The notes beneath the pieces are model-generated. The model was not told the DNA's origin. It did not search any database and saw only the letters and a list, made by a program, of their open reading frames with translations. A DNA stretch of 64,000 nt, taken from Dehalococcoidia bacterium. Its GTDB lineage: Bacteria > Chloroflexota > Dehalococcoidia > E44-bin15. The number at the start of each line of letters is the position of its first letter. Position 1 is the first letter of the stretch. The translations under genes were made by a program, and so were the position numbers. Where the stretch lies: NCBI GenBank assembly GCA_035528575.1, contig DATKYK010000029.1, positions 14,824 through 78,823 of the forward strand. Reading direction: 5' to 3'. Below are positions 1 through 64,000 of the stretch, piece by piece.

Positions 1-2
1 TG

Positions 3-275
3 GTGAGCGGGCTTTTCGGGCTTCCTGAAGATAGCGTTGTCGCTATCGTGGTTGGCTTTTTGCGCAAGGATGTGGCTATCGGGCTGCTGGCCCCGCTGTC
101 ACTGAGCGCCACGCAACTGGTGGTGGGCTGCGTCGTGCTGACCATGTTCCTCCCCTGCATCGCTGCCTTCGTTGTCCTGGCCAGGGAGCTTGGCGTTAAG
201 GGCTTGCTGGCTGCCATCGGAATAATGCTCGCCGCCACCGCAATTGTAGGCGGGCTTTTGAACCTGGTTTTATAG
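3..275 (+). CDS. feoB: Ferrous iron transporter FeoB, C-terminal fragment (5' end outside window)
   Basis: C-terminal hydrophobic segment with the conserved FeoB-type pattern ...FLPCIAAFVVLARELGVKG... (YIPC.AT.A.I.RE.G.K-like). The ORF runs off the left edge of the window. Confidence 0.5.
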   Translation: MSGLFGLPEDSVVAIVVGFLRKDVAIGLLAPLSLSATQLVVGCVVLTMFLPCIAAFVVLARELGVKGLLAAIGIMLAATAIVGGLLNLVL

Positions 276-291
276 CGTGCTGGCTTAGGAC

Positions 292-331
292 GCTTGACTT
301 TTCCTCCTGATGGCGGTTTGATTTATCAGTG
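292..331. repeat. Left copy of ~40-bp imperfect direct repeat (gcttgacttttcctcctgat + 20 nt) flanking the AT-rich island
   Basis: Twenty of the first 20 nt and about 35 of 40 nt overall are identical to 5413-5452. It lies 17 nt after the feoB stop codon. Confidence 0.8.
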
Positions 332-431
332 TTTTCGCAACAGCCCCCAAGCGATGCCCGTAAGCTTTTATTTATCCATATTCTTGTCACGTGATAAAAT
401 GTCCAATCCACTTATACCTACGCTATATAGT

Positions 432-460
432 TTGACATACAAATAACCGCAGAGTATTAT
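432..460 (+). promoter_or_regulatory. Sigma70-type promoter candidate (TTGACA-17-TATTAT) for the 513 ORF
   Basis: TTGACA at 432-437, a 17-nt spacer, TATTAT at 455-460, and the RBS gagggaa just before the ATG at 513. Confidence 0.45.
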
Positions 461-512
461 TCTCTCACACCATGAACTACCTCGGCATTCTGAAAAGAGA
501 TGAGGGAATACA

Positions 513-773
513 ATGACACAACAAAAGTGCACTGATGCTAGCGATGTCGAATTTGCCCTTAAGAATCATTTCGAGAGTAAATATGGAAAGAAACTACTAA
601 ATGTTAAATTTAGAAGTGTGTATTATCAAGGAGGCTCTGTTAGAGATGTCTGGGAAGCTGATGGTGATATTATTCTCAAAGGATTTCTTTGGAGAAAAAA
701 GCGTCAATCATTCCGATATCAAGTTGACCCAAAATCAGGCAAAATAATCGGATACCAAGAAGTAGGGCGATAG
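513..773 (+). CDS. Hypothetical small protein (86 aa), island-encoded
   Basis: ORF with an RBS in an AT-rich region. No recognisable motif. Confidence 0.4.
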   Translation: MTQQKCTDASDVEFALKNHFESKYGKKLLNVKFRSVYYQGGSVRDVWEADGDIILKGFLWRKKRQSFRYQVDPKSGKIIGYQEVGR

Positions 774-864
774 TGCTGAAATAATACAAATTAAGCTCAG
801 CTAGGCGGATTTGGCAAATCAAATAATATTCCGACCCACTTTTTCAGCGAACTGACATATAATC

Positions 865-893
865 TTGACATATATAACCTGGGGGGTTATAAT
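865..893 (+). promoter_or_regulatory. Strong sigma70-type promoter (TTGACA-17-TATAAT) giving a near-leaderless transcript of the toxin operon
   Basis: TTGACA at 865-870, a 17-nt spacer, TATAAT at 888-893. The ATG at 899 is only 5 nt downstream of the -10, which implies a leaderless mRNA. Confidence 0.5.
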
Positions 894-898
894 GTATT

Positions 899-1255
899 AT
901 GCATTTTATTGAGTATTATACTGATAAAAGGGGGCGGCAACCGGTAGTTGAATGGCAAAACCGGCTTGATATAAGGAACGACCATATAATCGATAACAAG
1001 ATTAAAAAGCTTATGGAGAATGGTCTTAAGGTTCTAGATACCAATATGTTTGATGTAATACAAGGCGATGATTCAGATTTTTATGAGTTGAAAGGAGGTC
1101 TAAATAAACAATGTAGGATTGCCATTTATCATGATAAAAGGAGAAATACCTTTATTCTTCTACATGGGTGGTTGAAGAAGAAAGGGCGAGATGAGCAAAA
1201 TATAGAACAGGCTCGCACTATTCTACATAGGTATTTATCAACACAAGGAGAATAA
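899..1255 (+). CDS. Type II toxin, RelE/HigB superfamily (Gp49-like / HI1419 'addiction module killer' family)
   Basis: 118 aa. The C-terminal motif NTFILLHGWLKKKGRDEQNIEQAR is typical of Gp49/HigB-like toxins. It is followed 1 nt later by an XRE antitoxin gene. Confidence 0.65.
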   Translation: MHFIEYYTDKRGRQPVVEWQNRLDIRNDHIIDNKIKKLMENGLKVLDTNMFDVIQGDDSDFYELKGGLNKQCRIAIYHDKRRNTFILLHGWLKKKGRDEQNIEQARTILHRYLSTQGE

Positions 1256-1256
1256 T

Positions 1257-1742
1257 ATGATGGTTAGGACACCAATACAAGAAATAAAGGAGAAGCTGCT
1301 AGATTTTGAGTACAGAAAACGCTTTGGGGCTGCCGACGCAAAGAATGAGTTTGCGATTACTCTAGCGACGGTCCGTAGGGACTTGAATATGACCCAACAG
1401 GAGCTAGCAGATAGATGTGGTGCAACACAACCATATATCGCTAAGTTGGAAGGAGGGGAGGCAAACCCAACGCTGGGTACTATAGGTAATATGCTAGCAG
1501 TAATAGGTTGTCGCCTTGCAATGGATGCAAAGCCACTGCTGCAAGATGTACCAGCACCGCCGTCTACAATTACGGTCAGTCAAAGCAGCACTGTTGCTGA
1601 CACAGGAACACTCCCATTGGATTGGGAATGTATTTACGAGGCAAATGGTTCTGGTGGCTATACTGCGCCGCTGACATCAGGCAGGTATCCAATAACCGCC
1701 GCTAAATCAGATTCCCCTGCTTTAGTGGGAGGATATAGATAA
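1257..1742 (+). CDS. XRE-family HTH antitoxin (HI1420/HigA-like) with a ~65-aa low-complexity C-terminal extension
   Basis: HTH signature LNMTQQELADRCGATQPYIAKLEGGEANPTLGTIGNMLAVIG. The tail is rich in Pro/Ser/Thr. The 1-nt gap after the toxin gene indicates an operon. Confidence 0.65.
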   Translation: MMVRTPIQEIKEKLLDFEYRKRFGAADAKNEFAITLATVRRDLNMTQQELADRCGATQPYIAKLEGGEANPTLGTIGNMLAVIGCRLAMDAKPLLQDVPAPPSTITVSQSSTVADTGTLPLDWECIYEANGSGGYTAPLTSGRYPITAAKSDSPALVGGYR

Positions 1743-2161
1743 TGAACGTATCTAAAGAAATGCAGGAACTATTCACCAATGAGATCGATTTTGTTATTGA
1801 GCGAATGAAAGGGACAAATAGTGCACCCGAGAAAATGTATTTCTTTAGTGGTACATATGCATGCGCCCTAAGGATTATTAATATCGAGTTTGATGCAGAA
1901 CTAGCCTTTATTCATCACGTTCTACAAAGTGCACATCAAATGATAGATGCACGGATAACAAGACCACAGCAGGGGCAAGATAGACCTATTGGAATACCTG
2001 AGAAGTTGTTTGACAGACTTGAAGATGCTTTGAAGGAAATGTTAGCAAGGATAAAGAAGGGTGATGAGACGTATCCCGTGCTTCAGACAATCTTTAATCT
2101 AGCCTATAGCACAACGGGCAATGGCTATTATCTATACTTGAAGGGTTTGTTGCCTGTATAG
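1742..2161 (+). CDS. Hypothetical protein (139 aa) translationally coupled to the antitoxin gene (TAATG overlap)
   Basis: Its start overlaps the stop of the upstream gene (ATAATGA). There is no recognisable domain and the region is AT-rich. Confidence 0.5.
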   Translation: MNVSKEMQELFTNEIDFVIERMKGTNSAPEKMYFFSGTYACALRIINIEFDAELAFIHHVLQSAHQMIDARITRPQQGQDRPIGIPEKLFDRLEDALKEMLARIKKGDETYPVLQTIFNLAYSTTGNGYYLYLKGLLPV

Positions 2162-2290
2162 CAATCTACCCTATCTGAAAACCTGCTATTTGAACATTCT
2201 TATCTCAACGACTATATCTTATGCATTACGGTTACAACTCCCTGTGCGGGCGACATTTCATCATTATCCCAACGGAGTCTTGTAATACTT

Positions 2291-2357
2291 AAAGCTATCA
2301 CCAACGCTGACAGAGCGAGTATATCGCTGCACCATTTCCAGGCTTTCCCACCTGCCT
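2291..2357. repeat. ~60-bp repeat element, copy A, upstream of hicB
   Basis: Core gctgacag..gtatatcgct.gcaccat.tccaggcttt.cccacctgcc is about 88 % identical to 3118-3182. Confidence 0.7.
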
Positions 2358-2379
2358 AAGTCCCCCTATACTGCATAGA

Positions 2380-2407
2380 TTGACAAATATCCTATTGACA
2401 ATATAAT
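2380..2407 (+). promoter_or_regulatory. Sigma70-type promoter candidate (TTGACA-16-TATAAT) for hicBA
   Basis: TTGACA at 2380-2385 and TATAAT at 2402-2407, about 70 nt upstream of hicB. Confidence 0.45.
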
Positions 2408-2478
2408 GCAAGGGTGTGGTTTTGCATGGTTTAATTTGGTTGTTCATGGCTTCGTTAGGTAAAACAAAAGGGGGTTGA

Positions 2479-2838
2479 ATGAAAGGGGAGAAGCGACAGG
2501 CTACAGCGGTCAGTCCGAAGGGTTATGTACACCTAACTCTTGAATTCTGCAAAGAAGGCAAGAGATGGACTGCCTGTTGTGAAGAACTTGGCACCGCTAC
2601 TTTTGGTCGCTCACTTCCTGAAGCAGAGGAAAAGCTTAAGGAAGCTGTTCTACTTCATCTGAACGCTATTGAGGCTGTCGGTGAGCGGGAACGATTTTTT
2701 AAAGAAAATGGCATAATTCTTCATCAGACCAAACCCAAATCACTCACAATACATATAACTCCCAACCCAAATGTATTTATTCAAGCCCTTGTCCAGCCTA
2801 TCCCTCAAAGTCCTTCCAAGGAGCGTGTCCCTGCCTGA
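2479..2838 (+). CDS. hicB: HicB-family antitoxin (UPF0150 / RNase H-like fold)
   Basis: The motif ...EGKRWTACCEELGTATFGRSLPEAEEKLKEAV... is typical of the HicB N-domain. A HicA gene follows 43 nt downstream. Confidence 0.6.
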   Translation: MKGEKRQATAVSPKGYVHLTLEFCKEGKRWTACCEELGTATFGRSLPEAEEKLKEAVLLHLNAIEAVGERERFFKENGIILHQTKPKSLTIHITPNPNVFIQALVQPIPQSPSKERVPA

Positions 2839-2881
2839 GTATACCCAGATTCCTGCTATTTAAGGCAAGCAATTAATTAGA

Positions 2882-3091
2882 TTGCTTAAGAAAGACGGCT
2901 GGGAAGCTCTCAGAAAAGCCAAGCATGGTATTGCTTTATCAAAATCCTTCGGTGACCGCAAACGAGTCACAGTCATTCCAGATAGTCGAGCATCACTCCC
3001 TGATGGCACTTTATCGGCAATACTTGGTGTCAAGCAAACAGGACTTGGTAGGGCTGAATTACTCAACTTGATTATTAAACGTGGGCTTTAA
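2882..3091 (+). CDS. hicA: HicA-family toxin (YcfA-like mRNA interferase); probable non-ATG start
   Basis: The in-frame upstream residues give LIRLLKKDGW, a HicA hallmark. Later residues RKAKHG...K fit the family. An upstream TAA at 2861 limits the ORF, so a TTG or ATT start is used. Confidence 0.55.
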   Translation: MLKKDGWEALRKAKHGIALSKSFGDRKRVTVIPDSRASLPDGTLSAILGVKQTGLGRAELLNLIIKRGL

Positions 3092-3117
3092 CCCAAAGGC
3101 GGCTTATAGAACCTCAG

Positions 3118-3182
3118 GCTATCTTCAAAGCTGACAGGATAGGTATATCGCTTGCACCATCTCCAGGCTTTTCCACCTGCCG
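3118..3182. repeat. ~60-bp repeat element, copy B, immediately after the hicA stop
   Basis: See copy A. It starts 27 nt after the hicA stop codon. Confidence 0.7.
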
Positions 3183-3448
3183 AAAAAGCCAACTACCTTC
3201 ATAAAAGCCCCTTTTCAGCCCCATACTGGCAAAGCCGCCCTTTATAACGCTGTAACTACTTCATGAACACCTACGTAGAGCCATAGACGCCGCCCACCTG
3301 GCTACATTTTATCGGTTGTGTTGCTGTCCTGCATGTACCGGACGAGTAGGTTCTCTTGCATTTAGGTGGTTATGTTCCCCTTGATTGTGGTTGACATATT
3401 ATCCTCATTACTATATTATCCTATATCATCAAACAAAAGGAGGGCTTT

Positions 3449-3619
3449 ATGACTAGTGATGTAATAACCCCTGATATTGCCATACTTTGGGCAGCCACTG
3501 AATTAACTAAAGCATGGGTAGGTACTGGGAAAATAGACCCTAGCACAATTGTTAATACCTTTAATACAATCTATACTGGTATATCAAATACTGCAACGTT
3601 TACTCCTTTTTCTCAGTAA
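3449..3619 (+). CDS. Possible small ORF (56 aa) with a strong RBS (aaaggaggg)
   Basis: A Shine-Dalgarno sequence lies 4 nt before the ATG, and TTGACA-17-TATTAT is about 55 nt upstream. It falls below the ORF-track length cutoff. Confidence 0.3.
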   Translation: MTSDVITPDIAILWAATELTKAWVGTGKIDPSTIVNTFNTIYTGISNTATFTPFSQ

Positions 3620-3799
3620 GGACGCCCGAAAAACTCTCTTGACAGAGCCATTGAATCTCATCAAGTTCTAGCCCTTTGCCTTTCAGAAGTAGAAAGATGT
3701 CTAATCTCTCTTGTATCGCTTCAGGTATTCTCACATCAGAATTATTATCCATTATTATAACCTCCTCTTTACTACACTAATTAATCCTTATACAGGAAC

Positions 3800-4624
3800 T
3801 TAATCTTTACTTAGATACTCCACTAATCCTATCCATGTATTAAATGGCAACTTTAACCCAGCATATACCGCTGGTGTTTTACCCTTCAATGTCATATGTG
3901 GTCTTAGGAAGTTATAGTGAATGATAAAACCTTCAGAGATAGCTATGGCTGAATCTAATGTCTTTAATCCCCTAAAAACCTTCGTGCGCTCTTTGACGGT
4001 TCCCTGGAATCTCTCGATTATGTTAGTATTTACTTCTGCCGTAAGTCCCTTAGCCCTTATATGCTCACTATCAGCACCAAATACTCTCTCAATAGCATCT
4101 GGATACGCTGGCATACCATCCGAGACTATTTGCTTCGGTAGACCTATAACACGGTTGTACGCTTCAGACAATACCGCTACGGCAGACCGCATATCACGGC
4201 TTTTAGTTATATGTGTAGCTAGTAAAAAGCGACTTCTCGAATCTATAACGTCCCATAGCCAGAGTTTTCCCCCTGCTACAGAAATCATCGTCTCGTCGAT
4301 GACCCACTGCCACGATGTTTTTACCTCTAGTTTATTCAGGATACGCTCAGACTTCTTAGAATACTTAATAATCCAACGCCACACTGTAGCAGGGTCAACA
4401 ATGATTCCCTCAGTAGCGACAAGGTGTCTACTAATATCTGCCAGCGATAACCCATCATAGAATAAGCCTAGCGATTCGCCGATTGTCTCAGTAGTGAACC
4501 GCATTCCTTCGGGTGCTAGAGTACCAGCGAATTTACGCCCGCAAGCTTTGCATTTGTAATACTGAGTACCTGCCTTAAAGCCGTATTTCATGGTGCTGGG
4601 TGATTGGCAGAATTTACATTTCAT
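3800..4624 (-). mobile_element. IS6-family (IS26/IS240-like) DDE transposase with an N-terminal zinc ribbon
   Basis: The protein aligns with IS26 Tnp across the catalytic core: TVWRWI.KY, W.IDET.I.V.G.W.W.VIDS, SDGMPAY. The N-terminus has CxxC...CxxC. Terminal inverted repeats could not be recognised. Confidence 0.7.
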
Positions 4625-5274
4625 TTAATATTCATTCTCCAATATTTACCAAATAACCTTACCTCACGAATCTTAATATCACTTACAGACCAATGATAAT
4701 TTGGGCGTGGTTCAATTATCTCAACAACAATTAAATAAACAGGTTCTGGAGTATCAATTGTAAAAGATATATTATGTCTTAACCCAGAGCATTCCTGCTC
4801 CCATTCCTTTAAAATACCTGATGCCCCATTAAGTATTACCCTCCACTTCTTTGGATAATCTGGTGAATCCTTACCATGCATAAAAACAACTTTATCTATT
4901 ACACGAGCTTTGCCATAATCCCAATACCTTATCTTTTTAAATACCTTTGAGGTAGCCTTTAAAATGTAATATATAATTTTGTTAGGACTTTTACGTATAT
5001 CTAAAACGAAAGTATCACCTGTTTCTTGTTGTCTATGGGTTCTCCATTTAGTAGCTTCTTTGCCTTCAAGATAATCTGTACTATTAAGTAAATCAGCCCT
5101 CCAATGTGTCCTATCAGGCCATAATAACCTAGAAATAAATATCCACAAACCTATAACAACTGCAAAAGAGCTAGAAACAATAATAGTTATCATTCTAGGC
5201 GTCCCCGCTAACCCTTCGATTAGTGCGCTTATAACAACACCAGCAACACACATCTTGAGTATTGTCATTAACAT
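4621..5274 (-). CDS. Hypothetical membrane-anchored protein (2 N-terminal TM helices); its stop overlaps the transposase start
   Basis: It overlaps the tnp ATG by 4 nt (ATGA). The region is AT-rich and the protein has no recognisable domain. Confidence 0.45.
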   Translation of the reverse strand: MLMTILKMCVAGVVISALIEGLAGTPRMITIIVSSSFAVVIGLWIFISRLLWPDRTHWRADLLNSTDYLEGKEATKWRTHRQQETGDTFVLDIRKSPNKIIYYILKATSKVFKKIRYWDYGKARVIDKVVFMHGKDSPDYPKKWRVILNGASGILKEWEQECSGLRHNISFTIDTPEPVYLIVVEIIEPRPNYHWSVSDIKIREVRLFGKYWRMNIK

Positions 5275-5412
5275 ATTTATATAATCTTCCCTGCCCTATA
5301 GGTATGAGTATACCAATCTTAAATAAAGAGGCAATTACTCCCGTTAAGAGGAGTATACCACCACTATAAAATTGCCTCAACCCCCTACGCAAGAGAACCG
5401 ACGAGTATAAAA

Positions 5413-5452
5413 GCTTGACTTTTCCTCCTGATAGCTGTTAGATTTGTCCGTG
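5413..5452. repeat. Right copy of ~40-bp imperfect direct repeat flanking the island; contains a putative -35/-10 for the downstream surface protein gene
   Basis: It matches 292-331. It also carries TTGACT-17-TTAGAT upstream of the surface-protein start. Confidence 0.8.
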
Positions 5453-5476
5453 TCTCGGTTCAAGCTCCTACAAAAG

Positions 5477-7012
5477 ATGGCTCTACGATTCGCAACATCT
5501 TTTATTCCTCTAACAATTATAGCATTGCTGACGGTAAGCACCCTTTCCGCTGGAGCCGTGGATAATCTTTTGCAGAACCCAGGCTTCGAGTATGGACCTT
5601 CGGGCTGGTTAAGCTATGGTGGTGGCGCTCTCTCCGTAGTTGGGTCACCAGTCCACAGCGGAGATTTTGCCGCTGCCTTCGAAAGCGACACCGCAACAAC
5701 AAAGTGGATTTATCAGGTCGTATCTGTATTGGGGGGAGAAAGCTATACCTTTTCTGGCTACGCCATAAAAAATGATCCTAATATTGAGACAATTTTCCTA
5801 CGGATCTCCTGGTACCAGAGCCTAGATGGCTTCGGAACCGAGATGGCTCACCACGACTCCCTCACTGTTCTGATAGATGACGAGCCCCAATACCGTCTTT
5901 TAACTACTGATGAGCTTACCGCTCCAATAGATGCACATTCGGCACGAGTTAAAGCGATACTGGAGCCGGTCTCCGACGTGGCAGCAATTGCCTATTTTGA
6001 CGATCTACGCTTCGAAGGGCCTCCGCCAGCTACTCCTACTCCCACGCCGACACCGACTCCTACTCCAACACCAACACCAACACCAACACCAACACCAACT
6101 CCTACACCCACACCCACTTCTACTCCTACTCCTACCCCAACTCCTACACCTATCCCTTCGCCAACGCCTACGCCCACACCAACCCCTACTCCCACGCCTA
6201 CTCCTACGCCTAATCCCACTCCTACTCCTACTCCTACTCCAACACCAACCCACAACGGCACGATCGCCGATATTGGCGATGTGCTGATTAATGAGATCCA
6301 ATACGATTCTCTGCAACCGGGTGTTGATGCTTCCTTCGAGTGGGTGGAGCTCTTTAACTGCACACAAGAGCCTGTTGAGCTTGAAGGATGGAGAATCAGC
6401 GATAACTATGGCAGCGACCCGGTTCCCTCACTACACCTGCCCCCTCAGGAATTCGCGGTAATCGCCGCCTCTCAGGACTTTTACACCAGCTTCCCTGACT
6501 TCACGGGCACCATAGCCTTCATAGACGATAGCCGTGTTGGCAACGGATTGAGCAATGACGGGGACTGCCTCATCCTTGAGGACAGTGCGGAAACTGTTAT
6601 TGATGCTATGTCCTACGGCGATGATAACAGTATATTGCTGCCGCCATGCCTGGATGTGGCCGAAGGCCACTCCCTGGAGCGCCAACCCGCCGGCTTTGAT
6701 ACCGACCAGGCCAGCGACTTTACGGATAATTCAGAGCCCACCCCAGGCTACGGCCTTTCTCCCTCCACATCCTCACCCACACCCACCATGACACCAACGC
6801 CAACAGCGGGTCCCACCGCTACGCCCACTACTACACCGACAGCGACACCTACAACCTCACCTCCCAGCAGTCCCACCCCTGAGGGCACAACGCCGCCGCC
6901 TCAAGAATCCCCGGCTCTCTCTGGAATGGCGTTGCGCGCTATTCTCATTACAGCAGCATTAGCCTTCTTTGCCGTTGTTTTCTGGTTTGGAATGAGAAAG
7001 AGGAGAAAATAA
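5477..7012 (+). CDS. Cell-surface protein: signal peptide, CBM4/9-like domain, PT-repeat linker, Lamin-tail domain (LTD), second S/T/P-rich linker, C-terminal TM anchor with basic tail
   Basis: [11 protein letters not shown] is a CBM4_9 start. (PT)n spans about 60 residues. INEIQYD...EWVELFN...EGWRISD is an LTD signature. The C-terminus is a hydrophobic helix followed by RKRRK. The start is probably MALRF at 5477 rather than the TTG at 5444. Confidence 0.7.
6023..6250. repeat. Tandem hexanucleotide-like repeat (CCNACN)n encoding the PT linker
   Basis: Runs of ccaacaccaacaccaacacc and actcctactcctac appear directly in the DNA. Confidence 0.85.
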
Positions 7013-7118
7013 TTGCCTTGCACCCCTCTCTGGGATATAATTACGCACTAGGCCAATGCCGAAGCCATCGATAATCACCATAGATGGTTGAGATTTTAGA
7101 TATGATGGAGGAAAGCTG

Positions 7119-7763
7119 ATGCCCTGGTTTTATTATCTGGGGACAATGCTCATGAAGCTCCTGCTCTTCCTTCTGGCCCGCTGGCAGGTCAAAGGGAAGG
7201 AAAATATACCCGCCCGGGGACCCCTTATCGTGGTGGCCAATCACCTAAGCATCGCCGACCCCCCGCTGCTCTCGGCAAGCATTCATCGAAGGATCATCTT
7301 TATGGGCAAGGAGGAGGCATTTCACAATCCAGTCTTTGGCCCGCTAGCGCGCGGCTGGCGAGCCTTTCCAGTGCGCCGCGGCGTATTCGATAGGGTAGCA
7401 CTCCGCCGTGCCGAGGGGGTATTAGCGGAGGGTCAGGTATTAGGGATGTTCCCTGAGGCGATGAGGAGCCAAAGAGCGCAACTGCAGCAGGGCTTGACAG
7501 GTACCGCCCTCATCGCCCTACGAAGTGGTGCCACTATACTCCCCGTGGGCATCATCGGGACGGAAAAAATTGAGGGGATAAGCGTTATCTTCCGCCATCC
7601 CGCCATAATCGTAAACATCGGTGAGCCCTTTAAACCTCCCTCCATAGATGGCAGGTTAACCAAGGCTCACCTAGCCGTGGCCACTGATCTTATAATGGGG
7701 CGGATTGCTGAGCTTCTCCCACAAAGCTATCGAGGGTATTATAAAGATGGAAAAGGCTGCTGA
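7119..7763 (+). CDS. plsC: 1-acyl-sn-glycerol-3-phosphate acyltransferase (LPLAT family)
   Basis: The H(x4)D motif VVANHLSIADP and a FPEG-like motif are present. The length is 214 aa. Confidence 0.75.
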   Translation: MPWFYYLGTMLMKLLLFLLARWQVKGKENIPARGPLIVVANHLSIADPPLLSASIHRRIIFMGKEEAFHNPVFGPLARGWRAFPVRRGVFDRVALRRAEGVLAEGQVLGMFPEAMRSQRAQLQQGLTGTALIALRSGATILPVGIIGTEKIEGISVIFRHPAIIVNIGEPFKPPSIDGRLTKAHLAVATDLIMGRIAELLPQSYRGYYKDGKGC

Positions 7764-8120
7764 AAAATATATCGGGGTTAACTCTTTACATTCCATCCCC
7801 GACGATGCCTAAATACTATCTAATGATAATAGAGCAGCATGCCTGAAAGGAATCGAATCGTGAAACAAAAAGTGACACAAAAATTTGGTATCTATCTGAA
7901 CACCAAAGAACTGAAAGTGGCTAGGATCAATTCCCCCCACTGGATCCCCTCCGAGCCGGATTGGGTATTCCTTACGCCAGAGGTTAATATGACCCTGCTC
8001 AAGATCCGCCAACTGGCTGAAGAGCAGAAGCTTGTGAGCCAGCCCGATAAGCTGGTCTGGATCTAGCATTTGTATCCGGGGATACTTGCTTGGCTAACAG
8101 ATCTAGGTGTTATCTGGGTG

Positions 8121-8148
8121 TTCAAAAAAACCTTTATATGTTATAATA
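8121..8148 (+). promoter_or_regulatory. Sigma70-type promoter candidate (TTCAAA-16-TATAAT) for ppsA
   Basis: The -10 TATAAT is at 8143-8148, 35 nt upstream of the ppsA start. Confidence 0.35.
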
Positions 8149-8183
8149 TCGACCTAGCTAGCTCGAAAAAGTTATGAGGGCGT

Positions 8184-10529
8184 TTGATGGATAAGGAACG
8201 CAGGGTCGTCTGGTTTGAGGAAGTAGGAAAAGAGGACCTTCCCCAGGTCGGCGGGAAGGGGGCAAACCTGGGGGAGATGATCAGGGCCGGCATTCCCGTC
8301 CCCCCCGGCTTCATCGTTACCGCCCAAAGCTACTTTTACTTCCTCGAGAAATCAAGCCTCACCGATACAATTCGCAAGCTACTCTCCGATTTGGATCCCA
8401 ACGACAGTGAAAAACTACAAAAGACCGCCTCAAGAATTATGAGGTTTCTCAATGCGGCCGTCATGCCCAAAGAGGTCGCCCGGAAAATCGCCCAATCCTA
8501 CGGCAAGCTAGGTAGCGGCGCGGTTGCGGTGCGCTCCTCAGCCACCGCAGAGGACCTGCCAGAGGCATCCTTCGCCGGCCAGCAGCGCACCTTCCTAAAC
8601 GTAACAGGGGAAAGTGATGTAGTCACCGCAGTGCAGGGCTGCTGGGCATCCCTCTTCGAGCCGCGAGCCATCTTCTACCGGGCCAATCAGGGCTTCGATC
8701 ACTTCTCCGTCGGAATCGCGGTGCCGATACAACGGATGGTGCAGTCGGAGGCCTCGGGCGTTATGTTTACCATCGACCCAATCACCAACGATCGCAGCAA
8801 GATAGTCATTGAAGCGGTCTACGGTCTGGGGGAAGCTATCGTTTCCGGCGAGGTAACACCTGACCTATATGTGGTGGATAAAAAAGAGCTGGAGATAATC
8901 GATAAGAAAATCGCCCGGCAGGAATGGCAACTGGTGCGCAATGCTAAAGGAGGCAAAGACTTCGAGAATGCTAACATCAAAGTGGACATCCTCGAAGCGG
9001 AGCAAGCGAAGCAGAAATTTTCCGACGAGGATATCGTTGCCCTGGCGAAGATCGGCAAACGAATCGAAGACCACTACGACTTCCCCCAGGATATCGAATG
9101 GGCTAAAGAGGGGGAGGACTTGTTCATTGTTCAAACCCGCCCGGTGACCACCATAAGGGAGACCACTGAGCAAAAAGGGGAGACAGGAACAGTGGAGACG
9201 CTCTTGCTTTCCGGCTCACCAGCAAGCCCGGGTATGGCCTCCGGGCCAAGCCGGATAATCTACCGACCCTCTGAGATCGATAGGGTCTTGGAGGGCAATG
9301 TGCTGGTCGCCGAGATGACCACACCTGACTATGTGCCCGCAATGAAGCGGGCAGCGGCCATAGTAACCGATCGCGGTGGTAGAACCTGCCACGCCGCAAT
9401 CGTAAGCAGGGAGCTAGGCCTCCCCTGCGTGGTGGGAACGGAGAATGCTACCAAGGTACTAAAACAGGAGCAAATCATCACCGTCGATGGCTCCACAGGG
9501 AATGTCTTTGATGGCCGGCTGGTCACGGAGAAGACCACTACTCCCACTTTCGAACCCAGGATTCGCGTTAGGACGAACACAAAGGTTTACGTTAATCTCG
9601 CCGAGCCGGAACTGGCGGAAAAGGTTGCGAGTCGCCACGTCAATGGCGTGGGGCTGCTTCGCGCCGAGTTCATAATCGCCCAGATCGGAGAACACCCCCG
9701 CCATATGATCAGCCAAGGGCGGGGGGAGGAGTTCGTGGAGCGGCTCACGGAGGGCGTTACTACGTTCGCAAAGGCATTCAAGCCCCGACCGGTAGTCTAT
9801 CGAACTACCGACTTTAAGACCAATGAATATCGCAATCTCAAGGGCGGGGAGCAATACGAGGATATCGAAGAGAATCCCATGCTTGGCTACCGGGGGTGCT
9901 CCCGCTATGTGCAGGAAGCCGATCTCTTCAAGATGGAGATAGAGATGGTCAAGCGGGTGAGGGAAGATTATAAGAATCTATGGATAATGATCCCCTTTGT
10001 AAGAACAGTTAAAGAGATGGCTCATTTGATGAGCACATTGAAGGACGAGGGTCTTAGCTCCTCCAAGGACTTCAAGATTTGGATGATGGTTGAGGTGCCC
10101 TCCAATATCTTCCTTATCGACGAGTTCATCGATGTGGGCATCGATGGCATCTCCATCGGCTCAAACGACCTGACTCAGCTCATACTCGGGATAGATCGCG
10201 ACAGCCCAAAGCTAGCAGATATATTCGATGAGCGAAATGAGGCGGTAATGCTGGCACTGAAGAAGGCGATAAAAGCCGCAGCCAGAAGAGGGATTACCGT
10301 TTCCATCTGCGGGCAGGCGCCCTCGGTCTACCCGGAGCTTACCGAGAAGCTGGTAAAATGGGGGATTACCTCTATCTCGGTAAGCCCTGATGCCATCGAG
10401 AGTACCAGGGAGATAATCGCCAAGGCTGAGGGGAGAATGGTCAGCCCCTCCCTGTGGAGACGGAAGGCCCGCAACCCCCACAAGCTTTACCAGCCGGCAA
10501 ATACTAAAAGCGCCCCAAGAGAAAGGTAA
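8184..10529 (+). CDS. ppsA: Phosphoenolpyruvate synthase (pyruvate, water dikinase)
   Basis: The N-terminal ATP-grasp motif GGKGANLGEM, the phosphohistidine motif GGRTCHAAIVSRELG.PCVVG, and a C-terminal PEP-utilising TIM-barrel domain are present. The length is 781 aa. Confidence 0.9.
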   Translation: MMDKERRVVWFEEVGKEDLPQVGGKGANLGEMIRAGIPVPPGFIVTAQSYFYFLEKSSLTDTIRKLLSDLDPNDSEKLQKTASRIMRFLNAAVMPKEVARKIAQSYGKLGSGAVAVRSSATAEDLPEASFAGQQRTFLNVTGESDVVTAVQGCWASLFEPRAIFYRANQGFDHFSVGIAVPIQRMVQSEASGVMFTIDPITNDRSKIVIEAVYGLGEAIVSGEVTPDLYVVDKKELEIIDKKIARQEWQLVRNAKGGKDFENANIKVDILEAEQAKQKFSDEDIVALAKIGKRIEDHYDFPQDIEWAKEGEDLFIVQTRPVTTIRETTEQKGETGTVETLLLSGSPASPGMASGPSRIIYRPSEIDRVLEGNVLVAEMTTPDYVPAMKRAAAIVTDRGGRTCHAAIVSRELGLPCVVGTENATKVLKQEQIITVDGSTGNVFDGRLVTEKTTTPTFEPRIRVRTNTKVYVNLAEPELAEKVASRHVNGVGLLRAEFIIAQIGEHPRHMISQGRGEEFVERLTEGVTTFAKAFKPRPVVYRTTDFKTNEYRNLKGGEQYEDIEENPMLGYRGCSRYVQEADLFKMEIEMVKRVREDYKNLWIMIPFVRTVKEMAHLMSTLKDEGLSSSKDFKIWMMVEVPSNIFLIDEFIDVGIDGISIGSNDLTQLILGIDRDSPKLADIFDERNEAVMLALKKAIKAAARRGITVSICGQAPSVYPELTEKLVKWGITSISVSPDAIESTREIIAKAEGRMVSPSLWRRKARNPHKLYQPANTKSAPRER

Positions 10530-10542
10530 TACGGCTCATAAG

Positions 10543-10989
10543 TTGAGCAAGATCGACCGTATCATAGAGAAATACCGAGCGGATAAAAGCGCCTTGATCC
10601 AGATGCTTCTTGAGATCCAGCGGGAAAAACGCTGGCTTCCCCCCAAGGCTCTGGCGAGGGTGAGCCAGAGGTTAGGGATCCCCATTAACCAGATCTACCA
10701 CATAGCTACCTTTTATAAGGCCTTCAGCCTGATCCCCCAAGGTCGTCACTCCGTCTCAGTATGCCTGGGTACCGCCTGCCACGTGCGCGGCGCCCCTCGC
10801 CTTCTGGACAGGGTGACAGATACGCTACACATTGAGCCAGGGGAGACCAGCCCGGACATGAAATTTACCCTGAGCACGGTAAACTGCCTCGGCTGCTGTG
10901 CCCTGGGACCGGTGATGGTAGTTGACGGTGAATACCTCGGCAATCCCTCCGCGAAAGAAATTAAAAGGGTCATCGCTAGCTGCAACTAG
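10543..10989 (+). CDS. NuoE/HoxE/HydC-like thioredoxin-fold [2Fe-2S] subunit
   Basis: Cys ligands CLGTACHVRG ... VNCLGCCALGP. The gene starts 13 nt after the ppsA stop. Confidence 0.8.
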   Translation: MSKIDRIIEKYRADKSALIQMLLEIQREKRWLPPKALARVSQRLGIPINQIYHIATFYKAFSLIPQGRHSVSVCLGTACHVRGAPRLLDRVTDTLHIEPGETSPDMKFTLSTVNCLGCCALGPVMVVDGEYLGNPSAKEIKRVIASCN

Positions 10990-10997
10990 AAGGAACT

Positions 10998-12923
10998 ATG
11001 ATAAAACTGAAATCGGCTGCTGATCTAGCAGGCGTAAGGCAGCAGTTATTGTCCCAGAGAGACCCCAGCAAACCTTGTATTACTATTTGCTCAGGCACAG
11101 CTTGCCACGCCTATGCCAGCGAAAAGACCGCTACAGCATTTGTCAGTGAGATCGAAAGGAATGGCCTCAAAGGTAAGGTGGATATACGGCGCACCGGGTG
11201 CCACGGCTTTTGTGAGCGGGGGCCCATAGTCGTTATCTTCCCCGAGGAGATCTGCTATCTAGGAGTTAAGCCCGAAGATGTTCCTGAGATCGTCTCCACT
11301 ACCCTCATGGAAAACAGGCTGGTCAATCGATTGCTATACGATGATAGCAACGGTGGGAAAATAGTACGCGAGGGAGAGATTCCATTTTATAAGCATCAGA
11401 GCCGGATTGTCTTTGGCAACAATCGGCTCATCGACCCCAAGAGCATCGAGGACTACATTGCCATAGGCGGCTATTCTGCCCTGTCAAAGGCGCTCTTCAA
11501 GATGAGCCCTGATGAGGTAGTTGAAACGGTAAAGCGGGCCAACCTCAGGGGCCGAGGCGGCGGCGGTTTCCCCGCCGGACTAAAGTGGGAGACTACCCGC
11601 AACGGCCCAGGGAAAGTAAAGTACGTAATCGTAAACGCCGATGAAGGTGACCCCGGCGCCTACATGGACCGCAGCCTGCTTGAGGGCAACCCCCACAGCG
11701 TGCTGGAGGGCCTGATCATCGGTGCCTATGCTATTGGCTCCCATGAGGGTTATATCTATGTGCGCCAGGAGTACCCGCTCGCCGTAGAGAATCTTTCCAT
11801 TGCCCTCAGTCAGGCACGGGACTACGGTCTTCTGGGGAAAAACATCCTCGGCTCCGGCTTCAATTTTGATGTTACCATCCACCGCGGTGCCGGGGCCTTC
11901 GTTTCAGGTGAATCGAGTGCCTTGATGACCGCCATCGAGGGAAAAGTAGGGGAGCCGCGGCCAAAGTATGTTCGCACCGCGGTGAGCGGGATCAGGGAAA
12001 AACCGAGCAACCTGAACAACGTGGAGACCTGGGCTAATATACCTCTTATAATCAGCAGGGGTGCTGATTGGTTTGCCAGCATTGGCACCGCGGGTAGCAA
12101 GGGGACCAAGATTTTCTCCCTGGTGGGCAAGGTGAACAATACCGGACTGGTGGAAGTGCCCATGGGGATGACGCTCCGCGAGATCATATACGACATCGGG
12201 GGCGGCATTCGCTATGGAAAGAAATTCAAGGCAGTCCAGACCGGGGGACCCTCAGGGGGGTGCCTTCCCCAAAGCCTCCTTGATATACCGGTGGACTTCG
12301 ATGAGCTTACCCGGGTAGGTTCGATGATGGGCTCCGGCGGCATGATTGTAATGGATGAGGATGATTGTATGGTGGATGTGGCCAGGTATTTCCTGAACTT
12401 CCTCGCCGAGGAGTCGTGTGGAAAGTGCATCCCCTGCCGTGAGGGGATAAGGCAAATGCTCAATATACTGAACAGGATTTGTGACGGAGAGGGCCGGATA
12501 GGGGATATCGAGCTTCTGGAGGAGCTATCCGAGGTGGTCCGGGATGCCTCCCTCTGCGCCCTGGGGCAAACCGCTCCCAACCCGGTGCTCAGCACCATCA
12601 GATACTTTAAGGATGAGTATGAAGCTCATATCAAGGAGAGGCGTTGCCCTGCCCGGGCATGTAAAGCGCTTATATCCTACTATGTCCAGCCGGAAAAATG
12701 CCAGGCCTGCCAGATCTGCCTCAGAGAATGCCCGGTGGGGGCGATAACCGGGGGCAAGAACCTGGTGCATGTTATCGACCAGGACAAGTGCACCAAATGC
12801 GGGACCTGCCTCGAGGTCTGCCCACCACGCTTCGGCGCCGTGGTGAAACTCTCCGGCGAGCCGGTTCCGGAAGCACCTCCCCAGGGGACCAAGGTGGAGC
12901 GCACCAAAGGGGCACGTAAATGA
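10998..12923 (+). CDS. NuoF/HoxF/HydB-like NAD(H)-binding FMN flavoprotein with N-terminal 2Fe-2S and C-terminal 2x[4Fe-4S] domains
   Basis: The glycine-rich motif GRGGGGFPAGLKWE, the motif ESCGKCIPCREG, and the C-terminal CQACQICLRECP / CTKCGTCLEVCP motifs are present. Confidence 0.85.
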   Translation: MIKLKSAADLAGVRQQLLSQRDPSKPCITICSGTACHAYASEKTATAFVSEIERNGLKGKVDIRRTGCHGFCERGPIVVIFPEEICYLGVKPEDVPEIVSTTLMENRLVNRLLYDDSNGGKIVREGEIPFYKHQSRIVFGNNRLIDPKSIEDYIAIGGYSALSKALFKMSPDEVVETVKRANLRGRGGGGFPAGLKWETTRNGPGKVKYVIVNADEGDPGAYMDRSLLEGNPHSVLEGLIIGAYAIGSHEGYIYVRQEYPLAVENLSIALSQARDYGLLGKNILGSGFNFDVTIHRGAGAFVSGESSALMTAIEGKVGEPRPKYVRTAVSGIREKPSNLNNVETWANIPLIISRGADWFASIGTAGSKGTKIFSLVGKVNNTGLVEVPMGMTLREIIYDIGGGIRYGKKFKAVQTGGPSGGCLPQSLLDIPVDFDELTRVGSMMGSGGMIVMDEDDCMVDVARYFLNFLAEESCGKCIPCREGIRQMLNILNRICDGEGRIGDIELLEELSEVVRDASLCALGQTAPNPVLSTIRYFKDEYEAHIKERRCPARACKALISYYVQPEKCQACQICLRECPVGAITGGKNLVHVIDQDKCTKCGTCLEVCPPRFGAVVKLSGEPVPEAPPQGTKVERTKGARK

Positions 12924-13546
12924 AAAAGGTCCTAAAAGTCAGTTTAACCATCAACGATAGAGAGATCAAGGCAAAAGAGGGAATGACCATCCTCGACGCA
13001 GCCCGCGATGCCGGGATCTATATCCCTACTCTTTGCTACCATGAGAAGCTGGCTCCTTACGGCGCCTGCCGCATTTGTACCGTTGAGGTATCCAAGGGCA
13101 AAAAAAACAGGCTGGTGACCTCCTGTGTCTATCCGGTGGAAGAGGGACTGGTGGTAAACACAGATTCACCCAGGGTTATCAAGCTGCGTAAAATGCTCCT
13201 GGAGCTGATGCTAGCCTCCTCTGCGGCGAAGACCATACAGGATTTGGCCCGCCAGTATGCTGTTACCCAGCCACGCTTCGAGGCAGAAAAGACCAACTGC
13301 ATCCTCTGCGGTCTTTGTGTACGTTACTGCAACGAGATCAAGAGAGCTAACGCTATTGGATTTGTGGGGAGAGGCACCGAGCGCCGGGTGGTGTTCTACC
13401 CACAGATCGCTTCTACAGTATGTGCGAGTTGTCGAGAGTGCTTTAGCCTCTGTCCCACAGGTAAACTCCCCTCGGAAACCGACGGTGTCTGCTTCGATGA
13501 CCTTACGCTCGAGGACTTCCTCAGCGCAAGACAAGCCACCGTTTAG
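12920..13546 (+). CDS. NuoG/HydA N-terminal-like ferredoxin subunit (2Fe-2S plus 4Fe-4S domains only, no catalytic domain)
   Basis: LCYHEKLAPYGACRICTVEV is the 2Fe-2S motif. CILCGLCVRYC is a 4Fe-4S motif. The protein is only 208 aa and overlaps the nuoF-like stop by 4 nt. Confidence 0.7.
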   Translation: MKKVLKVSLTINDREIKAKEGMTILDAARDAGIYIPTLCYHEKLAPYGACRICTVEVSKGKKNRLVTSCVYPVEEGLVVNTDSPRVIKLRKMLLELMLASSAAKTIQDLARQYAVTQPRFEAEKTNCILCGLCVRYCNEIKRANAIGFVGRGTERRVVFYPQIASTVCASCRECFSLCPTGKLPSETDGVCFDDLTLEDFLSARQATV

Positions 13547-13853
13547 AGAAGCGGAAAGGCAACGGTGAATCGCCCCTCAGCAAGCTGAGGAGAATCTGAA
13601 AGTTCCTCGAATATACGCAGTTAGAAGGAGTACTCCCCGTGGTTTTAATGTTCAATATATTTCCGCCAGTACTTGGGTACCCAGACCACTTGGCACTTAA
13701 TGTCAGAAACGGCATGCTTTGTCCTTCCAATCCCAATGCCAATGTTATACACGAAAAGGCTTTAATTAGGAAAGCGCCACAAAGCCGCCCTGCGGCGAGC
13801 CGCTTTCCTCCCTCGAGCTTGCTTGCGAGTATCCATCCGGAGGTTCTATAAAA

Positions 13854-14894
13854 GTGTCGCCCCCTATTGATATTCGCCATTGGCTCGAGGAAAGGGAAGA
13901 AGGCCTTTCTCCTTACGCCGCAAAGAGCAGGTTGTCTCGAGGCAGGAAGCTTGATGAAGAGCCCTGTCCCATGCGTACCGCATTTCAGCGCGATCGCGAC
14001 CGGATCATACACTGCAAGGCATTCCGCCGCCTGAAGCATAAAACGCAGGTATTCATCGCACCACTGGGCGATCACTACGTAACCAGGCTCACCCATACCC
14101 TTGAGGTATCCCAGATCGGCCGTTCCATCTCTCGTGCCCTGAACCTGAACGAGGATCTCACCGAGGCCATCGCCCTTGGTCACGACCTGGGCCATACCCC
14201 CTTCGGACATGAGGGCGAAGAGGTGCTCAATAATCTCTACCCCGGGGGATTCAGGCATAACGAGCAAAGCCTCAGGGTAGTGGACATACTGGAAAAGGAT
14301 GGTCGAGGGCTCAACCTGACATGGGAAGTAAGGGAAGGAATCCTTAAACACGCCAAGACCGGGGCAGATATTCTGGGCGAAGAATGGGGATCAGTAGATA
14401 CGCTTGAGGGTCAGGTATGTAAGATTGCGGACATCATCGCCTACATCAATCATGACATCGGCGATGCGGTGCGGGCAGGCATTCTCAGCGAGGATGACCT
14501 TCCTCATCAGGCTGTAGCCATTCTGGGGCACTCCCATTCCGAGAGGATCAATACCCTAGTCTCAGATGTTGTCAATTTCTCCTGGGCTGCAACGGGTGCC
14601 GATGGTGGAACGCCCTCAATCGGCATGGGCCAGGTGACTCAGGAAGCGGCAAATACCCTGCGCCAGTTTTTGTTTAAAAAGGTGTATAATATAGCTAGGG
14701 AGGAGGCTGAGCGGGCCAGGGAGGTGGTTCGTCTTTTATACCAGTATTTCACCGCTCACGATGAAGCCCTGCCTCAGGAATACAAGCTCGGCGACGATAG
14801 CGTGGAACGGAGGGTGGTAGACTATATCTCGGGGATGACCGATAATTACGCCCTGAGTATAGCGGAGCAGATTATTCATCCGCAGCATGAATAA
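13854..14894 (+). CDS. dGTPase-like dNTP triphosphohydrolase (HD domain)
   Basis: Motifs RTAFQRDRDRIIH, HSLEVSQIG and HDLGHTPFGH are present. It uses a GTG start. Confidence 0.8.
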   Translation: MSPPIDIRHWLEEREEGLSPYAAKSRLSRGRKLDEEPCPMRTAFQRDRDRIIHCKAFRRLKHKTQVFIAPLGDHYVTRLTHTLEVSQIGRSISRALNLNEDLTEAIALGHDLGHTPFGHEGEEVLNNLYPGGFRHNEQSLRVVDILEKDGRGLNLTWEVREGILKHAKTGADILGEEWGSVDTLEGQVCKIADIIAYINHDIGDAVRAGILSEDDLPHQAVAILGHSHSERINTLVSDVVNFSWAATGADGGTPSIGMGQVTQEAANTLRQFLFKKVYNIAREEAERAREVVRLLYQYFTAHDEALPQEYKLGDDSVERRVVDYISGMTDNYALSIAEQIIHPQHE

Positions 14895-14952
14895 AAAGCC
14901 GTATTTAACCAAACAGTGTTGAATGGTTTAAATAACAGAGCCGGACGAAATA

Positions 14953-16794
14953 ATGGGCGTTATCGATGAGATAAAAGGCAGACTCGACATCGTGGATATA
15001 GTCTCGGATTATGCTACCCTGCAGAAGTCGGGGCGCAATTTTAAGGCGATATGCCCCTTTCACACCGAGAAAACCCCCTCTTTCTTTGTCTTCCCGGAGC
15101 GGGGGACCTGGCACTGCTTCGGCAGTTGCGGCACAGGCGGCGATATATTTTCCTTTATTATGAAACAGGAAGGCATCGACTTCGGCGCAGCGCTTCGAAT
15201 CCTTGCTGAGCGGGCCGGGGTAACCCTGGTCTCAAAGCAAAAAGAGAGGGACGTGGACAAGGAGACGGAAAGGCTATACCTGATAAACGCGGCTGCAGCA
15301 CAGTACTTTCATCATCTGCTGCTCAATGCCAAAGCCGCTGAGACAGCTCGACGCCATCTAAGCGAGCGAGGTATCTCCAAAGAGATTATCGATATCTTCG
15401 AGCTCGGCTTCAGCCCTAATAGCTGGGATGCACTATACCAGCACCTCAAGAGCAGAGGCTATGAGAGCGATACGATGGTGAGCGCAGGTTTGTCTATCGC
15501 CAAGGAGGGAGGGGGATTCCGCGACCTGTTTCGAAATCGCCTGATGATTCCCATCAGAAATGAGGATGGGAAGGTAGTTGGTTTTGGTGCCCGCGCCCTC
15601 GATAACACTACCCCTAAATATCTTAACTCCCCCCAGACAGCCATCTTCAACAAGAGCAGCCTCCTTTACGGGATCGACCGCGCCAAGGAAGCGATCAGGG
15701 AGCAGGGCCTGGCCATCATCGTGGAAGGATACATGGATGTGCTCACCGCCCATCAGCATAGCATAGCCAACGTGGTAGCCCCCATGGGCACCTCCCTTAC
15801 CCATAAGCAGTTGGAGATAATCAAACGGTTGACCAGAAACCTCGCCCTGGCTCTCGATGCCGATGCTGCCGGCGAGCAGGCCACGCTCCGCGGGCTGGAG
15901 GTGGCAAGGCAAGCGTTCAGCGAGCGGGTCGACCGCAGAGAGAAGAGATGGCTGGAGGGAGACTCCAAGATGGAGGGGAAGGTGAAAGTCATCTTCATGC
16001 CACAGGGAAAGGACCCCGACGAGGTGATTCGGGAAAGCACGGAGGAGTGGCAGAGGATGGTCAGCGAGGCCTCGACGGTGATGGACTACTTTTTCAACGC
16101 AGTTATCTCCAAACTGGATATGAGCAGCGCGAGCGGAAAACTGGAAGCTAAGAACCAGCTCCTTCTCTTTATCTTGGAAACCGCAGATGAAGCTGAGAAG
16201 GATATCTATTTGAAAAGGCTCAGTGAACTGACGGGTATAGACGAAAAGACCCTCGTCGGCGAGGCAGCCCGGCTCAAACCCACCAAGCGAGAGAGAGCCA
16301 AAGCAGCGGTACCGCTTCCCTCCACCCAGGCCCCCAGCCACCCGCTGGATGAATACTGCCTCGCTCTCCTTTTGCAGCATCCGGGGCTGCGAGATCAGGG
16401 TATTGCGATCCCCCCACACTATTTCGAAGGAACGGAAAATCGCGAGCTCTTCCTCGCCTGGCTGAATAACACAGATGCGGAGAATATCCGCCATAGCCTC
16501 GATGTTAGCCTCCATAAGCATCTCGACACATTGATGGCCAGGGCGCTGCCCCCAGCAAGCGAGCGGGAGATGAAGACTGCCCTAGCCGACTGTACCCGCC
16601 GCCTGGGGGAGCAACAACTGAGGAGGCTCAAGGTACTGGAGGAGATGCTCCTTTCAGAGGCGGAGTCAGAGGGGGATAAGAATGTGATAAAAGAGCATGT
16701 GGAAACTCTACTGCAAAAGGCTCTAGAGCCAACGACCCAGTTAAAGGGCCTGTTTGAAAAAGCTAGGAGAGAACGAAAAGGGGTGCGGCAATGA
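14953..16794 (+). CDS. dnaG: DNA primase
   Basis: A CHC2 zinc finger ([11 protein letters not shown]...HCFGCG) and a TOPRIM motif (IVEGYMDV). It lies directly upstream of rpoD, the conserved macromolecular-synthesis operon arrangement. Confidence 0.9.
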
Positions 16795-18353
16795 CCTTGG
16801 GAAATCACGAAGAGCTGGATAACCTGTTTAAACGGAAGCGGGACACCGAGCCTTCCGAGGGAGTCTCCAACCTGTCTGCAGAGCACGCCCTGGAGTCACT
16901 GGCAGATCTCTACGCCGCTTTCTCGGGCAGCTCTATATTGAGCAAGGAGGCGAAACCCCACGCCGCCTGGTCAGAGCAAGAGGTCGCCGAACCGGCGGTG
17001 GAGGAGGATGAACCAGGGCATGAGACCGAACCTGAGGCGCCGCTGCAAGAGAACGTGCTGGAATTTGAAGAGCAGGATGTCATGGATGACCCGGTACGAA
17101 TGTATCTCCGTGAGATTGGCAACGTAGCCCTCCTGAATGCTAACGAAGAGAAGGTCTTGGCAAGCAAGATGGAGCAGGATAGACATATCAAAAATATCAA
17201 GAATGATTGGCTCGCCAGAAATGGCACCACTCCCTCAGCAACCGACGTCATGCTCACCATACTGGAGCAGCTATGCCAGTCAGCAACGCTCATCGATTCC
17301 GTGGAGAAAGAGCTTGACCTGACTCCCGCCGCCAGTCTGGCAGAGAGGATCTCAGACCCAAGGTTTCGTGCTGCCGTTGACAATGCAATTGACCCACAAT
17401 TAATCGGCACAATCGCAGATAGAGTGAATGAAGAGCGAGCCACTATAGGGCGGGATATTATAGAGCTGTCGATAAATAGCAAACTCCTCCCGCCGGGTAT
17501 ATTGGAGGCTATAGAGGGCAAAACCGCCGCCGAGGTAAGCGCCAGCTTATCTGAGCCTGATTTCATTATGCAACTACAGTTCAAAGAAAAAGAGTTCGCA
17601 GCACACCTGAAGATGATCGCCCATGAAGCGGCCAGGGCGTCAAGTCACCTTACCGAGGCTAACCTTCGCCTCGTGGTCAGTGTGGCTAAAAAGTACATTG
17701 GTAGGGGGATGTCGCTCCTCGACCTGACTCAGGAGGGCAATATTGGGCTGATCAGGGCAGTAGAGAAGTTCGATTACCGAAAGGGCTACAAGTTCAGCAC
17801 ATACGCTACCTGGTGGATCAGGCAGGCGATTACCAGGTCCATTGCAGACCAAGCGCGCACCATCCGCATTCCCGTACATATGGTGGAGACCATTAATAAG
17901 CTGCTGCGAATTAGCCGCCGGCTGGTTCAGGAGCATGGACGAGAGCCCACCAGTGATGAGATCGGTAAGGGTATGGAGGTCACCCCGGAGAAGGTGAGGG
18001 AAATTATCAAGGTGTCCCAGGAGCCAGTATCCCTAGAGACCCCTATTGGTGAGGAGGAGAATAGCCACCTAGGCGATTTCATCGAGGATAGCAGCGCCCT
18101 ACCACCCCCGGATGCGGCCTCACACCAGCTCCTTAAGGAGCAGATCGACGATGTGCTCTTTACTCTCAATGACCGGGAGCGCCGGGTGCTGCAACTGAGA
18201 TTCGGGCTCGAGGATGGGCGGAGCCGCACCCTGGAGGAGGTGGGTCGCGAATTTGGGGTCACCAGAGAGCGCATTCGTCAGATAGAGGCCAAGGCACTGA
18301 GAAAGCTGCGTCACCCGAGCCGCTCCAAGAAGCTCAAGGATTACCTGGAATAA
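16791..18353 (+). CDS. rpoD: RNA polymerase sigma factor RpoD (sigma-70)
   Basis: Region 1.2 [11 protein letters not shown], region 2 [15 protein letters not shown], and a region 4 HTH. It overlaps the dnaG stop by 4 nt. Confidence 0.9.
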
Positions 18354-18354
18354 A

Positions 18355-18948
18355 TTGAATAGAAATATCATAAGAACCTTATTCCTAACCTTGGGCGCTA
18401 TCTCCTCCCTACTACTACTTATTGCCGGCATAGGGGGCTATTTTATCACCGGTCAGGCACCCATAGATAATTGGGGGAAATGGGTGAAGCCGACCGATGA
18501 AGCGGTCAGTAGGCTGGATGAGGAGATCGAAGCATTCGAGGATGAGATGGATGAAGCAGTTGTGGGAGAATATATCGCACTGGAGCTAACCGAGGAGGAG
18601 GCCACCTCCAAACTGGACCAGCTCGCCAGGGCTGGAAATCTTTCCATAGATATAGAATATCCCCAGATCTACTTCAGGGATGGGATGGTGCGGGCTTTTG
18701 CCATAGTTGAAATGGGTATCGATGTGCAAGTAGCTATTCAGGCTAACATAGGGGTTAATGGTGAGATGCCTGACATAACGATTGAGAGCCTCAACCTGGG
18801 TAGAATTCCGATCCCCAAGGCACTCATCAACAGTATGATGACTGCCATAGAGCGAGCATTGGAGGAACGGTGGGAGGATCTTCACTTGCTGCTACAGGAG
18901 GTCACTATCGAGCAAGGCGAGATAATGATCGTGCTGGCAAAAAATTAG
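18355..18948 (+). CDS. Hypothetical membrane-anchored protein (single N-terminal TM) immediately after rpoD
   Basis: A hydrophobic N-terminus followed by an acidic soluble domain. There is a 1-nt gap after rpoD. Confidence 0.5.
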   Translation: MNRNIIRTLFLTLGAISSLLLLIAGIGGYFITGQAPIDNWGKWVKPTDEAVSRLDEEIEAFEDEMDEAVVGEYIALELTEEEATSKLDQLARAGNLSIDIEYPQIYFRDGMVRAFAIVEMGIDVQVAIQANIGVNGEMPDITIESLNLGRIPIPKALINSMMTAIERALEERWEDLHLLLQEVTIEQGEIMIVLAKN

Positions 18949-18951
18949 CCT

Positions 18952-20265
18952 TCAACGGAGCAACGACTTCAGGCTTCCTCCCCGCGCCATCTGTTTCATG
19001 AGCTTTTGTGTCTGGCGGAACTGGTTCAGGAGTTGATTGATCTCATGAGGCGTGGTGCCACTGCCCCGGGCGATGCGACGCCTCCTGCTCCCGTCGATAA
19101 TCTCCGGGCTGCGCCGCTCCTGGGGGGTCATTGACAGGATGACCGCCTCAATAACCTTTAGTCTCCCCTCATCTACCGCGTCAGGGGCACGGCGGGCGAT
19201 GGAGGAGAGCCCCGGTATCATCTCCACCAGTTGGCTCAGAGACCCCATCTTCTGCATCTCGCGGAGCTGCCCCAGAAAGTCTTCCAGATCGAGGGTTGCA
19301 TGGCGCACCTTTTTCTCCAGTTTCCGCGCCCGCTCCTGGTCGAAGGTCTTCTCAGCCCTTTCGACCAGGGTGAGCATGTCACCCATCCCCAGGATACGCG
19401 ATGCCAAACGGTCAGGGTGGAATGTTTCCAGGGCATCCAGTTTCTCACCGGTTCCGATAAACTTTACCGCCACCCCGGTGACCGCCTTAATTGAGAGGGC
19501 CGCCCCGCCTCTAGCATCGCCATCCATCTTGGTGAGGATGAGCCCGCTAAGCCCCAATTTTGTATGGAATTCCTCAGCGGCGCGAACCGCGTCCTGGCCG
19601 GTCATCGCATCCACCACCAGAAGCACCTCATCAGGCTTGAGCTCCCGTTTGATCTCCACCACTTCCTTCATCATAGCCCCATCTATATGGAGACGTCCGC
19701 CGGTGTCGGCTATTACCCAGGTAGCGGCCAGCTCCTTAGCACGCTTCAGTGCTTGGGCGCATACAGATACCGGGTTCGCATCCGCCCTATAAACGGGGAT
19801 CTCCAGCCCCTTGCCCAGTGTAACGAGCTGCTCTACGGCAGCGGGTCGGCGGAGGTCAGCGGCAACGAGCAGCGGGCGCTGTCCCGAACTCCTTAGGTGA
19901 AGCGCCAGCTTTGCCGCTGTCGTTGTTTTCCCCGAGCCCTGAAGCCCAACGAGCATCATTACCGTCGGGGGACGAGGGGCCTGCGCCAGGTGACTGGGGG
20001 CTCCCCCTAAAATGATGGTAAGCTCCTCATTTACTACCTTGATCACCTGCTGCGACGGGGTGAGGCTCTCCAGCACCTCGCTACCCAGGGAGCGCTCCCG
20101 CAATCTAGCGATAAAATCCTTTACCACCTTAAAGTTAACATCAGCCTCCAGAAGCGCCAGCCTTACCTCCCGGAGCGCATCATCGACATCCTTTTCGGTG
20201 AGCCGACCCTTGCTCCCCAGCCGTTTAAAAACGCTCCCCAGCCTCTCCGATAATACCTCGAACAT
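18952..20265 (-). CDS. ffh: Signal recognition particle protein Ffh
   Basis: The N-domain, a G-domain with GLQGSGKTTT and DTAGR, and an M-domain. Confidence 0.9.
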   Translation of the reverse strand: MFEVLSERLGSVFKRLGSKGRLTEKDVDDALREVRLALLEADVNFKVVKDFIARLRERSLGSEVLESLTPSQQVIKVVNEELTIILGGAPSHLAQAPRPPTVMMLVGLQGSGKTTTAAKLALHLRSSGQRPLLVAADLRRPAAVEQLVTLGKGLEIPVYRADANPVSVCAQALKRAKELAATWVIADTGGRLHIDGAMMKEVVEIKRELKPDEVLLVVDAMTGQDAVRAAEEFHTKLGLSGLILTKMDGDARGGAALSIKAVTGVAVKFIGTGEKLDALETFHPDRLASRILGMGDMLTLVERAEKTFDQERARKLEKKVRHATLDLEDFLGQLREMQKMGSLSQLVEMIPGLSSIARRAPDAVDEGRLKVIEAVILSMTPQERRSPEIIDGSRRRRIARGSGTTPHEINQLLNQFRQTQKLMKQMARGGSLKSLLR

Positions 20266-20718
20266 AAGCCACCTCAGACCAGCATCATTCTAATTGGCGT
20301 TGCGCCATTAATCAAGCTATAAGCTCTTGGCTCGGTTATGCTAGAATAAAGACTGTAACTGGAATGGGGTTATTATCACCTTGCTCACCTTTCATAGTGG
20401 CGTTGGGGAAATCAGCGGTAAAATTGCCTCTCCCAATATGGGACACCCGAATTTTTCTATATTTTTGGAGCGAGCTTTGCCCTGAAAGTAAGCTTCTGTT
20501 AGGAATTATTACCGCCATCAACAAATATTCAGCCTGGCGATTTAACTGATCTGGATATAATGCTCAAAGTCACGGGATTTTAAAAGGTAGAGGTTTTAAC
20601 GATTCATACCGATAAGCCCGGAGCATTCCGACCTGTAATAAAGGTCTAGATAGGCAGATAGAAGTTATCGCCGATAATACAATTCTTGTGACCAATCCGA
20701 CCTTAGAGGAGGTAAAAG

Positions 20719-22854
20719 ATGATCCCCATTAGAATTGCGCTGCGAAACTTCATGTGCTATCTAGAAGGGGAGCTCTCCTTCGAAGGGCTTCATGTGGCCT
20801 GCCTTTGCGGCGACAACGGCAATGGAAAGTCGGCGCTCCTCGATGCGATAACCTGGGCACTGTGGGGGAAGGCAAGGGCAAAAAGCGACGACGAGCTCAT
20901 TTATTTAGGAAGGACAGAGATGGGGGTGGAGTTCGAGTTCGCTGTTATGCAAGAAGGACGGGAGCGATACCGAGTTCTGCGCAAGCGGTCAAAACCAAAG
21001 CTTCGGGGAGCAGGGAAGACCCTGCTGGAGCTTCAGCAAGCCACGGATCAAGGCTACAGGTCAATCAGCGGAAACAGTGTTCGGGAAACGCAGCGAGAGA
21101 TCGAGAAAATCTTGCGCATGAATTACGATACCTTTATCAATAGTACCTTCCTGCTCCAGGGTCACGCCGATGAATTCACCAAGAAGGAACCTTATAGACG
21201 CAAGGAAATCCTAGCTGACATCCTGGGTCTTTCCCGATACGATGAGCTGGAGGATCGGTCAAAGAATTACGCCAGGCAAAAGGATAGAGCCAAAAGGGAC
21301 CTAGAGATTGCCATCGATAATATCAACGCCGAGTTGGCGAACAAAGCGGAGTACCAGACTCAGCTCCGAGAGGTGGGCGAGGCAATAGCCGAAGTGGAGA
21401 AGGAGCGGTGTGAATGGGAGAAGAAGGTCAATGCCCTTACAAATCAGAAGAGCGAGCTGGATTGGAGAAAAAAGCAACAGGAGGAGATAGAGGGACGCAT
21501 TAAACAGGCGGGGGAAACGGTAAGCTCTTTCGAGTATCGGGTTCGAGATCATCACCAGAGGGCAGAAAAGTACGAGAAGGTGATTGCGGGCCACGAGGAG
21601 GAGCTTGCTAAAGTTCGTGTTCACCTCGATGCGGTGGCCAAGCAGGAAAGCGTGTTGGTGGGGAGGAGGGGAGAGTATGAAAAAACCTCCAATTTAATCC
21701 ACCATGTCACCTCCGCCAATGCCAGCTTAAAGGAAGAGATGAAGCAGCTCAGAGAGAAGCTCGACATGCTATCCCAAGAGGAGGCAACGTGCCCCTTATG
21801 TGGCACCGAACTGGGAGTTGAGGGAAGGAGGAAGATTATGGCAAGCTACGAGGATGAGGGGCGGCAGAAGAAAGAGCTCTTTCGCACCAACGAGGATGAA
21901 AAAAGGCGCTTGGAAACGGGGTTAAATGCCTTGAAGCGAGAGATAGGCGAACTGGAGAGGATGACAAGGGAGGGGCGGGCACAATGGGATCGAGGCGCAG
22001 AGACCCTGGAGAAAGAACACACCGAGGCGGAAAGCTCCCTACCCAAGGAGAAGGAAGCCCTGGCCATGGCAGAGGAAAACCTGAGGCGCTGGCGCTCCAC
22101 ACTCGATGCCGATACCCAGAGACGGGATTCCATTAATGCAGATCTTGCCATCCTCCCTGAGCTCGAAGACAGCCTGAGCAGTGCACAGCAGACCCACAAT
22201 GAGCTAACCAGAAGGGAGGCGCAAGGTCGCCAGAAGCTGGGGGAGATCCAGGCGAATCTGGGACGCTTCTCTTCCCTGGAGCTAAGCAGAGGAGAGAAGA
22301 AGGCCGAGCGCGATAATGTGACCAGGGAAGAAAAGATATACGAAGAGCTGGCCGCCGCCTTTGGCAAGAAGGGGATTCAGGCGCTCATCATCGATACGGC
22401 GCTCCCCGAGATCGAGGAGGAGGCTAACCGGCTGCTTGCCCGGATGACCGATAACCGGATGAGTGTGAAGATCGAAACGCAGCGGGCTTACAAGACCAAG
22501 AAAGAAGAGTCGGTGGAAACCCTCGATATAAATATATCGGACGAACTGGGCATGCGACGCTATGAGATGTACAGCGGCGGTGAGGCATTTCGGATCGACT
22601 TCGCGCTGCGCATCGCTCTTTCAAAACTGCTGGCACGGCGCGCGGGAGCACCCCTGCCCACGCTGATCATCGATGAGGGATTTGGCTCCCAGGACTCCAG
22701 CGGCAGGGAGCGGCTGGTGGAGGCTATAAACTCGATTCAGGACGACTTTGAGAAGATTTTGGTCATAACGCACATCGAGGATTTAAGGGATGCCTTCGAT
22801 GAGCGCATTGAGGTGACCAAGGGCACTGAGGGCTCGCTGCTCAAGGTGAGCTGA
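20719..22854 (+). CDS. SbcC/Rad50-family SMC-like ATPase with coiled coil and CPxCG zinc hook (711 aa)
   Basis: Walker A GDNGNGKSALLDAITWALWG, a central coiled coil with CPLCG, the signature MYSGGEAF, Walker B LIIDEGFGSQD, and an H-loop ITHIE. No SbcD/Mre11 gene is adjacent. Confidence 0.75.
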   Translation: MIPIRIALRNFMCYLEGELSFEGLHVACLCGDNGNGKSALLDAITWALWGKARAKSDDELIYLGRTEMGVEFEFAVMQEGRERYRVLRKRSKPKLRGAGKTLLELQQATDQGYRSISGNSVRETQREIEKILRMNYDTFINSTFLLQGHADEFTKKEPYRRKEILADILGLSRYDELEDRSKNYARQKDRAKRDLEIAIDNINAELANKAEYQTQLREVGEAIAEVEKERCEWEKKVNALTNQKSELDWRKKQQEEIEGRIKQAGETVSSFEYRVRDHHQRAEKYEKVIAGHEEELAKVRVHLDAVAKQESVLVGRRGEYEKTSNLIHHVTSANASLKEEMKQLREKLDMLSQEEATCPLCGTELGVEGRRKIMASYEDEGRQKKELFRTNEDEKRRLETGLNALKREIGELERMTREGRAQWDRGAETLEKEHTEAESSLPKEKEALAMAEENLRRWRSTLDADTQRRDSINADLAILPELEDSLSSAQQTHNELTRREAQGRQKLGEIQANLGRFSSLELSRGEKKAERDNVTREEKIYEELAAAFGKKGIQALIIDTALPEIEEEANRLLARMTDNRMSVKIETQRAYKTKKEESVETLDINISDELGMRRYEMYSGGEAFRIDFALRIALSKLLARRAGAPLPTLIIDEGFGSQDSSGRERLVEAINSIQDDFEKILVITHIEDLRDAFDERIEVTKGTEGSLLKVS

Positions 22855-22915
22855 GGATTGACAACGGGGCATTTTACGCTTAATCTTATTTTTATACTGC
22901 TCTAAGGAGGTTTAT

Positions 22916-23392
22916 ATGGCAATCGATGTAACGGTCAAAAAAACAGAGCCGATAACAGTGGCCTTCGTCTCAAAGAAGGGGCCCTACAGCCTGATTAGCG
23001 AGACATTTGGTACGCTCTATCGCTGGATCGGGGAGAAGAGCTTTGTGCCCGCCGGAGCGCCAATTGGGGTCTATTTCAACGCCCCCGGGCAGGTTCCCGA
23101 CGAGGAACTGTTATGGGAACTCCGCAGCCCCATAGCGGGGGATGTAGCCCCGAGTGGTCCTGACGAGCAAGGCCTTGGTGTCAAGAAAGTGGAAGGTACA
23201 CAGGTGGCTTCCACCATGCATAAGGGGCCTCATGATCAGGTGGGGGCTACTTATGGCGCGCTTGCAGGATGGATCGCGGAGAACGGATACGAGATCGTGG
23301 GCCCTTCGGAGGAAGTCTACCTCAGCGACCCGGATAAGACTCCTCCAGAGGAGCTGCTTACCGAGGTCCGCTTCCCGGTGCGCAAGCGATAG
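22916..23392 (+). CDS. GyrI-like small-molecule-binding domain protein
   Basis: 158 aa with a duplicated beta-alpha-beta-beta fold pattern typical of PF06445. Assigned by overall similarity. Confidence 0.5.
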   Translation: MAIDVTVKKTEPITVAFVSKKGPYSLISETFGTLYRWIGEKSFVPAGAPIGVYFNAPGQVPDEELLWELRSPIAGDVAPSGPDEQGLGVKKVEGTQVASTMHKGPHDQVGATYGALAGWIAENGYEIVGPSEEVYLSDPDKTPPEELLTEVRFPVRKR

Positions 23393-23479
23393 AGGGCTGG
23401 GGCTTTGCGAAGTGCGCAACATTTGGGCCAGCGAAGTATAAATTAAACACGCCTTTATATCCAGTTGTAAGCGAAAAAA

Positions 23480-23911
23480 TCATGGATCATTTTCCCCAAG
23501 AGGAACACCCTCTATTGTAACGTATGTTCCGGTTCCAATAGCTATAAGCTCTCCACTGGAAGCCGACACTCGCATCTCAGCTACAGAAATGCGCTTACCT
23601 GACTTAATTACCCATCCCTCAGCGTGAAGTTCGCTTTCTTTCACCGGATTCAATAGGTGAATCTTAAATTCGCTTGTAGCAATCCAAATACCTTCATTGT
23701 GAGCTGCCACCGCAAACCAACCGGCGGTGTCTAACATAGTTGCTATTACTCCTCCGTGGATACCCTTGGCTGCATGATCAAGATTTGGATTATATGGGAG
23801 ATTTATATATGCATGTCCTTGCTCATCAAACGAAAGAGCCATACCGAACAGTCTTGCTATCGGCGCTGCGCGAAATAGTTCAATTAAATTCTGTTGCCAA
23901 GCGGCATTCAT
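23480..23911 (-). CDS. PaaI/4HBT-family hotdog-fold thioesterase
   Basis: The motif HGGVIATMLDTAG is typical of PaaI thioesterases. Confidence 0.7.
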   Translation of the reverse strand: MNAAWQQNLIELFRAAPIARLFGMALSFDEQGHAYINLPYNPNLDHAAKGIHGGVIATMLDTAGWFAVAAHNEGIWIATSEFKIHLLNPVKESELHAEGWVIKSGKRISVAEMRVSASSGELIAIGTGTYVTIEGVPLGENDP

Positions 23912-24046
23912 TTTCCCTCCTCATTATCGTGGTTTATCGATACAATTGCACATGATAGCCACACATGCGAACCCATAGATAGCTCCATACCCTTTACCAC
24001 CCAAGCTCTGCAGACTAGCTTCGTGCGAAGCATTTAGGAAAGCGAA

Positions 24047-24074
24047 GGGAGGCGTAATCTGGTGTTCGCCTCCC
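24047..24074 (-). terminator. Possible intrinsic terminator hairpin (8-bp GC stem gggaggcg/cgcctccc) downstream of the DUF4870 gene
   Basis: A perfect 8-bp stem with a 12-nt loop. The flanking sequence is only weakly U-rich. Confidence 0.3.
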
Positions 24075-24111
24075 AGTCTATTGTTGTAATGCCAATACCC
24101 CGTGTTTAACC

Positions 24112-24429
24112 TTATCGCTTTGCCGAATATTTCTCTGCCAAGTCACCGGCAATGGGCAGCTTGAAGCGCTCCCCCTGGTAGGCCTTCACCATTAGTATGA
24201 TCCACATCACAAAGGCAAAGAGTCCCCCGAGCGACGTGAGCACCATGAATAGAAGACCGATGAAGGGGATCAACTCCAAGATGCCAAAAACGATCATAAC
24301 CGCGGTTACGGCACCGAAGAAAATGATGGACTGCACAGCGTGAAAGCGGACATACTCATCCTTCTCCTCAATCAGGTAGAATATCAGCCCGGTTATCCAG
24401 CCCAGCACATACGACAGCAGTGCGGCCAC
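24112..24429 (-). CDS. DUF4870-family small membrane protein
   Basis: Three predicted TM segments and the motif ...HAVQS.IFFG.... The length is 105 aa. Confidence 0.5.
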   Translation of the reverse strand: MAALLSYVLGWITGLIFYLIEEKDEYVRFHAVQSIIFFGAVTAVMIVFGILELIPFIGLLFMVLTSLGGLFAFVMWIILMVKAYQGERFKLPIAGDLAEKYSAKR

Positions 24430-24503
24430 GTTGGGGTCAAGTCCAGTACTTTTCTTATCCTGGCTAATTTTTCACCTCCTCCATCGATGTCATTACATCA
24501 ATT

Positions 24504-25106
24504 TTACAAGCCTATCTCATCGGCAATCGCTTTCATCGCCTCAAGACCCAGGGCGATGAACTCCTCAAGCTCAAGGCCGAGCTCGCTGCACGTGGTGATC
24601 TGCTCCCGATTTGCCCCGGCAGCAAATCTCTTCTCGCCGAAGCGCCTCATAAGCGACCTGGTGGTGAGTCCCTCAAGTTTCTCATCCGGGCGCACCAGAG
24701 AAGCGGCAACGATGAGCCCGGTGAGAGGGTCAGCGCAGAAAAGGGCCTTTCCCAGCAGGGTTTCAGGGGAGATACCGTGAGCTTCATTGTGGCAGAATAT
24801 GGCTTGCGCCATCTCCTCCGATGCGCCAAGCTCCCGGGCTATGTCCGCCCCCAGCTCGCTATGAGCAAGCATATCACCCTCGGTGAGCTCTACATCGATG
24901 TCATGGAGCAGTCCGGTAAGCCCCCACACCCCCTCATCCTGGCCAAATTTTCTGGCCATCGCCCTCATGATAGACTCGGTGGCCAGCATGTGGTAGATGA
25001 GGTTCCGATTTTCCACATTGGCCTCGATGGAGTCCAGGGCATCGTCTCTGGTGAGTCTCTCTACCTCCACTTTTCGCTCTACGCCTCTCTCTCTGTCAAC
25101 ACCCAA
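24504..25106 (-). CDS. HD-domain phosphohydrolase
   Basis: H...HD motif (LLHDID), 200 aa. Confidence 0.6.
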   Translation of the reverse strand: MGVDRERGVERKVEVERLTRDDALDSIEANVENRNLIYHMLATESIMRAMARKFGQDEGVWGLTGLLHDIDVELTEGDMLAHSELGADIARELGASEEMAQAIFCHNEAHGISPETLLGKALFCADPLTGLIVAASLVRPDEKLEGLTTRSLMRRFGEKRFAAGANREQITTCSELGLELEEFIALGLEAMKAIADEIGL

Positions 25107-25133
25107 TAAGTCATACTGCCGAATTTATCCAGC

Positions 25134-25667
25134 CTATTTCCCCCACCTGCCGCGGGAAATCCTTGAGAGCAAGCGATCCCAGGTGTTGCCCGAAAGGTTG
25201 CCAACCCGGATCATACGCAGTATTAGATTTATCGCTTCCGCCTTTTCAGCGCCGTAGGCCTCATCCAGCCTTCCAACTGCTTCAGGGTCAGGCCTGGCAT
25301 CGGAATCGGCCCAGTGCTGGGCATAGAGCAATGCTATGGCCTCATCTTCAGGGCAATTGTCCATGCTACCGGTGAGAAGCCCGGCGATTTCCTCTTGCTC
25401 AACCCCGCTCCGCAGGGCTTCTCTGGTGTGAAGCCAGCAACAGTAGCGGCAACCATAGACAGAGGTAACCGAGAGCATAAGCCTTTCTCTGAAGGCACTG
25501 GGTATCCGCTTTTCCCTCATTACCCGTCTGACATTCCTTACGTTCTTTGTTAGAAAGGATATATCCACAAAAAATTCCCCGATGCCATATGTCCTCTTAC
25601 TGAACTTACGGTTCGCTATCCATGAGCTAGGTTGTCCTGTGTCTCTGGCCACATCAGGCTTCCTCAT
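25134..25667 (-). CDS. Carboxymuconolactone decarboxylase (AhpD-like) family protein
   Basis: The motif CRYCCWLH is an AhpD-like CxxC..H signature. Confidence 0.6.
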
Positions 25668-28549
25668 GCTTGAACCGCTTCCAACCTGTCGGAGTGCTTC
25701 GCCAGCATCCCCTTCAGGTATTGCCCGGTTAAGGAGCCATCCTCTTGAGCCACCTCCTCCGGCGTTCCTGTGGCGATGACATATCCCCCGCGATCGCCCG
25801 CACCCGGGCCGAGGTCGATCAGGTAGTCTGCGTTCTTAATCATATCGAGGTGGTGCTCGATGAGGAGCACGGTATTACCCCAATCGACGAGGCGATGGAG
25901 CACCCTGAGCAATGCGGCGGCATCCTCGAAGGAGAGCCCTGTAGTCGGCTCATCGAGGATATATAGCGTCTTTCCCGTAGAGCGCTTGGAAAGCTCGGTG
26001 GCAAGCTTCACCCGTTGCGCCTCACCTCCAGAGAGGGTGGTTGCCGGCTGCCCCAGCTTGACGTATCCCAATCCAACATCCTTCAGTGTTTCCAGCTTGC
26101 TTTTCACCTTGGGAAAATGCTCAAATAGCGATAGCGCCTCCGCAACGCTCATCTCCAGGATCTCGGTAATGTTCTTTCCCTTGAACCGGATCTCCAGCGC
26201 CTCGCGATTATAGCGCTTCCCCTCGCAAACTTCGCAGGGTACGGTTACATCGGGCAAAAACTGCATCTCGATTTGGATATAGCCTCCACCGCGACAGGCC
26301 TCACACCTGCCACCCTTAACATTAAACGAAAAACGCCCCGGGGGATAGCCGCGCATTCGAGCCTCAGGCACGGTGGAGAATAGCTCACGAATCAGGGTGA
26401 AGGCACCAGTATAGGTTGCCGGGTTTGAGCGAGGGGTTCGCCCGATGGGCGACTGGTCGATATTCACCACCTTATCGATGTGCTCCAGCCCCTCGATGCC
26501 ATCACACTCGCCAGGGCGGTCCTTGGCTTTGTAGAATATCTGGGCCAGCTTCTTATAGAGGATCTCGTCGATAAGGGTGCTCTTGCCCGAACCCGATACG
26601 CCAGTGATGCAAACGAACCTCCCCAGAGGGATAGTGACATCGATATCCTTGAGGTTATTCTGACGCGCCCCCCTAATCACCATTTCCTTCCCGGAGCCGG
26701 GGCGGCGCCTTTTAGGGAGTGAAATCTCCTTTCGCCCACTCAGGTAATCGCCAGTGCTGGAACCGTGACAGTCCATGATCTCAGCGATGGTTCCCGTGAC
26801 AACGATCTCCCCCCCACGCTCACCGGCACCGGGGCCCATATCTATAATGTGGTCGGCGGCTCGCATCATCGCCTCATCGTGCTCCACCACCAGGATAGTA
26901 TTACCCAGATCCCTCAACTTCTTCAGGGTCTCGATGAGGCAATAGTCATCAGCAGGATGGAGTCCCACCGTAGGCTCATCGCAAATATATAGTACCCCCA
27001 TGAGTCCGCTGCCGATCTGGGTGGCAAGGCGAATTCGCTGCGCCTCTCCGCCTGAGAGGGTACTTGATGGACGATCGAGGTTGAGATAGTCCAGCCCCAC
27101 ATCTCTCAAGAAGCCGAGGCGAGCGTTAATCTCCTTGAGGATCTGGCGGCCGATGAGCAGTTCGCGCTCGCTGAGCAGCGCCTTCCCACTCCCATCGCCA
27201 CTGAGCTGTCCCAGCCATGCCATCTCCTGCTCAATGGACATCGCGTTAACCTGAGCGATGTTTTTATCCCAGATTGTTACTGACAGGGACTCTGGCTTTA
27301 ATCTCTGCCCCTGACATACGGGACAGGGGTGGATTGTCATAGAGCGCTCTATCTCGGCACGTATGTACTCGGACTCGGTTTCCCTGAAACGCCGTTCCAA
27401 ATTTGGGATCACACCCTCAAACGGTATATCATACTGATAAGTTCGCCCTAGCTGAGTCTCATGCCTCAGTGTCACTCGCTGGCTGCCGCTGCCGTAGAGG
27501 ATAATGTCAATCTGCTGCGGGGTGAGGTTCTTAACCCGCTCGTTAATCGAGAAGCCATACCTTCGGGCTATAGACTCCAGCATGCTGGCATACCATGGAC
27601 TCATTGAGCCTGCCCGGGTCCAGGGCCGGATTGCCCCTTCAGCAATGGATAGCTCTCGATTGGGAAGGACCAGGTCGGGGTCGATCTCCATCTTTACCCC
27701 CAGCCCGGTGCAGACGGGACAGGCACCGTGGGGGCTATTGAAGCTGAATGTTCGGGGTTCGATCTCGCCCAGGTTTATACCGCATCGCATGCAGGCAAAG
27801 TGCTCCGAGAAGAGAAGTTCCTCCCCATCGATGACCTTAACCAGCACCACCCCACTCCCCAGCTTGAGCGAGGTCTCCACTGAGTCGGCGAGGCGACCTC
27901 TCTGCTCCGCACTCTCAATGACCAGCCTGTCTACCACTGCCTCAATACTATGCTGCCTGTATCTATCCAGGTCGAAATCCTCGGCGAGGTCATGGATGCT
28001 GCCATCGACCCTCACCCGCACATATCCTGCCTTTCGCATGTCCTCAAAGACCCCCTCATGCTCTCCCTTTCGGTCCTTGATCAACGGGGCCATGACCATG
28101 ATCGCAGTCCCAGGGGGGAGCTCCAGAAGCGCATCGACGATCTGCTGAATCGTTTGCTGGGAGATCTCTTGTCCGCAATTGGGGCAGTGGGGGTGACCCA
28201 CCCGGGCAAAGAGCAACCTTAGATAGTCATAGACCTCGGTCACCGTGCCCACTGTGGAACGGGGATTTCTCCCCGGCCCCTTCTGGTCGATGGAGATGGC
28301 CGGGCTGAGCCCCTCAATATAGTCCACATCTGGCTTCTCCATCCGACCGAGGAACTGGCGGGCATAAGCGGATAGGGATTCCACATAGCGGCGTTGCCCT
28401 TCGGCATAAATAGTATCAAAGGCTAGCGAGCTCTTACCAGAGCCTGAAACACCCGTGATTACCACCAGCCTGTCCCTGGGGATGGCGACATCGATATTTT
28501 TCAGGTTATGCTCTCTGGCACCTTTAACGATTATTGCATCCAGCGGCAT
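25664..28549 (-). CDS. uvrA: Excinuclease ABC subunit A
   Basis: Two ABC ATPase modules ([10 protein letters not shown] and [10 protein letters not shown]), zinc fingers, and the 960-aa core. The start is assigned to the ATG at 28549 ([10 protein letters not shown]). The ORF-track version carries a 47-aa N-terminal extension that is probably not translated. Confidence 0.9.
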
Positions 28550-28803
28550 GGCAACTGCCTCATTAGTAATGTATTTGGTAACTCTCCATTTTAGCACGGT
28601 AGAGAAAGCCAAACAAGTTATATTGCATTTGTAGAGCCACTGGTATATACTCATTTCTAAGGTTGACCTAGATTGGCGTTTCGGCGTCACGGCCCCGCGC
28701 CGGTGGTCTGGTGGTTTATTCAGGTAAAAGTAAACACCGGCAAACCGGGTCTTGAAGCTGTATCGACAAGAGTTAACCAGACAGTAAAGGAGGGAGGGTC
28801 GAT

Positions 28804-29082
28804 ATGGCTTTCCAGGACAAGACTCTGGTATGTCGCGATTGCGGCAAAGAATTCGTATTCACTGCTGGCGAGCAGGAATTCTACATGTCGCGCGGACTAG
28901 AGAGCGAACCCACTCGTTGCAAGGAGTGTCGCTTGGAGAAGCGACGAACTCGCTTTGGTGGAGCCCGTGAGATGCACTCTGCAATCTGTGCTACTTGCGG
29001 TCAGGAGTGCGAGGTTCCCTTTGAGCCCAGGGGTGATCGACCAGTGTACTGTAATGAATGCTTTGCCAAGAGTAAGAAGTAG
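28804..29082 (+). CDS. Zinc-ribbon domain protein (duplicated CxxC...CxxC)
   Basis: CRDCG...CKEC and CATCG...CNEC motifs. The length is 92 aa. Confidence 0.55.
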
Positions 29083-29157
29083 CCGCTGATACTCCAACCG
29101 CTTGAAAGCCGAGATGCCCCATAAGCATACCTCGGCTTTTTTATCCTGGAGGGTACG

Positions 29158-29451
29158 ATGAATGTTGGCACCTGCAAGGTTAGGCTTCGCCTGCCAGAGA
29201 ACGGCTCCCTCAAAGGGAAGCGACAGGTTTCAAAGTCCATCATTGAACGTGTGAAGAATAGATACAACGTTTCTATAGCCGAGGTCGATGACCAAGACCT
29301 CTGGCAACTCCTCACCCTGGGGATAACCTGTGTCAGCACCAGCGGGCCTCATGCCAATGAGATCCTATCGAAGGTGGTGTATTTCATACAGCAGAGCAAG
29401 TTTGATATGGAAATGCTCGATTACGAGATAGAGATCATCCACGCCCCCTAA
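29158..29451 (+). CDS. DUF503 (YlxP-like) family protein
   Basis: 97 aa with the motif SLKGKRQV...FNVSIAEVDDQD. The gene ends 1 nt before the helicase gene. Confidence 0.5.
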   Translation: MNVGTCKVRLRLPENGSLKGKRQVSKSIIERVKNRYNVSIAEVDDQDLWQLLTLGITCVSTSGPHANEILSKVVYFIQQSKFDMEMLDYEIEIIHAP

Positions 29452-29452
29452 A

Positions 29453-31777
29453 ATGGACACCCTAGCCTTTCTTGACCAGCTTAAAGAGCACCCCTCCTAC
29501 AGGAATCAGATTGCCCATGTTGAGCAGATAGCCAGCCGCCAGCAAAGCTATGGCGAGCTGGCCGAACCTCTCCACCCCACGCTCCATAGCTACCTGGAAG
29601 CGGCGCACCTGCTCCCCCTTTATAGCCACCAGGCGCAGGCGATAAACGCCGCCCGCTCGGCGAAGAATGTCTTTATAGTCACCCCCGCGGCCAGCGGCAA
29701 GACCCTCTGCTACAACGTGCCGGTGCTGGATGCGGCACTTAACGACACGAGGAGTTGTGCTCTCTATCTCTTCCCCACCAAGGCGCTCTCACAGGATCAG
29801 CTCCGGGGCTTACGAGAGCTTTTCGCTCTGCCCCAACCTTCATCCCCCATTCTTGCCCTCCCCGGACTGGATTGTGCCATCTTCGATGGCGATACCCCGC
29901 CAGAGGAGCGGGGTGAGATCAAGCGGTCATCTCGGCTGGTGCTCACCAACCCCGATATGCTTCACCTGGGCATTCTACCCAACCACCAGTCCTGGTCAAG
30001 GTTTCTGCACCATCTTCGCTATGTGGTAGTAGATGAGGCCCATGTCTATAGGGGCATCTTTGGCTCCCATGTAGCCAACGTGCTGCGCCGGCTGAGGCGG
30101 CTCTCGGCCCTCTATGGGGCAAATCCCCAGTTTATCTGTTGCTCGGCCACCATCGCCAACCCAGGAGAGCATATCGAGCGTCTGGTGGACCTCCCCTTCG
30201 AGGTAATCGATAAGGATGGCTCCCCCTACGGAGGGAAGGATTTCGTCTTCTGGAATCCCCCGGTCATTGACCGTGCCAGGGCAACCAGGCGCAGCGCCAA
30301 TACCGAGGCCACCCTGCTACTCACCGAGCTGGTGAGCGGGGGGTGGCGAACCATCACCTTCGCCCGAACACGTAAGCTCACCGAGCTCATCTACATCTAT
30401 GCCAGGGAACAACTGGCCAAGGATAGAGCTGAGCTGGCCCAGAGAATAAAACCCTACCGGGCTGGCTACCTCCCGGAGGAGCGACGTCAGATTGAGCGCC
30501 AGCTCTTCGAGGGTGATCTTCTGGGAGTGGTGGCGACCACCGCCCTGGAGCTTGGGATCGATATTGGAAGCCTCGATGCCACCGTGCTCACCGGCTACCC
30601 GGGGAGCATTGCCAGCACCTGGCAGCAGGCGGGAAGGAGTGGACGGGGTGGGGAAAGGTCACTCAGCTTTCTCATCGCTCTGGACAACCCCCTGGACCAG
30701 TATTTCATGCGACATCCTGAGGCATTCTTCGGTAAGGGTTTCGAGTATGTCCTCATCAATCAGGCTAACCCCTATATACTGAAGCACCATCTCCTTTGCG
30801 CCGCCTGGGAGCGCCCCCTGGATGACAGAGATGGAGATATTTTCGGTACCAGCTTCGCCCGGGCAAGGGATGAGCTCATGGATGAGGGGCTACTCAGGAA
30901 TCGCCAGAGGAGGTATTATCCCTCGCCCCGCCTCACCTACCCCGCCGAAGGGGTGAACATCCGTTCCGCATCCTCGGATCGCTATACCGTGGTCGATGTC
31001 TCTCAAGGCAACCGGGAGATGGAGACGGTAGAGGCGGCGGTGGCTTTTTTTCAGATTCACCCCGGCGCCATCTACCTTCACCAGGGGGAATCCTTCCTGG
31101 TTAGTGAGCTGGATATCCCATCGCGCACCGCATATGCCCGGCCCATAGATGCCGATTACTACACCCAGACAAAAGACACCACCGACCTCTCGATCTCCAA
31201 GGTGAATTTGGAAAAGGAGGCACTAGGGGTTAAGGTCCACCTAGGCGAGGTGACGGTGACCACGACAGTAGTGAGCTTTAGAAAGCGCAGGCAGTTCACC
31301 GAGGAAATTATCGGGGAGGAGCCACTGGATCTGCCATCACAGACCTTTCCCACCATCGCCCTCTGGTTCGATATCCCGAGCCATGTTATCCCCCAGCTTG
31401 CCACAGGGGGGCTCGATCTCGCCGGCGGTCTTCATGCTACTGAGCACGCAGCCATCGCACTCCTCCCCCTTTTCGCTCTGTGCGATAGAAACGACATCGG
31501 GGGCCTTTCCACGCCGGCCCACCCCGACACCGGGAATGCCCAGGTATTTATCTATGATGCCTACCCCGGCGGAATCGGCATCGCCGAGAAGGGCTTCGAA
31601 CTGATCGAGCAGCTCTGGCAGGCAACGCTTAAGGCGATCTCTGAGTGCCCCTGCGAGAGCGGCTGTCCCAGTTGCATTCAATCGCCCAAGTGCGGCAATA
31701 ACAACGAGCCCCTGGATAAGAGGGCAGCACAGCTCATCCTGGAAGCGCTGGTGAGGCGTAACACTCCAGTGCCGTAA
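29453..31777 (+). CDS. DEAD/DEAH-box helicase with C-terminal DUF1998 zinc-binding domain (MrfA/YprA-like)
   Basis: Motif I TPAASGKT, motif II VVDEAH, motif VI QQAGRSGR, and a C-terminal CPCESGCPSCIQSPKCGNNN motif. Confidence 0.8.
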   Translation: MDTLAFLDQLKEHPSYRNQIAHVEQIASRQQSYGELAEPLHPTLHSYLEAAHLLPLYSHQAQAINAARSAKNVFIVTPAASGKTLCYNVPVLDAALNDTRSCALYLFPTKALSQDQLRGLRELFALPQPSSPILALPGLDCAIFDGDTPPEERGEIKRSSRLVLTNPDMLHLGILPNHQSWSRFLHHLRYVVVDEAHVYRGIFGSHVANVLRRLRRLSALYGANPQFICCSATIANPGEHIERLVDLPFEVIDKDGSPYGGKDFVFWNPPVIDRARATRRSANTEATLLLTELVSGGWRTITFARTRKLTELIYIYAREQLAKDRAELAQRIKPYRAGYLPEERRQIERQLFEGDLLGVVATTALELGIDIGSLDATVLTGYPGSIASTWQQAGRSGRGGERSLSFLIALDNPLDQYFMRHPEAFFGKGFEYVLINQANPYILKHHLLCAAWERPLDDRDGDIFGTSFARARDELMDEGLLRNRQRRYYPSPRLTYPAEGVNIRSASSDRYTVVDVSQGNREMETVEAAVAFFQIHPGAIYLHQGESFLVSELDIPSRTAYARPIDADYYTQTKDTTDLSISKVNLEKEALGVKVHLGEVTVTTTVVSFRKRRQFTEEIIGEEPLDLPSQTFPTIALWFDIPSHVIPQLATGGLDLAGGLHATEHAAIALLPLFALCDRNDIGGLSTPAHPDTGNAQVFIYDAYPGGIGIAEKGFELIEQLWQATLKAISECPCESGCPSCIQSPKCGNNNEPLDKRAAQLILEALVRRNTPVP

Positions 31778-32190
31778 ACGCCTAAACACGCTCGTAAAAG
31801 AAAAGACTCAGGTTTCCACCGCGTATTAGTATTGATGAGGGTACAGGCTTACCTAGCTATGTAGACGATTAGAAGTCATCTGGTCGCGTTTATATATATG
31901 GGCGACACTCTATAGCTAGTATTATCACCTCACCCATACTACCCCGGAGATTACTTTGTCCCCTACACGTCGGGGTCCTCGCAACAACGATTCAACTGCC
32001 TGCATGCACACCACCTCTATGATTGTTTTGTAAACCGAAGCAGAAAAGCCGTACCACTTTTCGCCCCAAATCGGCATCGCAACGATAGCGCCAACTGTTT
32101 AGCGGCAATAATAAATAGTATACTGGACGAGTTCATCCTGTTTGCCATTGGCCCAGATTGTGGTAAAATTGGCGGGTAAGGTGGCTACAG

Positions 32191-33135
32191 ATGAGTACGG
32201 TCGGTAAAAAGGACGAGAAGCTAAATATCGAGACCATAAAGTGGGGCAAGATCACCTGGCTCAACATCGAAAAGCCTACCAGGTCGGACATGGATTACCT
32301 TGCTAAGAACTACCTGTTTAACCCTTTTGACCTGGAGGACTGCCTCTCAAGGATCGAGCGTCCCAAGATAGATGAATATCAAAATTACCTTTTTCTAGTG
32401 CTTCACTTCCCGGTATTTAAAATGGAGGCGCGGGTGACCGCGCCCAGCCAGGTCTCCATCTTTATCGGCGAGGGCTTCGTGGTTACGGTTCACACCGGCG
32501 ATCTCAAGCCTCTGGAGAAACTTTTTAATGATTGCCAGCAGAATGAACGGGCGCGGGAGGAGCACATGGCGCGCAGCTCGGGCTATCTCCTTTACCGCAT
32601 CCTCGACCGGCTGGTGGACTACTGCTTTCCTATCACGAATAGGATTATCGTTAATGTGGAGGAGGCAGAGGACCATCTTTTCAGCGAGCCAGCCCGTGAT
32701 ACGGTTCGAGAGATCTCGATTCTCAGACGGGACATCATGGCCTATCGCCGCATTATTCGCCCCCAGCCCTCTATCCTTAAATCTCTGGAGGTTAGGGACT
32801 ACCCCTTCCTCAGGGAGGACCTCGATGTTTACTTCGGTGACATCGGCGACCACATTGGCAAGATCTCCGAGACCTTGGATGAGTATAAGGAGGTGGTGGA
32901 GGGGCTAAGTGCCACCAGCGACTCCCTTTTCTCTCACCGCACCAATGAGGTAATGAAGATGCTCACTGTTCTAGGGACCATTCTCCTCCCCCTGCTAGTG
33001 ATCTCAGGTCTCTATGGCATGAACGTCCCTTTACCCTTCGAGGATAGCTCCTTCGCATTTCTGTTCATAATTCTGGTAACGCTGTGTGTCTCCGGGAGTA
33101 TGCTGGGCTATTTCCGCTACAGAAGATGGTTCTGA
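32191..33135 (+). CDS. corA: CorA-family Mg2+/Co2+ transporter
   Basis: A GMN motif (LYGMNVPLPF) and two C-terminal TM helices. The length is 314 aa. Confidence 0.85.
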   Translation: MSTVGKKDEKLNIETIKWGKITWLNIEKPTRSDMDYLAKNYLFNPFDLEDCLSRIERPKIDEYQNYLFLVLHFPVFKMEARVTAPSQVSIFIGEGFVVTVHTGDLKPLEKLFNDCQQNERAREEHMARSSGYLLYRILDRLVDYCFPITNRIIVNVEEAEDHLFSEPARDTVREISILRRDIMAYRRIIRPQPSILKSLEVRDYPFLREDLDVYFGDIGDHIGKISETLDEYKEVVEGLSATSDSLFSHRTNEVMKMLTVLGTILLPLLVISGLYGMNVPLPFEDSSFAFLFIILVTLCVSGSMLGYFRYRRWF

Positions 33136-33172
33136 TAAACGTTGCGACACCCCTATATGATGGTGAGTTTCG

Positions 33173-33856
33173 GTGGAAACTAGGTTCTCAGGGCGCTTCG
33201 TAGTTGTCGTCGCCATCTTCATTACCTGCCTCATCACTGCGAACATTATAGCCGTCAAGTTGATCCCCACCGGCATCGGCGGTGGTGCCCTACCCGCCGC
33301 CATCATAATCTTCCCCCTGAGCTATATCTTCGGCGACATCCTCACCGAGGTCTATGGCTACCGCACCGCCAGAAGGGTTATATGGCTAGGCTTTACCTGC
33401 AACCTGATTGCAGTCATCGCCATCTGGCTCGGAGGGTTACTACCACCAGCTTCAGAGTGGGAACACCAGACAGCTTATGAGACAATCCTGGGCTATGCGC
33501 CAAGGTTGCTTCTTGCCTCCTTCGCCGCCTACCTCATAGGGGAGTTCGCCAATTCTTTCATTCTGGCCAAGATGAAGATCGCAACCAGGGGGCGATGGCT
33601 ATGGACCAGGACCATCGGCTCCACCATCGTCGGGCAGGGTCTGGATTCCGCAGTTTTCATCTCCATTGCCTTTGCCGGGACACTATCCTGGTGGCTTATT
33701 GGCACCACCATATTGACCCACTGGCTGGTGAAGACAGGATATGAAACGGTAGCCACTCCATTCACCTACGCGATAGTAAATTACCTGAAAAAGAAAGAGG
33801 GTATCGATACCTACGATTACGACACCAAGTTCAATCCTTTACGAGTTTCGGATTGA
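33173..33856 (+). CDS. Queuosine-precursor transporter (YhhQ / VUT family, DUF165)
   Basis: The motif FPLSYIFGDILTEVYGY. A multi-TM protein of 227 aa with a GTG start. Confidence 0.7.
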   Translation: METRFSGRFVVVVAIFITCLITANIIAVKLIPTGIGGGALPAAIIIFPLSYIFGDILTEVYGYRTARRVIWLGFTCNLIAVIAIWLGGLLPPASEWEHQTAYETILGYAPRLLLASFAAYLIGEFANSFILAKMKIATRGRWLWTRTIGSTIVGQGLDSAVFISIAFAGTLSWWLIGTTILTHWLVKTGYETVATPFTYAIVNYLKKKEGIDTYDYDTKFNPLRVSD

Positions 33857-33891
33857 GCCCGTTCACCCGCGAGAAGCTACACAGATAACAC

Positions 33892-34677
33892 ATGGGGGAT
33901 ACTAATATGGAACTGGAGATACTTGGCGCTCACAACTGCGAGTCTAAGGAGGCGAGGCTCACCTCTCTACTTATCGATGGTACTATTGCCATCGACGTCG
34001 GCAGCCTCACTGCAAGCCTCTCAATCGAAGAGCAGAGAAGGGTAAGAGCGATCCTCATCACCCACCGCCACTTCGATCATATCAGGGACATGGCCACCTT
34101 CGGCATGAATGTCTACATGGCGGGTCCAATAAATATCTATGCCCTGGATAGCGTGCTCGCTGCGATTTCCACTCACATCTTAAACGACGTGCTCTATCCA
34201 GACTTCCAAAACAAACCATCCCCCCAGAAACCAGCCTTCAAATTCTGCCCCCTGGAGCCAAACAAGGAGGTGATTATCGAGGGATATGCTGTTTTGCCCC
34301 TCCCGGTGAACCATCCTGTCCCCACAATAGGCTATCAGGTCACTGCCCCAGATAAAAAGAGCATCTTTTACACAGCGGATACGGGAAGGAATCCCTCGTC
34401 CCTCTGGGAGGCGGTCTCGCCAGGGCTCCTTGTCACTGAGGTGAGCTTACCTAATAAGTACGAGCCTTTCGCACAGGAGACCGGGCATCTTACCCCGCGA
34501 CTTTTGAAGCAGGAGCTTCTTGATTTCAAGAGGGTCAGGGGATACCTGCCTCCCGTCGTCACGATCCACCTGAGCCCCCACGTTGAGGCTGAGATCGAGG
34601 AAGAGGTGGCACAGGTTGCCAAAGAACTGGCAGCGGATATAACCCTGGGCAATGAGGGAATGAAGGTCTTTATCTAG
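33892..34677 (+). CDS. MBL-fold metallo-hydrolase
   Basis: The motif ILITHRHFDHIRD. Confidence 0.7.
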   Translation: MGDTNMELEILGAHNCESKEARLTSLLIDGTIAIDVGSLTASLSIEEQRRVRAILITHRHFDHIRDMATFGMNVYMAGPINIYALDSVLAAISTHILNDVLYPDFQNKPSPQKPAFKFCPLEPNKEVIIEGYAVLPLPVNHPVPTIGYQVTAPDKKSIFYTADTGRNPSSLWEAVSPGLLVTEVSLPNKYEPFAQETGHLTPRLLKQELLDFKRVRGYLPPVVTIHLSPHVEAEIEEEVAQVAKELAADITLGNEGMKVFI

Positions 34678-34747
34678 CGAACCGGGCAAGAAGGACAAAA
34701 AGCCTCCGCAATATTTTAAAGGAGCGATATAGCTCAATTAGTTATAT

Positions 34748-35239
34748 TTGGTGATAAAAAATAAAATGAGCGCGAGCTTTATTGTGGATACCAATGTAGG
34801 CAAACTGGCACGCTGGCTCAGGATGCTGGGCTATGACACCCTTTTCATCAACGAAATCGATGACGATGAGCTTATAGCCATCGGCCTAAAGGAGAAGAGG
34901 GTGCTACTCACCAGGGATACCCAGATCATGCTGCGGCGGGTGGTCACCAGCGGTCGGCTGAAGGCTATTCTCATCCAGAGCGATGACGTCAAGGAGCAAT
35001 TGCGCCAGGTGGTGCGGATGATGAGGTTAGACCAGAAACGAAAATTCAGCCGCTGCGTGGAGTGCAACGAGCCGCTTGTCCCTAAAAGAAAGGATGAGGT
35101 ACAACAACTGGTGCCCCCCTATGTCTTCAAGACACAGTCCAACTATTACCAGTGCCCCAGTTGCCAGAGGGTCTACTGGCGGGCCACTCACTGGCAGCGG
35201 ATGAACCAGGAGCTGGAGGTGATCATGGGAGCGGAGTAA
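34748..35239 (+). CDS. Mut7-C RNase domain protein (DUF82; PIN-like plus zinc ribbon)
   Basis: An N-terminal VDTNVGKLARWLRMLGYD motif and a C-terminal CxxC...CxxC. Confidence 0.65.
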   Translation: MVIKNKMSASFIVDTNVGKLARWLRMLGYDTLFINEIDDDELIAIGLKEKRVLLTRDTQIMLRRVVTSGRLKAILIQSDDVKEQLRQVVRMMRLDQKRKFSRCVECNEPLVPKRKDEVQQLVPPYVFKTQSNYYQCPSCQRVYWRATHWQRMNQELEVIMGAE

Positions 35240-35357
35240 TGAGGGAGCCGGCGCGCCAGTTCGCCGAGCGAGGGGTGGCAGAGATTAAGCGAACCGTCTT
35301 TCTGCTTCACCGCCCTTAGGAGCGTAACAATTGCTGGAAATGCTCTACCAAACGTTT

Positions 35358-36071
35358 CTACCGCCTTGCTAACACCTTAGGGTCTTCCGTATGTAGAGAC
35401 TCCAGCTTTCTAGCCAGACGAACTCCTATTGGTCGAGAAGCCTCATCATTCTTGAACAAATAGTATTGCTTTTGCATTGACATATTGATTCCTTCTTCTT
35501 CCGTGAATAACACACCGCTTAGTTTCTGATAGCGCTTTGGGTCCGCCTCAATCTCTTGTCGGATATAGGTGAAGGCATCTCTCACGTCAATATGTCGTAC
35601 TTGTATAGTGCTACTCCAATAAACTACTATATTTATTTCTCCATACGAAAAATGACTCAATTCGCCCCCAATTTTCGATATTATATCCTGTGCGCTATTA
35701 GATGCAACAAAACCTGCCTCCGATTTCTCCCAATTATCGTCTTCTTCATTCGGGCGTCTTCTTGTTACTTCAAAATAGACAGTCTGATGGTTGTAATCCG
35801 CTTTTACGTCTGGCCCCTTAGAGGAATATTCAATGTGGATTTGTGAAAATCCATTCCTGCTGAGAATGCGAGCGAATCGCCCCTCCTTCGTAATATCCAG
35901 GTACTCTTGTCGGGTAGCAACTCTTTCTGATAATATACGAACAAATGCATCTATGCCTTGGACACCACAGCTTTGAAGTTCCGTAACCAGTTCCTTTATA
36001 CGTCTTATATCAAAATCTTCGTAGTCAGCTTGGACCATTTTAATAAACAACTTATTCATCATATGCCCCAC
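35358..36071 (-). CDS. Hypothetical protein (237 aa) in a locally AT-rich patch
   Basis: The ORF has atypical, lower GC than its neighbours and no recognisable family. Confidence 0.45.
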   Translation of the reverse strand: MGHMMNKLFIKMVQADYEDFDIRRIKELVTELQSCGVQGIDAFVRILSERVATRQEYLDITKEGRFARILSRNGFSQIHIEYSSKGPDVKADYNHQTVYFEVTRRRPNEEDDNWEKSEAGFVASNSAQDIISKIGGELSHFSYGEINIVVYWSSTIQVRHIDVRDAFTYIRQEIEADPKRYQKLSGVLFTEEEGINMSMQKQYYLFKNDEASRPIGVRLARKLESLHTEDPKVLARR

Positions 36072-36211
36072 GCCCTACGTAACTTGTAAGCGCTTTGGCA
36101 ATGTTTAACCACACAAGGCCTCAGGCTTTGCCTTGCTTGAATTAGTACACCCTTTAGTGCTAACACGGTCAATTCGTGGAAGTAATCATGGCAGCGACAA
36201 AGCAGAAGATT

Positions 36212-36484
36212 TCAGCCACCGACAGCTGCAAGCAGGATCAAGAGTTCATCACCATCCTTCAACTCTGCATCAACGGAAGCCTGTCGTCTGTTGATGAAGA
36301 GACGAACGTGAGCGGCTACCTCGCCCTGCTTGGTGAACAGCCATCGCCTGAGTCCGGGAAATTGAGCCGTCAGGTTATTCAGGCAGTCAATGTTGTTATC
36401 TGCGGTAATCTCCACCACCTCTTGACCATCTGCGAATTGGCTCAGCAGCAACTGAAGCCTCACCGTGACGCTCATTTTTACCAT
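36212..36484 (-). CDS. MoaD/ThiS-family ubiquitin-like sulfur-carrier protein (C-terminal Gly-Gly)
   Basis: The protein ends ...LLILLAAVGG. The probable start is MVKMSVTVRL. It lies immediately downstream of an E1-like gene. Confidence 0.65.
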   Translation of the reverse strand: MVKMSVTVRLQLLLSQFADGQEVVEITADNNIDCLNNLTAQFPGLRRWLFTKQGEVAAHVRLFINRRQASVDAELKDGDELLILLAAVGG

Positions 36485-36488
36485 TCCT

Positions 36489-37244
36489 TCAGAATCCGCA
36501 CACGCTGCACTCAGGATTTCTGACCAGATCGACAACGGTAAACTCTATCGTCTCCCCGTTGAAATACAACATCTTGCCGGCAAGTAAGTCACCGAAGCCA
36601 GCAAGCAGTTTAAGCGCTTCCGTAACCTGTAAAGCGGCCATTAGAGCGGGCGCGACGCCGAAGGCCGGAACCGCCCCATCTTCTGCGGGAGCCTGCGGGA
36701 AGATGCAGGCAAAACACGGGGTCTTTCCGGGGATTATCGTGGTAATCTCGCCGAGCAGCCCGTTAATCCCGGCATGGATAAAGGGTATGCCAGCACCAAC
36801 ACACGCTGAGTTCAGAATAAACCTGGTCTCAAAATTGTCCATCCCATCTATCACCGCATGCGCTCCTTCGATGATGCCCCCCACATTGGAATGAGTGATC
36901 TTTTCAAAGATAGGGGTGACCTCCACCGAGGGGTTCAACTTGGCGAGCTTTCGCGCCGCTGAGAGCGTCTTCCTCTCACCTATATCCCCCTCCCAATGAA
37001 GAATTTGCCGGTTTAGATTGGAAAGCTCCACAAAGTCGCCGTCTACTATGGTTATGTGACCGATCCCGCCACAGGCCAAATACACGGAGGATGCGGTTCC
37101 CAGCCCACCAAGTCCCGCCACCACCACATGAGACCGCTTGAGTTTCCTCTGCCCCCTTTCGCCGAAGCCGGGGTATGAAATCTGGCGCCCGTATCTGATG
37201 AGATCGCTTTCAGTCAACATGAATCTTTTTCTCCGTTTCGTCAT
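36489..37244 (-). CDS. ThiF/MoeB/HesA-family E1-like adenylyltransferase
   Basis: The motif VVVAGLGGLGTASSVYLACGGIGHITIVDGDFVELSNLNRQ is the ATP-binding Rossmann signature. Confidence 0.85.
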   Translation of the reverse strand: MTKRRKRFMLTESDLIRYGRQISYPGFGERGQRKLKRSHVVVAGLGGLGTASSVYLACGGIGHITIVDGDFVELSNLNRQILHWEGDIGERKTLSAARKLAKLNPSVEVTPIFEKITHSNVGGIIEGAHAVIDGMDNFETRFILNSACVGAGIPFIHAGINGLLGEITTIIPGKTPCFACIFPQAPAEDGAVPAFGVAPALMAALQVTEALKLLAGFGDLLAGKMLYFNGETIEFTVVDLVRNPECSVCGF

Positions 37245-37563
37245 CGAGCCACCGGAGGTAATCTATATTTCCACCCACTATGGGTAAGGCTATGACCTCG
37301 GGTATCTCATAGCTATGATTCTCCTTTATCAACCCGATCAGCTCATCCAACAGCGCCTCCCTTGTCTTAACGATCAGCAGCACTTCATCGGCGGAATCCA
37401 TCTTGCCATGCCACCAAAATATCGAATGCACCTCTGGCACGATGTTAACGCAGGCAGCCTTCCTCCCCTTAGCCAGGACATTGGCTATCTTCCACGCCTC
37501 CTCCGTGGTAGCTGCCATTATGAAAACGACCACGTAACCAGATTTTTCGCTTTGCACTTTCAC
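37210..37563 (-). CDS. cutA: CutA1 divalent-cation tolerance protein
   Basis: 117 aa, with the motif ...AACVNI.P...S.Y.W.G... typical of CutA. Confidence 0.65.
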   Translation of the reverse strand: MKVQSEKSGYVVVFIMAATTEEAWKIANVLAKGRKAACVNIVPEVHSIFWWHGKMDSADEVLLIVKTREALLDELIGLIKENHSYEIPEVIALPIVGGNIDYLRWLDDETEKKIHVD

Positions 37564-37565
37564 TC

Positions 37566-38360
37566 CTACACATCAGTGGGGCTGGAGAGCTTCACCTGGC
37601 CCCATACTCCTATCCTGTCATCCTTAATGATCACCACCCCCCTCAGCCCCACAATGCCCCGGGCAAACGCTATACCATTGGGTATGTCACTCGCCTTTTT
37701 AACCGTATTGGCAGTAGCGGTAGCGGCAGCATCAGCCAGGGCAGTGGACGGTGAGAGCACGATAACCGCATCGGCCCGGCCTAAGCTGATAGAATGCCCC
37801 ACTGTCCCCGAAGAGGTGCAAATCCCCAGAGGCGTCCCCTCAGGCTCAATCTCCAGGGCGAGCCCTCCCGAAAACGGTGAATCACCGGCATAAACCCCCA
37901 CCGTCCTCCTCCTCTGTATGTGGAGGAAAATATCCCCCCCGTTCTCCACGATCACCTCCGGGGAGAGTTTCATTAACTCCCGGCCCACCCCCTCAGCAAT
38001 GGCCCCGGCCACCGCCGCCATTGGACCTACCCCCGCCCTCTGTGCCGCCTCCGCCATCTCACGCACCATCTGAGGGGCATCCTCCGCCACAGGAATAGGC
38101 TCCATGGCAGTGAGGAAGTGGGGGTGAAGCTCGATGTATTGCTCCAGTGAGGTGCGGTATTCCACAATCGCCCTTAGCGCCTCCTCCCGGAGGTTTCTTT
38201 TCGCCCTGAGATAGAGGTCTGTTTCCTTCACCGCTACATGGAAGGAAGTTAGATCACCATCCCTGATCCAATTCCGGTAGGTCCTGGGCTGATCCACTAA
38301 AAATGAACCTCCATCGCCCTGGGTGGACAAGCCAGCACGCAAAGCTCGCAGGCGGTGCAC
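37566..38360 (-). CDS. ApbE-like COG2122/UPF0280-family protein (assignment mostly contextual)
   Basis: 264 aa, Ala/Gly-rich. It sits between the NIL-ferredoxin and ThiF genes, as in the methanogen homocysteine clusters. Motif evidence is weak. Confidence 0.35.
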   Translation of the reverse strand: MHRLRALRAGLSTQGDGGSFLVDQPRTYRNWIRDGDLTSFHVAVKETDLYLRAKRNLREEALRAIVEYRTSLEQYIELHPHFLTAMEPIPVAEDAPQMVREMAEAAQRAGVGPMAAVAGAIAEGVGRELMKLSPEVIVENGGDIFLHIQRRRTVGVYAGDSPFSGGLALEIEPEGTPLGICTSSGTVGHSISLGRADAVIVLSPSTALADAAATATANTVKKASDIPNGIAFARGIVGLRGVVIIKDDRIGVWGQVKLSSPTDV

Positions 38361-38707
38361 TTTTCCTCATCGAAATTCACCATCCTGGTTTTAGGATCGA
38401 TTGCCAGCGCCCCGGTGGGGCAAATAACCACACAGGCCCCACAATGAGTGCACCTGGCATCGTTGCGCATGATGTCCTGACCCAATGACTGAATCCCCAC
38501 CCCCGCCTCCTGTAGATAGCGGATGCCCTTATCATAGTCGCCACGGTTCCCGGATAGCTCCAGCACCATAATCCCCTCCTCCTTTGGGGTCACCGACGCC
38601 TTCAGTATGTTGAGCACCAGGTCGTAGTCCCTGACCAACCGGTGGATTATCGGCTGGTCCACCATTCGAGACGGAAAGTGCAACACCACCCTTTTAGAAA
38701 TAGTCAT
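38297..38707 (-). CDS. NIL-domain / 2x[4Fe-4S] ferredoxin fusion protein
   Basis: The N-terminal NIL-like domain is followed by CTHCGACVVICP and CTACELCVLACP. Confidence 0.75.
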   Translation of the reverse strand: MTISKRVVLHFPSRMVDQPIIHRLVRDYDLVLNILKASVTPKEEGIMVLELSGNRGDYDKGIRYLQEAGVGIQSLGQDIMRNDARCTHCGACVVICPTGALAIDPKTRMVNFDEEKCTACELCVLACPPRAMEVHF

Positions 38708-39011
38708 TTTTCAACCTCTCTTTACAGTCAAGTATCGCCTATAAAATATATCATCAACCTACTCGTGCTACTTCTTTTTTACACGGTTTGCGCTCAAGCT
38801 CCCTCTCATCCCGACAAAAAACTATTTGTGATAGCTCGGGCATAGAGAAAGTGTTAAGCCACCGCCTTCAATTGTATTTGCCACTTGTGGATGTCATCTT
38901 TGGCAAGCCTGAGGTATCGGGCGATGGTCCTGCAAGATGCTATAGTTATCCGCTTTTCCATATAGTTGACACCTATACAATACATCTCCACGGGTAACAC
39001 TTTGTATCTAA

Positions 39012-40220
39012 CTACTCCCCTATGGGCCGCTCCTTTAGAGGCTTGACGGTGATCCCCTCCTCAACACCGGGAAGCGGTGCTACCGGCTCGGTTAGCAGGA
39101 ATTCCCCCCTCATCATCCAATCCTTGAGTATATTGGCGATCTCCACCGCCCTGGGGTAGCTCGAGAGCGATGCTGTGGGTACCTCCTTGCCCTGAAGCGA
39201 TATCCTGCCGCTCCTGAGCTCGCCATAGCTAACCTCCCCGAGAATGTCAGGGCTCCGCTGCGGATAGGCGTCGCTGTAATCCACAATGGGGGCGAATATA
39301 TCTTCTTCCTTTACCGCAGTGTAGCGCAGTATCTCCTCGGACAGGATGGGTATGGGGACGCCGATGCCCACGGTCAGGGTAGCACCGTAGCCAAGCATGC
39401 TAGTTCCCACCAGCCACCTGTGGTTCATTCGCTTCAGATCGCCGATCACCGCCAGCGTTCCCGCTCCTCTCCGGGGCACCCCGTCAGTGGAGCGCAGCGC
39501 ATCAGGGCTATGCTGGGTACCATGCCAGGCGACATACCCCATGCCACCCCCCAGGAAAAGCCTCGTCCCGATACCAATAGTCTTATAGAACGGGTCGTTA
39601 AGCAGCGGGGAGAGTTGACCCGCTGAGCAGTAGTTGGCACTACCCAGTTTCGGCTTGAGCACCCCCATATATGTATAGATGGTCTTTTCTGAGAGATTCA
39701 CCGCCACATTGTAGTTCTGGTAGGAGTTTCTCATGTTAAACAGAACCGCCTCATTGAGGTCTTTAATATTAATCCAGGTCTCCAGCCTTTTTCTGGGGTA
39801 GCAATCCGTGCCGTAGGCTGAGACCACCAGCCTCACATCCCTCCCAGCTACCAGTTCCTCAATGACATGCCCGCCGCCGTAATTAAAGGGGCCGGGGCGA
39901 ACCCTGTTTCTGGGATCATCATCGGGGATGGCGGTCGCGCCCAGAAAAACGTCTACTGCGGCAACCCCGGTATAAACGGGAACATCATTGACGTAGGCTC
40001 TTCCGCCACCTACCTTTATCCTTGGCTTGGAGTGCCCCAGGTTGAAGTAGGCACTCGAGCCGCACATGGGACTGAAGGTGCCCGTGGTCACCACATCCAC
40101 CTCCCTGGCAGCCTTCTCCACGCCTTTCTTCGCCACCAGACCGATGACCTCCTCGGCGGTTACCACTACCGCCTGGCCCTTGCCAATCTTTTCATTTATC
40201 TCCGCGATGGTCTTTGTCAA
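39012..40220 (-). CDS. DUF39 (COG1900) homocysteine-biosynthesis protein
   Basis: 402 aa with the Gly-rich DUF39 core and no CBS domains. It lies adjacent to a NIL-ferredoxin gene. Confidence 0.6.
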   Translation of the reverse strand: MTKTIAEINEKIGKGQAVVVTAEEVIGLVAKKGVEKAAREVDVVTTGTFSPMCGSSAYFNLGHSKPRIKVGGGRAYVNDVPVYTGVAAVDVFLGATAIPDDDPRNRVRPGPFNYGGGHVIEELVAGRDVRLVVSAYGTDCYPRKRLETWINIKDLNEAVLFNMRNSYQNYNVAVNLSEKTIYTYMGVLKPKLGSANYCSAGQLSPLLNDPFYKTIGIGTRLFLGGGMGYVAWHGTQHSPDALRSTDGVPRRGAGTLAVIGDLKRMNHRWLVGTSMLGYGATLTVGIGVPIPILSEEILRYTAVKEEDIFAPIVDYSDAYPQRSPDILGEVSYGELRSGRISLQGKEVPTASLSSYPRAVEIANILKDWMMRGEFLLTEPVAPLPGVEEGITVKPLKERPIGE

Positions 40221-40275
40221 TTCCCCCTCCTCTTTTGGTACTAACTAAAGCTGGAACCCATAACAGCCTCTTTAA

Positions 40276-41001
40276 TCATCCGCGCGCCATCCCACGTTCG
40301 CCACCCCGCTTCTCAGGTTTCTCCTCATCCTTCTGAAGGCTGAGGGACTCCTCAATACGCCGCAGGCGCTCAGCCAGCCCGGACTGCTCAGCAATGATAA
40401 GCTTGAGTGCATCATTAACCGGGTCTGGCAATCTACCATGTTCCAGAGCCTCCGCTGGCCCCTCATCCCCCGTCACTGCACGCCCGGGAATCCCCACCAC
40501 GGTTGCCCCAGGGGGCACGGACTGCACCACCACCGAGCCGGCGCCGACCCTCGCCCCATCCCCAATGGTAATTGCACCCAGTAATGTGGCCCCCGCTCCA
40601 ACAACCACGTTGTTACCGAGGGTGGGGTGGCGTTTCCGCTTCTCATGGGTAGTTCCCCCCAGGACCACACCCTGATATAGCAGCACATCGTTGCCGATCT
40701 CCGAGGTCTCCCCGATGACCACGCCCATGCCATGGTCGATGAAGAACCTCCTGCCGATGGCGGCTCCGGGGTGAATCTCGATCCCGGTCCAGAAGCGACT
40801 TAATTGGGAGAGCAAGCGACCGGCGAGGCGGAGTCTATGCCGCCATAGGAAATGGGCGACCCGATGAAGCCATAAGGCATGTAGCCCTGGATAGCAGCAG
40901 ATGACCTCCAGATAGCTTCTCGCCGCCGGGTCTTTATCAAGAACCGTCTTCAGGTCCTCCCCTAGTATACCTAAGGGATTAGGCAACTTCATTACCTCCA
41001 A
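40276..41001 (-). CDS. cysE: Serine O-acetyltransferase (left-handed beta-helix hexapeptide repeats)
   Basis: An N-terminal SATase helical domain followed by hexapeptide repeats ([25 protein letters not shown]). Confidence 0.8.
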
Positions 41002-41917
41002 AAAGTCCGGTGCTCAGATAGCGCTCCCCGCTATCGGGCAGGATCACTACGATAAGCCTGTCCTTGTTTTCCCTTCTTTTCGCCACCTCTATTGCAGCCC
41101 AGGTTGCCGCCCCCGACGAGATGCCCGCCAGTATCCCCTCCTCCCTGGCCAACCGCTCCGCCATCACCGCCGCATCTTCATCAGTGACCGCAATGATTTC
41201 ATCAATGAGTGCCAAGTTAAGAACCTCAGGGACAAATCCTGCGCCGATGCCCTGAATCCGATGGGAGCCAGCCTTCCCCCCGGAGAGGACTGGCGAGCCC
41301 GCCGGCTCTACAGCAATGGCCCGAAAGCCCGGTTTTTTCTGCTTGATCACCTCGGCGGTCCCGGTGATCGTCCCGCCGGTACCCACGCCGGCAACAAGAA
41401 TGTCCACCCGCCCCTCAGTATCCTTCCAGATCTCCTCGGCAGTGGTCTCGCGATGAACCCATGGGTTGGCGGGATTTCGGAACTGTTGGGGCATATAGGA
41501 ATCGGGGATACTTTTCACCAGTCGCTCCGCTTCCCTGATCGCCCCGCTCATTCCCGCTGCTCCCGGCGTCAAGACCAACTCAGCCCCTAAGGCCTTGAGC
41601 AGCCTGCGGCGCTCCCGGGACATCGTGTCAGGCATGGTGAGGATCAATCGATAGCCCCTGGCGGCGCAGACAAAGGCCAGGGCGATCCCGGTATTGCCAC
41701 TGGTGGGCTCGATGATAACAGTGCCCTCTTTGATCGCGCCTTCCCCTTCAGCGGCATTAATCATGGAGACACCGATCCTGTCCTTGATACTGCCGCAGGG
41801 GTTGAAAGCCTCCAGCTTGGCCACCACCTCTGCACCCAGCCCCTGGCTCACCCTGTTCAGCCTTACCAGAGGGGTATTCCCCACCAGCCCGGTAATACTG
41901 TTGGCAATCCCCGGCAT
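40979..41917 (-). CDS. cysK: Cysteine synthase / O-acetylserine sulfhydrylase (PLP fold type II)
   Basis: The Lys motif CGSIKDR and a Gly-rich loop GTGGT. Confidence 0.85.
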
Positions 41918-42344
41918 TTATACTCCCACCGAATATGGATTATCATTTTAGCCCATATATCGTGTAGTAGCAACCCTACAAACAATAAAAAGAAAGGATA
42001 CAATTCCAGCCCTGAGAATAACTATTGAATAATGGTTTAGTGGGTATTAATACAGGTTCAGTTTACGATACCTATACCACCATTTCCCCTGAGGAAGGAC
42101 TTAAGATAGTCCACCATTAAGCCTTGGCCCGAATCCATAAGACCAGGTTTTAGCATTGCGCCCGAGCGAGACAGTGTCTTTCTCGCTGAGAATCGACCCA
42201 CACGATAAATGCCTATAAAACCATCATAGTGCTGGCCAGGGTTAAAAAGACGTCGATTACAGTTACTATTCCAAAGTTCAGCAGGCTAATGAAATCCGTA
42301 GCTATCAGTCGAGCAGGAAAACCTCCGCATAGGTTGTAACTAAC

Positions 42345-45300
42345 CTAGTCTGAAAGCGGTACTTTCCCTTTGCATTCAGGATAGCGGCTGCATACGTGGA
42401 ATCTGCTACCGGCATTCGGGCCCTTTTTTGCTGTCATTACGACTGTGGCAGAGCCGCATTTTGGACACCTGATATCACCTGTCGTTACCGCAACTCGTTT
42501 GCGGTTGCGCAGACCATCGGCCAGGCTGTAAATCACCGGAATAACCACGAGGGTCAATAGTGTTGAAGTGAACAGACCACCGATCACTACCACGGCCAGC
42601 TCAGCAGCGATAATAGTGCCCTCTCCGACTCCAACAGCCAGTGGTACCATAGCTATCATTGTGGTTAACGCCGTCATCAGGATCGGTCGCAGCCTTGTTT
42701 GTCCGCCTTCAATCAGGGCATCGTAGGCGCTCATACCACTCTTCTGCAATTGTACCACCAAGGCAATGAGGACGATTGCGTTGGTGAGCACTATGCCCAC
42801 GAGCATCAGTATACCCATCATTCCCGACATACCTAGGGTATAACCAGAAATCAGTAGACCCAAAATGGCGCCAATAGATGCCAGTGGCAGGCTGACCATG
42901 ATAATAAGGGGATTCAGTATTGATCTCATTGAGATGACAAGTATCAGCAAGGCGATGAATATTGCGGCGATTATGGCGATGGCCATGCTGGAGAAGCCAC
43001 TCGCCATCTCCTCAAATATCCCACCTATCTTTACATCTACGCCCTCAAGTCCGGGGGTAGCCAGTACCTCATCGATTGCCTCATTAACCTGGCTGTTAAC
43101 TGCGCCCATATCCTTTTCATCAACGGTACCCGATATAGCGGCTGAGAACTGCAGATCATAGTGGCTGATATGGGTGGGACTCAGTGGCAGATCTACATCC
43201 GAGATATTACCCAAGGTTCCAAATACCGGAAAGCCCATCGGCAGCGCTTCTGTCAACGTTGTGGGATCATCGGCAAAATACAGCTCTCCGGAAATCCCCT
43301 TCAGCGTAATGCCATAGCTATCACTGTCTATGCTTACCATAACATCGTCAGAGCTAGTCCCCGATGTCAAGAGATACTTCTCTTTGTACGTTTCATTAAT
43401 CTGCTCATCGCTCAGCCCCATGCCAATCATTTTGGATATATCTAGATCAATGACTAGTGTAGGCACAACCAAAGTGAGCTGGGTCTCGAGGTTCGATATA
43501 CCCTCAATATCCAACAGCCTTTCATAAAGCAATTCAGCAGCCCGGTTTACCTCATCAGAGCTTTCTCCTACAACCGATAGATCGACACCAGCTGCGCCCA
43601 TCATACCGGCGTCCGATTCCTCGCCAGTGAGAACCTTGACGAAATCGAATCCCACCCCCTCCCTTAAATCATCGAGGCCCTCATCTAGCGCAAGACGTTC
43701 CCTTTTCTCATCCGTATTCGGTTCTAGCATGATTGTGATCTCAGCGGTGTTGTCACCACCACCCTGCATTGTGCTTATGATGCCCATCAGCGATGATGAC
43801 GTCCCTATAGTTGACCAGTAGTACTGCATGCCTTGAACCTGGTTATCGATTACTGACTCAACCTGTGCGACAACATCACTGGTGTCTTGGAGCTCAGTCC
43901 CGGGTAAAAGTTCAATCTCTACCATTAGCATAGGCATACCCATACTGGGTAAAAACGAAGTCCCGATCACAGGGATAAGCATAATACTGCCAATAAATAG
44001 AATGAAGGCGATTACCAGGGTGATGGCCCGGTGGCCCAGAGCCCACTTAAGCACAGAAACGTACCCTCTCTGATACCAGCTTTGACGTGGTTTGGTCTTC
44101 TCTTCGCCGACCCTATTTCTTTGTTTGCCAACGAACCACTTCGAGAAGGCGGGTACTACTATCAGCGCTACCAACAGTGAGGCTATCAATGCAAACGTTA
44201 TTGTGAGAGCAAACGGAACGAAGAGCTCCCCCACGATGCCGCCAACAAAGGCCAGCGGCAGGAAAATGGCTACGGTAGCTAGAGTAGCGGATGTGATCGG
44301 GGCTGCTACCTCTCTCGAGCCGCCAATTGCAGCTGCTCGAAAGTCCTCCCCGGCCTTCATACGGCGATATATAACCTCCGTGACCACTATGCTGTTATCA
44401 ATCAGACGACCAACAGCAATCGCCATAGCACTCAGGGTCAGGAGATTAATGGTAATGCCGGCAAAGTACATGACCAGAAAACCGATCAATACACTCACTG
44501 GAATAGACATTGCTGTCACAAGCGAAGCGCGGAAAGCCATCAAGAAGAGAAAGACAATAAATATTGCCAAAATGAAGCCAATAATCGCCATCAGTAGCAA
44601 CTGGCTTACGCTATCCTCAATGAACTCCGATTGGTCTAAAAGTGGAACGACTGTGATATCCCCTTGCAGATCCGCCTCGATCTCACGTGACTTTTCCATT
44701 ACCGCATTTGCTGTGTCGACGGTATTTGCATCACTCTCTTTCATCACGAAGATCGCCACACTCGGCTCTCCGTTCGTTTGCGTGATAGCCTTGTTCGGAG
44801 ATGGCCCGGTTTCCACACTGGCTATGTCGTCTAGGACTACACCGTCCACACCCATAGGTGCATTCCTGATAGCATCCAGGGAATCAAATTGCCCATTCAT
44901 TCTGAGCAACGCTACCATCTGATACAAAGAGACATTTGATGCCACTAGCTGTTGAGGATCGGGTGAGATGATAACCCTTTCCTTATCACCACCCTCAACT
45001 TCCACACTGAAGACTCCCTCAACTTGTGCAAAAAACGGAATAAATTGATCCTCTGCAATATTTTTCAGCTCGTACTGGGAATAGTTACCACTGAGGCTCA
45101 GGATCACCAGGGGCATCTGGCTGAGGTCGATAGGTATAATCTGGGGATTACCTTCTAACTGCCGGACTTCATCAGGAAGATCGAGACCATCAATGGCTTC
45201 CGCTATGGCACTGTTCGTGTCATCCATATTGGTGCCGTATTCAAAAGTCATAAATAGAACAGAAATTCCACTTGCCGACGTAGAGGATATGTGCTTTAGA

Positions 45301-45572
45301 CCCCGCCCTTCAAATCGCTCCCAGATGACATCTTCAATGGGCACCGTCACTTCGCTCACAACCGCTTCTGGTAAAGCATCCGGATAAACTGTTATTGCAC
45401 TGATAAAGGGGAATTCGATGTTGGGTATCAGCTCCGTCTTAAGCTGAAAAGTGCCCCAGATTGCGGCACCCGTTAATAGGACTGCTAATAAGATCGTTAA
45501 CAGGCGGCTGCGTATACCTAGCTTAGTTAGATACCACATACTCTCTCCCTTCAGGTCTTGGACTAGAACCAC
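42345..45572 (-). CDS. RND-superfamily efflux transporter (AcrB/MMPL-like) with a C-terminal topoisomerase-type C4 zinc ribbon
   Basis: Twelve TM helices in two halves with large extracytoplasmic loops. The C-terminus is CPKCGS...FHVCSRYPECKG. The start is likely MWYLTK at 45539. Confidence 0.75.
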   Translation of the reverse strand: MVLVQDLKGESMWYLTKLGIRSRLLTILLAVLLTGAAIWGTFQLKTELIPNIEFPFISAITVYPDALPEAVVSEVTVPIEDVIWERFEGRGLKHISSTSASGISVLFMTFEYGTNMDDTNSAIAEAIDGLDLPDEVRQLEGNPQIIPIDLSQMPLVILSLSGNYSQYELKNIAEDQFIPFFAQVEGVFSVEVEGGDKERVIISPDPQQLVASNVSLYQMVALLRMNGQFDSLDAIRNAPMGVDGVVLDDIASVETGPSPNKAITQTNGEPSVAIFVMKESDANTVDTANAVMEKSREIEADLQGDITVVPLLDQSEFIEDSVSQLLLMAIIGFILAIFIVFLFLMAFRASLVTAMSIPVSVLIGFLVMYFAGITINLLTLSAMAIAVGRLIDNSIVVTEVIYRRMKAGEDFRAAAIGGSREVAAPITSATLATVAIFLPLAFVGGIVGELFVPFALTITFALIASLLVALIVVPAFSKWFVGKQRNRVGEEKTKPRQSWYQRGYVSVLKWALGHRAITLVIAFILFIGSIMLIPVIGTSFLPSMGMPMLMVEIELLPGTELQDTSDVVAQVESVIDNQVQGMQYYWSTIGTSSSLMGIISTMQGGGDNTAEITIMLEPNTDEKRERLALDEGLDDLREGVGFDFVKVLTGEESDAGMMGAAGVDLSVVGESSDEVNRAAELLYERLLDIEGISNLETQLTLVVPTLVIDLDISKMIGMGLSDEQINETYKEKYLLTSGTSSDDVMVSIDSDSYGITLKGISGELYFADDPTTLTEALPMGFPVFGTLGNISDVDLPLSPTHISHYDLQFSAAISGTVDEKDMGAVNSQVNEAIDEVLATPGLEGVDVKIGGIFEEMASGFSSMAIAIIAAIFIALLILVISMRSILNPLIIMVSLPLASIGAILGLLISGYTLGMSGMMGILMLVGIVLTNAIVLIALVVQLQKSGMSAYDALIEGGQTRLRPILMTALTTMIAMVPLAVGVGEGTIIAAELAVVVIGGLFTSTLLTLVVIPVIYSLADGLRNRKRVAVTTGDIRCPKCGSATVVMTAKKGPNAGSRFHVCSRYPECKGKVPLSD

Positions 45573-45721
45573 CCTTGGTAGCTTTGGTCATTACTGTAGA
45601 CCTTCTTAAGTGCATATATTTCCCCATCCGGCGATAGTAGTAGTAAACATAAATGCGCACATTATGTAGTTATCCTCTATCACGCGGAAACACTTCGCAT
45701 GTGGGTGCATGCTGTTGAAAC

Positions 45722-46291
45722 CTAGCGTTCCGTCTCTTGCAAGCCCCTAACCACTTTCTCCATGAGCATTAAAAACATAGTCTGTTCCTCGGCCGTCAGC
45801 TGGGAAAGCATTTGCCGGAAACGCTGTACCATATATCTCTCAGTAGTCTGGTAAAGCTCCCGTCCACCATCTGTGAGAGCTACCCGAACAACCCTCCTAT
45901 CTTCCGGGTCGGGTAACCTCTGTGCGTACCCGTTATCCACAAACCAGTCGACCATCCGCGTTGCACTGCTGAACGGCACCGATAGTGCATGGCTTAATTC
46001 ACTCATTGTCATGTTAGTTACCCGATAGAGATTGAAGCTTATACGACAGAAAAGGTTGTAGTTTATGAAGCGATGAGGTTTATCTCCGATATGTATCCCA
46101 TCAAGCAGATATTGCAGTTTCTCAAGATCTTTGGGCAACATAGCATTGAACTTTATCTCTATCTGTAGCAAGTCCTGTACAAGACTAGCTATCCGGCCAT
46201 CGTAAACCTGTTGCTGATAATCATCTGTCATTAAATTCCCCGTGAAATATTTCCATAATGGAATAATATTACGGTCCTGTTGAATTGTCAA
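45722..46291 (-). CDS. MarR-family transcriptional regulator
   Basis: A winged-helix motif SELSHALSVPFSSATRMVDWFVDNGY...DRRVVRVALTDGG. Confidence 0.75.
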   Translation of the reverse strand: MTIQQDRNIIPLWKYFTGNLMTDDYQQQVYDGRIASLVQDLLQIEIKFNAMLPKDLEKLQYLLDGIHIGDKPHRFINYNLFCRISFNLYRVTNMTMSELSHALSVPFSSATRMVDWFVDNGYAQRLPDPEDRRVVRVALTDGGRELYQTTERYMVQRFRQMLSQLTAEEQTMFLMLMEKVVRGLQETER

Positions 46292-46378
46292 TCCCTGTTA
46301 CCAGGAGTCTTATATTACCCTTTCTTGCGAAAAAGCCGAAAACAACATAAACTAATGATATCCAGTGGAGGTGGTCAT

Positions 46379-47110
46379 ATGCTAGAGGTGGAAGATTTAA
46401 CCGTAGAGGTTGAGGGCAGGGAGGTAATTCATGACATTAGCCTCAATGTCGATGTTGGCGAGACCCTGGCTCTTTTCGGCCCTAATGGCAGCGGCAAGAC
46501 CACATTGCTGATGGCGATTATGGGCTTCCCCCGCTACAAGGTAACCAGGGGACGCATCCTCTTCAATGGGGAGGATATTACCCATTTGCCGGTGGATGAG
46601 CGTTCCCGGATGGGTATCGGCATCCTCTTCCAGCGCCCTCCGGTGGTGCGCGGCGTGAAGATGAGGGATATGGTGCGGGCGTGCCTGGGCAGCAGGGAAG
46701 ACGGTGCCGTTATCGAGCAGCTTGCCGAGCAGGCAAATATGGTAGAGCTCCTCGATCGAGATGTGAACTATGGGTTTTCCGGTGGCGAGATCAAGCGCTC
46801 GGAGCTACTACAGCTAATCGCCCAGAGCCCGGAATTCGTCCTGCTCGATGAGCCCGATTCCGGGGTCGACCTGGTGAACATCTCACTGGTCGGCGAGATG
46901 ATCAACGAGCTTTTACAGAAGAACCGTATGCGCAGCAGAACCAGCTCCGGCCTGATCATTACCCACACCGGACACATCCTGGATTATGTCAATGCAGACC
47001 GGGCCTGTGTCCTGCTTAATGGCGGCATCTGGTGTCGCGGAAATCCGCAGGAGATTCTGACCAGCATAAAGAGTCATGGCTACGAAGGCTGTGCCGTATG
47101 TCAGAAATAA
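46379..47110 (+). CDS. sufC: Fe-S cluster assembly ATPase SufC
   Basis: Walker A GPNGSGKTT, the ABC signature, and Walker B. The start is assigned to the ATG at 46379, which follows the RBS ggaggtg. Confidence 0.85.
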   Translation: MLEVEDLTVEVEGREVIHDISLNVDVGETLALFGPNGSGKTTLLMAIMGFPRYKVTRGRILFNGEDITHLPVDERSRMGIGILFQRPPVVRGVKMRDMVRACLGSREDGAVIEQLAEQANMVELLDRDVNYGFSGGEIKRSELLQLIAQSPEFVLLDEPDSGVDLVNISLVGEMINELLQKNRMRSRTSSGLIITHTGHILDYVNADRACVLLNGGIWCRGNPQEILTSIKSHGYEGCAVCQK

Positions 47111-48315
47111 AACGCCCTCGAGAAACGGAGGAAAGAAAACACTCTCCCCCCGGGGATAGCATCGATCTAGATGCCTACTCCCAGGTAGCGGAGGAACATC
47201 CCTATCAAGAAGACCCCTCTCTCCTTCCGTCTCAAGACAAGGAGCGTATCCTGGGTTCGGGGGTGATGCTGGATGACCCGGCACAGCGCTCTGGTACCTT
47301 CCTCCAGATCGACCACTCGGTGGTTCACAGCAAAGCGGAGCAGGAAGGGCTGGAGCTCATGAGCACCGTTGCGGCGCTGGAGAAATACCCCTGGCTCCCG
47401 GATTACTGGTGGCAGGCAGTATCTCCCGGTGCCGATAAATTCACCGCCGAGGCGGAGCGCAACCAGCATCATGGCTATTTCATCCGCACGCTCCCCGGGG
47501 TAAAGGCCATACAGCCAGTCCAGGCCTGTCTTTATATCTCTCAGCATGGTCTGGCCCAGAACGTGCACAATGTCATTATCGCCGAGGAGGGCTCGGAGCT
47601 TCATATAATTACCGGCTGTGCCACCGCGAAGATGGAAAGGGAGGGCCTTCACATCGGGATTTCCGAGTTCTATGTGAAGAAAGGGGCCAAAATTACCTTC
47701 ACCATGATCCACAACTGGGCGCCCAGGATGGCGGTGCGCCCCCGCAGCGGGATAATCGTTGAAGAGGGCGGCACATTCTTAAGCAACTACGTCTGTCTCA
47801 AGCCGGTACGCACCCTGCAGATGTACCCCAAGGCGCGATTAGTCGGGGAAAACGCCCTGATACGTTTCAACAGCGTTCTTGTTGCCGCTACGGGATCAAC
47901 AATGGATGTCGGCTCCCGTGTCATCCTGGAGGCCAGGGGAAGCAGGGCGGAGATTGTATCGCGGGCGATCACCACCGGGGGGAGTATCATCGCCCGGGGT
48001 CACCTGGTAGGGCAGGTTCCCGATGTCAAGGGGCACCTGGAGTGCCGCGGCCTGATCCTATCGGAGGAGGGGGTAATTCACGCCATTCCCGAGCTTGAGG
48101 GATGGGTAGAAGGGGTAGACCTCTCTCACGAGGCAGCGGTGGGCAAGATTGCGGAGGAAGAGATAGAGTACCTCATGGCGCGGGGCCTCTCCCGGGACGA
48201 AGCTGTCGCGGTCATTATAAGGGGTTTCTTAAGCGTTGACATCGAGGGCTTACCGCCGGAGCTCAGCGCTCAAATGCAGCGCGCCATCGAGCTAAGCGAG
48301 CAGGAACTGCTATAA
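47098..48315 (+). CDS. sufB: Fe-S cluster assembly protein SufB/SufD family
   Basis: The SufBD beta-helix core. The probable start is MSEIKRP at 47098, overlapping sufC by 13 nt. Confidence 0.75.
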   Translation: MSEIKRPRETEERKHSPPGDSIDLDAYSQVAEEHPYQEDPSLLPSQDKERILGSGVMLDDPAQRSGTFLQIDHSVVHSKAEQEGLELMSTVAALEKYPWLPDYWWQAVSPGADKFTAEAERNQHHGYFIRTLPGVKAIQPVQACLYISQHGLAQNVHNVIIAEEGSELHIITGCATAKMEREGLHIGISEFYVKKGAKITFTMIHNWAPRMAVRPRSGIIVEEGGTFLSNYVCLKPVRTLQMYPKARLVGENALIRFNSVLVAATGSTMDVGSRVILEARGSRAEIVSRAITTGGSIIARGHLVGQVPDVKGHLECRGLILSEEGVIHAIPELEGWVEGVDLSHEAAVGKIAEEEIEYLMARGLSRDEAVAVIIRGFLSVDIEGLPPELSAQMQRAIELSEQELL

Positions 48316-48402
48316 CCTCAAGTAGTCATCAGTGTATTATTTCCGCGCATACGACTAAGCTAAAGATGGTATCTTAACTTGGACTTTGATTAATCATAGG
48401 CT

Positions 48403-48912
48403 ATGACCATCAGATGGGCTTTCGCTGAAGATGCACACGCATTGGCTCGGGTCCATGTAGCCTCATGGCAAACGGCTTATCGTGGCATGATTCAAGAATT
48501 GGTGCTCAAGGATTTCACAATCGACAAATGGGAAGACCATTTTCAGAAGGCGATTACGGAAAAAACGGAAGAGATTGTGGTAACCGAAGAGCATGGTAAT
48601 GTGCTCGGTTATACGATCATCGGGCCCAGTCGGGATGAAGACATAGGCAAAGAGAATTGTGGGGAGGTCTGGGGACTTTATATTTCACCAGATCATTGGA
48701 GGAAGGGTCTTGGCTCGCGACTTACGGAATGGGCTTTTAGTGAACTCCGATCCAGAGGTTACGACATAGTCACTTTGTGGGTCTTTCAAAGAAACGTAGC
48801 CGCAGTGAAGTTCTATGAGGCTATGGGTTTTGTCCTCGACGGCACCACCAAACATATAAGAGCCGATGCTCCATTGGCAGTTCGTTATCGCAAACGACTG
48901 AGTACCCGCTAA
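48403..48912 (+). CDS. GNAT-family N-acetyltransferase
   Basis: The acetyl-CoA motif RKGLGSRL. Confidence 0.7.
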   Translation: MTIRWAFAEDAHALARVHVASWQTAYRGMIQELVLKDFTIDKWEDHFQKAITEKTEEIVVTEEHGNVLGYTIIGPSRDEDIGKENCGEVWGLYISPDHWRKGLGSRLTEWAFSELRSRGYDIVTLWVFQRNVAAVKFYEAMGFVLDGTTKHIRADAPLAVRYRKRLSTR

Positions 48913-49019
48913 GAACTCGAGAGACCCCTTTCTCCTGTGGTAACTGCCCGTTATATAGCAGGGAGAGAAGTTTAAATAACACCGCCGTAAGATAAATCCC
49001 ATTTGACCTGCCACCGTTT

Positions 49020-50000
49020 ATGCTATATCCTAGTAATGACATGCCCAAGAAGCTCGAAAAAATGATTGTCGGTGTCGATCTAGGGGGCAGCAAGATAAAT
49101 GCGATCCTGACGGACTACCGCGGCAACATTTTAAGAAAGGAGCTGAAGGACACCCTGGCCCAAGAGGGACCGGATGAGGTCATAACGCGGGTCATCGCGT
49201 GTATCAAGCAAGTAGCTTCCGGGGCGGACATAGCGAGCATAGGTATTGGTGCTGCCGGGGCCTGCGATGTAGCAACCGGCGTAATCACCCTCTCCCCGAA
49301 CCTGCCAGGGTGGCATAACATCCCCTTAAAAGACATCCTCCAGCGAGAATTCGACCTTCCCGTCTACCTGGAAAATGATGCTACTGTCGCCGCATTAGGG
49401 GAGCACTACTTTGGCGGCGCAGTGGGCATCGCCAATCTGGTCTACTTGTGTGTAGGCACCGGGATCGGTGGTGGCATAATGATAGATGGTCAGCTATACC
49501 ACGGCGCATCGGGCAGCGCCGGCGAGATCGGGCACATGACCATCGATATCAACGGCCCCCGTTGCAGCTGTGGCAACATAGGCTGCTGGGAGACCTTCGC
49601 ATCCGGGACAGCCCTGGCCAGGGAGGCGGTGAAGCAGATCAAGGCCGGCGCCCAGACCAGTATATTGAATTTCGCCGATGGAGAGCTACAAAAGGTTAGC
49701 GCGCAACGCGTTTTTCTTGCGGCGCAGGAGGGCGACCCCCTGGCGAATGAATTGATATCGCAGACCGCCTATTATCTGGGGGTAGGGCTGGTTAATATCG
49801 TCAACATCTTCAACCCCCAGCTCATCCTCATCGGGGGTGGCCTATCTAGAATGGGTCGGCTGCTTCTCGAACCGGCCATAAAAGTGGTCAGGGATCGCGC
49901 CTATGAGCTGCCGGCTGCAGCAGTTCGTATTGAATTGGCCCGACTGGGGGCCGATGCCGAGGCCTTGGGGGGAGTGGCCCTGGTGCTACAATCAAGCTGA
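49020..50000 (+). CDS. ROK-family glucokinase / sugar kinase
   Basis: The motifs VGVDLGGSKI and C.CG..GCWE are ROK signatures. Confidence 0.8.
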   Translation: MLYPSNDMPKKLEKMIVGVDLGGSKINAILTDYRGNILRKELKDTLAQEGPDEVITRVIACIKQVASGADIASIGIGAAGACDVATGVITLSPNLPGWHNIPLKDILQREFDLPVYLENDATVAALGEHYFGGAVGIANLVYLCVGTGIGGGIMIDGQLYHGASGSAGEIGHMTIDINGPRCSCGNIGCWETFASGTALAREAVKQIKAGAQTSILNFADGELQKVSAQRVFLAAQEGDPLANELISQTAYYLGVGLVNIVNIFNPQLILIGGGLSRMGRLLLEPAIKVVRDRAYELPAAAVRIELARLGADAEALGGVALVLQSS

Positions 50001-50002
50001 AT

Positions 50003-51193
50003 CTAGGCTATGGCCCCCGATCCTAGCAATTCAGCGATATTTTCCCTGGTATAGCCCAGCCCCAGCATAATCTCATCGGTATGCTGGCCCGGCTTGGGGG
50101 CAACGCTTCTTACCTCTCCGGGGGTATCCGAAAGCTTGATGCCGATACCCACCTGCTTAACCCTACCCAGCGTTGGGTGTTCGATCTCCACCGCCATTTC
50201 GCGCTGAACCACCTGGGGGTCTTCGAAGACCTCATTAACGGATTTTACCGGGGCCACGCAGACGTCCTTTTGCCGCAGTAGCTCTACCCACTCATCCCTT
50301 GTCTTGGTGCGGAAGATCTTACGGAACTCGGCGCTAAGGTCATCCCACTTCGCCGTATCCCACTCGTAAGGAAGGAGGTCCTCACGACCAAGCAATTCAC
50401 AGAGGTTAGCGTAGAACCATGGCTCCAGGGCAGCGATACTGACATACTTACCATCTTTGGTCTCGTAGACCCCATAAAATGGAGCGCCACCGATACTGAG
50501 TAGATCGCCACGTGTAGGTACCCTGCCGGTATCAAAATAGCCTGCAGCCTCTCCGTGCATAAGCGAAATGATGCCGTCTGTCATTGAGATGTCCACGTGC
50601 TGCCCCCTCCCGGTGCGCTCCCGGGCTATAAGTGCCAGCGTTATCCCCAGGGCTGCCTGCATGCTACCCCCCGAATAATCGCCGATCAGATTGAACATCA
50701 TCACAGGAGGACCGCCACGGGGGCCGATCATGCTCTGGGCACCGGCCGTTGACATGTAGTTTATGTCATGCCCGGGAACCTGCGCATAGGGTCCATCCTG
50801 ACCATAGCCGGTAATGGAACAGAGTATTATCCCTGGATTTATCTTGCTGATAGTATCGTAATCCGCACCCAGACGTTTCAACACCCCGGGTCGGAACTCC
50901 TCGACTACCACATCGGAATCCCTAACCAGTTTATAAAATACCTCGCGTGCCCCACCCATCTTCAGGTTCAAAACGATGCTGCGCTTGTTTCGCCCCTCGG
51001 CGTTAAATGCCCGCCTCCTTTCCTCCACCTCGGCTTCCATGGTTTCGATCACCTGGGAGGCGCGCCCGCCGCCGGCCTCGACCTTTATCACATCGGCCCC
51101 CATATCGGCAAGCAGCATGGTACAGTAGGGCCCCGGCCCCAGCCGGGTGAGGTCGATTATCTTAATCCCTTCCAGCGCCATTGTCATATTCAT
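50003..51193 (-). CDS. CoA-transferase family III (CaiB/BaiF)
   Basis: The motif LEGIKIIDLTRLGPGPYCTMLLADMGADVIKVE. Confidence 0.8.
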   Translation of the reverse strand: MNMTMALEGIKIIDLTRLGPGPYCTMLLADMGADVIKVEAGGGRASQVIETMEAEVEERRRAFNAEGRNKRSIVLNLKMGGAREVFYKLVRDSDVVVEEFRPGVLKRLGADYDTISKINPGIILCSITGYGQDGPYAQVPGHDINYMSTAGAQSMIGPRGGPPVMMFNLIGDYSGGSMQAALGITLALIARERTGRGQHVDISMTDGIISLMHGEAAGYFDTGRVPTRGDLLSIGGAPFYGVYETKDGKYVSIAALEPWFYANLCELLGREDLLPYEWDTAKWDDLSAEFRKIFRTKTRDEWVELLRQKDVCVAPVKSVNEVFEDPQVVQREMAVEIEHPTLGRVKQVGIGIKLSDTPGEVRSVAPKPGQHTDEIMLGLGYTRENIAELLGSGAIA

Positions 51194-51251
51194 CCCTCCT
51201 AATTTTTAACCTAAATTTTCGAAAAGGAAGCTAGACTCATTAGCAGCGAGG

Positions 51252-52067
51252 CTAGCCCAGTATCTCACGCACCGCTGCCACTATCCGGGGCAGGGCATCC
51301 CCCGTCTTTTCCACGATGGCAAAATCGTCAATACTGGAGAAGTAGCTACCGGTGGCATTGACCTCTATCACCCTGGCGCCAGCCCTCTTGGCATAGCCGG
51401 GGAGAAGGGCGGCCGGGGTAACAACACCCGATGTACCCAGCGCTAGCATCACGTCGCAGGAACTGGCCGCTTGCTCCGCCCGTGGGAAATCCTGGACCGG
51501 CTCGCCGAAATGCACCACGTCGAAACGGGTAAGCCCGCCACACTGGCACCTAGGCATGAGCTGGGTAATATCTAAGCTCTCCTGCTTTTTAACCTCGTCA
51601 AGCTGTTTTACCATTGCGGGGAGATCCTCCCCCTTCTTCAGCTTGAAGGTCCGACCGCAGGTCAGGCATTTCAGCCGGTACATATTTCCGTGTACCTCTA
51701 TGACTCTCGTGTTTCCCGCCTCACAGTGCAGATCGTCGATGTTCTGTGTGATGACAGTGCTGAGTATTCCCATCCGCTCCAGCTCGGCCAGGGCCAGATG
51801 GCCAGGATTGGGTCTGGCCCTCTCTAAAGTGTCGACCATCTCCTGAAGGAAAGCTCGACCCGCCTCGGTTATCTTTCCCAGTGTGGCGACACCATCGGTA
51901 CCAAACGTGTCCGGGTCGTATCGGTCCCACAGCCCGCCGGGGTCTCTAAAGGTGGGAATCCCGCTCTCGGCGGAGATACCCGAACCGGTGAATGCCACCA
52001 GGTTACGCGCACTGGCGACAATGGATGTCACCTGGTGAAGCTGCTCTGTCATTTCAGCCCTCCTCAA
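51252..52067 (-). CDS. cobB: NAD-dependent protein deacylase (Sir2 family)
   Basis: The motif GAGISAESGIPTFR and a zinc finger C..C...C.C. Confidence 0.8.
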   Translation of the reverse strand: MRRAEMTEQLHQVTSIVASARNLVAFTGSGISAESGIPTFRDPGGLWDRYDPDTFGTDGVATLGKITEAGRAFLQEMVDTLERARPNPGHLALAELERMGILSTVITQNIDDLHCEAGNTRVIEVHGNMYRLKCLTCGRTFKLKKGEDLPAMVKQLDEVKKQESLDITQLMPRCQCGGLTRFDVVHFGEPVQDFPRAEQAASSCDVMLALGTSGVVTPAALLPGYAKRAGARVIEVNATGSYFSSIDDFAIVEKTGDALPRIVAAVREILG

Positions 52068-52632
52068 ATAAGCCTAACAGTTCCCGCTTGAGTGCCTCCA
52101 TCCTCTGGCTGAACTGGGATTCAAGCTCCGTAGAAAGCATTGCCCAGGCTTCGCTGGACTTCAGGTTAATCGCCCCCACCGCAGTTCCCGCGATCCTCAA
52201 TCGATGAAGCAGCTCCCTTTCGTCCTTCTCGATGCCTTCCTTTTCAATTTCGTATTTCTGCTGCTTAACATCCCGAAACTCCTGGAGAAGCCCCTTTATG
52301 TTCTCCGTTACCTCCATCACTTCACCCTTCCCCTTCAAGGTAACTAAACCCTCCAGCGCCCTTTCAATCAGATCGCCGCTTTCCAGGTCGACGGCCTCAA
52401 CCAGCCTGGAAAGCGCCGCCCCCATCACGATGCCCCTTTCATCGCCGCTATACCGCCCCACCTCCTCCTTGAGCAGTTGCTTATGGCCATGGCCCATGTA
52501 TCGCGCCGCGATTGCCCGCCCCAGGGTGGTGCATTCTGCCTCCTTACGCTCCCTCATCTCTTCAGGTGAGAGACTACCCAGCTTCTCAGCCTTTTCCATC
52601 GCCTTCTCAAAGGCGCTCTTCATCTCACCCAC
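52054..52632 (-). CDS. Hypothetical coiled-coil protein, overlapping the sirtuin gene by 14 nt
   Basis: Charged and helical, with no domain recognised. Confidence 0.4.
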   Translation of the reverse strand: MGEMKSAFEKAMEKAEKLGSLSPEEMRERKEAECTTLGRAIAARYMGHGHKQLLKEEVGRYSGDERGIVMGAALSRLVEAVDLESGDLIERALEGLVTLKGKGEVMEVTENIKGLLQEFRDVKQQKYEIEKEGIEKDERELLHRLRIAGTAVGAINLKSSEAWAMLSTELESQFSQRMEALKRELLGLFEEG

Positions 52633-52789
52633 TTCTTTTCTAACTCCCTTTTTCTAATCCCACTACGCCACATAAAAAGCTAGATTAGTTGACGCCATTC
52701 AATTATACTATTCTTTGGCTCTACCAGCAAAATAGATACTAGCTATTCCAGGCTAAAGCAAAGAGTAGTATATAGCGAAAAGGGCGAAG

Positions 52790-53530
52790 ATGAGACTGCT
52801 GGAAAATCTACACTGCTATATCTGGCCGGGGAAGGGCAATAACTGTAATAGCTATCTATTTACCCATGTGCTGCGCGGCGACCGTCCCCACGTCCTCATC
52901 GACCCGGGACATGTGCAAAATGAGCTTAACGAGCGCTGTCTGGACCAATTGCTCAGCACCATGGAGAGAGACGGCCTGAAGCCCGAGGACATCGGCCTGA
53001 TCATCAATACCCACGCCCATCCCGACCACTACGAGGGGAATCAGCCTCTGGTGGACCGTAGCAGGGAGAAGGGTGGCAAGCCAGGCCATGCTCTCGTCAC
53101 CCTTCACCAGGATGAGGATGGGTATCGCCGGGAAATGGGTGAAATCATGGCTAAGCTACTGGGACGTGGGATGGCATTCGAACCGGATTTCTACCTCAAA
53201 GAGGGTGACCTGAATCTAGGCAAGGAGAGTAAGCTAAATCTCCAGATTCTACATACCCCGGGTCACTCTCCAGGCTCCATAAGCCTTTACTGGCCCGATA
53301 ACCGGGTGCTCATCACCGGAGACGTCCTTTTCTATGGCGGGGTGGGAAGGACAGACCTCCCCGGTGGGGATAGCAAGCTCTTAAAGCAGAGCATCGAGCG
53401 GCTATCGGAGCTGGATATCGAGTACGTGCTTCCCGGGCACAGCACACAGTTCGGCGCAATGATAAAGGGCGTTAACAACGTTAAGCAGAACTTCGCCTCC
53501 GTTAGATTAAGTTACTTCCCCATGCTATAA
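52790..53530 (+). CDS. MBL-fold metallo-hydrolase (glyoxalase II-like)
   Basis: The motif THAHPDHYEGN and the motif HTPGHSPGS. Confidence 0.75.
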   Translation: MRLLENLHCYIWPGKGNNCNSYLFTHVLRGDRPHVLIDPGHVQNELNERCLDQLLSTMERDGLKPEDIGLIINTHAHPDHYEGNQPLVDRSREKGGKPGHALVTLHQDEDGYRREMGEIMAKLLGRGMAFEPDFYLKEGDLNLGKESKLNLQILHTPGHSPGSISLYWPDNRVLITGDVLFYGGVGRTDLPGGDSKLLKQSIERLSELDIEYVLPGHSTQFGAMIKGVNNVKQNFASVRLSYFPML

Positions 53531-54433
53531 TTGGGCAACGGTTGCGCAGATAAAATGGAAGCGATCAGACTTTATAGTGAGCCAAAGCTCAGGAATCCCT
53601 ACATGGTAGCGGCATGGCCCGGTATGGGGGGCGTGGCGATCATCGCTGCACGGTATTTAACCGAGAAATGGGATGCCAAGGAAATCGGCAGCATCGCACC
53701 CGAAGGCTTCTTCGACCTGAGCGGCGTGCTTATCGAGGAAAGCATAGTACAGGATGTAGAATTCCCGGAGAACACATTCTATCTGTCAAGGGGTCACGGC
53801 AGGAGGGACTGGATAATCTTAATTGGCGAGGCACAGCCCCAGATGAATGGTTACCAGCTGGCAAATCTGGTTTTAGACGTGGCCCAGAGATTTGAGGTCA
53901 AAAGGCTCTATACCTTTGCTGCTGCACCCACACATATCTACCACACCAAGAAGCCGAGGGTGTTAGCAGTAGTCAACAAGCCCAGATTGATCCCCCGGCT
54001 GGAGAAATACGACGTGGCCCCTCTTAAGCAGGGTAGCATCAGTGGCATGAACGGGCTGCTGCTAGGGGCGGCGAAAAAAAGAAACATGGCTGGCATTTGC
54101 CTGCTGGGCGAGATACCCATTTACACCACCCACATCGCAAATCCCATGTCGTCCAGAGCGGTACTCCAGGTGCTGGCTCAAATGTCGAATTTGAAAATTG
54201 ACCTGACGGACATCGATCGCTGGGCCAGAGAAACGGGTGAGCAAATAGAGGAAAAGATAAGTAATCTCAAGGAGTCTTTCGGGGAAGAGGCCAAAGAGCT
54301 CATCGACTATTTTGCGCGGTTAGCCGAGCAGACCAGCGAGGAGGAGCTTGGGCCGGAATACAAGACTGAGGAGCTTCTTAAGGAGATAGAGCGATTTCTC
54401 AAGGACAAAGGGGAGCAAAAAGAGGGCAATTAA
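53531..54433 (+). CDS. PAC2 (proteasome assembly chaperone 2-like) family protein
   Basis: About 300 aa with a Gly-rich core and an acidic C-terminal tail. Assigned by overall resemblance, which is only moderate. Confidence 0.45.
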   Translation: MGNGCADKMEAIRLYSEPKLRNPYMVAAWPGMGGVAIIAARYLTEKWDAKEIGSIAPEGFFDLSGVLIEESIVQDVEFPENTFYLSRGHGRRDWIILIGEAQPQMNGYQLANLVLDVAQRFEVKRLYTFAAAPTHIYHTKKPRVLAVVNKPRLIPRLEKYDVAPLKQGSISGMNGLLLGAAKKRNMAGICLLGEIPIYTTHIANPMSSRAVLQVLAQMSNLKIDLTDIDRWARETGEQIEEKISNLKESFGEEAKELIDYFARLAEQTSEEELGPEYKTEELLKEIERFLKDKGEQKEGN

Positions 54434-54469
54434 ACCAAGGGGATGGGTAGAGTAACGATCGAAATGGCG

Positions 54470-55759
54470 CTAAGGTGCCAGCATCTTGGCCAAACGTTTA
54501 GCCAAGGCAGCGATTGTCAGAATTTGCGGCATTCCAGATGCTGTGGGAAAAACACTGGCATCACAAACGAAAAGGTTATCTATCTTGGTATGCAGATTTT
54601 CGTCGACCACCTTTCCGATGGCGGCGGTTCCACCGGGATGACCGCCCTGCACCTTCGAAACCACGATGGACTTGCTATCCGCACCGGCTTTGACCAGTAT
54701 CTCTTTCGATATCGCCGATCCCGCCCGCAGCCTTGTCCAGTCCCTTTCGGTCACCGGCTTTGAGACCGTTCCATCGGGGTAGACACGCCCCGCAGGCTCA
54801 TCCGCAATCTTGGTCTGAATGCCGAGCAACCGGTTGGTGGGCAGGGCAAATCCCCTAACTCCAAGCTCCAAGAACCTGGTCAGCCTTGTCTGATTCATAT
54901 ATGAGGATATAATGAATCCCTTGCTCTTGTGAAATTCATAATCAACGAGCGCCATCAGCGGCTCATCGACCTGGTTGAGACCCTTCGTTACCCCATAGGT
55001 TTCCACCAGGAGATCAATGAAAAGGCCTTGGCCTGCGTCTTTGACTCCCGATTGCTGCAGGATCACAGGGGTTCCCAATCCCCCAGCGGCAAGGATGACC
55101 ACATCCGATAGGATTTCAATCCGACCATGTGGCCCTGTTCCCCTGACACCTCTTGCTTTCCCATTTTCCACCAGAACCCGTTGAATCCTGGTATTATAGG
55201 CGATGTCGGCTCCATTTTGCCTCGCCTCTTCCAGGTAATCCAGGGCCGTCCACTTGGCACCATTCACACAGCCCATCGCGCAACCCCCGCACCTCTTGCA
55301 TCTCTTAGGATTGATAAATTTGGGCATCGGCTCCATATGGTAACCCAGCTCCCGAGATACCTCAAGCATCCTTTTGGAGCCTTTCGACAATCGTCTCTCG
55401 TCGAAGGGAGCGACTCCCATTTCCTCCTCGCATTCTGCGAATTCTTCATCCAAGTTGATCCCAAAACCTGCCAGTTCTTCTTCCAGGCATCGAGTCGCGC
55501 AACCATTGGAAACGACCGTAGAGCCTCCCGCCATGAGGGCCCTCCACAGGATCACGCCCTCCCTCGACTTTCGGGGCGTCAAGGTCAACTTAGTTCCGTC
55601 GAAGTATCGCATAGATGTCCAGACGGTTCCGATCTTCTCCTCATACTTTCCCCTTTCTACTACTAGCACCTCCTTGCCCCTTTTGCTTAACTCCCTTGCC
55701 AGCGTAGCTCCGCCTGCTCCTGAACCTACGATGAGGAACTCATACCTTTTGTTATCCAT
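54470..55759 (-). CDS. FAD-dependent oxidoreductase (GMC-like)
   Basis: An N-terminal GSGAGG dinucleotide-binding motif and a Cys-rich insert (CKRCGGCAMGC). Confidence 0.6.
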   Translation of the reverse strand: MDNKRYEFLIVGSGAGGATLARELSKRGKEVLVVERGKYEEKIGTVWTSMRYFDGTKLTLTPRKSREGVILWRALMAGGSTVVSNGCATRCLEEELAGFGINLDEEFAECEEEMGVAPFDERRLSKGSKRMLEVSRELGYHMEPMPKFINPKRCKRCGGCAMGCVNGAKWTALDYLEEARQNGADIAYNTRIQRVLVENGKARGVRGTGPHGRIEILSDVVILAAGGLGTPVILQQSGVKDAGQGLFIDLLVETYGVTKGLNQVDEPLMALVDYEFHKSKGFIISSYMNQTRLTRFLELGVRGFALPTNRLLGIQTKIADEPAGRVYPDGTVSKPVTERDWTRLRAGSAISKEILVKAGADSKSIVVSKVQGGHPGGTAAIGKVVDENLHTKIDNLFVCDASVFPTASGMPQILTIAALAKRLAKMLAP

Positions 55760-55872
55760 ATTGCTTTACCCCCACTCTTGAAATAAAGCATATCAGCACT
55801 AGGGCCGCCGCGTCAACTTCGGCTAACAGCGATTTATTCGATCTCCCGCCCCCACTTTCCCTGACGTTTATA

Positions 55873-58800
55873 TCAGCTATCCACCCTCTCCAGTACCTCT
55901 TGCGTCCTGCGCAGCCAGTAGTCCATTCCCATTTCTTGCATCATCCCTTCGGCTTTTTTTAGGATTTCCAGTGCCTTTTCTTTCTGGCTCGTGTCACCGT
56001 AGAGCTCTCCGATGACAGAGTACGCTATGGCGCACCACGGTTTCATTTCCAGTTCACCCAGAACCTCTATAGAATGCAGCAAACTTGCTTCGGCCTGGGA
56101 TGACTCTAAGACCTCAGCCCAGTTGTATGTCCTTGCCAGCCAGCCTAACCACCACGCTTCCCAAAACCTTGAACCTCTATCCTGTGACGCCTTCAAGGAC
56201 TTCTCTAGGTAACTCTTGGCAGCCTCCAGGTTACCTTCATCGGTATAAACCACGCCCAACCAACCATAGGTCATCTGTGACATTAAATCAGGCATTGCTA
56301 TGTCTTGGTAAACCTTCAGGCCTTTCTCCATATATTTGCGGGCAGTATCCAGCTCACCAAGCAGGTAATATGCAACTCCAAGCAAGACCCAAGATACTCC
56401 CAAGAGATAATAGCTTTGTACCTCCTCAGCGTATTTGATGGCGCTCTCGAGATGCTCAGCAGCCTTTCGGCTTTCACCTTTAGTAAGAAACAATATACCA
56501 ATAAGTAATTGCACATTAGACAGAGTGAATGGATCATTGAGTTGCAGGGCAAAGCGGAGTCCCTTTTCGCAGTGCGCTGACCCTTGCTCGAAATCCCCCT
56601 GCATTCCAAGAGCAACCCCATAGTATGCCAGGAGCATAGAGTATGCATTGCTTCTGCCCAATGTCTCAATTTCGCCTTCTCTTCCGCTGCTCTCAAGCCG
56701 GGTTATGACCGTGGGTGCGACTTTAGCAATCTCTAAATACAGCCCATCAACGCTATAGGAAGAGCAGAGCGCAAACCCTATTTGTACTACTAGCTCGATG
56801 TCGTCAGTACCTTCTGCCGCATGAAAGGCAGTCTCGTGGTACTTTCGTGCCTGTACAGTGTTTCCCTCAAATGAATAGGCCACGCCCATGAAACCTGCAA
56901 GCCTGGCACGGCTCATGTCGTCCCCTAGTTCTCGGCACAGTTTCTCACCCTCCTGAAGGATTGCCAGTGAATCTTCGGGATGATAGCCCAGGCGAGACAT
57001 GGAGGGCAGCATCGATAAGCGCACCTCTATACTTCTCCTCTTTCTCTGCTCGTTGTCAGGCAGTACGTTGAGAGCATCTATCGCTGCTTTGTAGGAATGG
57101 AAAGCCTCCCAGGGGGAGTTACTTCGCGTTGCCTTGTCACCTGATAACTTCAGATAACGGTAGGCCTTCTCGTGGTTCTCGCTCCTGGAGTAGTGCTGGG
57201 CCAGCACCTCGTATAATTCTTCCAGCCTGTCTGAGTACAGTTCCTCTATAGCCTGCCCTATCCTCTCATGTATCTCCTGCTTTTTCTTCTGGAGCAGGCT
57301 GTCGTATGCTACCTCCTGGGTTAGTGAGTGCCTGAAGATATAGGTCGCCCTCGGGAATATCCCTCGCTCATACAATAGCTCCGAGTCACGCAGCACAGAA
57401 AGATGGGGGGTCATCTCTGGCGTGGGTATGCCCGTCACCCGCTTTATCAACTCACAGCTAAACTCCCTCCCGATGGCAGAGCCCGTCTGAAGCACACTCT
57501 TTGCTCCATCGGGAAGAGAGTCAACCCTGGCCATGATTACTTCCTGGATAGTACTGGGGATAGCTACATCCTGTATATCCTTTGCCAGATAATACCCGCT
57601 GTCCTTCCACTCAATCATCCCTAAGTCTTTAAGTGATTTTATAAACTCCTCGACAAAGAAGGGGATGCCTTCTGTCTTATTCAGGATAAGCTCCTGGAGG
57701 TCTTCGCCCATAATGTCAGTTCCTAAGATGTATGATGCCATCGCCAGTGTCTCACGGTTAGAGAGGCGATTCAGATTCACCTGGTTGTGATATGACTTGC
57801 TGCCCCAGGTATGCACGAACTCAGGGCGGTAGGTGAATATCAGGAGCAACTGGGCCCCCGATATGGCATCCAACATGTCCTTGAAGGTTTCCTCTGAGCT
57901 CCTGTCAACCCAGTGGAGGTCTTCAACTGCCATGACTAAGGGGCGCATCTCAGAAGCTTTGAGCACGATTTTCTTGAGTGCCTCCAGGGTTTTATCCTTC
58001 CTCGCTTCAGGGCTCAAGTTCAGGGCATCTATACCACTAGCTTTGACCGACAGCATCTCCGATATAAAAGGGAGTGTCGATGCTTCATCAACTCCAATTC
58101 CCTTGAGACCTGTTTTCACCTTATCCCTGATTTGGTCATCGTAGTCAGCATCCCGAATGTCGAAGGTGGCCTTCAGCAGGTCTATAACAGGGTGATAGGC
58201 TACATTGGTGCTGTAGGAAAGGCATCTGCCCTCAATGAAGGTGACATCCTCATTAGCTATTGCCTTCCTGAACTCATAGAGCAGCCTGGATTTGCCCACC
58301 CCTGCCTCACCCATGATGGAAAACGCCTGTCCCCTGCCCGACCTGGCCCTGTCAAGGCCATCCAGCAACAGCTCAAGCTCACGCTCTCTGCCACGGAACG
58401 GTGTCAGGCCACGCTCTGCGCTTACATCGAACCTGGTTCTCCTGGTGCTGGGAGCTATAACACGATATGCCTTGACGGGCGCTTCCTTTCCTTTGACCTG
58501 CCTCTCCCCCAGCGCCTCAAATCTGAACAGGCCCTCGGTGAGCTTGAAGGTCTCCTCGGTGACATATACCGTCCCAGGCTCTGCAAGACCCTCCATCCTT
58601 GAGGCGAGATTCACTGTATCACCTACAGCGGTGAACTCTACACGCAAATCATTGCCCAGGCTTCCGACTACGACAGGGCCTATGTGTATGCCGATACGCA
58701 TCCTCAAAGGTGAGCCAGTCTCTGCTTTCGTTCTATCACTGAATCTAGCTATCTCCCGCTGTATTGCCAGCGCTGAACGAATTGCCCTCTGGGGAGCGTC

Positions 58801-59280
58801 CTCAAGAGCTATGGGCGCTCCAAACAGAGCCATGACACCGTCACCCGTCATCTTATTCACAGTGCCCCCGAACTCGTTGACCTTATGTATCAGCATCTCG
58901 AAGACCTCGTCCATGAGGGAGTAGACCTTCTCAGGGCCGAGCTTCTCGGAGAGGATGCTGAACCCCTCTGCATCGCAGAACATGACTGTGACCTTCTTGC
59001 GCTCACCCTCTATCTTGCCCCTTTGTGCAAGTATCTTCTCGGTGAGACCACCAGGCAAGTAGCGCTGGATGTTCTCTAGCTTCTCTTCAAAGGAGAGCTC
59101 TACGGGGGGTGCCAGAGATGTAACGGCAAGGTCATGGCCGCACTCACCGCAGAATTTAAACTCAACTGGATTTGAAAAATTGCATTCTGGGCAAATGGTT
59201 TCTAGTCTGGCACCACATTGACCACAGAATTTCATGCCCACTGGGTTTTCAAGCTGGCACTTTGTGCATTTCATTTTCAT
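55873..59280 (-). CDS. Multidomain signalling protein: double zinc ribbon, class III adenylate/guanylate cyclase, AAA/STAND ATPase, TPR repeats
   Basis: Four N-terminal CxxC pairs. A cyclase core FCDAEGFS...GDGVMALFGAP. A P-loop GEAGVGKSRLL. A long C-terminal TPR array. There is no HTH. Confidence 0.8.
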   Translation of the reverse strand: MKMKCTKCQLENPVGMKFCGQCGARLETICPECNFSNPVEFKFCGECGHDLAVTSLAPPVELSFEEKLENIQRYLPGGLTEKILAQRGKIEGERKKVTVMFCDAEGFSILSEKLGPEKVYSLMDEVFEMLIHKVNEFGGTVNKMTGDGVMALFGAPIALEDAPQRAIRSALAIQREIARFSDRTKAETGSPLRMRIGIHIGPVVVGSLGNDLRVEFTAVGDTVNLASRMEGLAEPGTVYVTEETFKLTEGLFRFEALGERQVKGKEAPVKAYRVIAPSTRRTRFDVSAERGLTPFRGRERELELLLDGLDRARSGRGQAFSIMGEAGVGKSRLLYEFRKAIANEDVTFIEGRCLSYSTNVAYHPVIDLLKATFDIRDADYDDQIRDKVKTGLKGIGVDEASTLPFISEMLSVKASGIDALNLSPEARKDKTLEALKKIVLKASEMRPLVMAVEDLHWVDRSSEETFKDMLDAISGAQLLLIFTYRPEFVHTWGSKSYHNQVNLNRLSNRETLAMASYILGTDIMGEDLQELILNKTEGIPFFVEEFIKSLKDLGMIEWKDSGYYLAKDIQDVAIPSTIQEVIMARVDSLPDGAKSVLQTGSAIGREFSCELIKRVTGIPTPEMTPHLSVLRDSELLYERGIFPRATYIFRHSLTQEVAYDSLLQKKKQEIHERIGQAIEELYSDRLEELYEVLAQHYSRSENHEKAYRYLKLSGDKATRSNSPWEAFHSYKAAIDALNVLPDNEQRKRRSIEVRLSMLPSMSRLGYHPEDSLAILQEGEKLCRELGDDMSRARLAGFMGVAYSFEGNTVQARKYHETAFHAAEGTDDIELVVQIGFALCSSYSVDGLYLEIAKVAPTVITRLESSGREGEIETLGRSNAYSMLLAYYGVALGMQGDFEQGSAHCEKGLRFALQLNDPFTLSNVQLLIGILFLTKGESRKAAEHLESAIKYAEEVQSYYLLGVSWVLLGVAYYLLGELDTARKYMEKGLKVYQDIAMPDLMSQMTYGWLGVVYTDEGNLEAAKSYLEKSLKASQDRGSRFWEAWWLGWLARTYNWAEVLESSQAEASLLHSIEVLGELEMKPWCAIAYSVIGELYGDTSQKEKALEILKKAEGMMQEMGMDYWLRRTQEVLERVDS

Positions 59281-59537
59281 TCAGGCTGTGCGAATTATAT
59301 GCTGATTACTGGTGGGGCCATCGTAGACGATAGGGGAACTGTTGTCAATGGTTGCCTACAATTGCCGATGACAGGCATGGGTAACAAGGGGTAAGGGGCG
59401 AAACGACGAGGTATCGCTGGGCAAAAGGCCCTAATCATCTAGACCCGCTTTTTCTTGCGCCTTCAGCAAGTTGCTGGGCTAGGCATTCGTTTATCAATCG
59501 TCAGGACGTGATCGCTTTTTAGTTCTTCTCTATGCTG

Positions 59538-60533
59538 TCAGCAACAGATGAAATTCTCCGCGCCCTTCTCTTTCGCCCGGAGCTGAGAGAATACCGTAGC
59601 TTTCCATAGGCTCCTATTAACAGCAATGAATTCCTCAACCAATGGCCTTCCCAAGCCCACCGGCCGTAGCATTGCGGTGGCTCGTGGATTTTTCGGGGAT
59701 GGGTCAAGTCTAACATCCCCGACTATGATTGCTTCCTCATCCCCCAGTTGCGCTATAACGGTCCCATCCGAATCGACTATAGTCGATAGGCCCGGAAACC
59801 TTGAATCCTGCTTCCAAAATGGTATCCCAGGCATTGGCCTCTGCCATCGGCCGCATTTGTTTCCCATGACCACAGGTACCCCGATAAGGCGCGCCATGCG
59901 ACGAGCTCCTTCTCTTATTACATTGTTGTAGTATTCGATCTGCCTATGACGGAAAAAGAAGCTCTGCATTGGGGTTGGGGCTGAGAGGGGCATAAGCAGA
60001 AGGTCTGCCGATTGCTGGTGCATCATCTGCGGAATGTAGGAAGGGTAGTTTTCATAGCAGATACCCACTCCTAGCTTACCCAATTCGGTGTTTATCACGT
60101 GTGGGCCGGTGCCTCCCCTGAAAAAGTACGCCTCATAAGCAGCCGGCGTTTGTTTCCTCACCCGACCAGCTTCCTCCCCACTAGGGGTCGCTAGAACGAA
60201 CGTATTAAAGAAATCTTCTCCTTCGGCTTCGAGGAAGCTGGTTCCCAACCAGACGACCAGCCTAGTGGAGTTCTCCCTGAGCCACTTGACGGTCGGCCCT
60301 TCTTTTGGTTCCGCCCCGTCCCATATTTCCGTGGTTAATATATAGACGGTGGGCATGAACTCGGGAAGTACGATGAGCTTGGCTCCCTCTTGCGCAGTCC
60401 GGTTAACTAATGACGTGGCGTGTTTGAGGTTACCATCAATTAGGCCGTTCTTCGACTCCATCTGCACCGCCGCCACCCGAACGGTTCTACCTTTTTCGTT
60501 TGACATATTTAACGTTCTACCCTTTGGTGACAA
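59538..60533 (-). CDS. Carbon-nitrogen hydrolase family protein (nitrilase/amidase superfamily)
   Basis: The motif VRVAAVQME and the Glu/Lys/Cys triad context. The start is possibly MSNEKG at 60506. Confidence 0.7.
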   Translation of the reverse strand: MSPKGRTLNMSNEKGRTVRVAAVQMESKNGLIDGNLKHATSLVNRTAQEGAKLIVLPEFMPTVYILTTEIWDGAEPKEGPTVKWLRENSTRLVVWLGTSFLEAEGEDFFNTFVLATPSGEEAGRVRKQTPAAYEAYFFRGGTGPHVINTELGKLGVGICYENYPSYIPQMMHQQSADLLLMPLSAPTPMQSFFFRHRQIEYYNNVIREGARRMARLIGVPVVMGNKCGRWQRPMPGIPFWKQDSRFPGLSTIVDSDGTVIAQLGDEEAIIVGDVRLDPSPKNPRATAMLRPVGLGRPLVEEFIAVNRSLWKATVFSQLRAKEKGAENFICC

Positions 60534-60638
60534 TCACTCGGCAGCCTTTACAACAGCAACACCTTCTGCAGTTTGACTTGCTTATCCCTCTTTAATGATT
60601 GCCTCCCTATCTCAATTAAATTAACGGCTGCCGCTGCT

Positions 60639-61631
60639 TTAGCTCACTTTCGCGTACCCATTCTCCCTGAACCAGTTGACCGCCTTCTCGATAGTCGTCT
60701 TGACGGGTGTTTGCGGAAAACCCAGTTCATCGATAGCTTTAGAGCTGTCAAAATATGCATATCTGCTGCCAAGGCGCACCATTGGTGCGTTCATGACTGG
60801 CGGTCTCCTGATAATATTGGAAAGAAATTGGAACACATATCCCATGGTAATGGCAACTGAGTAGGGCACTTTAAATTTTGGCGGTTTAACCCCTGCAACT
60901 TCCCCAATCAACCTAAAATAATCTCTTATTGACATGTTCTCGTTACCCAGAATATACCTTTCGCCAATTCTACCTTTCTGGGCAGCCAAGATGTGGCCAC
61001 GAGCCACGTCCTCAACATCGACGAGATTCACGCCTCCATTGATGTATGCAGGCATTTTCTTGTTGATAACATCCAATATTACCTTTCCTGAGGGAGTTGG
61101 CTTTATGTCTCGCACCCCAATAATCGTGGCCGGATTTACGATTACCAAGGGAAGCCCCTTCTCACAAATCTTCCTGGCTTCAACTTCCCCCAGATACTTT
61201 GATATAGCATAATGGTCTCCGGTATCCCAGAGATTGAACTCAGCATCCTCATTAGCCGGACTTTTGGCTCCGTGAAAACCTAATGCTACCATGCTGCTGG
61301 TATAAACCACCTTTTCTATCCCCTGCTCCAGGGCTGCGTTCAAGGCAATCTTTGTGCCCTCTACGTTGACATCGTAGAGCACTTTCATGTCTGGTACCCA
61401 GAAAACATATAAGGCTGCCGTTTGATAGAAGGTATCACACCCCTTCAATGCCGATTTCACGGATTCGCCATCCCGAATATCCCCGTACGCTTTCTCGACA
61501 TCCAGACCGTCAATGTTTCTGGTATCGCTGTTCTCTCTCACCAGAACCCTTACCTCCGCGCCGTCTTTCAGCAGCTCTCTTACAATACTTGAGCCCATAA
61601 AGCCAGTAGCTCCCGTGACTAGTGTCTTCAT
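60639..61631 (-). CDS. NAD-dependent epimerase/dehydratase (extended SDR)
   Basis: The motif TGATGFMGS and the catalytic motif YxxxK. Confidence 0.8.
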   Translation of the reverse strand: MKTLVTGATGFMGSSIVRELLKDGAEVRVLVRENSDTRNIDGLDVEKAYGDIRDGESVKSALKGCDTFYQTAALYVFWVPDMKVLYDVNVEGTKIALNAALEQGIEKVVYTSSMVALGFHGAKSPANEDAEFNLWDTGDHYAISKYLGEVEARKICEKGLPLVIVNPATIIGVRDIKPTPSGKVILDVINKKMPAYINGGVNLVDVEDVARGHILAAQKGRIGERYILGNENMSIRDYFRLIGEVAGVKPPKFKVPYSVAITMGYVFQFLSNIIRRPPVMNAPMVRLGSRYAYFDSSKAIDELGFPQTPVKTTIEKAVNWFRENGYAKVS

Positions 61632-61797
61632 ACTTTACCTCCCCTAGGTGCTTATCGAGAGCTGGCGTGATTATAACCCTATCGGACCGCGCAGCTCTCT
61701 GGGGCATCGGCCTCCAGCCCCAGAAGCTACAAAGCTTTTCTACACGCCACCAACTCTGATTTATTGACTGGTAAAATAAGCAGGGGCTGGTCATCCC

Positions 61798-62736
61798 TTA
61801 CTTCTGATGCCGTAGCAACTCTTCCAAATCTAAGGGATCGCCCTTAGATGATTCCCTCTGAAGTGTTATCGCTCCATCAGGACATTTATCTTCGCAAATG
61901 CCGCAGCCCATACACTTATTAAAATCTACGACAGCCTTATTACTATCCTCATCCATTCGTATTGCATTGAAATTACAGATGTCTAAACAAATACCGCAAC
62001 CACTACAGTTATCACCTATTCGAGATACATAGCCTGAAGGGGCAATGAATGGAACTTGCCCCTCCAGTATGTTCCACATCTGCACTCCGACGCAACAGCA
62101 ACTGCAGCAGTTGCAGATAGCAATAAGCCGCCTGCCCAGTTCTTTCTTGAATTCCGCAGTGTGGAGAAAGCCTTTCTCATGCGACGTCTGAAGGATGTGG
62201 ACCGCTTCCTCCTGAGATATCTTACGGAACTTAGGATTCTCCTCCGCAATAAAAGAGGTATATGGATCACCAACAAATAGACAAACCTCCATGGGGGGAG
62301 GAAGACAGGGATTTTTGGAAATGGCACGGCAGGCACATTCCCCAACGGCAATTGAATGCGGGTTGTTGATAATAATATCTCTAGCCTGTTTGTAATGCAT
62401 TACCCTATCGGGTGTTTTTATTCTTACATCTGCCTTCTGGGTAACCAACTGAATCGCATCCCTCAATTTAACTACTTTAAGATGATAAGTGCTGGTATCG
62501 TGAGTCGCCGCAGTCTCACTGATTCGCCATACAGCGGCTTGGATCATCGCATCGACATCATCATCCAGCTTTGTCTGAGGTCTCTCTGCGGGAAGTCCTC
62601 CTGCTTGAGATAAATGATAAACAAAGTGGTCCGGATATTTGAGGAATATGTATGCGTGATAAAAGTCATTCTTCTCATCCTCAGGGAACATCTCATAGAG
62701 TGCCTTGGTTATCTCGTTATGCATAAGCTTCTCCAT
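61798..62736 (-). CDS. Cys-rich Fe-S protein with C-terminal 2x[4Fe-4S] ferredoxin domain
   Basis: CSGCGICLDIC and CMGCGICEDKCP motifs, plus an N-terminal Cys cluster CNCCSCCC. Confidence 0.6.
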   Translation of the reverse strand: MEKLMHNEITKALYEMFPEDEKNDFYHAYIFLKYPDHFVYHLSQAGGLPAERPQTKLDDDVDAMIQAAVWRISETAATHDTSTYHLKVVKLRDAIQLVTQKADVRIKTPDRVMHYKQARDIIINNPHSIAVGECACRAISKNPCLPPPMEVCLFVGDPYTSFIAEENPKFRKISQEEAVHILQTSHEKGFLHTAEFKKELGRRLIAICNCCSCCCVGVQMWNILEGQVPFIAPSGYVSRIGDNCSGCGICLDICNFNAIRMDEDSNKAVVDFNKCMGCGICEDKCPDGAITLQRESSKGDPLDLEELLRHQK

Positions 62737-62781
62737 TCGCGTTTAAAAAAAGTTCTGATGTGTACAATTCAAACTCCTCTT

Positions 62782-63087
62782 TTACTGGGATATTAAGCTT
62801 TGAATCCCCGCCATCTGCGCATTTATCAACTCACCGGCGGCCAAGATTTTACCGTAGGCTCTATCATTGTATTCACTCTCACCACTTCTTACAATTGACA
62901 TATCCCCCAGAAATCGGTCTAGGTAGCATGTGAGACTTAGGAGCTGTGAGGTGCTATTCTTTGGGCTTGACTGTTGCATTAACATATCCGTAAAGCGCTG
63001 GACTTTACTGCTCTGATGTGCACCTATGAAATAGGCGCTCTTTAACAAATCACCAGTGACATTCTCTAATTGAGAAAACCCTCTCAT
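62782..63087 (-). CDS. Hypothetical protein (101 aa)
   Basis: ORF only. It lies in an AT-richer patch. Confidence 0.3.
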   Translation of the reverse strand: MRGFSQLENVTGDLLKSAYFIGAHQSSKVQRFTDMLMQQSSPKNSTSQLLSLTCYLDRFLGDMSIVRSGESEYNDRAYGKILAAGELINAQMAGIQSLISQ

Positions 63088-63197
63088 GGAAAGAAATCCC
63101 TAAAGGGTTCGCTCATCTATCCTAAAAATATACTGCTCACCTTTGGTTTGACCTATCGTCTAATCTTCGCCTCTTACAGCCCCGCTATCAGAGTGCC

Positions 63198-63746
63198 TCA
63201 CTTGAGATTCCGTCCCCACTCCGCGGTGACATCGTAGGTCATATCCCGGAACTCCTCCTCGTCGGGAAGCGGCCTGCCCAGCCACTCCCGGTAGAAACTG
63301 TCCAGGTCAGGCAGGGCATCGAAGATGAGCGGACAGCCTACGGGTACAGCCTCCACCATGAGCAGACTGCCGCACCCCGGGCAGTAGAACTCTCGCACTT
63401 CGCACAGGTCGGGGTCGGGGCACTTCAGTCCGGGGTAAACCTCCTCCAGCTTCGCAGTGTCGTCTCTGGCGAAGATGAGAGCGTTCAGCTTCCAGTTCTT
63501 CCGCCAGTCCCCGAACTCGTGCCCGCAGTCGCACTTCACCACCCTCTCCGCGCCCTTCCGCACCACGTTGAGGTGGTCGCCCAAGGGCATTAGTATCCTC
63601 TCAGGGTAGGAGACGCGCTCCTGAAGGATCTCAACATACTTGTCGAATCTATCATCGTCCTTGGGCTTGCTCATGATTTCGAACGTCTTGTGCCAGGGTA
63701 GCCTGCCATCATAAAGGTCTCTTAAGTCCTCTTTGCTATATGACAT
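63198..63746 (-). CDS. acxC: Acetone carboxylase gamma subunit-like protein
   Basis: The CDCGHEFGDW and CPGCGS zinc-binding motifs. It is collinear with AcxC: ...YVEILQERV...WKLNA...REFYCPGCG.... Confidence 0.65.
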   Translation of the reverse strand: MSYSKEDLRDLYDGRLPWHKTFEIMSKPKDDDRFDKYVEILQERVSYPERILMPLGDHLNVVRKGAERVVKCDCGHEFGDWRKNWKLNALIFARDDTAKLEEVYPGLKCPDPDLCEVREFYCPGCGSLLMVEAVPVGCPLIFDALPDLDSFYREWLGRPLPDEEEFRDMTYDVTAEWGRNLK

Positions 63747-63755
63747 CTCTTCACC

Positions 63756-64000
63756 TCACAGATTAAAGTCATCGGGCAGCGCCCAGAAGTCCTTGAACTC
63801 CCGGGTAAAGGCATCGCTGAGCCTCATACTGCTCTGGTACATCTCCAGAATCTTGTCATCGACATTGCGCTCCATAAGCTGCTGACGCGACCTCTGCCAC
63901 CATTCCTTCGCCGGCACACCCCTTACCAGCCTCTCTTTGCGCTTTGCCTCGCGCAGTTCCCTGGTGGCAGCATCATCCACCCTCCACTGCTTCGCTTCCT
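63756..64000 (-). CDS. C-terminal fragment of the upstream gene of the acx-like operon (probably the hydantoinase-B/AcxB-like alpha subunit); runs off the window
   Basis: The ORF continues to the right edge of the window and its stop lies 10 nt upstream of the acxC-like start. Confidence 0.35.
   Translation of the reverse strand, partial: EAKQWRVDDAATRELREAKRKERLVRGVPAKEWWQRSRQQLMERNVDDKILEMYQSSMRLSDAFTREFKDFWALPDDFNL

Follow-up and report, generated by a model that had tools for sequence, protein, structure and literature searches.

In this Dehalococcoidia bacterium, the interval between feoB and the gene of an LTD-domain surface protein is filled by AT-rich DNA of foreign character, about 5.1 kb in length, a patchwork of self-expressed small cassettes together with a jumping gene. 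We favour, with moderate confidence, the view that this array is a chromosomal gene-transfer hotspot that arose stepwise by recombination between strains, with a duplicated promoter as the scar.

Composition, flanks and anatomy of the insertion

Positions 333–5412 have a GC content of 40.6%, versus 53.1% for the rest of the 64-kb window (the whole stretch of DNA analysed, to which all coordinates refer), and the lowest value among 215 windows of 5.08 kb outside the island is 48.6%. GC at third codon positions (GC3) is 0.25–0.40 in island genes versus 0.61–0.67 in plsC, ppdk and dnaG. The sharp drop in GC between two repeats described in an earlier note on this DNA is thus borne out by windowed composition and codon usage alike, and comparison with relatives supports a compositionally foreign insertion. 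Canonical promoters, also claimed earlier, are present as four near-consensus sigma-70 sites, two scoring 12/12 (865–893 and 2380–2407) and two 11/12 (432–460 and 3391–3419). The flanking genes were correctly named as feoB and a surface-protein gene: full-length feoB, on a longer contig (L001; compared loci bear L numbers), has FeoB_N, Gate and FeoB_C domains, and the downstream product combines LTD and CBM-like domains with Pro-Thr repeats and, at its C terminus, a hydrophobic tail. The features are as follows.

3–275, + strand: feoB 3′ end, last 90 codons, stop TAG at 273–275; left core flank of the proposed hotspot
292–332, + strand: left repeat copy, an LTD-type promoter (−35 TTGACT, 17 nt, TTTGAT) facing the first cassette
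429–814, + strand: o86 cassette; promoter 432–460, ORF 513–773 (86 aa, no family), boundary motif at its end
793–814, + strand: cassette-boundary motif AAGCTCAGCTAGGCGGATTTGG, recurring at junctions in relatives
865–2263, + strand: higBA-like three-gene cassette; promoter 865–893, Gp49/HigB-like gene 899–1255, HTH_3 gene 1257–1742 (Pfam)
1742–2161, + strand: o139 of the higBA-like cassette, followed by a 103-nt spacer
2264–2380, + strand: partial copy (pTE) of the terminal element (TE), spanning TE positions 1 to ~150 but internally deleted; left arm of the hicBA duplication
2380–3091, + strand: hicBA cassette; promoter 2380–2407, hicB 2479–2838, hicA 2825–3091
3088–3348, + strand: TE, about 260 nt, non-coding; conserved right end of arrays
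3341–3348: left copy of the 8-bp target-site duplication GACGAGTA
3349–5399, − strand: IS6-family insertion sequence (IS), 2,051 bp; inverted ends IR-L GGTTCTCTTGCATTTAGG at 3349–3366 and IR-R at 5382–5399
3449–3619, + strand: o56, extra ORF of the IS
3800–4624, − strand: IS6 transposase (NCBIfam NF033587, 142 bits, cut-off 125; Pfam DDE_Tnp_IS240, E 9e-20)
4621–5274, − strand: o217, extra ORF of the IS
5400–5407: right copy of the 8-bp target-site duplication
5413–5453, + strand: right repeat copy, predicted to serve the LTD gene as its working promoter (TTGACT, 17 nt, TTAGAT)
5474–7012, + strand: LTD/CBM-like surface-protein gene (Pfam LTD, E 4.5e-14); right flank of the proposed hotspot

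The 3′ part of feoB shows 83–93% amino-acid identity to relatives, and the gene is a mosaic, its 5′ half being 93–97% identical to L007 and its 3′ half 92–97% to L006. The LTD gene is hypervariable (39–81% amino-acid identity, versus 81–93% for neighbouring genes), and its allele is closest to that of L006 (81%, versus 39–63% for TE-bearing relatives).

Cassettes, terminal element and IS6-family insertion

Other lineages carry each of the o86, higBA-o139 and hicBA cassettes at 92–97% identity, but there the neighbours and the left junctions differ. The o86 cassette matches L099/L100, where it has other neighbours, at 93% identity over 386 nt, and together with the left repeat copy it lies within a 92.6% match over 612 nt to L098. 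The motif at its end, whose core YAGGCGGATTW occurs once in the 64-kb window, is also found at cassette junctions in L008, L084, L086, L088, L090–L093, L098 (with two substitutions) and L099/L100, and the transition between shared and unshared sequence falls within it. The contig of one assembly begins in this motif, at 813, and metagenome contigs break at the motif, the TE and the promoter core, as expected from repeated sequence or strain heterogeneity there.

Proteins of the higBA-o139 module are 92–97% identical in L090 and L091–L093; in L088/L089 o139 is 96% identical and the HTH protein only 69%, higB being split in L088. The module lies directly 5′ of the TE in L088–L091 and L093, and the TE is complete where the contig reaches it (L088–L090). 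The hicBA module sits inside the TE, about 100–150 nt of which is duplicated around it, and an undeleted version of the left arm (TE 5–149) is present in L094–L097. The pTE-hicBA-TE segment matches L084 and L094 at 92% over 1,068 nt, and hicBA plus TE is 92.2% identical over 1,068 nt to L083/L084. The TE adjoins the −35 of the LTD promoter in L007, L084, L085, L086, L088–L090, L094 and L095 at 85–90% identity, and a diverged copy in L087 precedes the −35 of another gene. The two toxin-antitoxin (TA) modules claimed earlier stand in part. The HTH_3 partner of the higBA-like pair scores above the Pfam threshold and hicB homologues carry the JGI name HicB, but the Gp49/HigB-like partner (18.4 vs 23.9 bits) and the HicA_toxin match fall below threshold, and hicA, judged against the intact L096 ORF, is here cut by a premature TAA at 2861–2863.

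The IS, whose transposase had been correctly recognized, makes up 2,051 of the island's 5,121 bp and is absent from seven relatives. The uninterrupted junction, ending in GGACGAGTAYAMAAGCTTGAC, is found in L007, L083/L084, L086, L088 and L089, and an uninterrupted variant in L085 and L090. A second copy, in L102, shares these ends and is flanked by an 8-bp duplication of its own, TATTTCCT. With the IS6/IS26 family the element (3349–5399 only) shares an IS6-family DDE transposase, short inverted ends starting with GG, which resemble the IS257 end (GGTTCTGTTGCAAAGT), and the 8-bp target duplication, but it measures 2.05 kb and has two extra ORFs, compared with about 0.8 kb and one ORF, and the related copy in L102 bears other passenger ORFs.

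The duplicated promoter and the junctions of the array

The imperfect direct repeat of about 40 bp noted earlier extends, by repeat search, to 41 nt (292–332 and 5413–5453), of which 36/41 (88%) are identical: within 292–331 and 5413–5452 the first 20 nt, GCTTGACTTTTCCTCCTGAT, match exactly and then 15 of 20. Alignment past the 41-mer is no better than for shuffled sequence, whether within the window or against the LTD 5′ regions of 13 relatives. Only two matches to the 20-mer occur in the 64 kb at up to three mismatches (0.00 expected, 100 shuffles), so that within this window it is no dispersed repeat. The claim that the duplicated segment carries the downstream gene's promoter agrees with conservation of the LTD promoter, from the −35 TTGACT to about +1, in all relatives compared. 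That the repeat is just two instances of a generic promoter motif, marking no boundary, would fit its being a promoter; the 20-mer search, the exact bounding by the repeat of the indel relative to L006, and four other strong island promoters that do not share the repeat leave this reading effectively refuted.

Empty sites, which the earlier note expected in relatives, occur in the Dehalococcoidia MAGs L006, L011, L018, L023 and L024, where a single repeat copy and the LTD gene lie about 80–190 nt 3′ of feoB. The right copy is orthologous to the single copy of L006 (92.5% over 67 nt, extending into the gene) and is chimeric: its positions 1–20 equal the left copy, and positions 21–41 match L006 at 20/21 and the left copy at 16/21, a pattern that a crossover inside the 20-nt identity would produce. 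The left copy is identical in L098, whose upstream spacer differs, and in its 3′ half it comes nearest to the functional allele of L011 (18/21, a by-eye count). The spacer after feoB resembles that of L088/L090. The 96 nt from the left copy to the o86 promoter (333–428) have no identified source.

An in-place tandem duplication of the promoter, with or without the LTD gene, followed by replacement of the upstream gene, would make the repeat older than the cargo. LTD-type genes do evolve fast here and the left copy is a complete −35/−10 promoter, yet alignment 3′ of it yields no significant similarity to either the coding sequence or the 5′ UTR of LTD genes, its 3′ half is no nearer to the right copy (16/21) than to the L011 allele (18/21), and all outgroups have a single copy; we regard this origin as very improbable.

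The two ends of the array behave differently among relatives. On the right, at least seven arrays with different LTD promoter alleles share one junction (TE end, then −35) to the nucleotide, which would be expected from a fixed att site, but common descent also explains it. Left junctions vary: the repeat in L088/L090 is only 9–11 nt, AAGCTTGAC; L007, L008 and L084 are without a clear left repeat and at none of the three left junctions was a core found, L007/L008 showing at most a weak promoter resemblance in one alignment; and in L086 the 3′ 240 nt of feoB are duplicated and followed by an L008-type array, which argues for insertion of a chromosomal segment from another strain and not of an element with fixed ends. 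No recombinase or integrase was found among the window ORFs, ten cargo proteins from relatives, 4.7 kb upstream or 58 kb downstream, about nine array variants likewise yielded no recombinase, and a regular-expression search of the window returned no tyrosine-recombinase box. A search for a circular form gave no circular-junction sequence in the compared loci or viral contigs. The earlier idea of a single site-specific integrative element bounded by attL and attR is therefore not supported: the IS is a later insertion with its own target duplication, the rest comprises at least three cassettes, the left ends are inconstant, and neither an integrase, nor a tRNA target for integration, nor a circular junction was found.

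Two other routes keep the repeat as a point of entry. In a Campbell-type scheme, direct repeats in a donor would recombine to release a non-replicating circle of cassettes with one repeat, which after transfer would re-insert by a single homologous crossover in the promoter or TE and leave that sequence on either side. The promoter and TE[1–149] duplications have exactly the single-crossover topology, and the switch after position 20 of the chimeric right copy also accords with it. But 41 nt, and 9–11 nt in L088/L090, is very little homology, the arrays lacking a left repeat and the internal feoB fragment of L086 are left unexplained, and no circle junction was seen; we consider this scheme doubtful. 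Somewhat less doubtful, though still unlikely in our judgement, is that the repeats are attL and attR of a site-specific system with its recombinase in trans, a core within GCTTGACTTTTCC where single cassettes or entire arrays would enter, and the boundary motifs as further sites, a generalised form of the earlier idea with parallels in integron cassettes, Xer-dependent modules and cis-mobilisable elements. The 20-nt exact core and chimeric right copy, the close relative with an empty site, the constant right junction, the mostly co-oriented cassettes and a 13–22-nt motif at junctions where shared and unshared sequence meet would all suit such a system, whereas the lack of a recombinase in the variants and flanks, the varying left junctions, the feoB fragment inside the L086 array and the absence of a circular junction would not. 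Nor do promoter core, boundary motif and TE have a common core sequence, and TE and promoter copies, as single strands, fold no better than shuffled sequence (z −0.9 to +1.8). Two points weigh in its favour against the hotspot. Breakpoints fall in short conserved strings of 9–22 nt (promoter core, GCGGATT motif, −35) and RecA-dependent recombination is inefficient below about 25–30 nt, so repeated use of these sites could point to a dedicated recombinase; and the right copy's 20-nt identity followed by an allele switch is the residue expected of a reciprocal core crossover. On the other hand, the feoB stop and the −35 lie only about 20 nt apart, and selection alone would probably confine tolerated junctions here.

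Comparable systems and proposed stepwise assembly of the array

Several known arrangements resemble this one in part. The pdif modules of Acinetobacter plasmids are reportedly small, often of TA type, without their own recombinase and flanked by short conserved end sites; they share with the present cassettes these features and the varying combinations, but the boundaries here show no evident dif-like site (two 11-bp arms, 6-bp spacer), the location is chromosomal, and modules are in direct and not alternating orientation. Integron cassette arrays and CALINs (attC clusters without integrase) likewise have small, mostly co-oriented cassettes, a recurring boundary sequence, TA cassettes and no integrase in the array. 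They differ in that no IntI was found here, the boundaries are without R″/R′ (GTTRRRY) cores or an attC-like hairpin, and each cassette has a near-consensus promoter, integron cassettes being typically promoterless. Integrase-less islands with att repeats at their ends, among them cis-mobilisable elements, tandem accretions and tycheposon-type islands (bioRxiv 10.1101/2020.12.28.424599), also have direct repeats around cargo that lacks an integrase, empty sites holding a single repeat and cargo in tandem; here, by contrast, a protein-gene promoter takes the place of a tRNA or tmRNA gene as target, no related integrase-bearing element was found, and the ends are inconstant between occurrences.

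[quoted passage not shown] As in these, gene content between the same two conserved flanking genes differs among close relatives, accessory genes, those of TA type among them, abound in the cargo, and dedicated mobility genes are lacking except for an incidental IS. Where hotspots lack mobile elements, the core genes beside them often undergo homologous recombination (Oliveira et al., 2017; PMC5635113), a pattern that the mosaic feoB matches. They differ in that breakpoints here also lie inside the interval, at short conserved strings, the flanking promoter is duplicated, and a 260-nt TE always adjoins the promoter.

The anatomy, the empty sites, the mosaic of shared cassettes and the IS insertion are shown here, as is the lack of a recombinase gene in the searches above; the recombination mechanism and its direction we infer. 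The interval holds an array of small accessory cassettes, in each of which a strong sigma-70 promoter precedes one to three genes, and the array would have been assembled stepwise by recombination with DNA from the same locus in related strains. Each event would be anchored in homology on one side (promoter core, TE, LTD gene or plsC) and on the other joined at very short homology or illegitimately, leaving a truncated duplicate of the anchor to the left of the new DNA. Three structures may be such scars: for the array as a whole, the 41-nt promoter copy at its left; for hicBA, the partial copy of the TE; and, in L086, the second feoB copy (last 240 nt). Insertion of the IS6-family element at the TE-promoter junction came later. 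The right promoter copy would maintain expression of the LTD gene while the left copy would read into the first cassette, and if recombination joined the two, the whole array could be deleted and the state seen in L006 restored.

The duplicated promoter and the unoccupied site

The AT-rich DNA of about 5.1 kb that separates feoB from the LTD surface-protein gene is a layered array of gene cassettes with a nested insertion sequence (IS), located at what is probably a recombination hotspot, and not a single element that has lost its integrase. Along the window, its parts and neighbours are as follows:

3..275, 3' end of feoB
292-332, left copy of a 41-nt direct repeat
429..814, cassette of the unnamed ORF o86
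865..2263, higBA-like three-gene cassette, including the unnamed ORF o139
2264..2380, partial copy of the terminal element (TE)
2380..3091, hicBA cassette
3088..3348, TE, a non-coding element of about 260 nt
3349..5399, minus strand, IS6-family element
5413-5453, right copy of the direct repeat
5474..7012, LTD surface-protein gene

The direct repeat with a shared core that the earlier note placed at both ends of the island is real: 292-331 and 5413-5452 have GCTTGACTTTTCCTCCTGAT in common and are identical at 15 of the next 20 nt, and a repeat search delimits 41 nt of 88% identity (292-332 and 5413-5453) with an exact core of 20 nt, of which no third copy occurs in the 64-kb window at three or fewer mismatches, none being expected by chance. 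Alignment of the feoB-LTD intergenic regions of relatives identifies the repeat as the conserved LTD promoter, consisting of CTTGACTTTTC, a 17-nt spacer and then TTAGAT or TAAGAT, in agreement with the suggestion that the duplicated segment carries the promoter of the surface-protein gene. A generic promoter motif was excluded by the lack of a third copy of the 20-mer and by comparison with the island's other strong promoters. An extension of the repeat into the LTD 5' UTR and first codons, suspected from an alignment (A1), was not significant within the window, where 96 of 500 shuffles scored as well, nor against the LTD 5' regions of 13 relatives (z at most 2.6).

Scanning the full FeoB protein against one genome per species yielded 76 loci (L numbers denote comparison loci from related MAGs and metagenome contigs). 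The distance from the feoB stop to the LTD start is about 80-190 nt in L006 (feoB 90.5% identical in nucleotides), L011, L018, L023 and L024, and in L006, L011, L018 and L024 the site is unoccupied and has one repeat copy, the order of feoB, single copy and surface gene that had been predicted for an empty site. Given this one promoter copy in relatives, the island is an insertion/deletion polymorphism bounded by the repeat. The single copy of L006 is orthologous to the right copy of the window from the -35 hexamer on (92.5% over 67 nt). Tandem duplication of the promoter in place is a highly improbable source of the second copy, since no remnant of LTD sequence follows the left one. Database records place the proteins in a 'Dehalococcoidia bacterium' MAG (tags VMX96_067xx). 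The same island is found on three ENA contigs, and L001, a longer contig of the window's organism, has 26 mismatches in 17 kb; no strain-level empty site was found in the source samples, where every contig with the identical LTD or PlsC protein either has the island or ends too early to tell.

Cassette content and the nested IS6-family element

The sharp drop in GC claimed for the DNA between the repeats is evident both from windowed GC (40.6% in the interior versus 53.1% outside it, with a minimum of 48.6% among 215 windows of the same length taken elsewhere) and from GC3 (0.25-0.40 for interior genes versus 0.61-0.67 for plsC, ppdk and dnaG). GC is also lowered, to 0.45-0.50 versus about 0.53-0.56, at 35001-36000, 42001-46000 and 62001-63000, which might be other acquired segments. 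The canonical promoters reported for the island were recovered as four near-perfect sigma-70 promoters ahead of ORF groups, scoring 12/12 or 11/12, with one in each cassette.

The two toxin-antitoxin modules proposed earlier stand in part: among the island ORFs the Pfam profile HTH_3 matches above threshold, but Gp49/HigB-like and HicA_toxin match below it, the HicB label comes only from the source names of homologues (55-65% identity), and hicA is interrupted. In hicA (2825-3091), an in-frame TAA at 2861-2863 changes Ser to stop at codon 13, versus an intact 88-aa ORF in L096 and L084, which probably inactivates the toxin gene or truncates its N-terminus; hicB is intact. At 899-2161, the HigB-like gene, the HTH gene and o139 are tightly packed (a 1-nt gap, then a 1-nt ATGA overlap), and the three genes stay together in five other lineages, with identity of 92-97% in L090-L093 and of 69% for the HTH protein in L088/L089; possibly, o139 is a third partner in the module. 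A complete 1.47-Mb genome with hicAB homologues was considered as a model of a full system with recombinase and was rejected, the homologues being a solitary pair between housekeeping genes.

The IS6 transposase recognized earlier was confirmed by NCBIfam NF033587 (142 bits versus a cut-off of 125) and PF13610 (E 9e-20). The left end of the element reads ...CCGGACGAGTA followed by GGTTCTCTTGC... from 3349, and the right end reads ...GCAAGAGAACC at 5399 followed by GACGAGTATAAAAGCTTGAC; its inverted repeats match at 11/11 and then 14/18 positions, and an 8-bp target duplication, GACGAGTA, lies on both sides. The target is uninterrupted (GGACGAGTAYAMAAGCTTGAC) in L007, L083/L084, L086, L088 and L089. 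Directly ahead of its promoter, L007 has 191 nt that match window 3158-3348 at 89.5% identity. The inverted ends, the duplication and the uninterrupted target in relatives together show that an IS6-family element of 2,051 bp (3349-5399) was inserted later. A related copy with the same ends, a transposase of 84% nucleotide identity and its own 8-bp duplication, TATTTCCT, occurs on an unrelated contig (L102, about 31-2248, reverse strand), and its extra ORFs differ from those of the window IS. Typical IS6 elements are compact, measuring about 0.7-0.9 kb and holding one ORF; the window IS, with three ORFs, and L102, of about 2.2 kb, both exceed that size. In the window the extra ORFs are o56, which has its own 11/12 promoter, and the membrane-type o217, which overlaps the transposase start. 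From the same ends and different passenger ORFs, this IS lineage seems to swap cargo. No other genomic IS copy with identical proteins is on record, L102 having been reached through a cluster member.

Array variants, gathered by scanning metagenome contigs with a 22-mer taken from the conserved right end and by look-ups of cluster members, comprise about nine different gene contents between feoB and LTD-plsC.

Table. Array variants related to the island
L090: feoB, caspase-like gene, o123, higBA-o139, 260-nt TE, promoter, LTD
L088/L089: diverged higBA module (o139 96%, HTH protein 69%, higB split in L088), then TE
L084: feoB, PEMT-like gene, HNH gene, partial TE, hicBA, TE, promoter, LTD
L094-L096: TE positions 5-149, hicBA, TE, promoter, LTD
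L098: feoB, L006-like spacer, same left promoter copy and o86 (92.6% over 612 nt), then other cassettes
L099/L100: o86 cassette amid yet other neighbours
L008 and L086: NYN, SHOCT, caspase-like and methyltransferase cassettes

Cassettes recur singly with different neighbours, and not as one unit with constant ends. The window combines an L088/L090-like spacer, an L098-like left copy with o86, an L090-like higBA-o139, an L094-like hicBA, the IS and an L006-like LTD allele. The hicBA pair sits inside the TE, of which positions 1 to about 150 are duplicated around it, the left copy in the window (2264-2380) having an internal deletion; L084 is 92.2% identical to window 2284-3348 over 1,068 nt. 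The separate recurrence of the cassettes, the variable left junctions and the nested IS speak against the single site-specific integrative element put forward in the earlier note. No plasmid or phage match to the island was obtained by blastn against PLSDB and INPHARED, and the TE 22-mer and junction string are absent from viral contigs.

Homologues of the LTD gene (in L006, L007, L084, L088, L090 and L094) have 39-81% amino acid identity versus 81-93% for the FeoB C-terminus and PlsC, and LTD allele type is uncoupled from the adjoining array, a pattern in the sequences that suggests diversifying selection or allele replacement. Within the LTD gene, long Pro-Thr repeat tracts at 6003-6278 and 6774-6881, with periods of 12 and 18 nt, form low-complexity linkers that may vary in length. 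In the full feoB of L001 (1400-3157), identity is 93-97% to L007 in the 5' half and 92-97% to L006 in the 3' half, indicating apparent recombination within this core gene.

Junctions and routes of exchange

The right junction, where the TE ends and the -35 hexamer follows, is identical in all TE-bearing arrays compared. Left junctions differ, being the 41-nt promoter copy in the window and L098, 37 nt in L086 and only AAGCTTGAC in L088/L090; in L007, L008 and L084 there is no clear copy and no core was found, the left junctions of L007 and L008 resembling the promoter at most weakly (alignment A1). Shared and unshared sequence meets in short conserved strings, namely the promoter core GCTTGACTTTTCC, the motif AGCCAGGCGGATT (window 793-814) and the TE. 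The motif core (YAGGCGGATTW) occurs once in the 64-kb window; the motif is found at most cassette junctions of related arrays, sometimes followed by a GGGGGCTACC...GGTAGCCCC hairpin, at these sites:

Window: 793-814
L008: 7188, 9235
L084: 3628; 2911, minus strand
L086: 3290, about 1355; 1232, minus strand
L090: 4489, 5006

In L087, a diverged TE copy (1777-1931, model positions 107-260) directly precedes the -35 of an unrelated flavoprotein-like gene, its homology stopping at ...GAGTACAAAA|TTGAC, so that there are two unrelated loci where the end of a TE abuts a -35 hexamer. The L086 array contains a duplicate of the final 240 nt of feoB with an L008-type array behind it, which shows insertion of a chromosomal segment from another strain; by eye, the two feoB 3' ends (4313-4552 and 5808-5921, both minus strand) are nearly identical over the last ~108 nt. 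The feoB end of L098 (1-75) contains a short tandem duplication (AAACCTGATTTT AAACCTGGTTTTATAG) that combines L007-type and window-type endings, adds four codons and is a probable recombination scar. Independent metagenome assemblies break right after the boundary motif, at one TE-a position or at the promoter core (L003/L104 start at window 813; ends of L093, L096 and L098; end of L085), which fits repeats or strain heterogeneity at these points.

The right promoter copy is chimeric: positions 1-20 are those of the left copy (versus 17/20 for L006), and positions 21-41 match L006 at 20/21 versus 16/21 for the left copy. This switch after position 20, and the repeated breakpoints in strings shorter than RecA needs to recombine efficiently, favour a site-specific recombination system acting in trans, an explanation that we consider unlikely. 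Searches with Pfam, NCBIfam and PADLOC found no tyrosine or serine recombinase in any island ORF, Pfam found no integrase family among ten cargo proteins of related arrays, and the 4.7 kb upstream encode no recombinase (CTP-transferase-like, ferredoxin, methyltransferase, CvpA, Fur, FeoA and FeoB). A crude regular-expression screen of the window's long ORFs yielded no tyrosine-recombinase box, and a tRNA or tmRNA target was sought in the window and not found. Campbell-type insertion of circles, which the chimeric copy and the recurrent short breakpoints would also suit, is quite improbable. The circle junction that excision by either route would leave, ...GGACGAGTATAAAAG-CTTGACTTTTCCTCCTGAT-GGCGGTTTGATTTATC, is absent from the assembled sequence of the 104 loci examined and from viral contigs.

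We lean, with some reserve, towards the feoB-LTD interval being a chromosomal hotspot such as those that Oliveira et al. (2017; PMC5635113) describe, many of which have no mobile elements and undergo frequent homologous recombination in the core genes beside them. It also resembles the minimal mobile elements of Neisseria (PMC3787668). As in these systems, gene content differs between the same conserved flanking genes, and the flanking core genes bear signs of recombination, as far as identity patterns tell (mosaic feoB, uncoupled LTD alleles). At such a hotspot, incoming DNA would derive from the corresponding locus in other strains, with one side recombining in homologous sequence (promoter core, TE, LTD or plsC) and the other being joined at short homology or illegitimately, which we take to be homology-facilitated illegitimate recombination. 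Each event would leave a truncated duplicate of its anchor, a description that suits the promoter copy on the left, the incomplete TE copy and, in L086, the feoB fragment within the array. Because only ~20 nt lie between the feoB stop and the -35, selection alone would confine viable junctions there, and it would favour arrays that bring or keep an LTD promoter.

That the interval is instead a new cassette platform, with self-promoted cassettes delimited by a motif of 13-22 nt (AGCCAGGCGGATT...), closed by a 260-nt TE docking onto the -35 and moved by a putative recombinase encoded elsewhere, strikes us as doubtful. If true, it would be functionally integron-like without IntI, attC or promoterless cassettes, and the L087 copy before another gene's -35 would be a second docking site. 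Cassettes of integrons and CALINs are mostly promoterless, whereas here every cassette has its own promoter. No IntI integrase with attI was found beside the array between CvpA-Fur-FeoA-FeoB and LTD-PlsC, and integron attC sites were rejected by eye, no paired RYYYAAC/GTTRRRY cores being present at the boundaries. Shuffled sequences fold as well as TE-a, TE-b and the promoter copies do, and a simple GC hairpin occurs at only some boundaries; in the TE, RNAalifold finds a candidate 3' hairpin with two to three compensatory changes among five sequences, single-strand folding again being no better than shuffles. Rfam gave a single chance-level match in 1-8000, and a literature search on integrons or attC in Dehalococcoidia found no paper in the library covered.

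Accessory-gene traffic in Dehalococcoidia

For island calling, the case is a caution, given that the combination of a long direct repeat and an empty site mimics attL/attR around what is here a layered mosaic with a nested IS. Should a dedicated recombinase be responsible for the repeated breakpoints in 9-22-nt strings, they would represent a new cassette system. The locus illustrates how uncultured Dehalococcoidia, which have small genomes and little-known gene-transfer routes, gain and lose accessory genes: judging from the sequences compared, entry would be through a fixed gap of ~20 nt beside a surface-protein promoter, each gain being cushioned by a duplicated promoter that would keep the downstream gene expressed.

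Follow-up and report, generated by a model that had tools for sequence, protein, structure and literature searches.

Three tightly packed genes on the + strand of the window (the whole 64,000-nt stretch of DNA that was analysed), delimited by ORF calling at 899-2161, form a putative operon derived from a toxin-antitoxin (TA) pair and extended by a conserved third gene, a reading that is supported by comparison with homologous loci. Beyond this core, we propose by analogy with toxin-antitoxin-chaperone (TAC) systems that the locus is a chromosomal, mobile-looking HigB/HigA module whose third protein, helical, new and not of the SecB type, would act on the disordered tail of the antitoxin; we put the probability of this reading at roughly 0.5. 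To our knowledge, TAC is the only well-understood example of TA control by a third protein that holds the disordered tail of the antitoxin, and the third protein of TAC has so far always been SecB-like.

Organization of the Locus

The toxin gene (g1; 899-1255, + strand, 118 aa) is separated by 1 nt from the antitoxin gene (g2; 1257-1742, + strand, 161 aa), and the third gene (g3; 1742-2161, + strand, 139 aa) starts within the stop codon of g2. The start of g1 was set at 899 because an in-frame TAA at 890-892, upstream of the gene, leaves no room for a longer ORF. A Shine-Dalgarno sequence for g2, AAGGAG (1245-1250, + strand), lies within the 3' end of g1, 6 nt before the ATG at 1257, and that of g3, GGGAGGA (1727-1733, + strand), is embedded in the final codons of g2. 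At the g2/g3 junction, where the final A of the stop TAA (1740-1742) is also the first letter of the g3 start ATG (1742-1744), the preliminary description had reported a 139-aa ORF overlapping the antitoxin stop as ATAATGA, and the coordinates proved to be exactly as claimed. The same TAATG-type overlap between g2 and g3 recurs in 37 of 78 loci, and a GGAGG-like site precedes the g3 ATG in 75 of the 78. This geometry suggests that translation of g3 is coupled to that of g2, by an overlap that is conserved but not universal. A conserved Gly-Gly near the antitoxin C-terminus was considered as a protein motif and dropped: the two glycines are what the GGAGG Shine-Dalgarno site of g3 encodes when translated as part of g2, and loci without the gene overlap lack them.

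The locus sits in an islet of small cassettes, each with its own promoter. A terminator scan found no terminator-like site 3' of g3. A repeat of about 97 nt past g3 (2264-2359) was considered both as an integron attC site and as a terminator, and both were rejected; its folding energy is no better than that of shuffled sequence and it has no match in Rfam. A terminator-like hairpin within g2 (1612-1627) is taken as chance, with one such hairpin found against 2.8 expected by chance.

Toxin and Antitoxin

Sequence relationships identify g1 as a predicted HigB/Gp49-type toxin of the RelE/ParE superfamily. The window protein alone scores 18.4 bits (E=0.0023) against Pfam Gp49 (PF05973), below the family cut-off of 23.9 bits. 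Among the proteins encoded two genes upstream of g3, however, 46 of 62 match PF05973 (best E=1.5e-11), and a profile of the toxin orthologues matches the HigB toxin of PDB 6af3 with E=1.7e-12. HigB1, the toxin of the Mycobacterium tuberculosis TAC system, also belongs to Gp49 (PMC11980606).

The preliminary description had equated the first two genes with the HI1419/HI1420 pair (TIGR02683/TIGR02684). The broad class of that assignment holds, as both are a killer of the RelE/ParE superfamily encoded 5' of an HTH antidote, here a toxin with an XRE antitoxin, but the fit to the specific family is weak: HI1419/HI1420 is a two-gene family, and neither g1 nor g2 matches TIGR02683 or TIGR02684 at E<=1 in NCBIfam. 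Among the orthologues, 11 of 62 toxins match TIGR02683 (best E=1.3e-5), which is the only NCBIfam model matched by any of them, and 2 of 77 antitoxins match TIGR02684. The best solved relative of both toxin and antitoxin is HigBA of Streptococcus pneumoniae (PDB 6af3/6af4), which shares the toxin-first order but differs in having a 97-aa HigA that lacks a C-terminal tail and in having no third gene.

The second gene encodes, as judged from sequence and a structural model, an XRE/HigA-type antitoxin with N-terminal helices and an HTH domain (residues ~1-94) followed by a predicted disordered tail. It scores 37.8 bits against HTH_3 (Pfam cut-off 23), the antitoxin profile matches the tailless 97-aa HigA of PDB 6af3 (E=3.4e-10), and its Foldseek matches are XRE, HipB and C-protein folds. 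AlphaFold2 modelled the HTH domain and left the tail unstructured. The tail (residues 95-161; 1539-1739, + strand) is rich in P, S, T, G and A, poor in Lys, and contains 34% P+S+T as opposed to 12% in the N-domain; over residues 102-161 the pLDDT is below 50 and no secondary structure is predicted. With 67 residues, it agrees well with the earlier account of a ~65-residue P/S/T-rich disordered tail.

Across 76 non-redundant orthologues these tails are hypervariable, with a median length of 67 aa, and they are enriched about 4-fold in Trp (1.72% of tail residues vs 0.40% of the N-domains). Trp is present in 57 of the 76 tails and some aromatic residue in 73, the three tails devoid of aromatics being those of L001, L002 and L015. 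In the window antitoxin, a short linear motif around Trp123, DTGTLPLDWECI (residues 115-126; 1599-1634, + strand), is the only tail segment that an alignment shows to be kept among close relatives, as D-T-G-x-x-P-x-D-W. By analogy with TAC antitoxins, whose ChAD motifs are aromatic, it is a candidate site at which g3 could dock. At its C-terminus the window antitoxin reads GGYR, with no Ala-Ala or Val-Ala degron of the ClpXP type; the Shine-Dalgarno site of g3 and the overlap with that gene restrict its last codons. An Ala-Ala C-terminus is found in nine antitoxins from loci in which the genes do not overlap, and these ends resemble the ClpX degrons of TAC antitoxins.

The Third Protein

Homology searches recovered 203 g3 homologues at 90% clustering and 447 representatives at 50% clustering, nearly all of them 135-150 aa long. 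On this basis g3 represents a genuine, strongly conserved and previously unannotated protein family. The AlphaFold2 model of g3 (pLDDT 95) is all-alpha, with six helices and no strand. No match was found in Pfam, NCBIfam, PADLOC, PHROGs, PDB sequences, PDB folds or BFVD, and 51 family members gave no meaningful Pfam match, SecB (PF02556) included. In the fold search of the PDB no match reached E<0.39, and the best were generic helical bundles with a TM of ~0.5. The preliminary description had seen no recognisable family for the third protein, and structure prediction with family and fold searches bears this out.

The protein carries a near-invariant C-terminal motif, NLAYSTTGNGYYLYLKG (residues 119-135; 2096-2146, + strand), in which A121, S123, T125, G126, N127, G128, Y129, Y130, L131 and G135 are invariant in a 51-sequence alignment. 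It is kept in homologues from Desulfobacterales and Smithella at overall identities of only 31-37%. The invariant polar residues of the family are E14, K31, S36, R44, N47, E53, S123, T125, N127, Y129 and Y130. The P1 domain of CheA was the best TM match (~0.5), and an HPt or HEPN-like role was considered; both were rejected, since the family has no conserved His and the window protein shows no evident Rx4-6H motif.

Conservation of the Three-Gene Arrangement

The association of g3 with a TA pair was followed across about 100 g3 loci from Dehalococcoidia, Desulfobacterales and Smithella, which span several phyla and lie in differing genomic neighbourhoods. A same-strand ORF ends no more than 200 nt upstream in 101 of 110 loci with a g3 homologue, and the other nine are cut by a contig end; among the loci examined, no orphan g3 was found. 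HTH_3 is present in 76 of 77 non-redundant proteins encoded directly upstream of g3, and wherever enough upstream DNA is available the order is toxin, tailed antitoxin, g3. The synteny search that the earlier account had called for thus finds the third ORF both conserved and syntenic, and homologues of the first two genes that are not always a mere pair.

The length of the antitoxin varies with what follows it. Those preceding g3 are mostly ~150-180 aa (range 127-233), homologues of 135-143 aa with tails of intermediate length are followed by a gene for a DUF6941 protein, and homologues of 111-115 aa, which have only ~20 residues past the HTH domain, belong to two-gene loci (four distinct loci). 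At one locus, L025, g3 follows an antitoxin with a Zn-ribbon and an HTH that resembles MqsA by a weak match (TIGR03830, E=0.0028). An assignment to MqsA was rejected, as this match is weak and the upstream gene matches no toxin family; nor does that gene show detectable Gp49 similarity. In a scan of viral contigs, the antitoxin alignment gave only three weak partial matches and the toxin alignment yielded no usable pattern.

Exchange of Tail and Third Gene

One pair of loci links the tail directly to g3. The g3 proteins of L003 and L076 are 71% identical (E=1e-81) and their antitoxin tails match at 43% identity along 58 aa that contain LFQTE(N/D)YNPFK (E=2e-13), whereas their toxins cannot be aligned (BLASTP E=2.7) and their antitoxin N-domains share ~20% identity. 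In toxin and N-domain, L003 groups instead with L078, L086, L099 and L106, whose g3 proteins share just 41-44% identity with its own and whose tails are unrelated. In at least one lineage, as read from these sequences, tail and g3 passed as a unit between toxin/antitoxin backbones that are unrelated to each other, and this is the one clear case. Their joint movement points to a helper of a new kind, one that would govern when the toxin is released. In a second swap of g3, between the L086 group and L091/L102, the g3 proteins are 73-82% identical and the tails have no detectable similarity. A global correlation was considered as further evidence of exchange and rejected, since tail similarity correlates equally with g3 identity and with N-domain identity (Spearman 0.23 each); only the L003 case is clean.

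Relation to TAC and to DUF6941 Loci

The properties that define TAC, including the aromatic ChAD motifs, have been described (PMC5105189), and the window locus shares many features with M. tuberculosis HigB1-HigA1-SecB(TA) (Rv1955-1957) and with E. coli HigBAC and CmdTAC. The genes follow the same order, from toxin through antitoxin to third gene, and the toxin family is also shared, HigB1 belonging to Gp49. In both, the XRE antitoxin bears a variable, disordered C-terminal extension, which here has aromatic residues in 73 of 76 tails, with two-gene homologues being short-tailed (four loci here); the third component is paired with more than one antitoxin architecture; and extension and third gene act as a transferable unit (one clear case here, L003/L076). 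Several antitoxins of the g3 family also share the Ala-Ala C-terminus. The differences lie in the third protein: g3 is not SecB-like, having no PF02556 match and a six-helix all-alpha model as opposed to the alpha/beta fold of SecB, and its most conserved residues are polar. In the E. coli TAC system, the third protein also serves as a phage sensor.

A sister group of loci (L116-L119, from Dehalococcoidia metagenomes) encodes Gp49, an XRE antitoxin and a DUF6941 protein (PF22091). The DNA-binding domains of these antitoxins are 55-60% identical to that of g2, and both the layout of three genes and a C-terminal extension of the antitoxin recur. They differ in that the third protein, of 133-146 aa, is unrelated to g3 and looks beta-rich by sequence, and in that the antitoxins (135-143 aa) have shorter tails. 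No mention of DUF6941 was found in the literature searched.

Proposed Function and Alternatives

Given the SecB-dependent TAC precedent with its "chaperone addiction" extension, which the preliminary description had overlooked, tail binding is the most likely mechanism for this locus. The aromatic-bearing disordered tail would render the antitoxin unstable or inactive unless bound by g3, probably around Trp123, and g3 would thereby set the level of active antitoxin. If g3 were titrated or inactivated, by a phage protein or by stress, the toxin would be freed, and cleavage of ribosome-bound mRNA and growth arrest would follow.

Several observations count against a TAC-like, tail-binding model. 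The near-immutable STTGNGYY and the invariant polar residues of g3 look more like the site of a constant ligand or of an enzyme than like a groove suited to hypervariable tails, g3 proteins that are 73-82% identical (the L086 group, L091/L102) go with dissimilar tails, three tails lack aromatic residues, and the window antitoxin ends in GGYR rather than Ala-Ala. As to the chaperone reading, g3 resembles no known chaperone and is not SecB-like.

The first three of these points would be accommodated if g3 were an independent effector or sensor, such as a small enzyme or ligand binder, for which HigBA is a regulatory or addiction cassette and the tail a degradation tag or spacer; the contrast between the many invariant polar residues and near-immutable motif of g3 and the hypervariable tails is what would be expected of it. 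We nevertheless consider this account unlikely. It is at odds with the constant presence of a tailed antitoxin next to g3, the joint transfer of tail and g3 seen in L003/L076, and the two-gene state of loci with short-tailed homologues. Searches of Pfam and of PDB folds also gave g3 no match to any enzyme, by family or by fold, and none to a known chaperone family.

It seems to us rather improbable that the target of g3 is not the tail but the toxin, or the TA complex in its folded form, with g3 serving as an additional antitoxin or modulating toxin activity. The three genes are tightly coupled, with g3 overlapping the antitoxin stop, and tripartite TA systems exist whose extra subunits contact the toxin, a general precedent for such a role. 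Against this, g3 proteins 71% identical stand beside toxins that BLASTP cannot align, the g3 of L025 follows a gene in the toxin position without detectable Gp49 similarity, and toxin binding would leave the correlation between third gene and tail length unexplained.

A role for g3 as a transcriptional co-regulator of the operon is more improbable still. Some three-gene TA systems do have a regulator as their third component, a general precedent exemplified by the DNA-binding repressors of omega-epsilon-zeta and paaR2-paaA2-parE2, and the highly conserved operator/promoter block described below could take extra factors. However, neither a DNA-binding signature such as HTH or RHH nor a corresponding fold was detected in g3, its gene comes last in the operon and not first, the antitoxin already provides an HTH DNA-binding domain, and one g3 subclade serves loci with differing antitoxin DNA-binding domains. 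That g3 is an unrelated passenger downstream of a TA pair, as the surrounding islet of independently promoted small cassettes might suggest, is effectively refuted by its strict linkage over ~100 loci from several phyla and differing neighbourhoods, the stop/start overlap in 37 of 78 loci and the lack of any orphan g3 among them.

Wider Implications of the Tail-Binding Model

What the comparisons establish is a widespread, unannotated helical family in the third-gene position of TAC, which in at least one lineage was inherited along with the tail, and a sister lineage that uses another uncharacterised family, DUF6941. It can be speculated, as a tentative and somewhat doubtful extension, that the g3 family and, in parallel, DUF6941 are hitherto unrecognised classes of dedicated partners of antitoxin tails. 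A disordered tail and its cognate small protein would then be a general plug-in through which any TA pair could be made to depend on a third protein and be triggered by way of it. Such a principle would reach well beyond SecB and would have arisen at least three times independently, and in anaerobic Chloroflexota and Desulfobacterota the modules would serve as switches that sense phage or stress. Should g3 indeed bind the tail, "chaperone addiction" would be a convergent modular design principle and not a SecB curiosity. This would also give a function to ~450 clusters of hypothetical proteins from anaerobes that are difficult to culture, and could supply new orthogonal tail/partner pairs for the synthetic control of protein stability.

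Promoter and Probable Operator

A sigma-70-type promoter (865-893, + strand) with a 12/12 consensus match precedes the operon, with its -35 element TTGACA at 865-870, a 17-nt spacer and its -10 element TATAAT at 888-893. The latter ends 5 nt before the toxin ATG at 899, just as the preliminary description had noted. The promoter block, with the consensus TTGACAAATATAACctgtgggGTTATaaT, is found in 45 non-redundant homologous loci, in which the flanks are unconserved. In 22 loci 5 nt separate the -10 element from the start codon, and in 11 others the gap is 3-4 nt. From this geometry a leaderless toxin mRNA is plausible, as an arrangement that is conserved but not universal; counting against it are several loci with a gap of 0 nt, which have an extra promoter upstream.

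An inverted repeat, TATAACC-N5-GGTTATA (873-891, no strand), was read from the sequence within the spacer and the -10 element. Its family-wide core is TATAAC-N7-GTTATA, and in the comparison of promoters from 45 loci its two arms stand out among the best-conserved positions. Since higBA operons are known to autoregulate through palindromes in their promoters (PMC11980606), this palindrome is likely to be the operator for a dimer of the HTH antitoxin.

In the proposed mechanism, the antitoxin dimer would repress its own promoter through this palindrome, which overlaps the -10 element. Transcription would begin at or beside the toxin ATG, and the leaderless 5' end would make translation of the toxin inefficient. 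Antitoxin and g3 would be translated from their strong internal Shine-Dalgarno sites, with g3 coupled to the antitoxin through TAATG.

A direct repeat, TGACATATA, occurs at 853-861 and 866-874 (+ strand), its second copy overlapping the -35 element, and an additional TATAAT lies at 858-863. The repeat is not conserved in L001; in the window, the repeat and the extra TATAAT could serve as an auxiliary operator half-site or as a weak upstream promoter.

Organization and Conservation of the Three-Gene Operon

The ORF listing places three genes on the forward strand of the window: a HigB/Gp49-type toxin gene (g1, 899-1255, 118 aa), an XRE/HigA-type antitoxin gene with a C-terminal tail (g2, 1257-1742, 161 aa) and a third gene (g3, 1742-2161, 139 aa). 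Reading of the sequence leaves a single base between g1 and g2, and the last A of the g2 stop codon TAA is the first base of the g3 ATG, confirming the same-strand arrangement and ATAATGA overlap of the preliminary description. Shine-Dalgarno sites were read on this strand ahead of g2 (AAGGAG, 1245-1250) and g3 (GGGAGGA, 1727-1733), and a terminator scan found no terminator-like site 3' of g3.

We consider this HigB/Gp49-HigA-g3 operon to be real and conserved, with a probability above 0.9. A search for three-gene synteny, proposed in the preliminary description, covered 110 loci with a complete g3 homologue from protein-context look-ups, GTDB genomes, JGI metagenomes and IMG/VR, and the order was found to be conserved. 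A same-strand ORF ends at most 200 nt 5' of g3 in 101 of the 110 loci, the remaining nine being cut by a contig end, and HTH_3 is present in 76 of the 77 non-redundant proteins upstream of g3. The exception, locus L025, is the sole non-HigA backbone among the 77 loci, g3 being preceded there by a Zn-ribbon and HTH protein that is weakly MqsA-like (the TIGR03830 model is covered in full, at E=0.0028). L025 apart, a Gp49-type toxin gene always precedes that of the antitoxin, and seemingly missing toxins are explained by non-ATG starts or, in locus L023, by a frameshift. In a set of 78 non-redundant loci, the antitoxin gene and g3 share 4 nt in 22 cases and 1 nt in 15, and most remaining loci have a gap of 0-57 nt; a GGAGG-like Shine-Dalgarno site lies ahead of g3 in 75 of the 78. 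Hosts range from Dehalococcoidia to Desulfobacterales, Smithella and Thermodesulfobacteriota, two of the g3-bearing contigs are from IMG/VR, and the neighbourhoods vary (a GTPase with a lactamase-fold gene, phage portal and capsid genes, aminoacyl-tRNA synthetases).

Some individual loci deserve mention. In L025 (2859-4423) the 233-aa antitoxin ends in Ala-Ala and is preceded by a 136-aa protein for which no family, toxin or other, was detectable. In L023 the toxin gene is split over two reading frames (3123-3523, two tblastn segments) with antitoxin and g3 intact, which reflects either decay of the toxin or misassembly of the MAG. Locus L003 (437-3806; also L004-L008) adjoins an SPP1_portal phage portal gene, major capsid genes and a MazE-like pair, a setting that suggests a prophage border or a defence islet.

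Protein Families of the Three Components

The g2 protein has a clear Pfam HTH_3 domain, and its profile matches HigA of PDB 6af3 (E=3.4e-10), the partner chain of the HigB toxin matched by the profile of g1 orthologues (E=1.7e-12). By itself g1 gives a sub-threshold Pfam Gp49 match (E=0.0023), and PF05973 is matched by 46 of 62 orthologues from homologous loci. The assignment to the HI1419/HI1420 pair made earlier is weak: in the NCBIfam search TIGR02683 and TIGR02684 were unmatched by the window proteins, and only a minority of orthologues match them. These results make the pair a HigB/Gp49-HigA/XRE module, broadly understood. The 6af3 HigA has 97 aa and no tail, whereas g2 has 161 aa with one.

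For g3 there were zero matches in Pfam, NCBIfam, PADLOC, PHROGs and PDB sequences, and together with the Foldseek searches of PDB and BFVD this agrees with its earlier description as a protein without recognisable family. Even so, g3 is a real protein family: a word-indexed search returned 203 homologues and an exhaustive profile search 447 representatives of 50%-identity clusters (366 at E<=1e-10), nearly all 135-150 aa long. In an alignment of 51 members the C-terminal motif NLAYSTTGNGYYLYLKG is almost immutable, and helices 1-3 carry invariant polar residues. The structure prediction suggested in the preliminary description gave a confident all-alpha AF2 model of six helices (pLDDT 95, pTM 0.89). 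Foldseek found no relatives in BFVD or in PDB (best E=0.39), the top PDB matches being generic bundles such as cytochrome b562 and CheA P1 (TM ~0.5).

Antitoxin Tail and Third Gene

Residues 95-161 of g2 comprise 34% P+S+T and 55% P+S+T+G+A with few charged residues, and AlphaFold2 models the N-terminal helices and HTH but gives residues 102-161 a pLDDT <50 and no secondary structure, as expected from the P/S/T-rich disordered tail first described. Among 76 non-redundant g3-linked antitoxins the tails are hypervariable (median 67 aa, range 20-95) and P/S/T/G/A-rich, with 2.3% Lys vs 7.1% in the N-domains, i.e., the parts before the tail. Trp amounts to 1.72%, compared with 0.40% in N-domains and 0.87% in long window ORFs; it is present in 57 of the 76 tails, and an aromatic residue in 73. 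Only one tail segment, D-T-G-x-x-P-x-D-W around W123, is conserved in the antitoxins closely related to that of the window. Nine antitoxins, all from non-overlapping loci, have an Ala-Ala C-terminus. A conserved Gly-Gly near the C-terminus was rejected as a protein feature, since in overlapping loci it is the GGAGG-like Shine-Dalgarno site of g3.

Homologues were searched with the DNA-binding part of g2, the genomic context of part of them was examined, and antitoxin length was compared with the third gene. Antitoxins of 111-115 aa (L112/113, L114/115, L121/122, L126), with only ~20 residues past the HTH domain, have no coupled third gene; in the loci examined the gene that follows is unrelated and lies 170 nt or more away, or is a dubious ORF. 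Those of 135-143 aa (L116-L119 and one ENA contig) are followed by DUF6941 (PF22091, 133-146 aa), and those of mostly about 150-180 aa (range 127-233; about 100 loci) by g3, the class in which the window antitoxin falls. The DUF6941 loci (e.g., L116, 2947-3387, and L118, 2452-2892; also L117 and L119) contain homologous Gp49 and XRE pairs with shorter tails, the DNA-binding domains being 55-60% identical to that of g2. DUF6941 appears beta-rich from sequence, found no mention in the literature searched, and may be a parallel family of third components.

The cleanest evidence for a swap of tail and g3 comes from loci L003 and L076. Their g3 proteins share 71% identity (E=1e-81) and their tails 43% over 58 residues, including LFQTE(N/D)YNPFK (E=2e-13), whereas their toxins give no BLASTP alignment (E=2.7) and their DNA-binding domains are ~20% identical. 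By toxin (58-72% identity) and DNA-binding domain (62-85%) L003 groups with L078, L086, L099 and L106, whose g3 proteins are just 41-44% identical to its own and whose tails are unrelated. Since L003 and L076 share tail and g3 while the remainder differs, the two parts moved together, with a breakpoint between HTH domain and tail. This joint pattern is not universal: the L086 group and L091/L102 have g3 proteins 73-82% identical and tails without detectable similarity, and globally tail similarity tracks g3 identity no better than it tracks N-domain identity.

Comparison with Toxin-Antitoxin-Chaperone Systems

Toxin-antitoxin-chaperone (TAC) systems are defined by an arrangement of toxin, antitoxin and a SecB-like chaperone, by a variable, aggregation-prone C-terminal "chaperone addiction" extension (ChAD) of the antitoxin, which has aromatic residues for recognition and frequently a ClpX degron, and by being modular across HigA, MqsA and HicB antitoxins (PMC5105189; bioRxiv 10.1101/2024.02.24.581848; PMC11980606). 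All testable genetic and sequence-level features are common to TAC and g1-g2-g3, with two exceptions, and the L003/L076 swap is nature's equivalent of the grafting that Bordes et al. carried out with ChAD and SecB (PMC5105189). We do not file the operon as a TAC member, since g3 does not resemble SecB and the window antitoxin does not end in Ala-Ala. We propose that it functions as TAC systems do, and consider the odds about even that g3 acts on this pattern by way of the antitoxin tail. The strongest counter-signal is the invariant polar motif of g3, which hints instead at a constant ligand or enzymatic role. Literature searches found no description of the g3 family or of a non-SecB third component for HigBA.

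Promoter and Putative Operator

A promoter with a 12/12 consensus match lies on the forward strand at 865-893 (-35 TTGACA, 865-870; 17-nt spacer; -10 TATAAT, 888-893), and its -10 ends 5 nt before the toxin ATG at 899, exactly as had been noted. An in-frame TAA at 890-892 bars any earlier start, so with this promoter in use the g1 5' UTR would be at most 5 nt. A second TATAAT (858-863) lies inside a direct repeat TGACATATA found by repeat search (853-861 and 866-874), and the inverted repeat TATAACC-N5-GGTTATA (873-891) extends across spacer and -10; neither feature figures in the preliminary description.

The block TTGACA-AATATAAC-N7-GGTTATAAT hardly varies among 45 non-redundant loci, and the 25 nt 5' of it are not conserved. 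The gap from -10 to start codon is 5 nt in 22 loci and 3-4 nt in 11, and toxin start codons are ATG or GTG, rarely TTG. From gap and block conservation we infer a genuine promoter overlapped by a palindromic operator and, in the window clade, an mRNA 5' end at or beside the start codon; for the window locus itself we lean towards a leaderless mRNA. Leadered expression is used in the family as well, since L055, L073, L097 and L108 leave no nucleotide between the conserved "-10" and the start codon, carry a second TATAAT promoter ~20-25 nt 5' of TTGACA, and have GAGG 7-9 nt ahead of the start; in these loci the block probably acts as operator and Shine-Dalgarno region within a leader. Leaderless TA operons are well known from Mycobacterium tuberculosis, where 32 of the 37 TA pairs whose primary start site has been mapped lack a leader (PMC3898074); the feature by itself is not new. 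A leaderless toxin cistron without a Shine-Dalgarno site, followed by two cistrons that have one, would be expected to yield antitoxin and g3 in excess over toxin.

Genomic Islet

The locus lies within a ~5.1-kb islet whose two ends are marked by a 41-nt direct repeat (292-332 and 5413-5453, 88% identical). The islet comprises four small cassettes, all with near-perfect promoters, and, on the minus strand, an IS240/IS6-family transposase (3800-4624) overlapped by a 217-aa ORF without assigned family (4621-5274). The islet is flanked by ordinary chromosomal genes (PPDK, a NuoF-like gene, DnaG) and resembles an insertion whose ends have been duplicated; no integrase was observed. A ~97-nt repeat (72-91% identical) occurs just 3' of g3 (2264-2359) and again just 3' of a HicA-like gene (3088-3184), with no stable fold (z about 0), Rfam match or attC-like hairpin.

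That gene (2882-3091, 69 aa; PF07927, E=2.5e-4, below the cut-off) belongs to a second TA-like cassette (2380-3091; 12/12 promoter at 2380-2407) together with a 119-aa protein (2479-2838) that has only a weak DUF7387 match and, by position, may be HicB-like. Two single-gene mini-cassettes (432-773 and 3391-3619) encode proteins of 86 aa and 56 aa, respectively, with no family assigned, and both have a promoter that matches the consensus at 11/12 and a strong Shine-Dalgarno site. Directly adjoining the islet on its right, 5444-7012 encodes a 522-aa protein with a C-terminal hydrophobic anchor and long Pro-Thr repeats, which are encoded by tandem 12/18-nt units at 6003-6278.

What the first reader, a model, noticed from the sequence alone, without database searches (positions are those of the whole stretch)
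2291..3182. hicBA module bracketed by two ~60-bp near-identical repeats (cassette-like architecture)
The core gctgacag..gtatatcgct.gcaccat.tccaggcttt.cccacctgcc occurs 120 nt upstream of hicB and again 27 nt after the hicA stop. Each copy is followed by its own TTGACA-N16/17-TATAAT-type promoter and a gene. A repeat after each gene unit resembles integron cassette boundaries, or a modular TA-shuffling element, although the repeats lack clear attC-like palindromic R/L boxes. Copy A contains the palindrome agcga-gtata-tcgct, which is not conserved in copy B.
Basis: seen in the sequence. Interest (0 to 1): 0.55.

Follow-up and report, generated by a model that had tools for sequence, protein, structure and literature searches.

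The report
Integrase-tail remnants bracket hicBA module
The two repeats around the hicBA toxin-antitoxin genes are leftover 3' ends of a tyrosine-recombinase (integrase) gene, and related genomes show that such remnants mark the joints where small gene modules are swapped in and out; this resembles an integron in layout but uses a different kind of site.

Summary
The repeat is real and longer than reported: 2264-2362 and 3088-3184, about 97 nt. It is not an attC site or a free-standing repeat. Read on the minus strand, each copy is the last ~32 codons plus stop of a Xer-like tyrosine recombinase (…DLGRWESLEMVQRYTRS…*). Both copies are cut near the same point, just beyond a ~27-bp core (CACCATyTCCAGGCTTTyCCACCTGCC). 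Copy A keeps its reading frame; copy B has a 1-nt frameshift.

The 64-kb window holds no integrase body. Metagenomic relatives (Dehalococcoidales) carry full-length integrases with this 3' end, and many fragments truncated at residues 291-294 of 323.

The hicBA unit (96-97% identical) occurs with three different left and three different right neighbours. It always breaks at …CTGCC|TAAGTC…. Other single-gene units (SnoaL-like, zinc-ribbon, 85-aa ORF) sit between such fragments. One 574-nt insertion (L006 versus L016) is flanked only by the 34-nt core.

Best reading: these are att scars of site-specific recombination at a core inside the integrase 3' end, as in phage Mx8 or archaeal SSV-type integrases, delimiting a variable module array. 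The integron interpretation fails; the "cassette-like" intuition holds. Main rival: homologous recombination between decayed integrase fragments.

The parts
2264..2362 (-). int(C) fragment A: the last 32 codons plus stop of a Xer-like tyrosine recombinase (DLGRWESLEMVQRYTRSVSVGDSFKYYKTPLG*). The frame is intact and the stop codon is the complement of 2264-2266.
   Evidence: tblastn of full-length integrases from L013/L021/L025: 81-84% identity, E 5e-12 to 5e-10. nhmmer E 9e-27.
2330..2356 (.). Core A, CACCATTTCCAGGCTTTCCCACCTGCC. This is the proposed recombination core; integrase homology ends 6 nt beyond it, at 2362.
   Evidence: identity between the different contexts of the hicBA unit starts at CTGCC|TAAGTC.
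2363..2478 (+). 5' region of the hicBA unit with its own promoter, TTGACA-N16-TATAAT at 2380-2407.
   Evidence: 12/12 consensus match. The same 5' sequence follows different fragment alleles in L046, L047 and L049.
2479..2838 (+). hicB-like antitoxin gene (119 aa).
   Evidence: No Pfam, NCBIfam or PDB sequence hit. It has 297 homologues, many named by JGI 'predicted RNase H-like HicB family nuclease'. It overlaps hicA.
2825..3091 (+). hicA toxin reading frame, interrupted by an in-frame TAA at 2861-2863. The longest open stretch starts at TTG 2882 (69 aa).
   Evidence: Pfam HicA_toxin 30-31 bits, cut-off 27. L046 and L049 have Ser (TCA) at this codon and an uninterrupted frame.
3088..3184 (-). 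int(C) fragment B: FGRWKSLEMVQ, then a frameshift (extra T at 3152/3153), then KRYTYPVSFEDSLRFYKPPLG*. Its stop codon (complement of 3088-3090) overlaps the hicA stop (3089-3091).
   Evidence: tblastn, two segments. nhmmer E 8e-25. Sequence read.
3155..3181 (.). Core B, CACCATCTCCAGGCTTTTCCACCTGCC. It is joined directly to the conserved flank GAAAAAGCC….
3185..3348 (.). Conserved right flank of the array. The same junction, core|GAAAAAGCC, is found in L003, L007, L047 and L048.
   Evidence: blastn; alignment.
3349..5399 (-). IS6-family insertion, not part of the repeat system. It has inverted repeats GGTTCTCTTGCATTTAGG / GGTTCTCTTGCGTAGGGG and an 8-bp target duplication GACGAGTA (3341-3348 and 5400-5407). 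It carries a 274-aa DDE transposase, ORF217 and ORF56.
   Evidence: Pfam DDE_Tnp_IS240 9e-20. Ends and duplication. Absent from L047, L003 and L007.
899..2161 (+). The unit to the left of fragment A: a Gp49/HigB-like ORF (899-1255), an XRE-HTH ORF (1257-1742) and ORF139 (1742-2161), with overlapping start and stop codons.
   Evidence: Seen only in this strain's context.

Best explanation
Each repeat is the 3'-terminal remnant, int(C), of a Xer-like tyrosine-recombinase gene read on the minus strand. It comprises the last ~32 codons, including the catalytic-tyrosine motif QRYTRS, plus the stop codon. Both remnants end near the same place, 0-6 nt beyond a ~27-bp core (CACCATyTCCAGGCTTTyCCACCTGCC).

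I propose that this core, which lies inside the integrase coding sequence, is the recombination (att) site of the family. Recombination at the core joins 'stop-C-tail-core' to foreign DNA and leaves one int(C) remnant at each joint. Repeated events build an array of small modules. Each module has the layout [TAAGTC… + own sigma-70-type promoter + gene(s) + int(C) remnant].

In the window, the hicBA module (about 2357-3184, 825-bp period) sits between a resident remnant (copy A) and a conserved flank upstream of the LTD-protein gene. No integrase body lies in the window, so any present-day movement would need an integrase supplied in trans.

Shown: the coding identity of the repeats, the clustered cut point, the modular presence/absence, and the precise unit boundaries.

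Inferred: that the joints were made by site-specific recombination, that this integrase family is the catalyst, and the direction of events (insertion versus loss).
For: Coding identity. A tblastn search gives E 5e-12 for copy A and two segments for copy B. In 23 metagenome loci carrying the core, the element is the 3' end of a 323-350-aa gene with Pfam Phage_integrase plus an N-terminal HTH.

Coding signature. Among 17 fragment-only copies, pN/pS = 0.29 and all 21 third-codon positions vary, against 14 first and 12 second positions. Five full-length genes give pN/pS = 0.16. The fragments were therefore clipped from different functional alleles, not copied from one repeat.

Clustered cut point. 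Ten distinct fragments start at integrase residue 291-294 of 323. They are joined to at least five unrelated sequences within a 7-nt window.

Empty versus occupied sites. L006 equals L016 plus 574 nt carrying a 126-aa ORF, flanked by the 34-nt core only. L003 and L048 each have an extra single-gene unit between the hicBA unit and the flank.

The hicBA unit in different contexts. At 96-97% identity it has three different left neighbours (window, L046, L049/L047) and three different right neighbours (flank, SnoaL-like unit, ORF85 unit). The left boundary is always …CTGCC|TAAGTCCCCC.

Arrangements next to full-length integrases. In L013 the full-length gene has a degenerate remnant 4 nt upstream of its start. 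In L042 the order is integrase | zinc-ribbon gene | remnant.

Assembly support. The window arrangement is reproduced at 99.95-100% identity in four independent assemblies.

Precedent. attP lies inside int in phage Mx8 (PMC6070905) and in archaeal SSV-type integrases (PMC8371274).
Against: No recombination was observed: no circular or excised form, and no experiment.

No int(N) remnant (integrase body ending at the core) was seen in about 25 loci. A simple SSV-type split predicts as many of these as int(C) remnants.

Most full-length integrase loci on long contigs have no extra remnant or core repeat within ±10 kb.

Six fragments are cut elsewhere, at residues 277-287.

Apparent crossover points differ between events: within CCACCTGCC for L006/L016, but left of AATGATT for L048. 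That pattern is also what homologous recombination would give.

The core has only a weak inverted repeat (CAGG-N8-CCTG).

L041 versus L042 differ by the remnant alone (141 nt), not by the whole unit.

Several unit 5' ends are homologous to one another, which reduces the number of truly independent junctions.

The contigs are metagenomic, so some contexts could be chimeric.
Confidence: 0.7

Rival explanations
1. Ordinary pseudogene debris plus homologous recombination. The two repeats are remains of decayed or duplicated integrase genes. The conserved 97-nt stretch merely serves as portable homology, so that RecA-dependent exchange or deletion between fragments (for example after DNA uptake) shuffles the intervening genes. 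No dedicated site is involved.
For: Copy B is frameshifted. L010b has an in-frame stop. L013b and L002 are degenerate. Apparent crossover positions vary within the core region. Other truncation points exist at residues 277-287. There is no integrase in the window. Most full-length integrase loci have no arrays.
Against: This does not explain why integrase homology stops within a 7-nt window against at least five unrelated sequences. It does not explain why L006's second copy is only the 34-nt core. It does not explain why the hicBA unit keeps exactly the same left end next to a half-length degenerate fragment in L046. Fragment pairs within an array are not systematically more alike than random pairs: 73%, 73%, 84% and 90%, against a mean of 69% for all pairs.
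Confidence: 0.2
2. Integron gene cassettes. The repeats are attC sites recombined as folded single strands by an IntI integrase.
For: The array-like layout, unit sizes of 0.5-1 kb, toxin-antitoxin cargo, and mostly ORFan cargo.
Against: Neither strand gives a hairpin (z between -0.7 and +1.45). There are no R/L boxes. The sequence is protein-coding in origin. The recombinase family is below the IntI cut-off (38-43 bits against 265) and lacks the IntI-specific insert. The units carry their own promoters.
Confidence: 0.02
3. A free-standing dispersed repeat (MITE/REP-like) or a small structured RNA gene.
For: It is dispersed across many loci and genomes.
Against: There is no Rfam, tRNA or tmRNA hit. 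There is no structure signal. Open frames are conserved with synonymous-biased divergence. The sequence is continuous with full-length integrase genes.
Confidence: 0.02
4. Remnant of one larger island, with hicBA retained by addiction. Two successive integrative elements integrated at the same att site and then decayed. Only the toxin-antitoxin module between two att scars survived, because its loss was counter-selected. On this view it is not a mobile unit in its own right.
For: Toxin-antitoxin modules resist deletion (general knowledge). A hicBA homologue in L059 is likewise flanked by 59-nt direct repeats, there derived from the 3' end of a methyltransferase gene. hicA is now inactivated in the window.
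Against: The same architecture holds for cargo that is not toxin-antitoxin: SnoaL-like, zinc-ribbon, hemerythrin and an 85-aa ORF. The hicBA unit has identical ends in several different contexts.
Confidence: 0.06

Closest known systems
Phage Mx8 (Myxococcus xanthus) integration, with attP inside the int coding sequence
   Same: The recombination site lies within the 3' part of the integrase ORF, so recombination exchanges the 3' end of int (PMC6070905). It is bacterial, and the integrase is a tyrosine recombinase.
   Different: Mx8 is a 49-kb phage integrating at tRNA-linked attB sites. Here the units are 0.5-1 kb, mostly lack an integrase, and stand in tandem arrays. The exchanged tail contains the catalytic tyrosine. 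No phage relative was found.
Archaeal SSV-type 'suicidal' integrases (SSV1, pTN3, pT26-2)
   Same: The att site is inside the integrase gene. Integration leaves int fragments at element ends. Excision depends on an intact integrase supplied in trans (PMC8371274).
   Different: These are reported as exclusively archaeal and belong to Pfam PF16795. The split gives a large catalytic int(C). Here the host is bacterial (Dehalococcoidales), the family is PF00589/Xer-like, int(C) is only 31 residues, and no int(N) remnants were seen.
Integron cassette arrays and CALINs (attC clusters lacking an integrase)
   Same: Tandem arrays of ~0.5-1-kb single-gene units, each ending in a recombination-site-like repeat. 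Cargo includes toxin-antitoxin modules and ORFans. Array content varies between strains. Some arrays have no adjacent integrase.
   Different: The boundary is a double-strand-type core within a coding remnant, not a folded attC. The recombinase is not IntI. Units have their own promoters and point opposite to the integrase remnant.
Tandem accretion of integrative elements, cis-mobilizable elements (CIMEs), and tycheposon-type island arrays (from my own knowledge)
   Same: Integrase-less cargo segments flanked by direct att repeats, accumulated at one hotspot and mobilizable in trans.
   Different: In those systems the att repeats are partial tRNA or host-gene ends. Here they are ends of the integrase gene itself.
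pdif modules of Acinetobacter plasmids (from my own knowledge)
   Same: Small modules, often toxin-antitoxin, bounded by Xer-type recombination sites.
   Different: pdif sites are 28-bp XerC/XerD sites in inverted orientation and are not coding remnants.

Membership tests
Integron (IntI / attC cassette) | attC folds as an imperfect hairpin on one strand (R''-L''/L'-R'). | tested here: not met
   DNA and RNA folds of both strands of both copies give z = -0.70 to +1.45 against shuffles.
Integron (IntI / attC cassette) | R' box GTTRRRY and R'' box RYYYAAC at the cassette boundaries. | tested here: not met
   Read directly. The nearest strings are GTTGGGA (A) and GTTAAAG (B) on the minus strand. 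Both fail the final Y, and they lie at the stop-codon end, not at the junction.
Integron (IntI / attC cassette) | An IntI-type integrase with the IntI-specific additional domain. | tested here: not met
   TIGR02249 gives 38-43 bits against a cut-off of 265, matching only the N-terminal part. The best model is XerA-like at 123-148 bits, below its cut-off of 220. No recombinase gene lies in the window.
SSV-type suicidal integrase element | Recombination site inside the integrase ORF. | tested here: inconclusive
   Supported indirectly by the clustered cut point and by the empty/occupied-site comparisons. No circular form or assay is available.
SSV-type suicidal integrase element | int(N) and int(C) remnants at opposite ends of the integrated element. 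| tested here: not met
   Only int(C) remnants were found. No integrase body ending at the core was seen in about 25 loci.
SSV-type suicidal integrase element | Pfam Phage_integr_3 (PF16795) and an archaeal host. | tested here: not met
   Pfam assigns PF00589 plus HTH_3. The hosts are Dehalococcoidales/Chloroflexota.
Mx8-type integration (attP in the 3' part of int) | Integration replaces the 3' end of int with sequence from the target. | not testable with these tools
   This needs the free (circular) form or an experiment. L013 (remnant upstream of int) and L042 (int|gene|remnant) are compatible with it.
HicAB type II toxin-antitoxin system | HicA toxin domain (PF07927). | tested here: met
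   30-31 bits against a cut-off of 27.
HicAB type II toxin-antitoxin system | HicB antitoxin adjacent to and overlapping hicA. | tested here: inconclusive
   No Pfam, NCBIfam or PDB sequence hit. Homologues are labelled HicB family by JGI. Gene order and overlap fit.
HicAB type II toxin-antitoxin system | Intact toxin gene. | tested here: not met
   In-frame TAA at 2861-2863, where L046 and L049 have TCA (Ser).
cis-mobilizable element / tandem att array | Cargo flanked by direct att repeats, with no integrase inside. | tested here: met

The most novel reading that the evidence does not exclude
Dehalococcoidales carry an integron-like gene-capture system built on a Xer-like recombinase whose attachment site lies inside its own 3' coding end. 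Every unit, including an integrase-only unit of about 1 kb (L013), ends in a spare integrase C-tail carrying the catalytic tyrosine. Insertion next to an integrase body would therefore rebuild the gene with a new tail. Integrase-less units such as hicBA would be moved in trans and expressed from their own promoters. This would be a bacterial counterpart of the archaeal 'suicidal' integrases and a second, independently evolved kind of cassette platform.
Probability: 0.3. Interest if true: 0.85.

Novelty: new variant of a known kind. Interest (0 to 1): 0.6.

Why it matters
If the core inside the integrase 3' end is a working recombination site, three things follow.

First, it would extend the 'att site inside int' strategy to a bacterial phylum. 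The 2021 review describes self-disrupting integrases as exclusively archaeal.

Second, it would explain part of the strain-level variability, and possibly the assembly breaks, in uncultivated marine-sediment Dehalococcoidia.

Third, it would give a simple, searchable marker for accessory-gene arrays that integron finders miss: an integrase C-tail remnant without a body.

For annotation, it shows that short conserved 'intergenic repeats' can be clipped gene ends that serve as module boundaries.

Tried and rejected
- tRNA/tmRNA and Rfam scans of the window found nothing. This rules out a tRNA-type att site or a known RNA.
- Folding both strands as DNA and RNA gave no structure. The attC idea was dropped.
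- A search for a third copy in the window, by pattern with 3 mismatches and by nhmmer, found none.
- The genome-contig scan gave only two Dehalococcoidales MAG loci. The source genome itself is not in that collection.
- I looked for extra remnants or core repeats around full-length integrases on long contigs (L026-L028, L034-L042, L051-L057). None were found except in L042.
- I tested whether the ORF upstream of the L034 integrase is a same-family remnant. It is the C-terminus of a different integrase family.
- I tested whether flanking remnants are target duplications. Within-array pairs are not consistently more similar than random pairs.
- Viral collections gave no core match and only 29%-identical relatives.
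- hicBA homologues in L058 and L059 are not flanked by integrase remnants.
- ORF139 was found only in the window's own context.
- Sigma-54 and short-spacer promoter readings of the core were considered by eye and rejected because the spacing is wrong.

Full report
**Observation**

The region was read directly. Repeat finding gave two direct copies: 2264-2328/3088-3152 (72% identity) continuing into 2328-2359/3153-3184 (91%), with one 1-nt indel between them. The 29-nt core pattern occurs exactly twice in 64 kb, with none expected by chance. A profile search finds no third copy. The repeat is about 97 nt rather than about 60 nt, and copy B overlaps the hicA stop codon.

**What the repeat is not**

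No tRNA, tmRNA or Rfam family matches anywhere in the window. Neither strand of either copy folds better than shuffled sequence, as DNA or as RNA (z = -0.70 to +1.45). There are no GTTRRRY/RYYYAAC boxes at the junctions. An attC-type site is therefore excluded.

**What the repeat is**

An exact-pattern scan of public genomes and metagenomes returned 2 + 23 loci, the named ones being Dehalococcoidales MAGs. In these loci the element coincides with the 3' end of a minus-strand gene of 323-350 aa. That gene is a tyrosine recombinase: Pfam Phage_integrase 5e-25 with an N-terminal HTH_3. The best NCBIfam model is XerA-like, below its cut-off. The integron-integrase model scores 38-43 bits against a cut-off of 265.

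A tblastn search of three full-length proteins against the window hits only the two repeats:
- Copy A (2362→2270) reads DLGRWESLEMVQRYTRSVSVGDSFKYYKTPL, followed by G and a stop (81-84% identity, E down to 5e-12).
- Copy B reads FGRWKSLEMVQ, then a frameshift, then KRYTYPVSFEDSLRFYKPPL.

The repeats are thus the last ~32 codons, including the catalytic-tyrosine motif, plus the stop codon of an integrase. The rest of the gene is absent from the 64 kb. The 'palindrome' in copy A is simply the codon choice CGA TAT ACT CGC.

**They are clipped from many alleles, not copies of one element**

Across 17 fragment-only copies, the 21 codons outside the search pattern give pS 0.68, pN 0.20 and pN/pS 0.29. 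All 21 third positions vary, against 14 first and 12 second positions. Five full-length genes give pN/pS 0.16. Most fragments keep an open frame to the stop. The divergence among fragments therefore arose mostly while they were parts of working genes.

**The cut point is clustered**

The positions below are numbered on the 323-aa L021 integrase.
- Starting at residue 291-294: window A and B, L003 (two copies), L007, L009, L010 (two copies), L016 and L002.
- Starting at residue 277-287: six other fragments.
- Full length: only L004/L013/L015/L018 (identical copies of one gene), L021 and L025.

To the right of …CCACCTGCC, integrase homology gives way within 0-7 nt to at least five unrelated sequences: GAAAAAGCC…, TATATCTTCCC…, CTGTGGGG…, CAAATCCTTTGC…, and a TAAGTC…TTGACA group.

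**Units come and go at these joints**

- L006 equals L016 plus 574 nt carrying a promoter and a 126-aa zinc-ribbon ORF. The insertion is flanked by a 34-nt repeat of the core only. The empty site matches L006's first copy on the left and its second copy on the right, so the switch lies within CCACCTGCC.
- At the window's own locus, L047 has fragment | hicBA | fragment | flank | LTD gene.
- L003 has hicA | fragment | SnoaL-like/DUF4440 gene | fragment | flank | LTD gene.
- L048 has hicBA | fragment | 85-aa ORF | fragment | flank.
- L007 has other ORFs | fragment | flank.
- The identical HicB protein, within a 96-97% identical hicBA unit, is preceded by three different things: a different fragment allele and a different gene in L049/L047; a half-length degenerate fragment and a 396-aa ORF in L046; and ORF139 plus fragment A in the window.
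- In all four contexts, identity begins at …CTGCC|TAAGTCCCCCTATACTGCATAGATTGACA. The right-hand alignment shows the matching pattern.
- Other arrays: L010 (gene | fragment | hemerythrin-like ORF | fragment | DUF3303 ORF) and L009.
- Most units begin about 20 nt after the core with a TTGACA-N17-TATTAT-type promoter and point away from the preceding fragment.

**Full-length integrases**

In L013 (identical in L004, L015 and L018), the intact gene is followed, 4 nt beyond its start codon, by a degenerate 'stop-C-tail-core' remnant. The integrase body therefore itself sits between two cores about 1.04 kb apart. In L042 the order is integrase | 160-aa zinc-ribbon gene | remnant, while the sister contig L041 lacks just the 141-nt remnant. 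Most other full-length loci on long contigs show no extra remnant or core repeat within ±10 kb. The family is large, with 1334 homologues at E ≤ 1e-20, labelled Chloroflexota where named. It has no close relative in viral contigs.

**Mechanism proposed**

A core inside the integrase 3' coding end acts as the attachment site. Recombination there joins 'stop-C-tail-core' to incoming DNA, leaves an int(C) remnant at each joint, and by repetition produces an array of promoter-bearing units.

Two precedents exist. In phage Mx8, attP lies within int and integration creates a new int 3' end (PMC6070905). In archaeal SSV-type 'suicidal' integrases, int is split on integration. A 2021 review states that self-disrupting integrases of this kind are exclusively archaeal (PMC8371274).

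In the window, the hicBA unit (about 2357-3184) would have entered, or been retained, between resident remnant A and the conserved flank. With no integrase nearby, further movement would need one in trans.

Shown: coding origin, clustered cut, unit boundaries, and presence/absence polymorphism.

Inferred: site-specific catalysis, the enzyme responsible, and the direction of events.

**Weak points**

- There is no excised form and no experiment.
- No int(N) remnants were seen.
- Some fragments are cut elsewhere.
- Apparent crossovers differ between events, as homologous recombination would also give.
- The core's inverted repeat is weak.
- L041 and L042 differ by the remnant only.
- Several unit 5' ends are mutually homologous.
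- The contigs are metagenomic.

The main rival is therefore decay plus homologous exchange between remnants (about 0.2). Within-array remnant pairs are not consistently more alike than random pairs, which argues against a duplicative insertion.

**The hicBA genes**

HicA passes the Pfam threshold. In the window, however, its frame carries TAA at 2861-2863 where L046 and L049 have TCA, so the toxin gene is truncated or inactive. The 119-aa upstream protein has no Pfam, NCBIfam or PDB sequence match. It belongs to a family that JGI labels HicB.

**The 'second promoter and gene'**

The promoter at 3391-3419 and ORF56 lie inside a 2051-bp IS6-family element (3349-5399). It has GGTTCTCTTGC… inverted repeats and an 8-bp duplication GACGAGTA, and it is absent from L047, L003 and L007. 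They do not belong to the repeat system.

**Verdict**

The integron interpretation is rejected. The 'cassette-like, TA-shuffling' intuition is supported in a different form. I file the finding as a new variant of known kinds: an att site within int, and tandem att-bounded modules. The unexcluded, more novel reading is an integron-like capture system based on a Xer-like recombinase.

Noticed in passing
window 2825-3091: The hicA frame has an in-frame TAA at 2861-2863 (VSLPEYTQIPAI*GKQLIRLLKKDGWE). Near-identical units in L046 and L049 have TCA (Ser) there and an intact toxin gene. L048 shares the stop.
   Followed up: yes
window 3349-5399: A 2051-bp IS6-family element. It has inverted repeats GGTTCTCTTGCATTTAGG / GGTTCTCTTGCGTAGGGG and an 8-bp target duplication GACGAGTA (3341-3348 and 5400-5407). 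Besides the 274-aa transposase it carries two passenger ORFs: ORF217, whose stop overlaps the transposase start, and ORF56. Related contigs L047, L003 and L007 lack it.
   Followed up: yes
window 293-324 and 5414-5445; L007 2733-2828 and 5118-5161: A promoter-like direct repeat, CTTGACTTTTCCTCCTGATrGCkGTTwGATTT (TTGACT-N17-TwGATT), brackets the whole variable region between feoB and the LTD-protein gene, in this genome and in L007. It may be a duplicated LTD promoter or the ends of an older insertion.
   Followed up: partly
window 899-2161: A three-gene set with overlapping start and stop codons: a Gp49/HigB-like ORF (weak Pfam hit, below cut-off), an XRE-HTH ORF (161 aa) and ORF139 (no family). 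It looks like a second toxin-antitoxin-type module forming the unit to the left of fragment A.
   Followed up: partly
L059 9891-9949 and 10603-10661: A hicBA homologue (60% identical HicB) in another genome is flanked by 59-nt direct repeats (88% identical, 712-bp spacing). These repeats correspond to the 3' end of the adjacent convergent methyltransferase gene. The architecture is the same, but a different gene end is used.
   Followed up: partly
L013 6893-8030 (identical in L004, L015, L018): A full-length integrase whose start codon is followed 4 nt later by a degenerate 'stop-C-tail-core' remnant. There is also a weak partial remnant at 6618-6663. This could be an integrase-only unit of about 1.04 kb between two cores.
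   Followed up: partly
L034 5697-6020: Immediately upstream of, and overlapping, a full-length Xer-like integrase lies the C-terminal ~45 residues of a different integrase family (LRHTHAT…LGHSS…YSH), followed by unrelated sequence.
   Followed up: partly
L019, L022, L025, L051, L053, L054, L057: Many contigs end within or just after these integrase genes, and HicB homologues sit mostly on contigs of 0.5-2 kb. This suggests assembly breaks at strain-variable or repeated DNA.
   Followed up: no
window 5444-7012: A secreted or anchored LTD-domain protein with a long (PT)n linker. Its gene is the conserved right neighbour of the array in the window, L003 and L047, and L007 matches its start.
   Followed up: no
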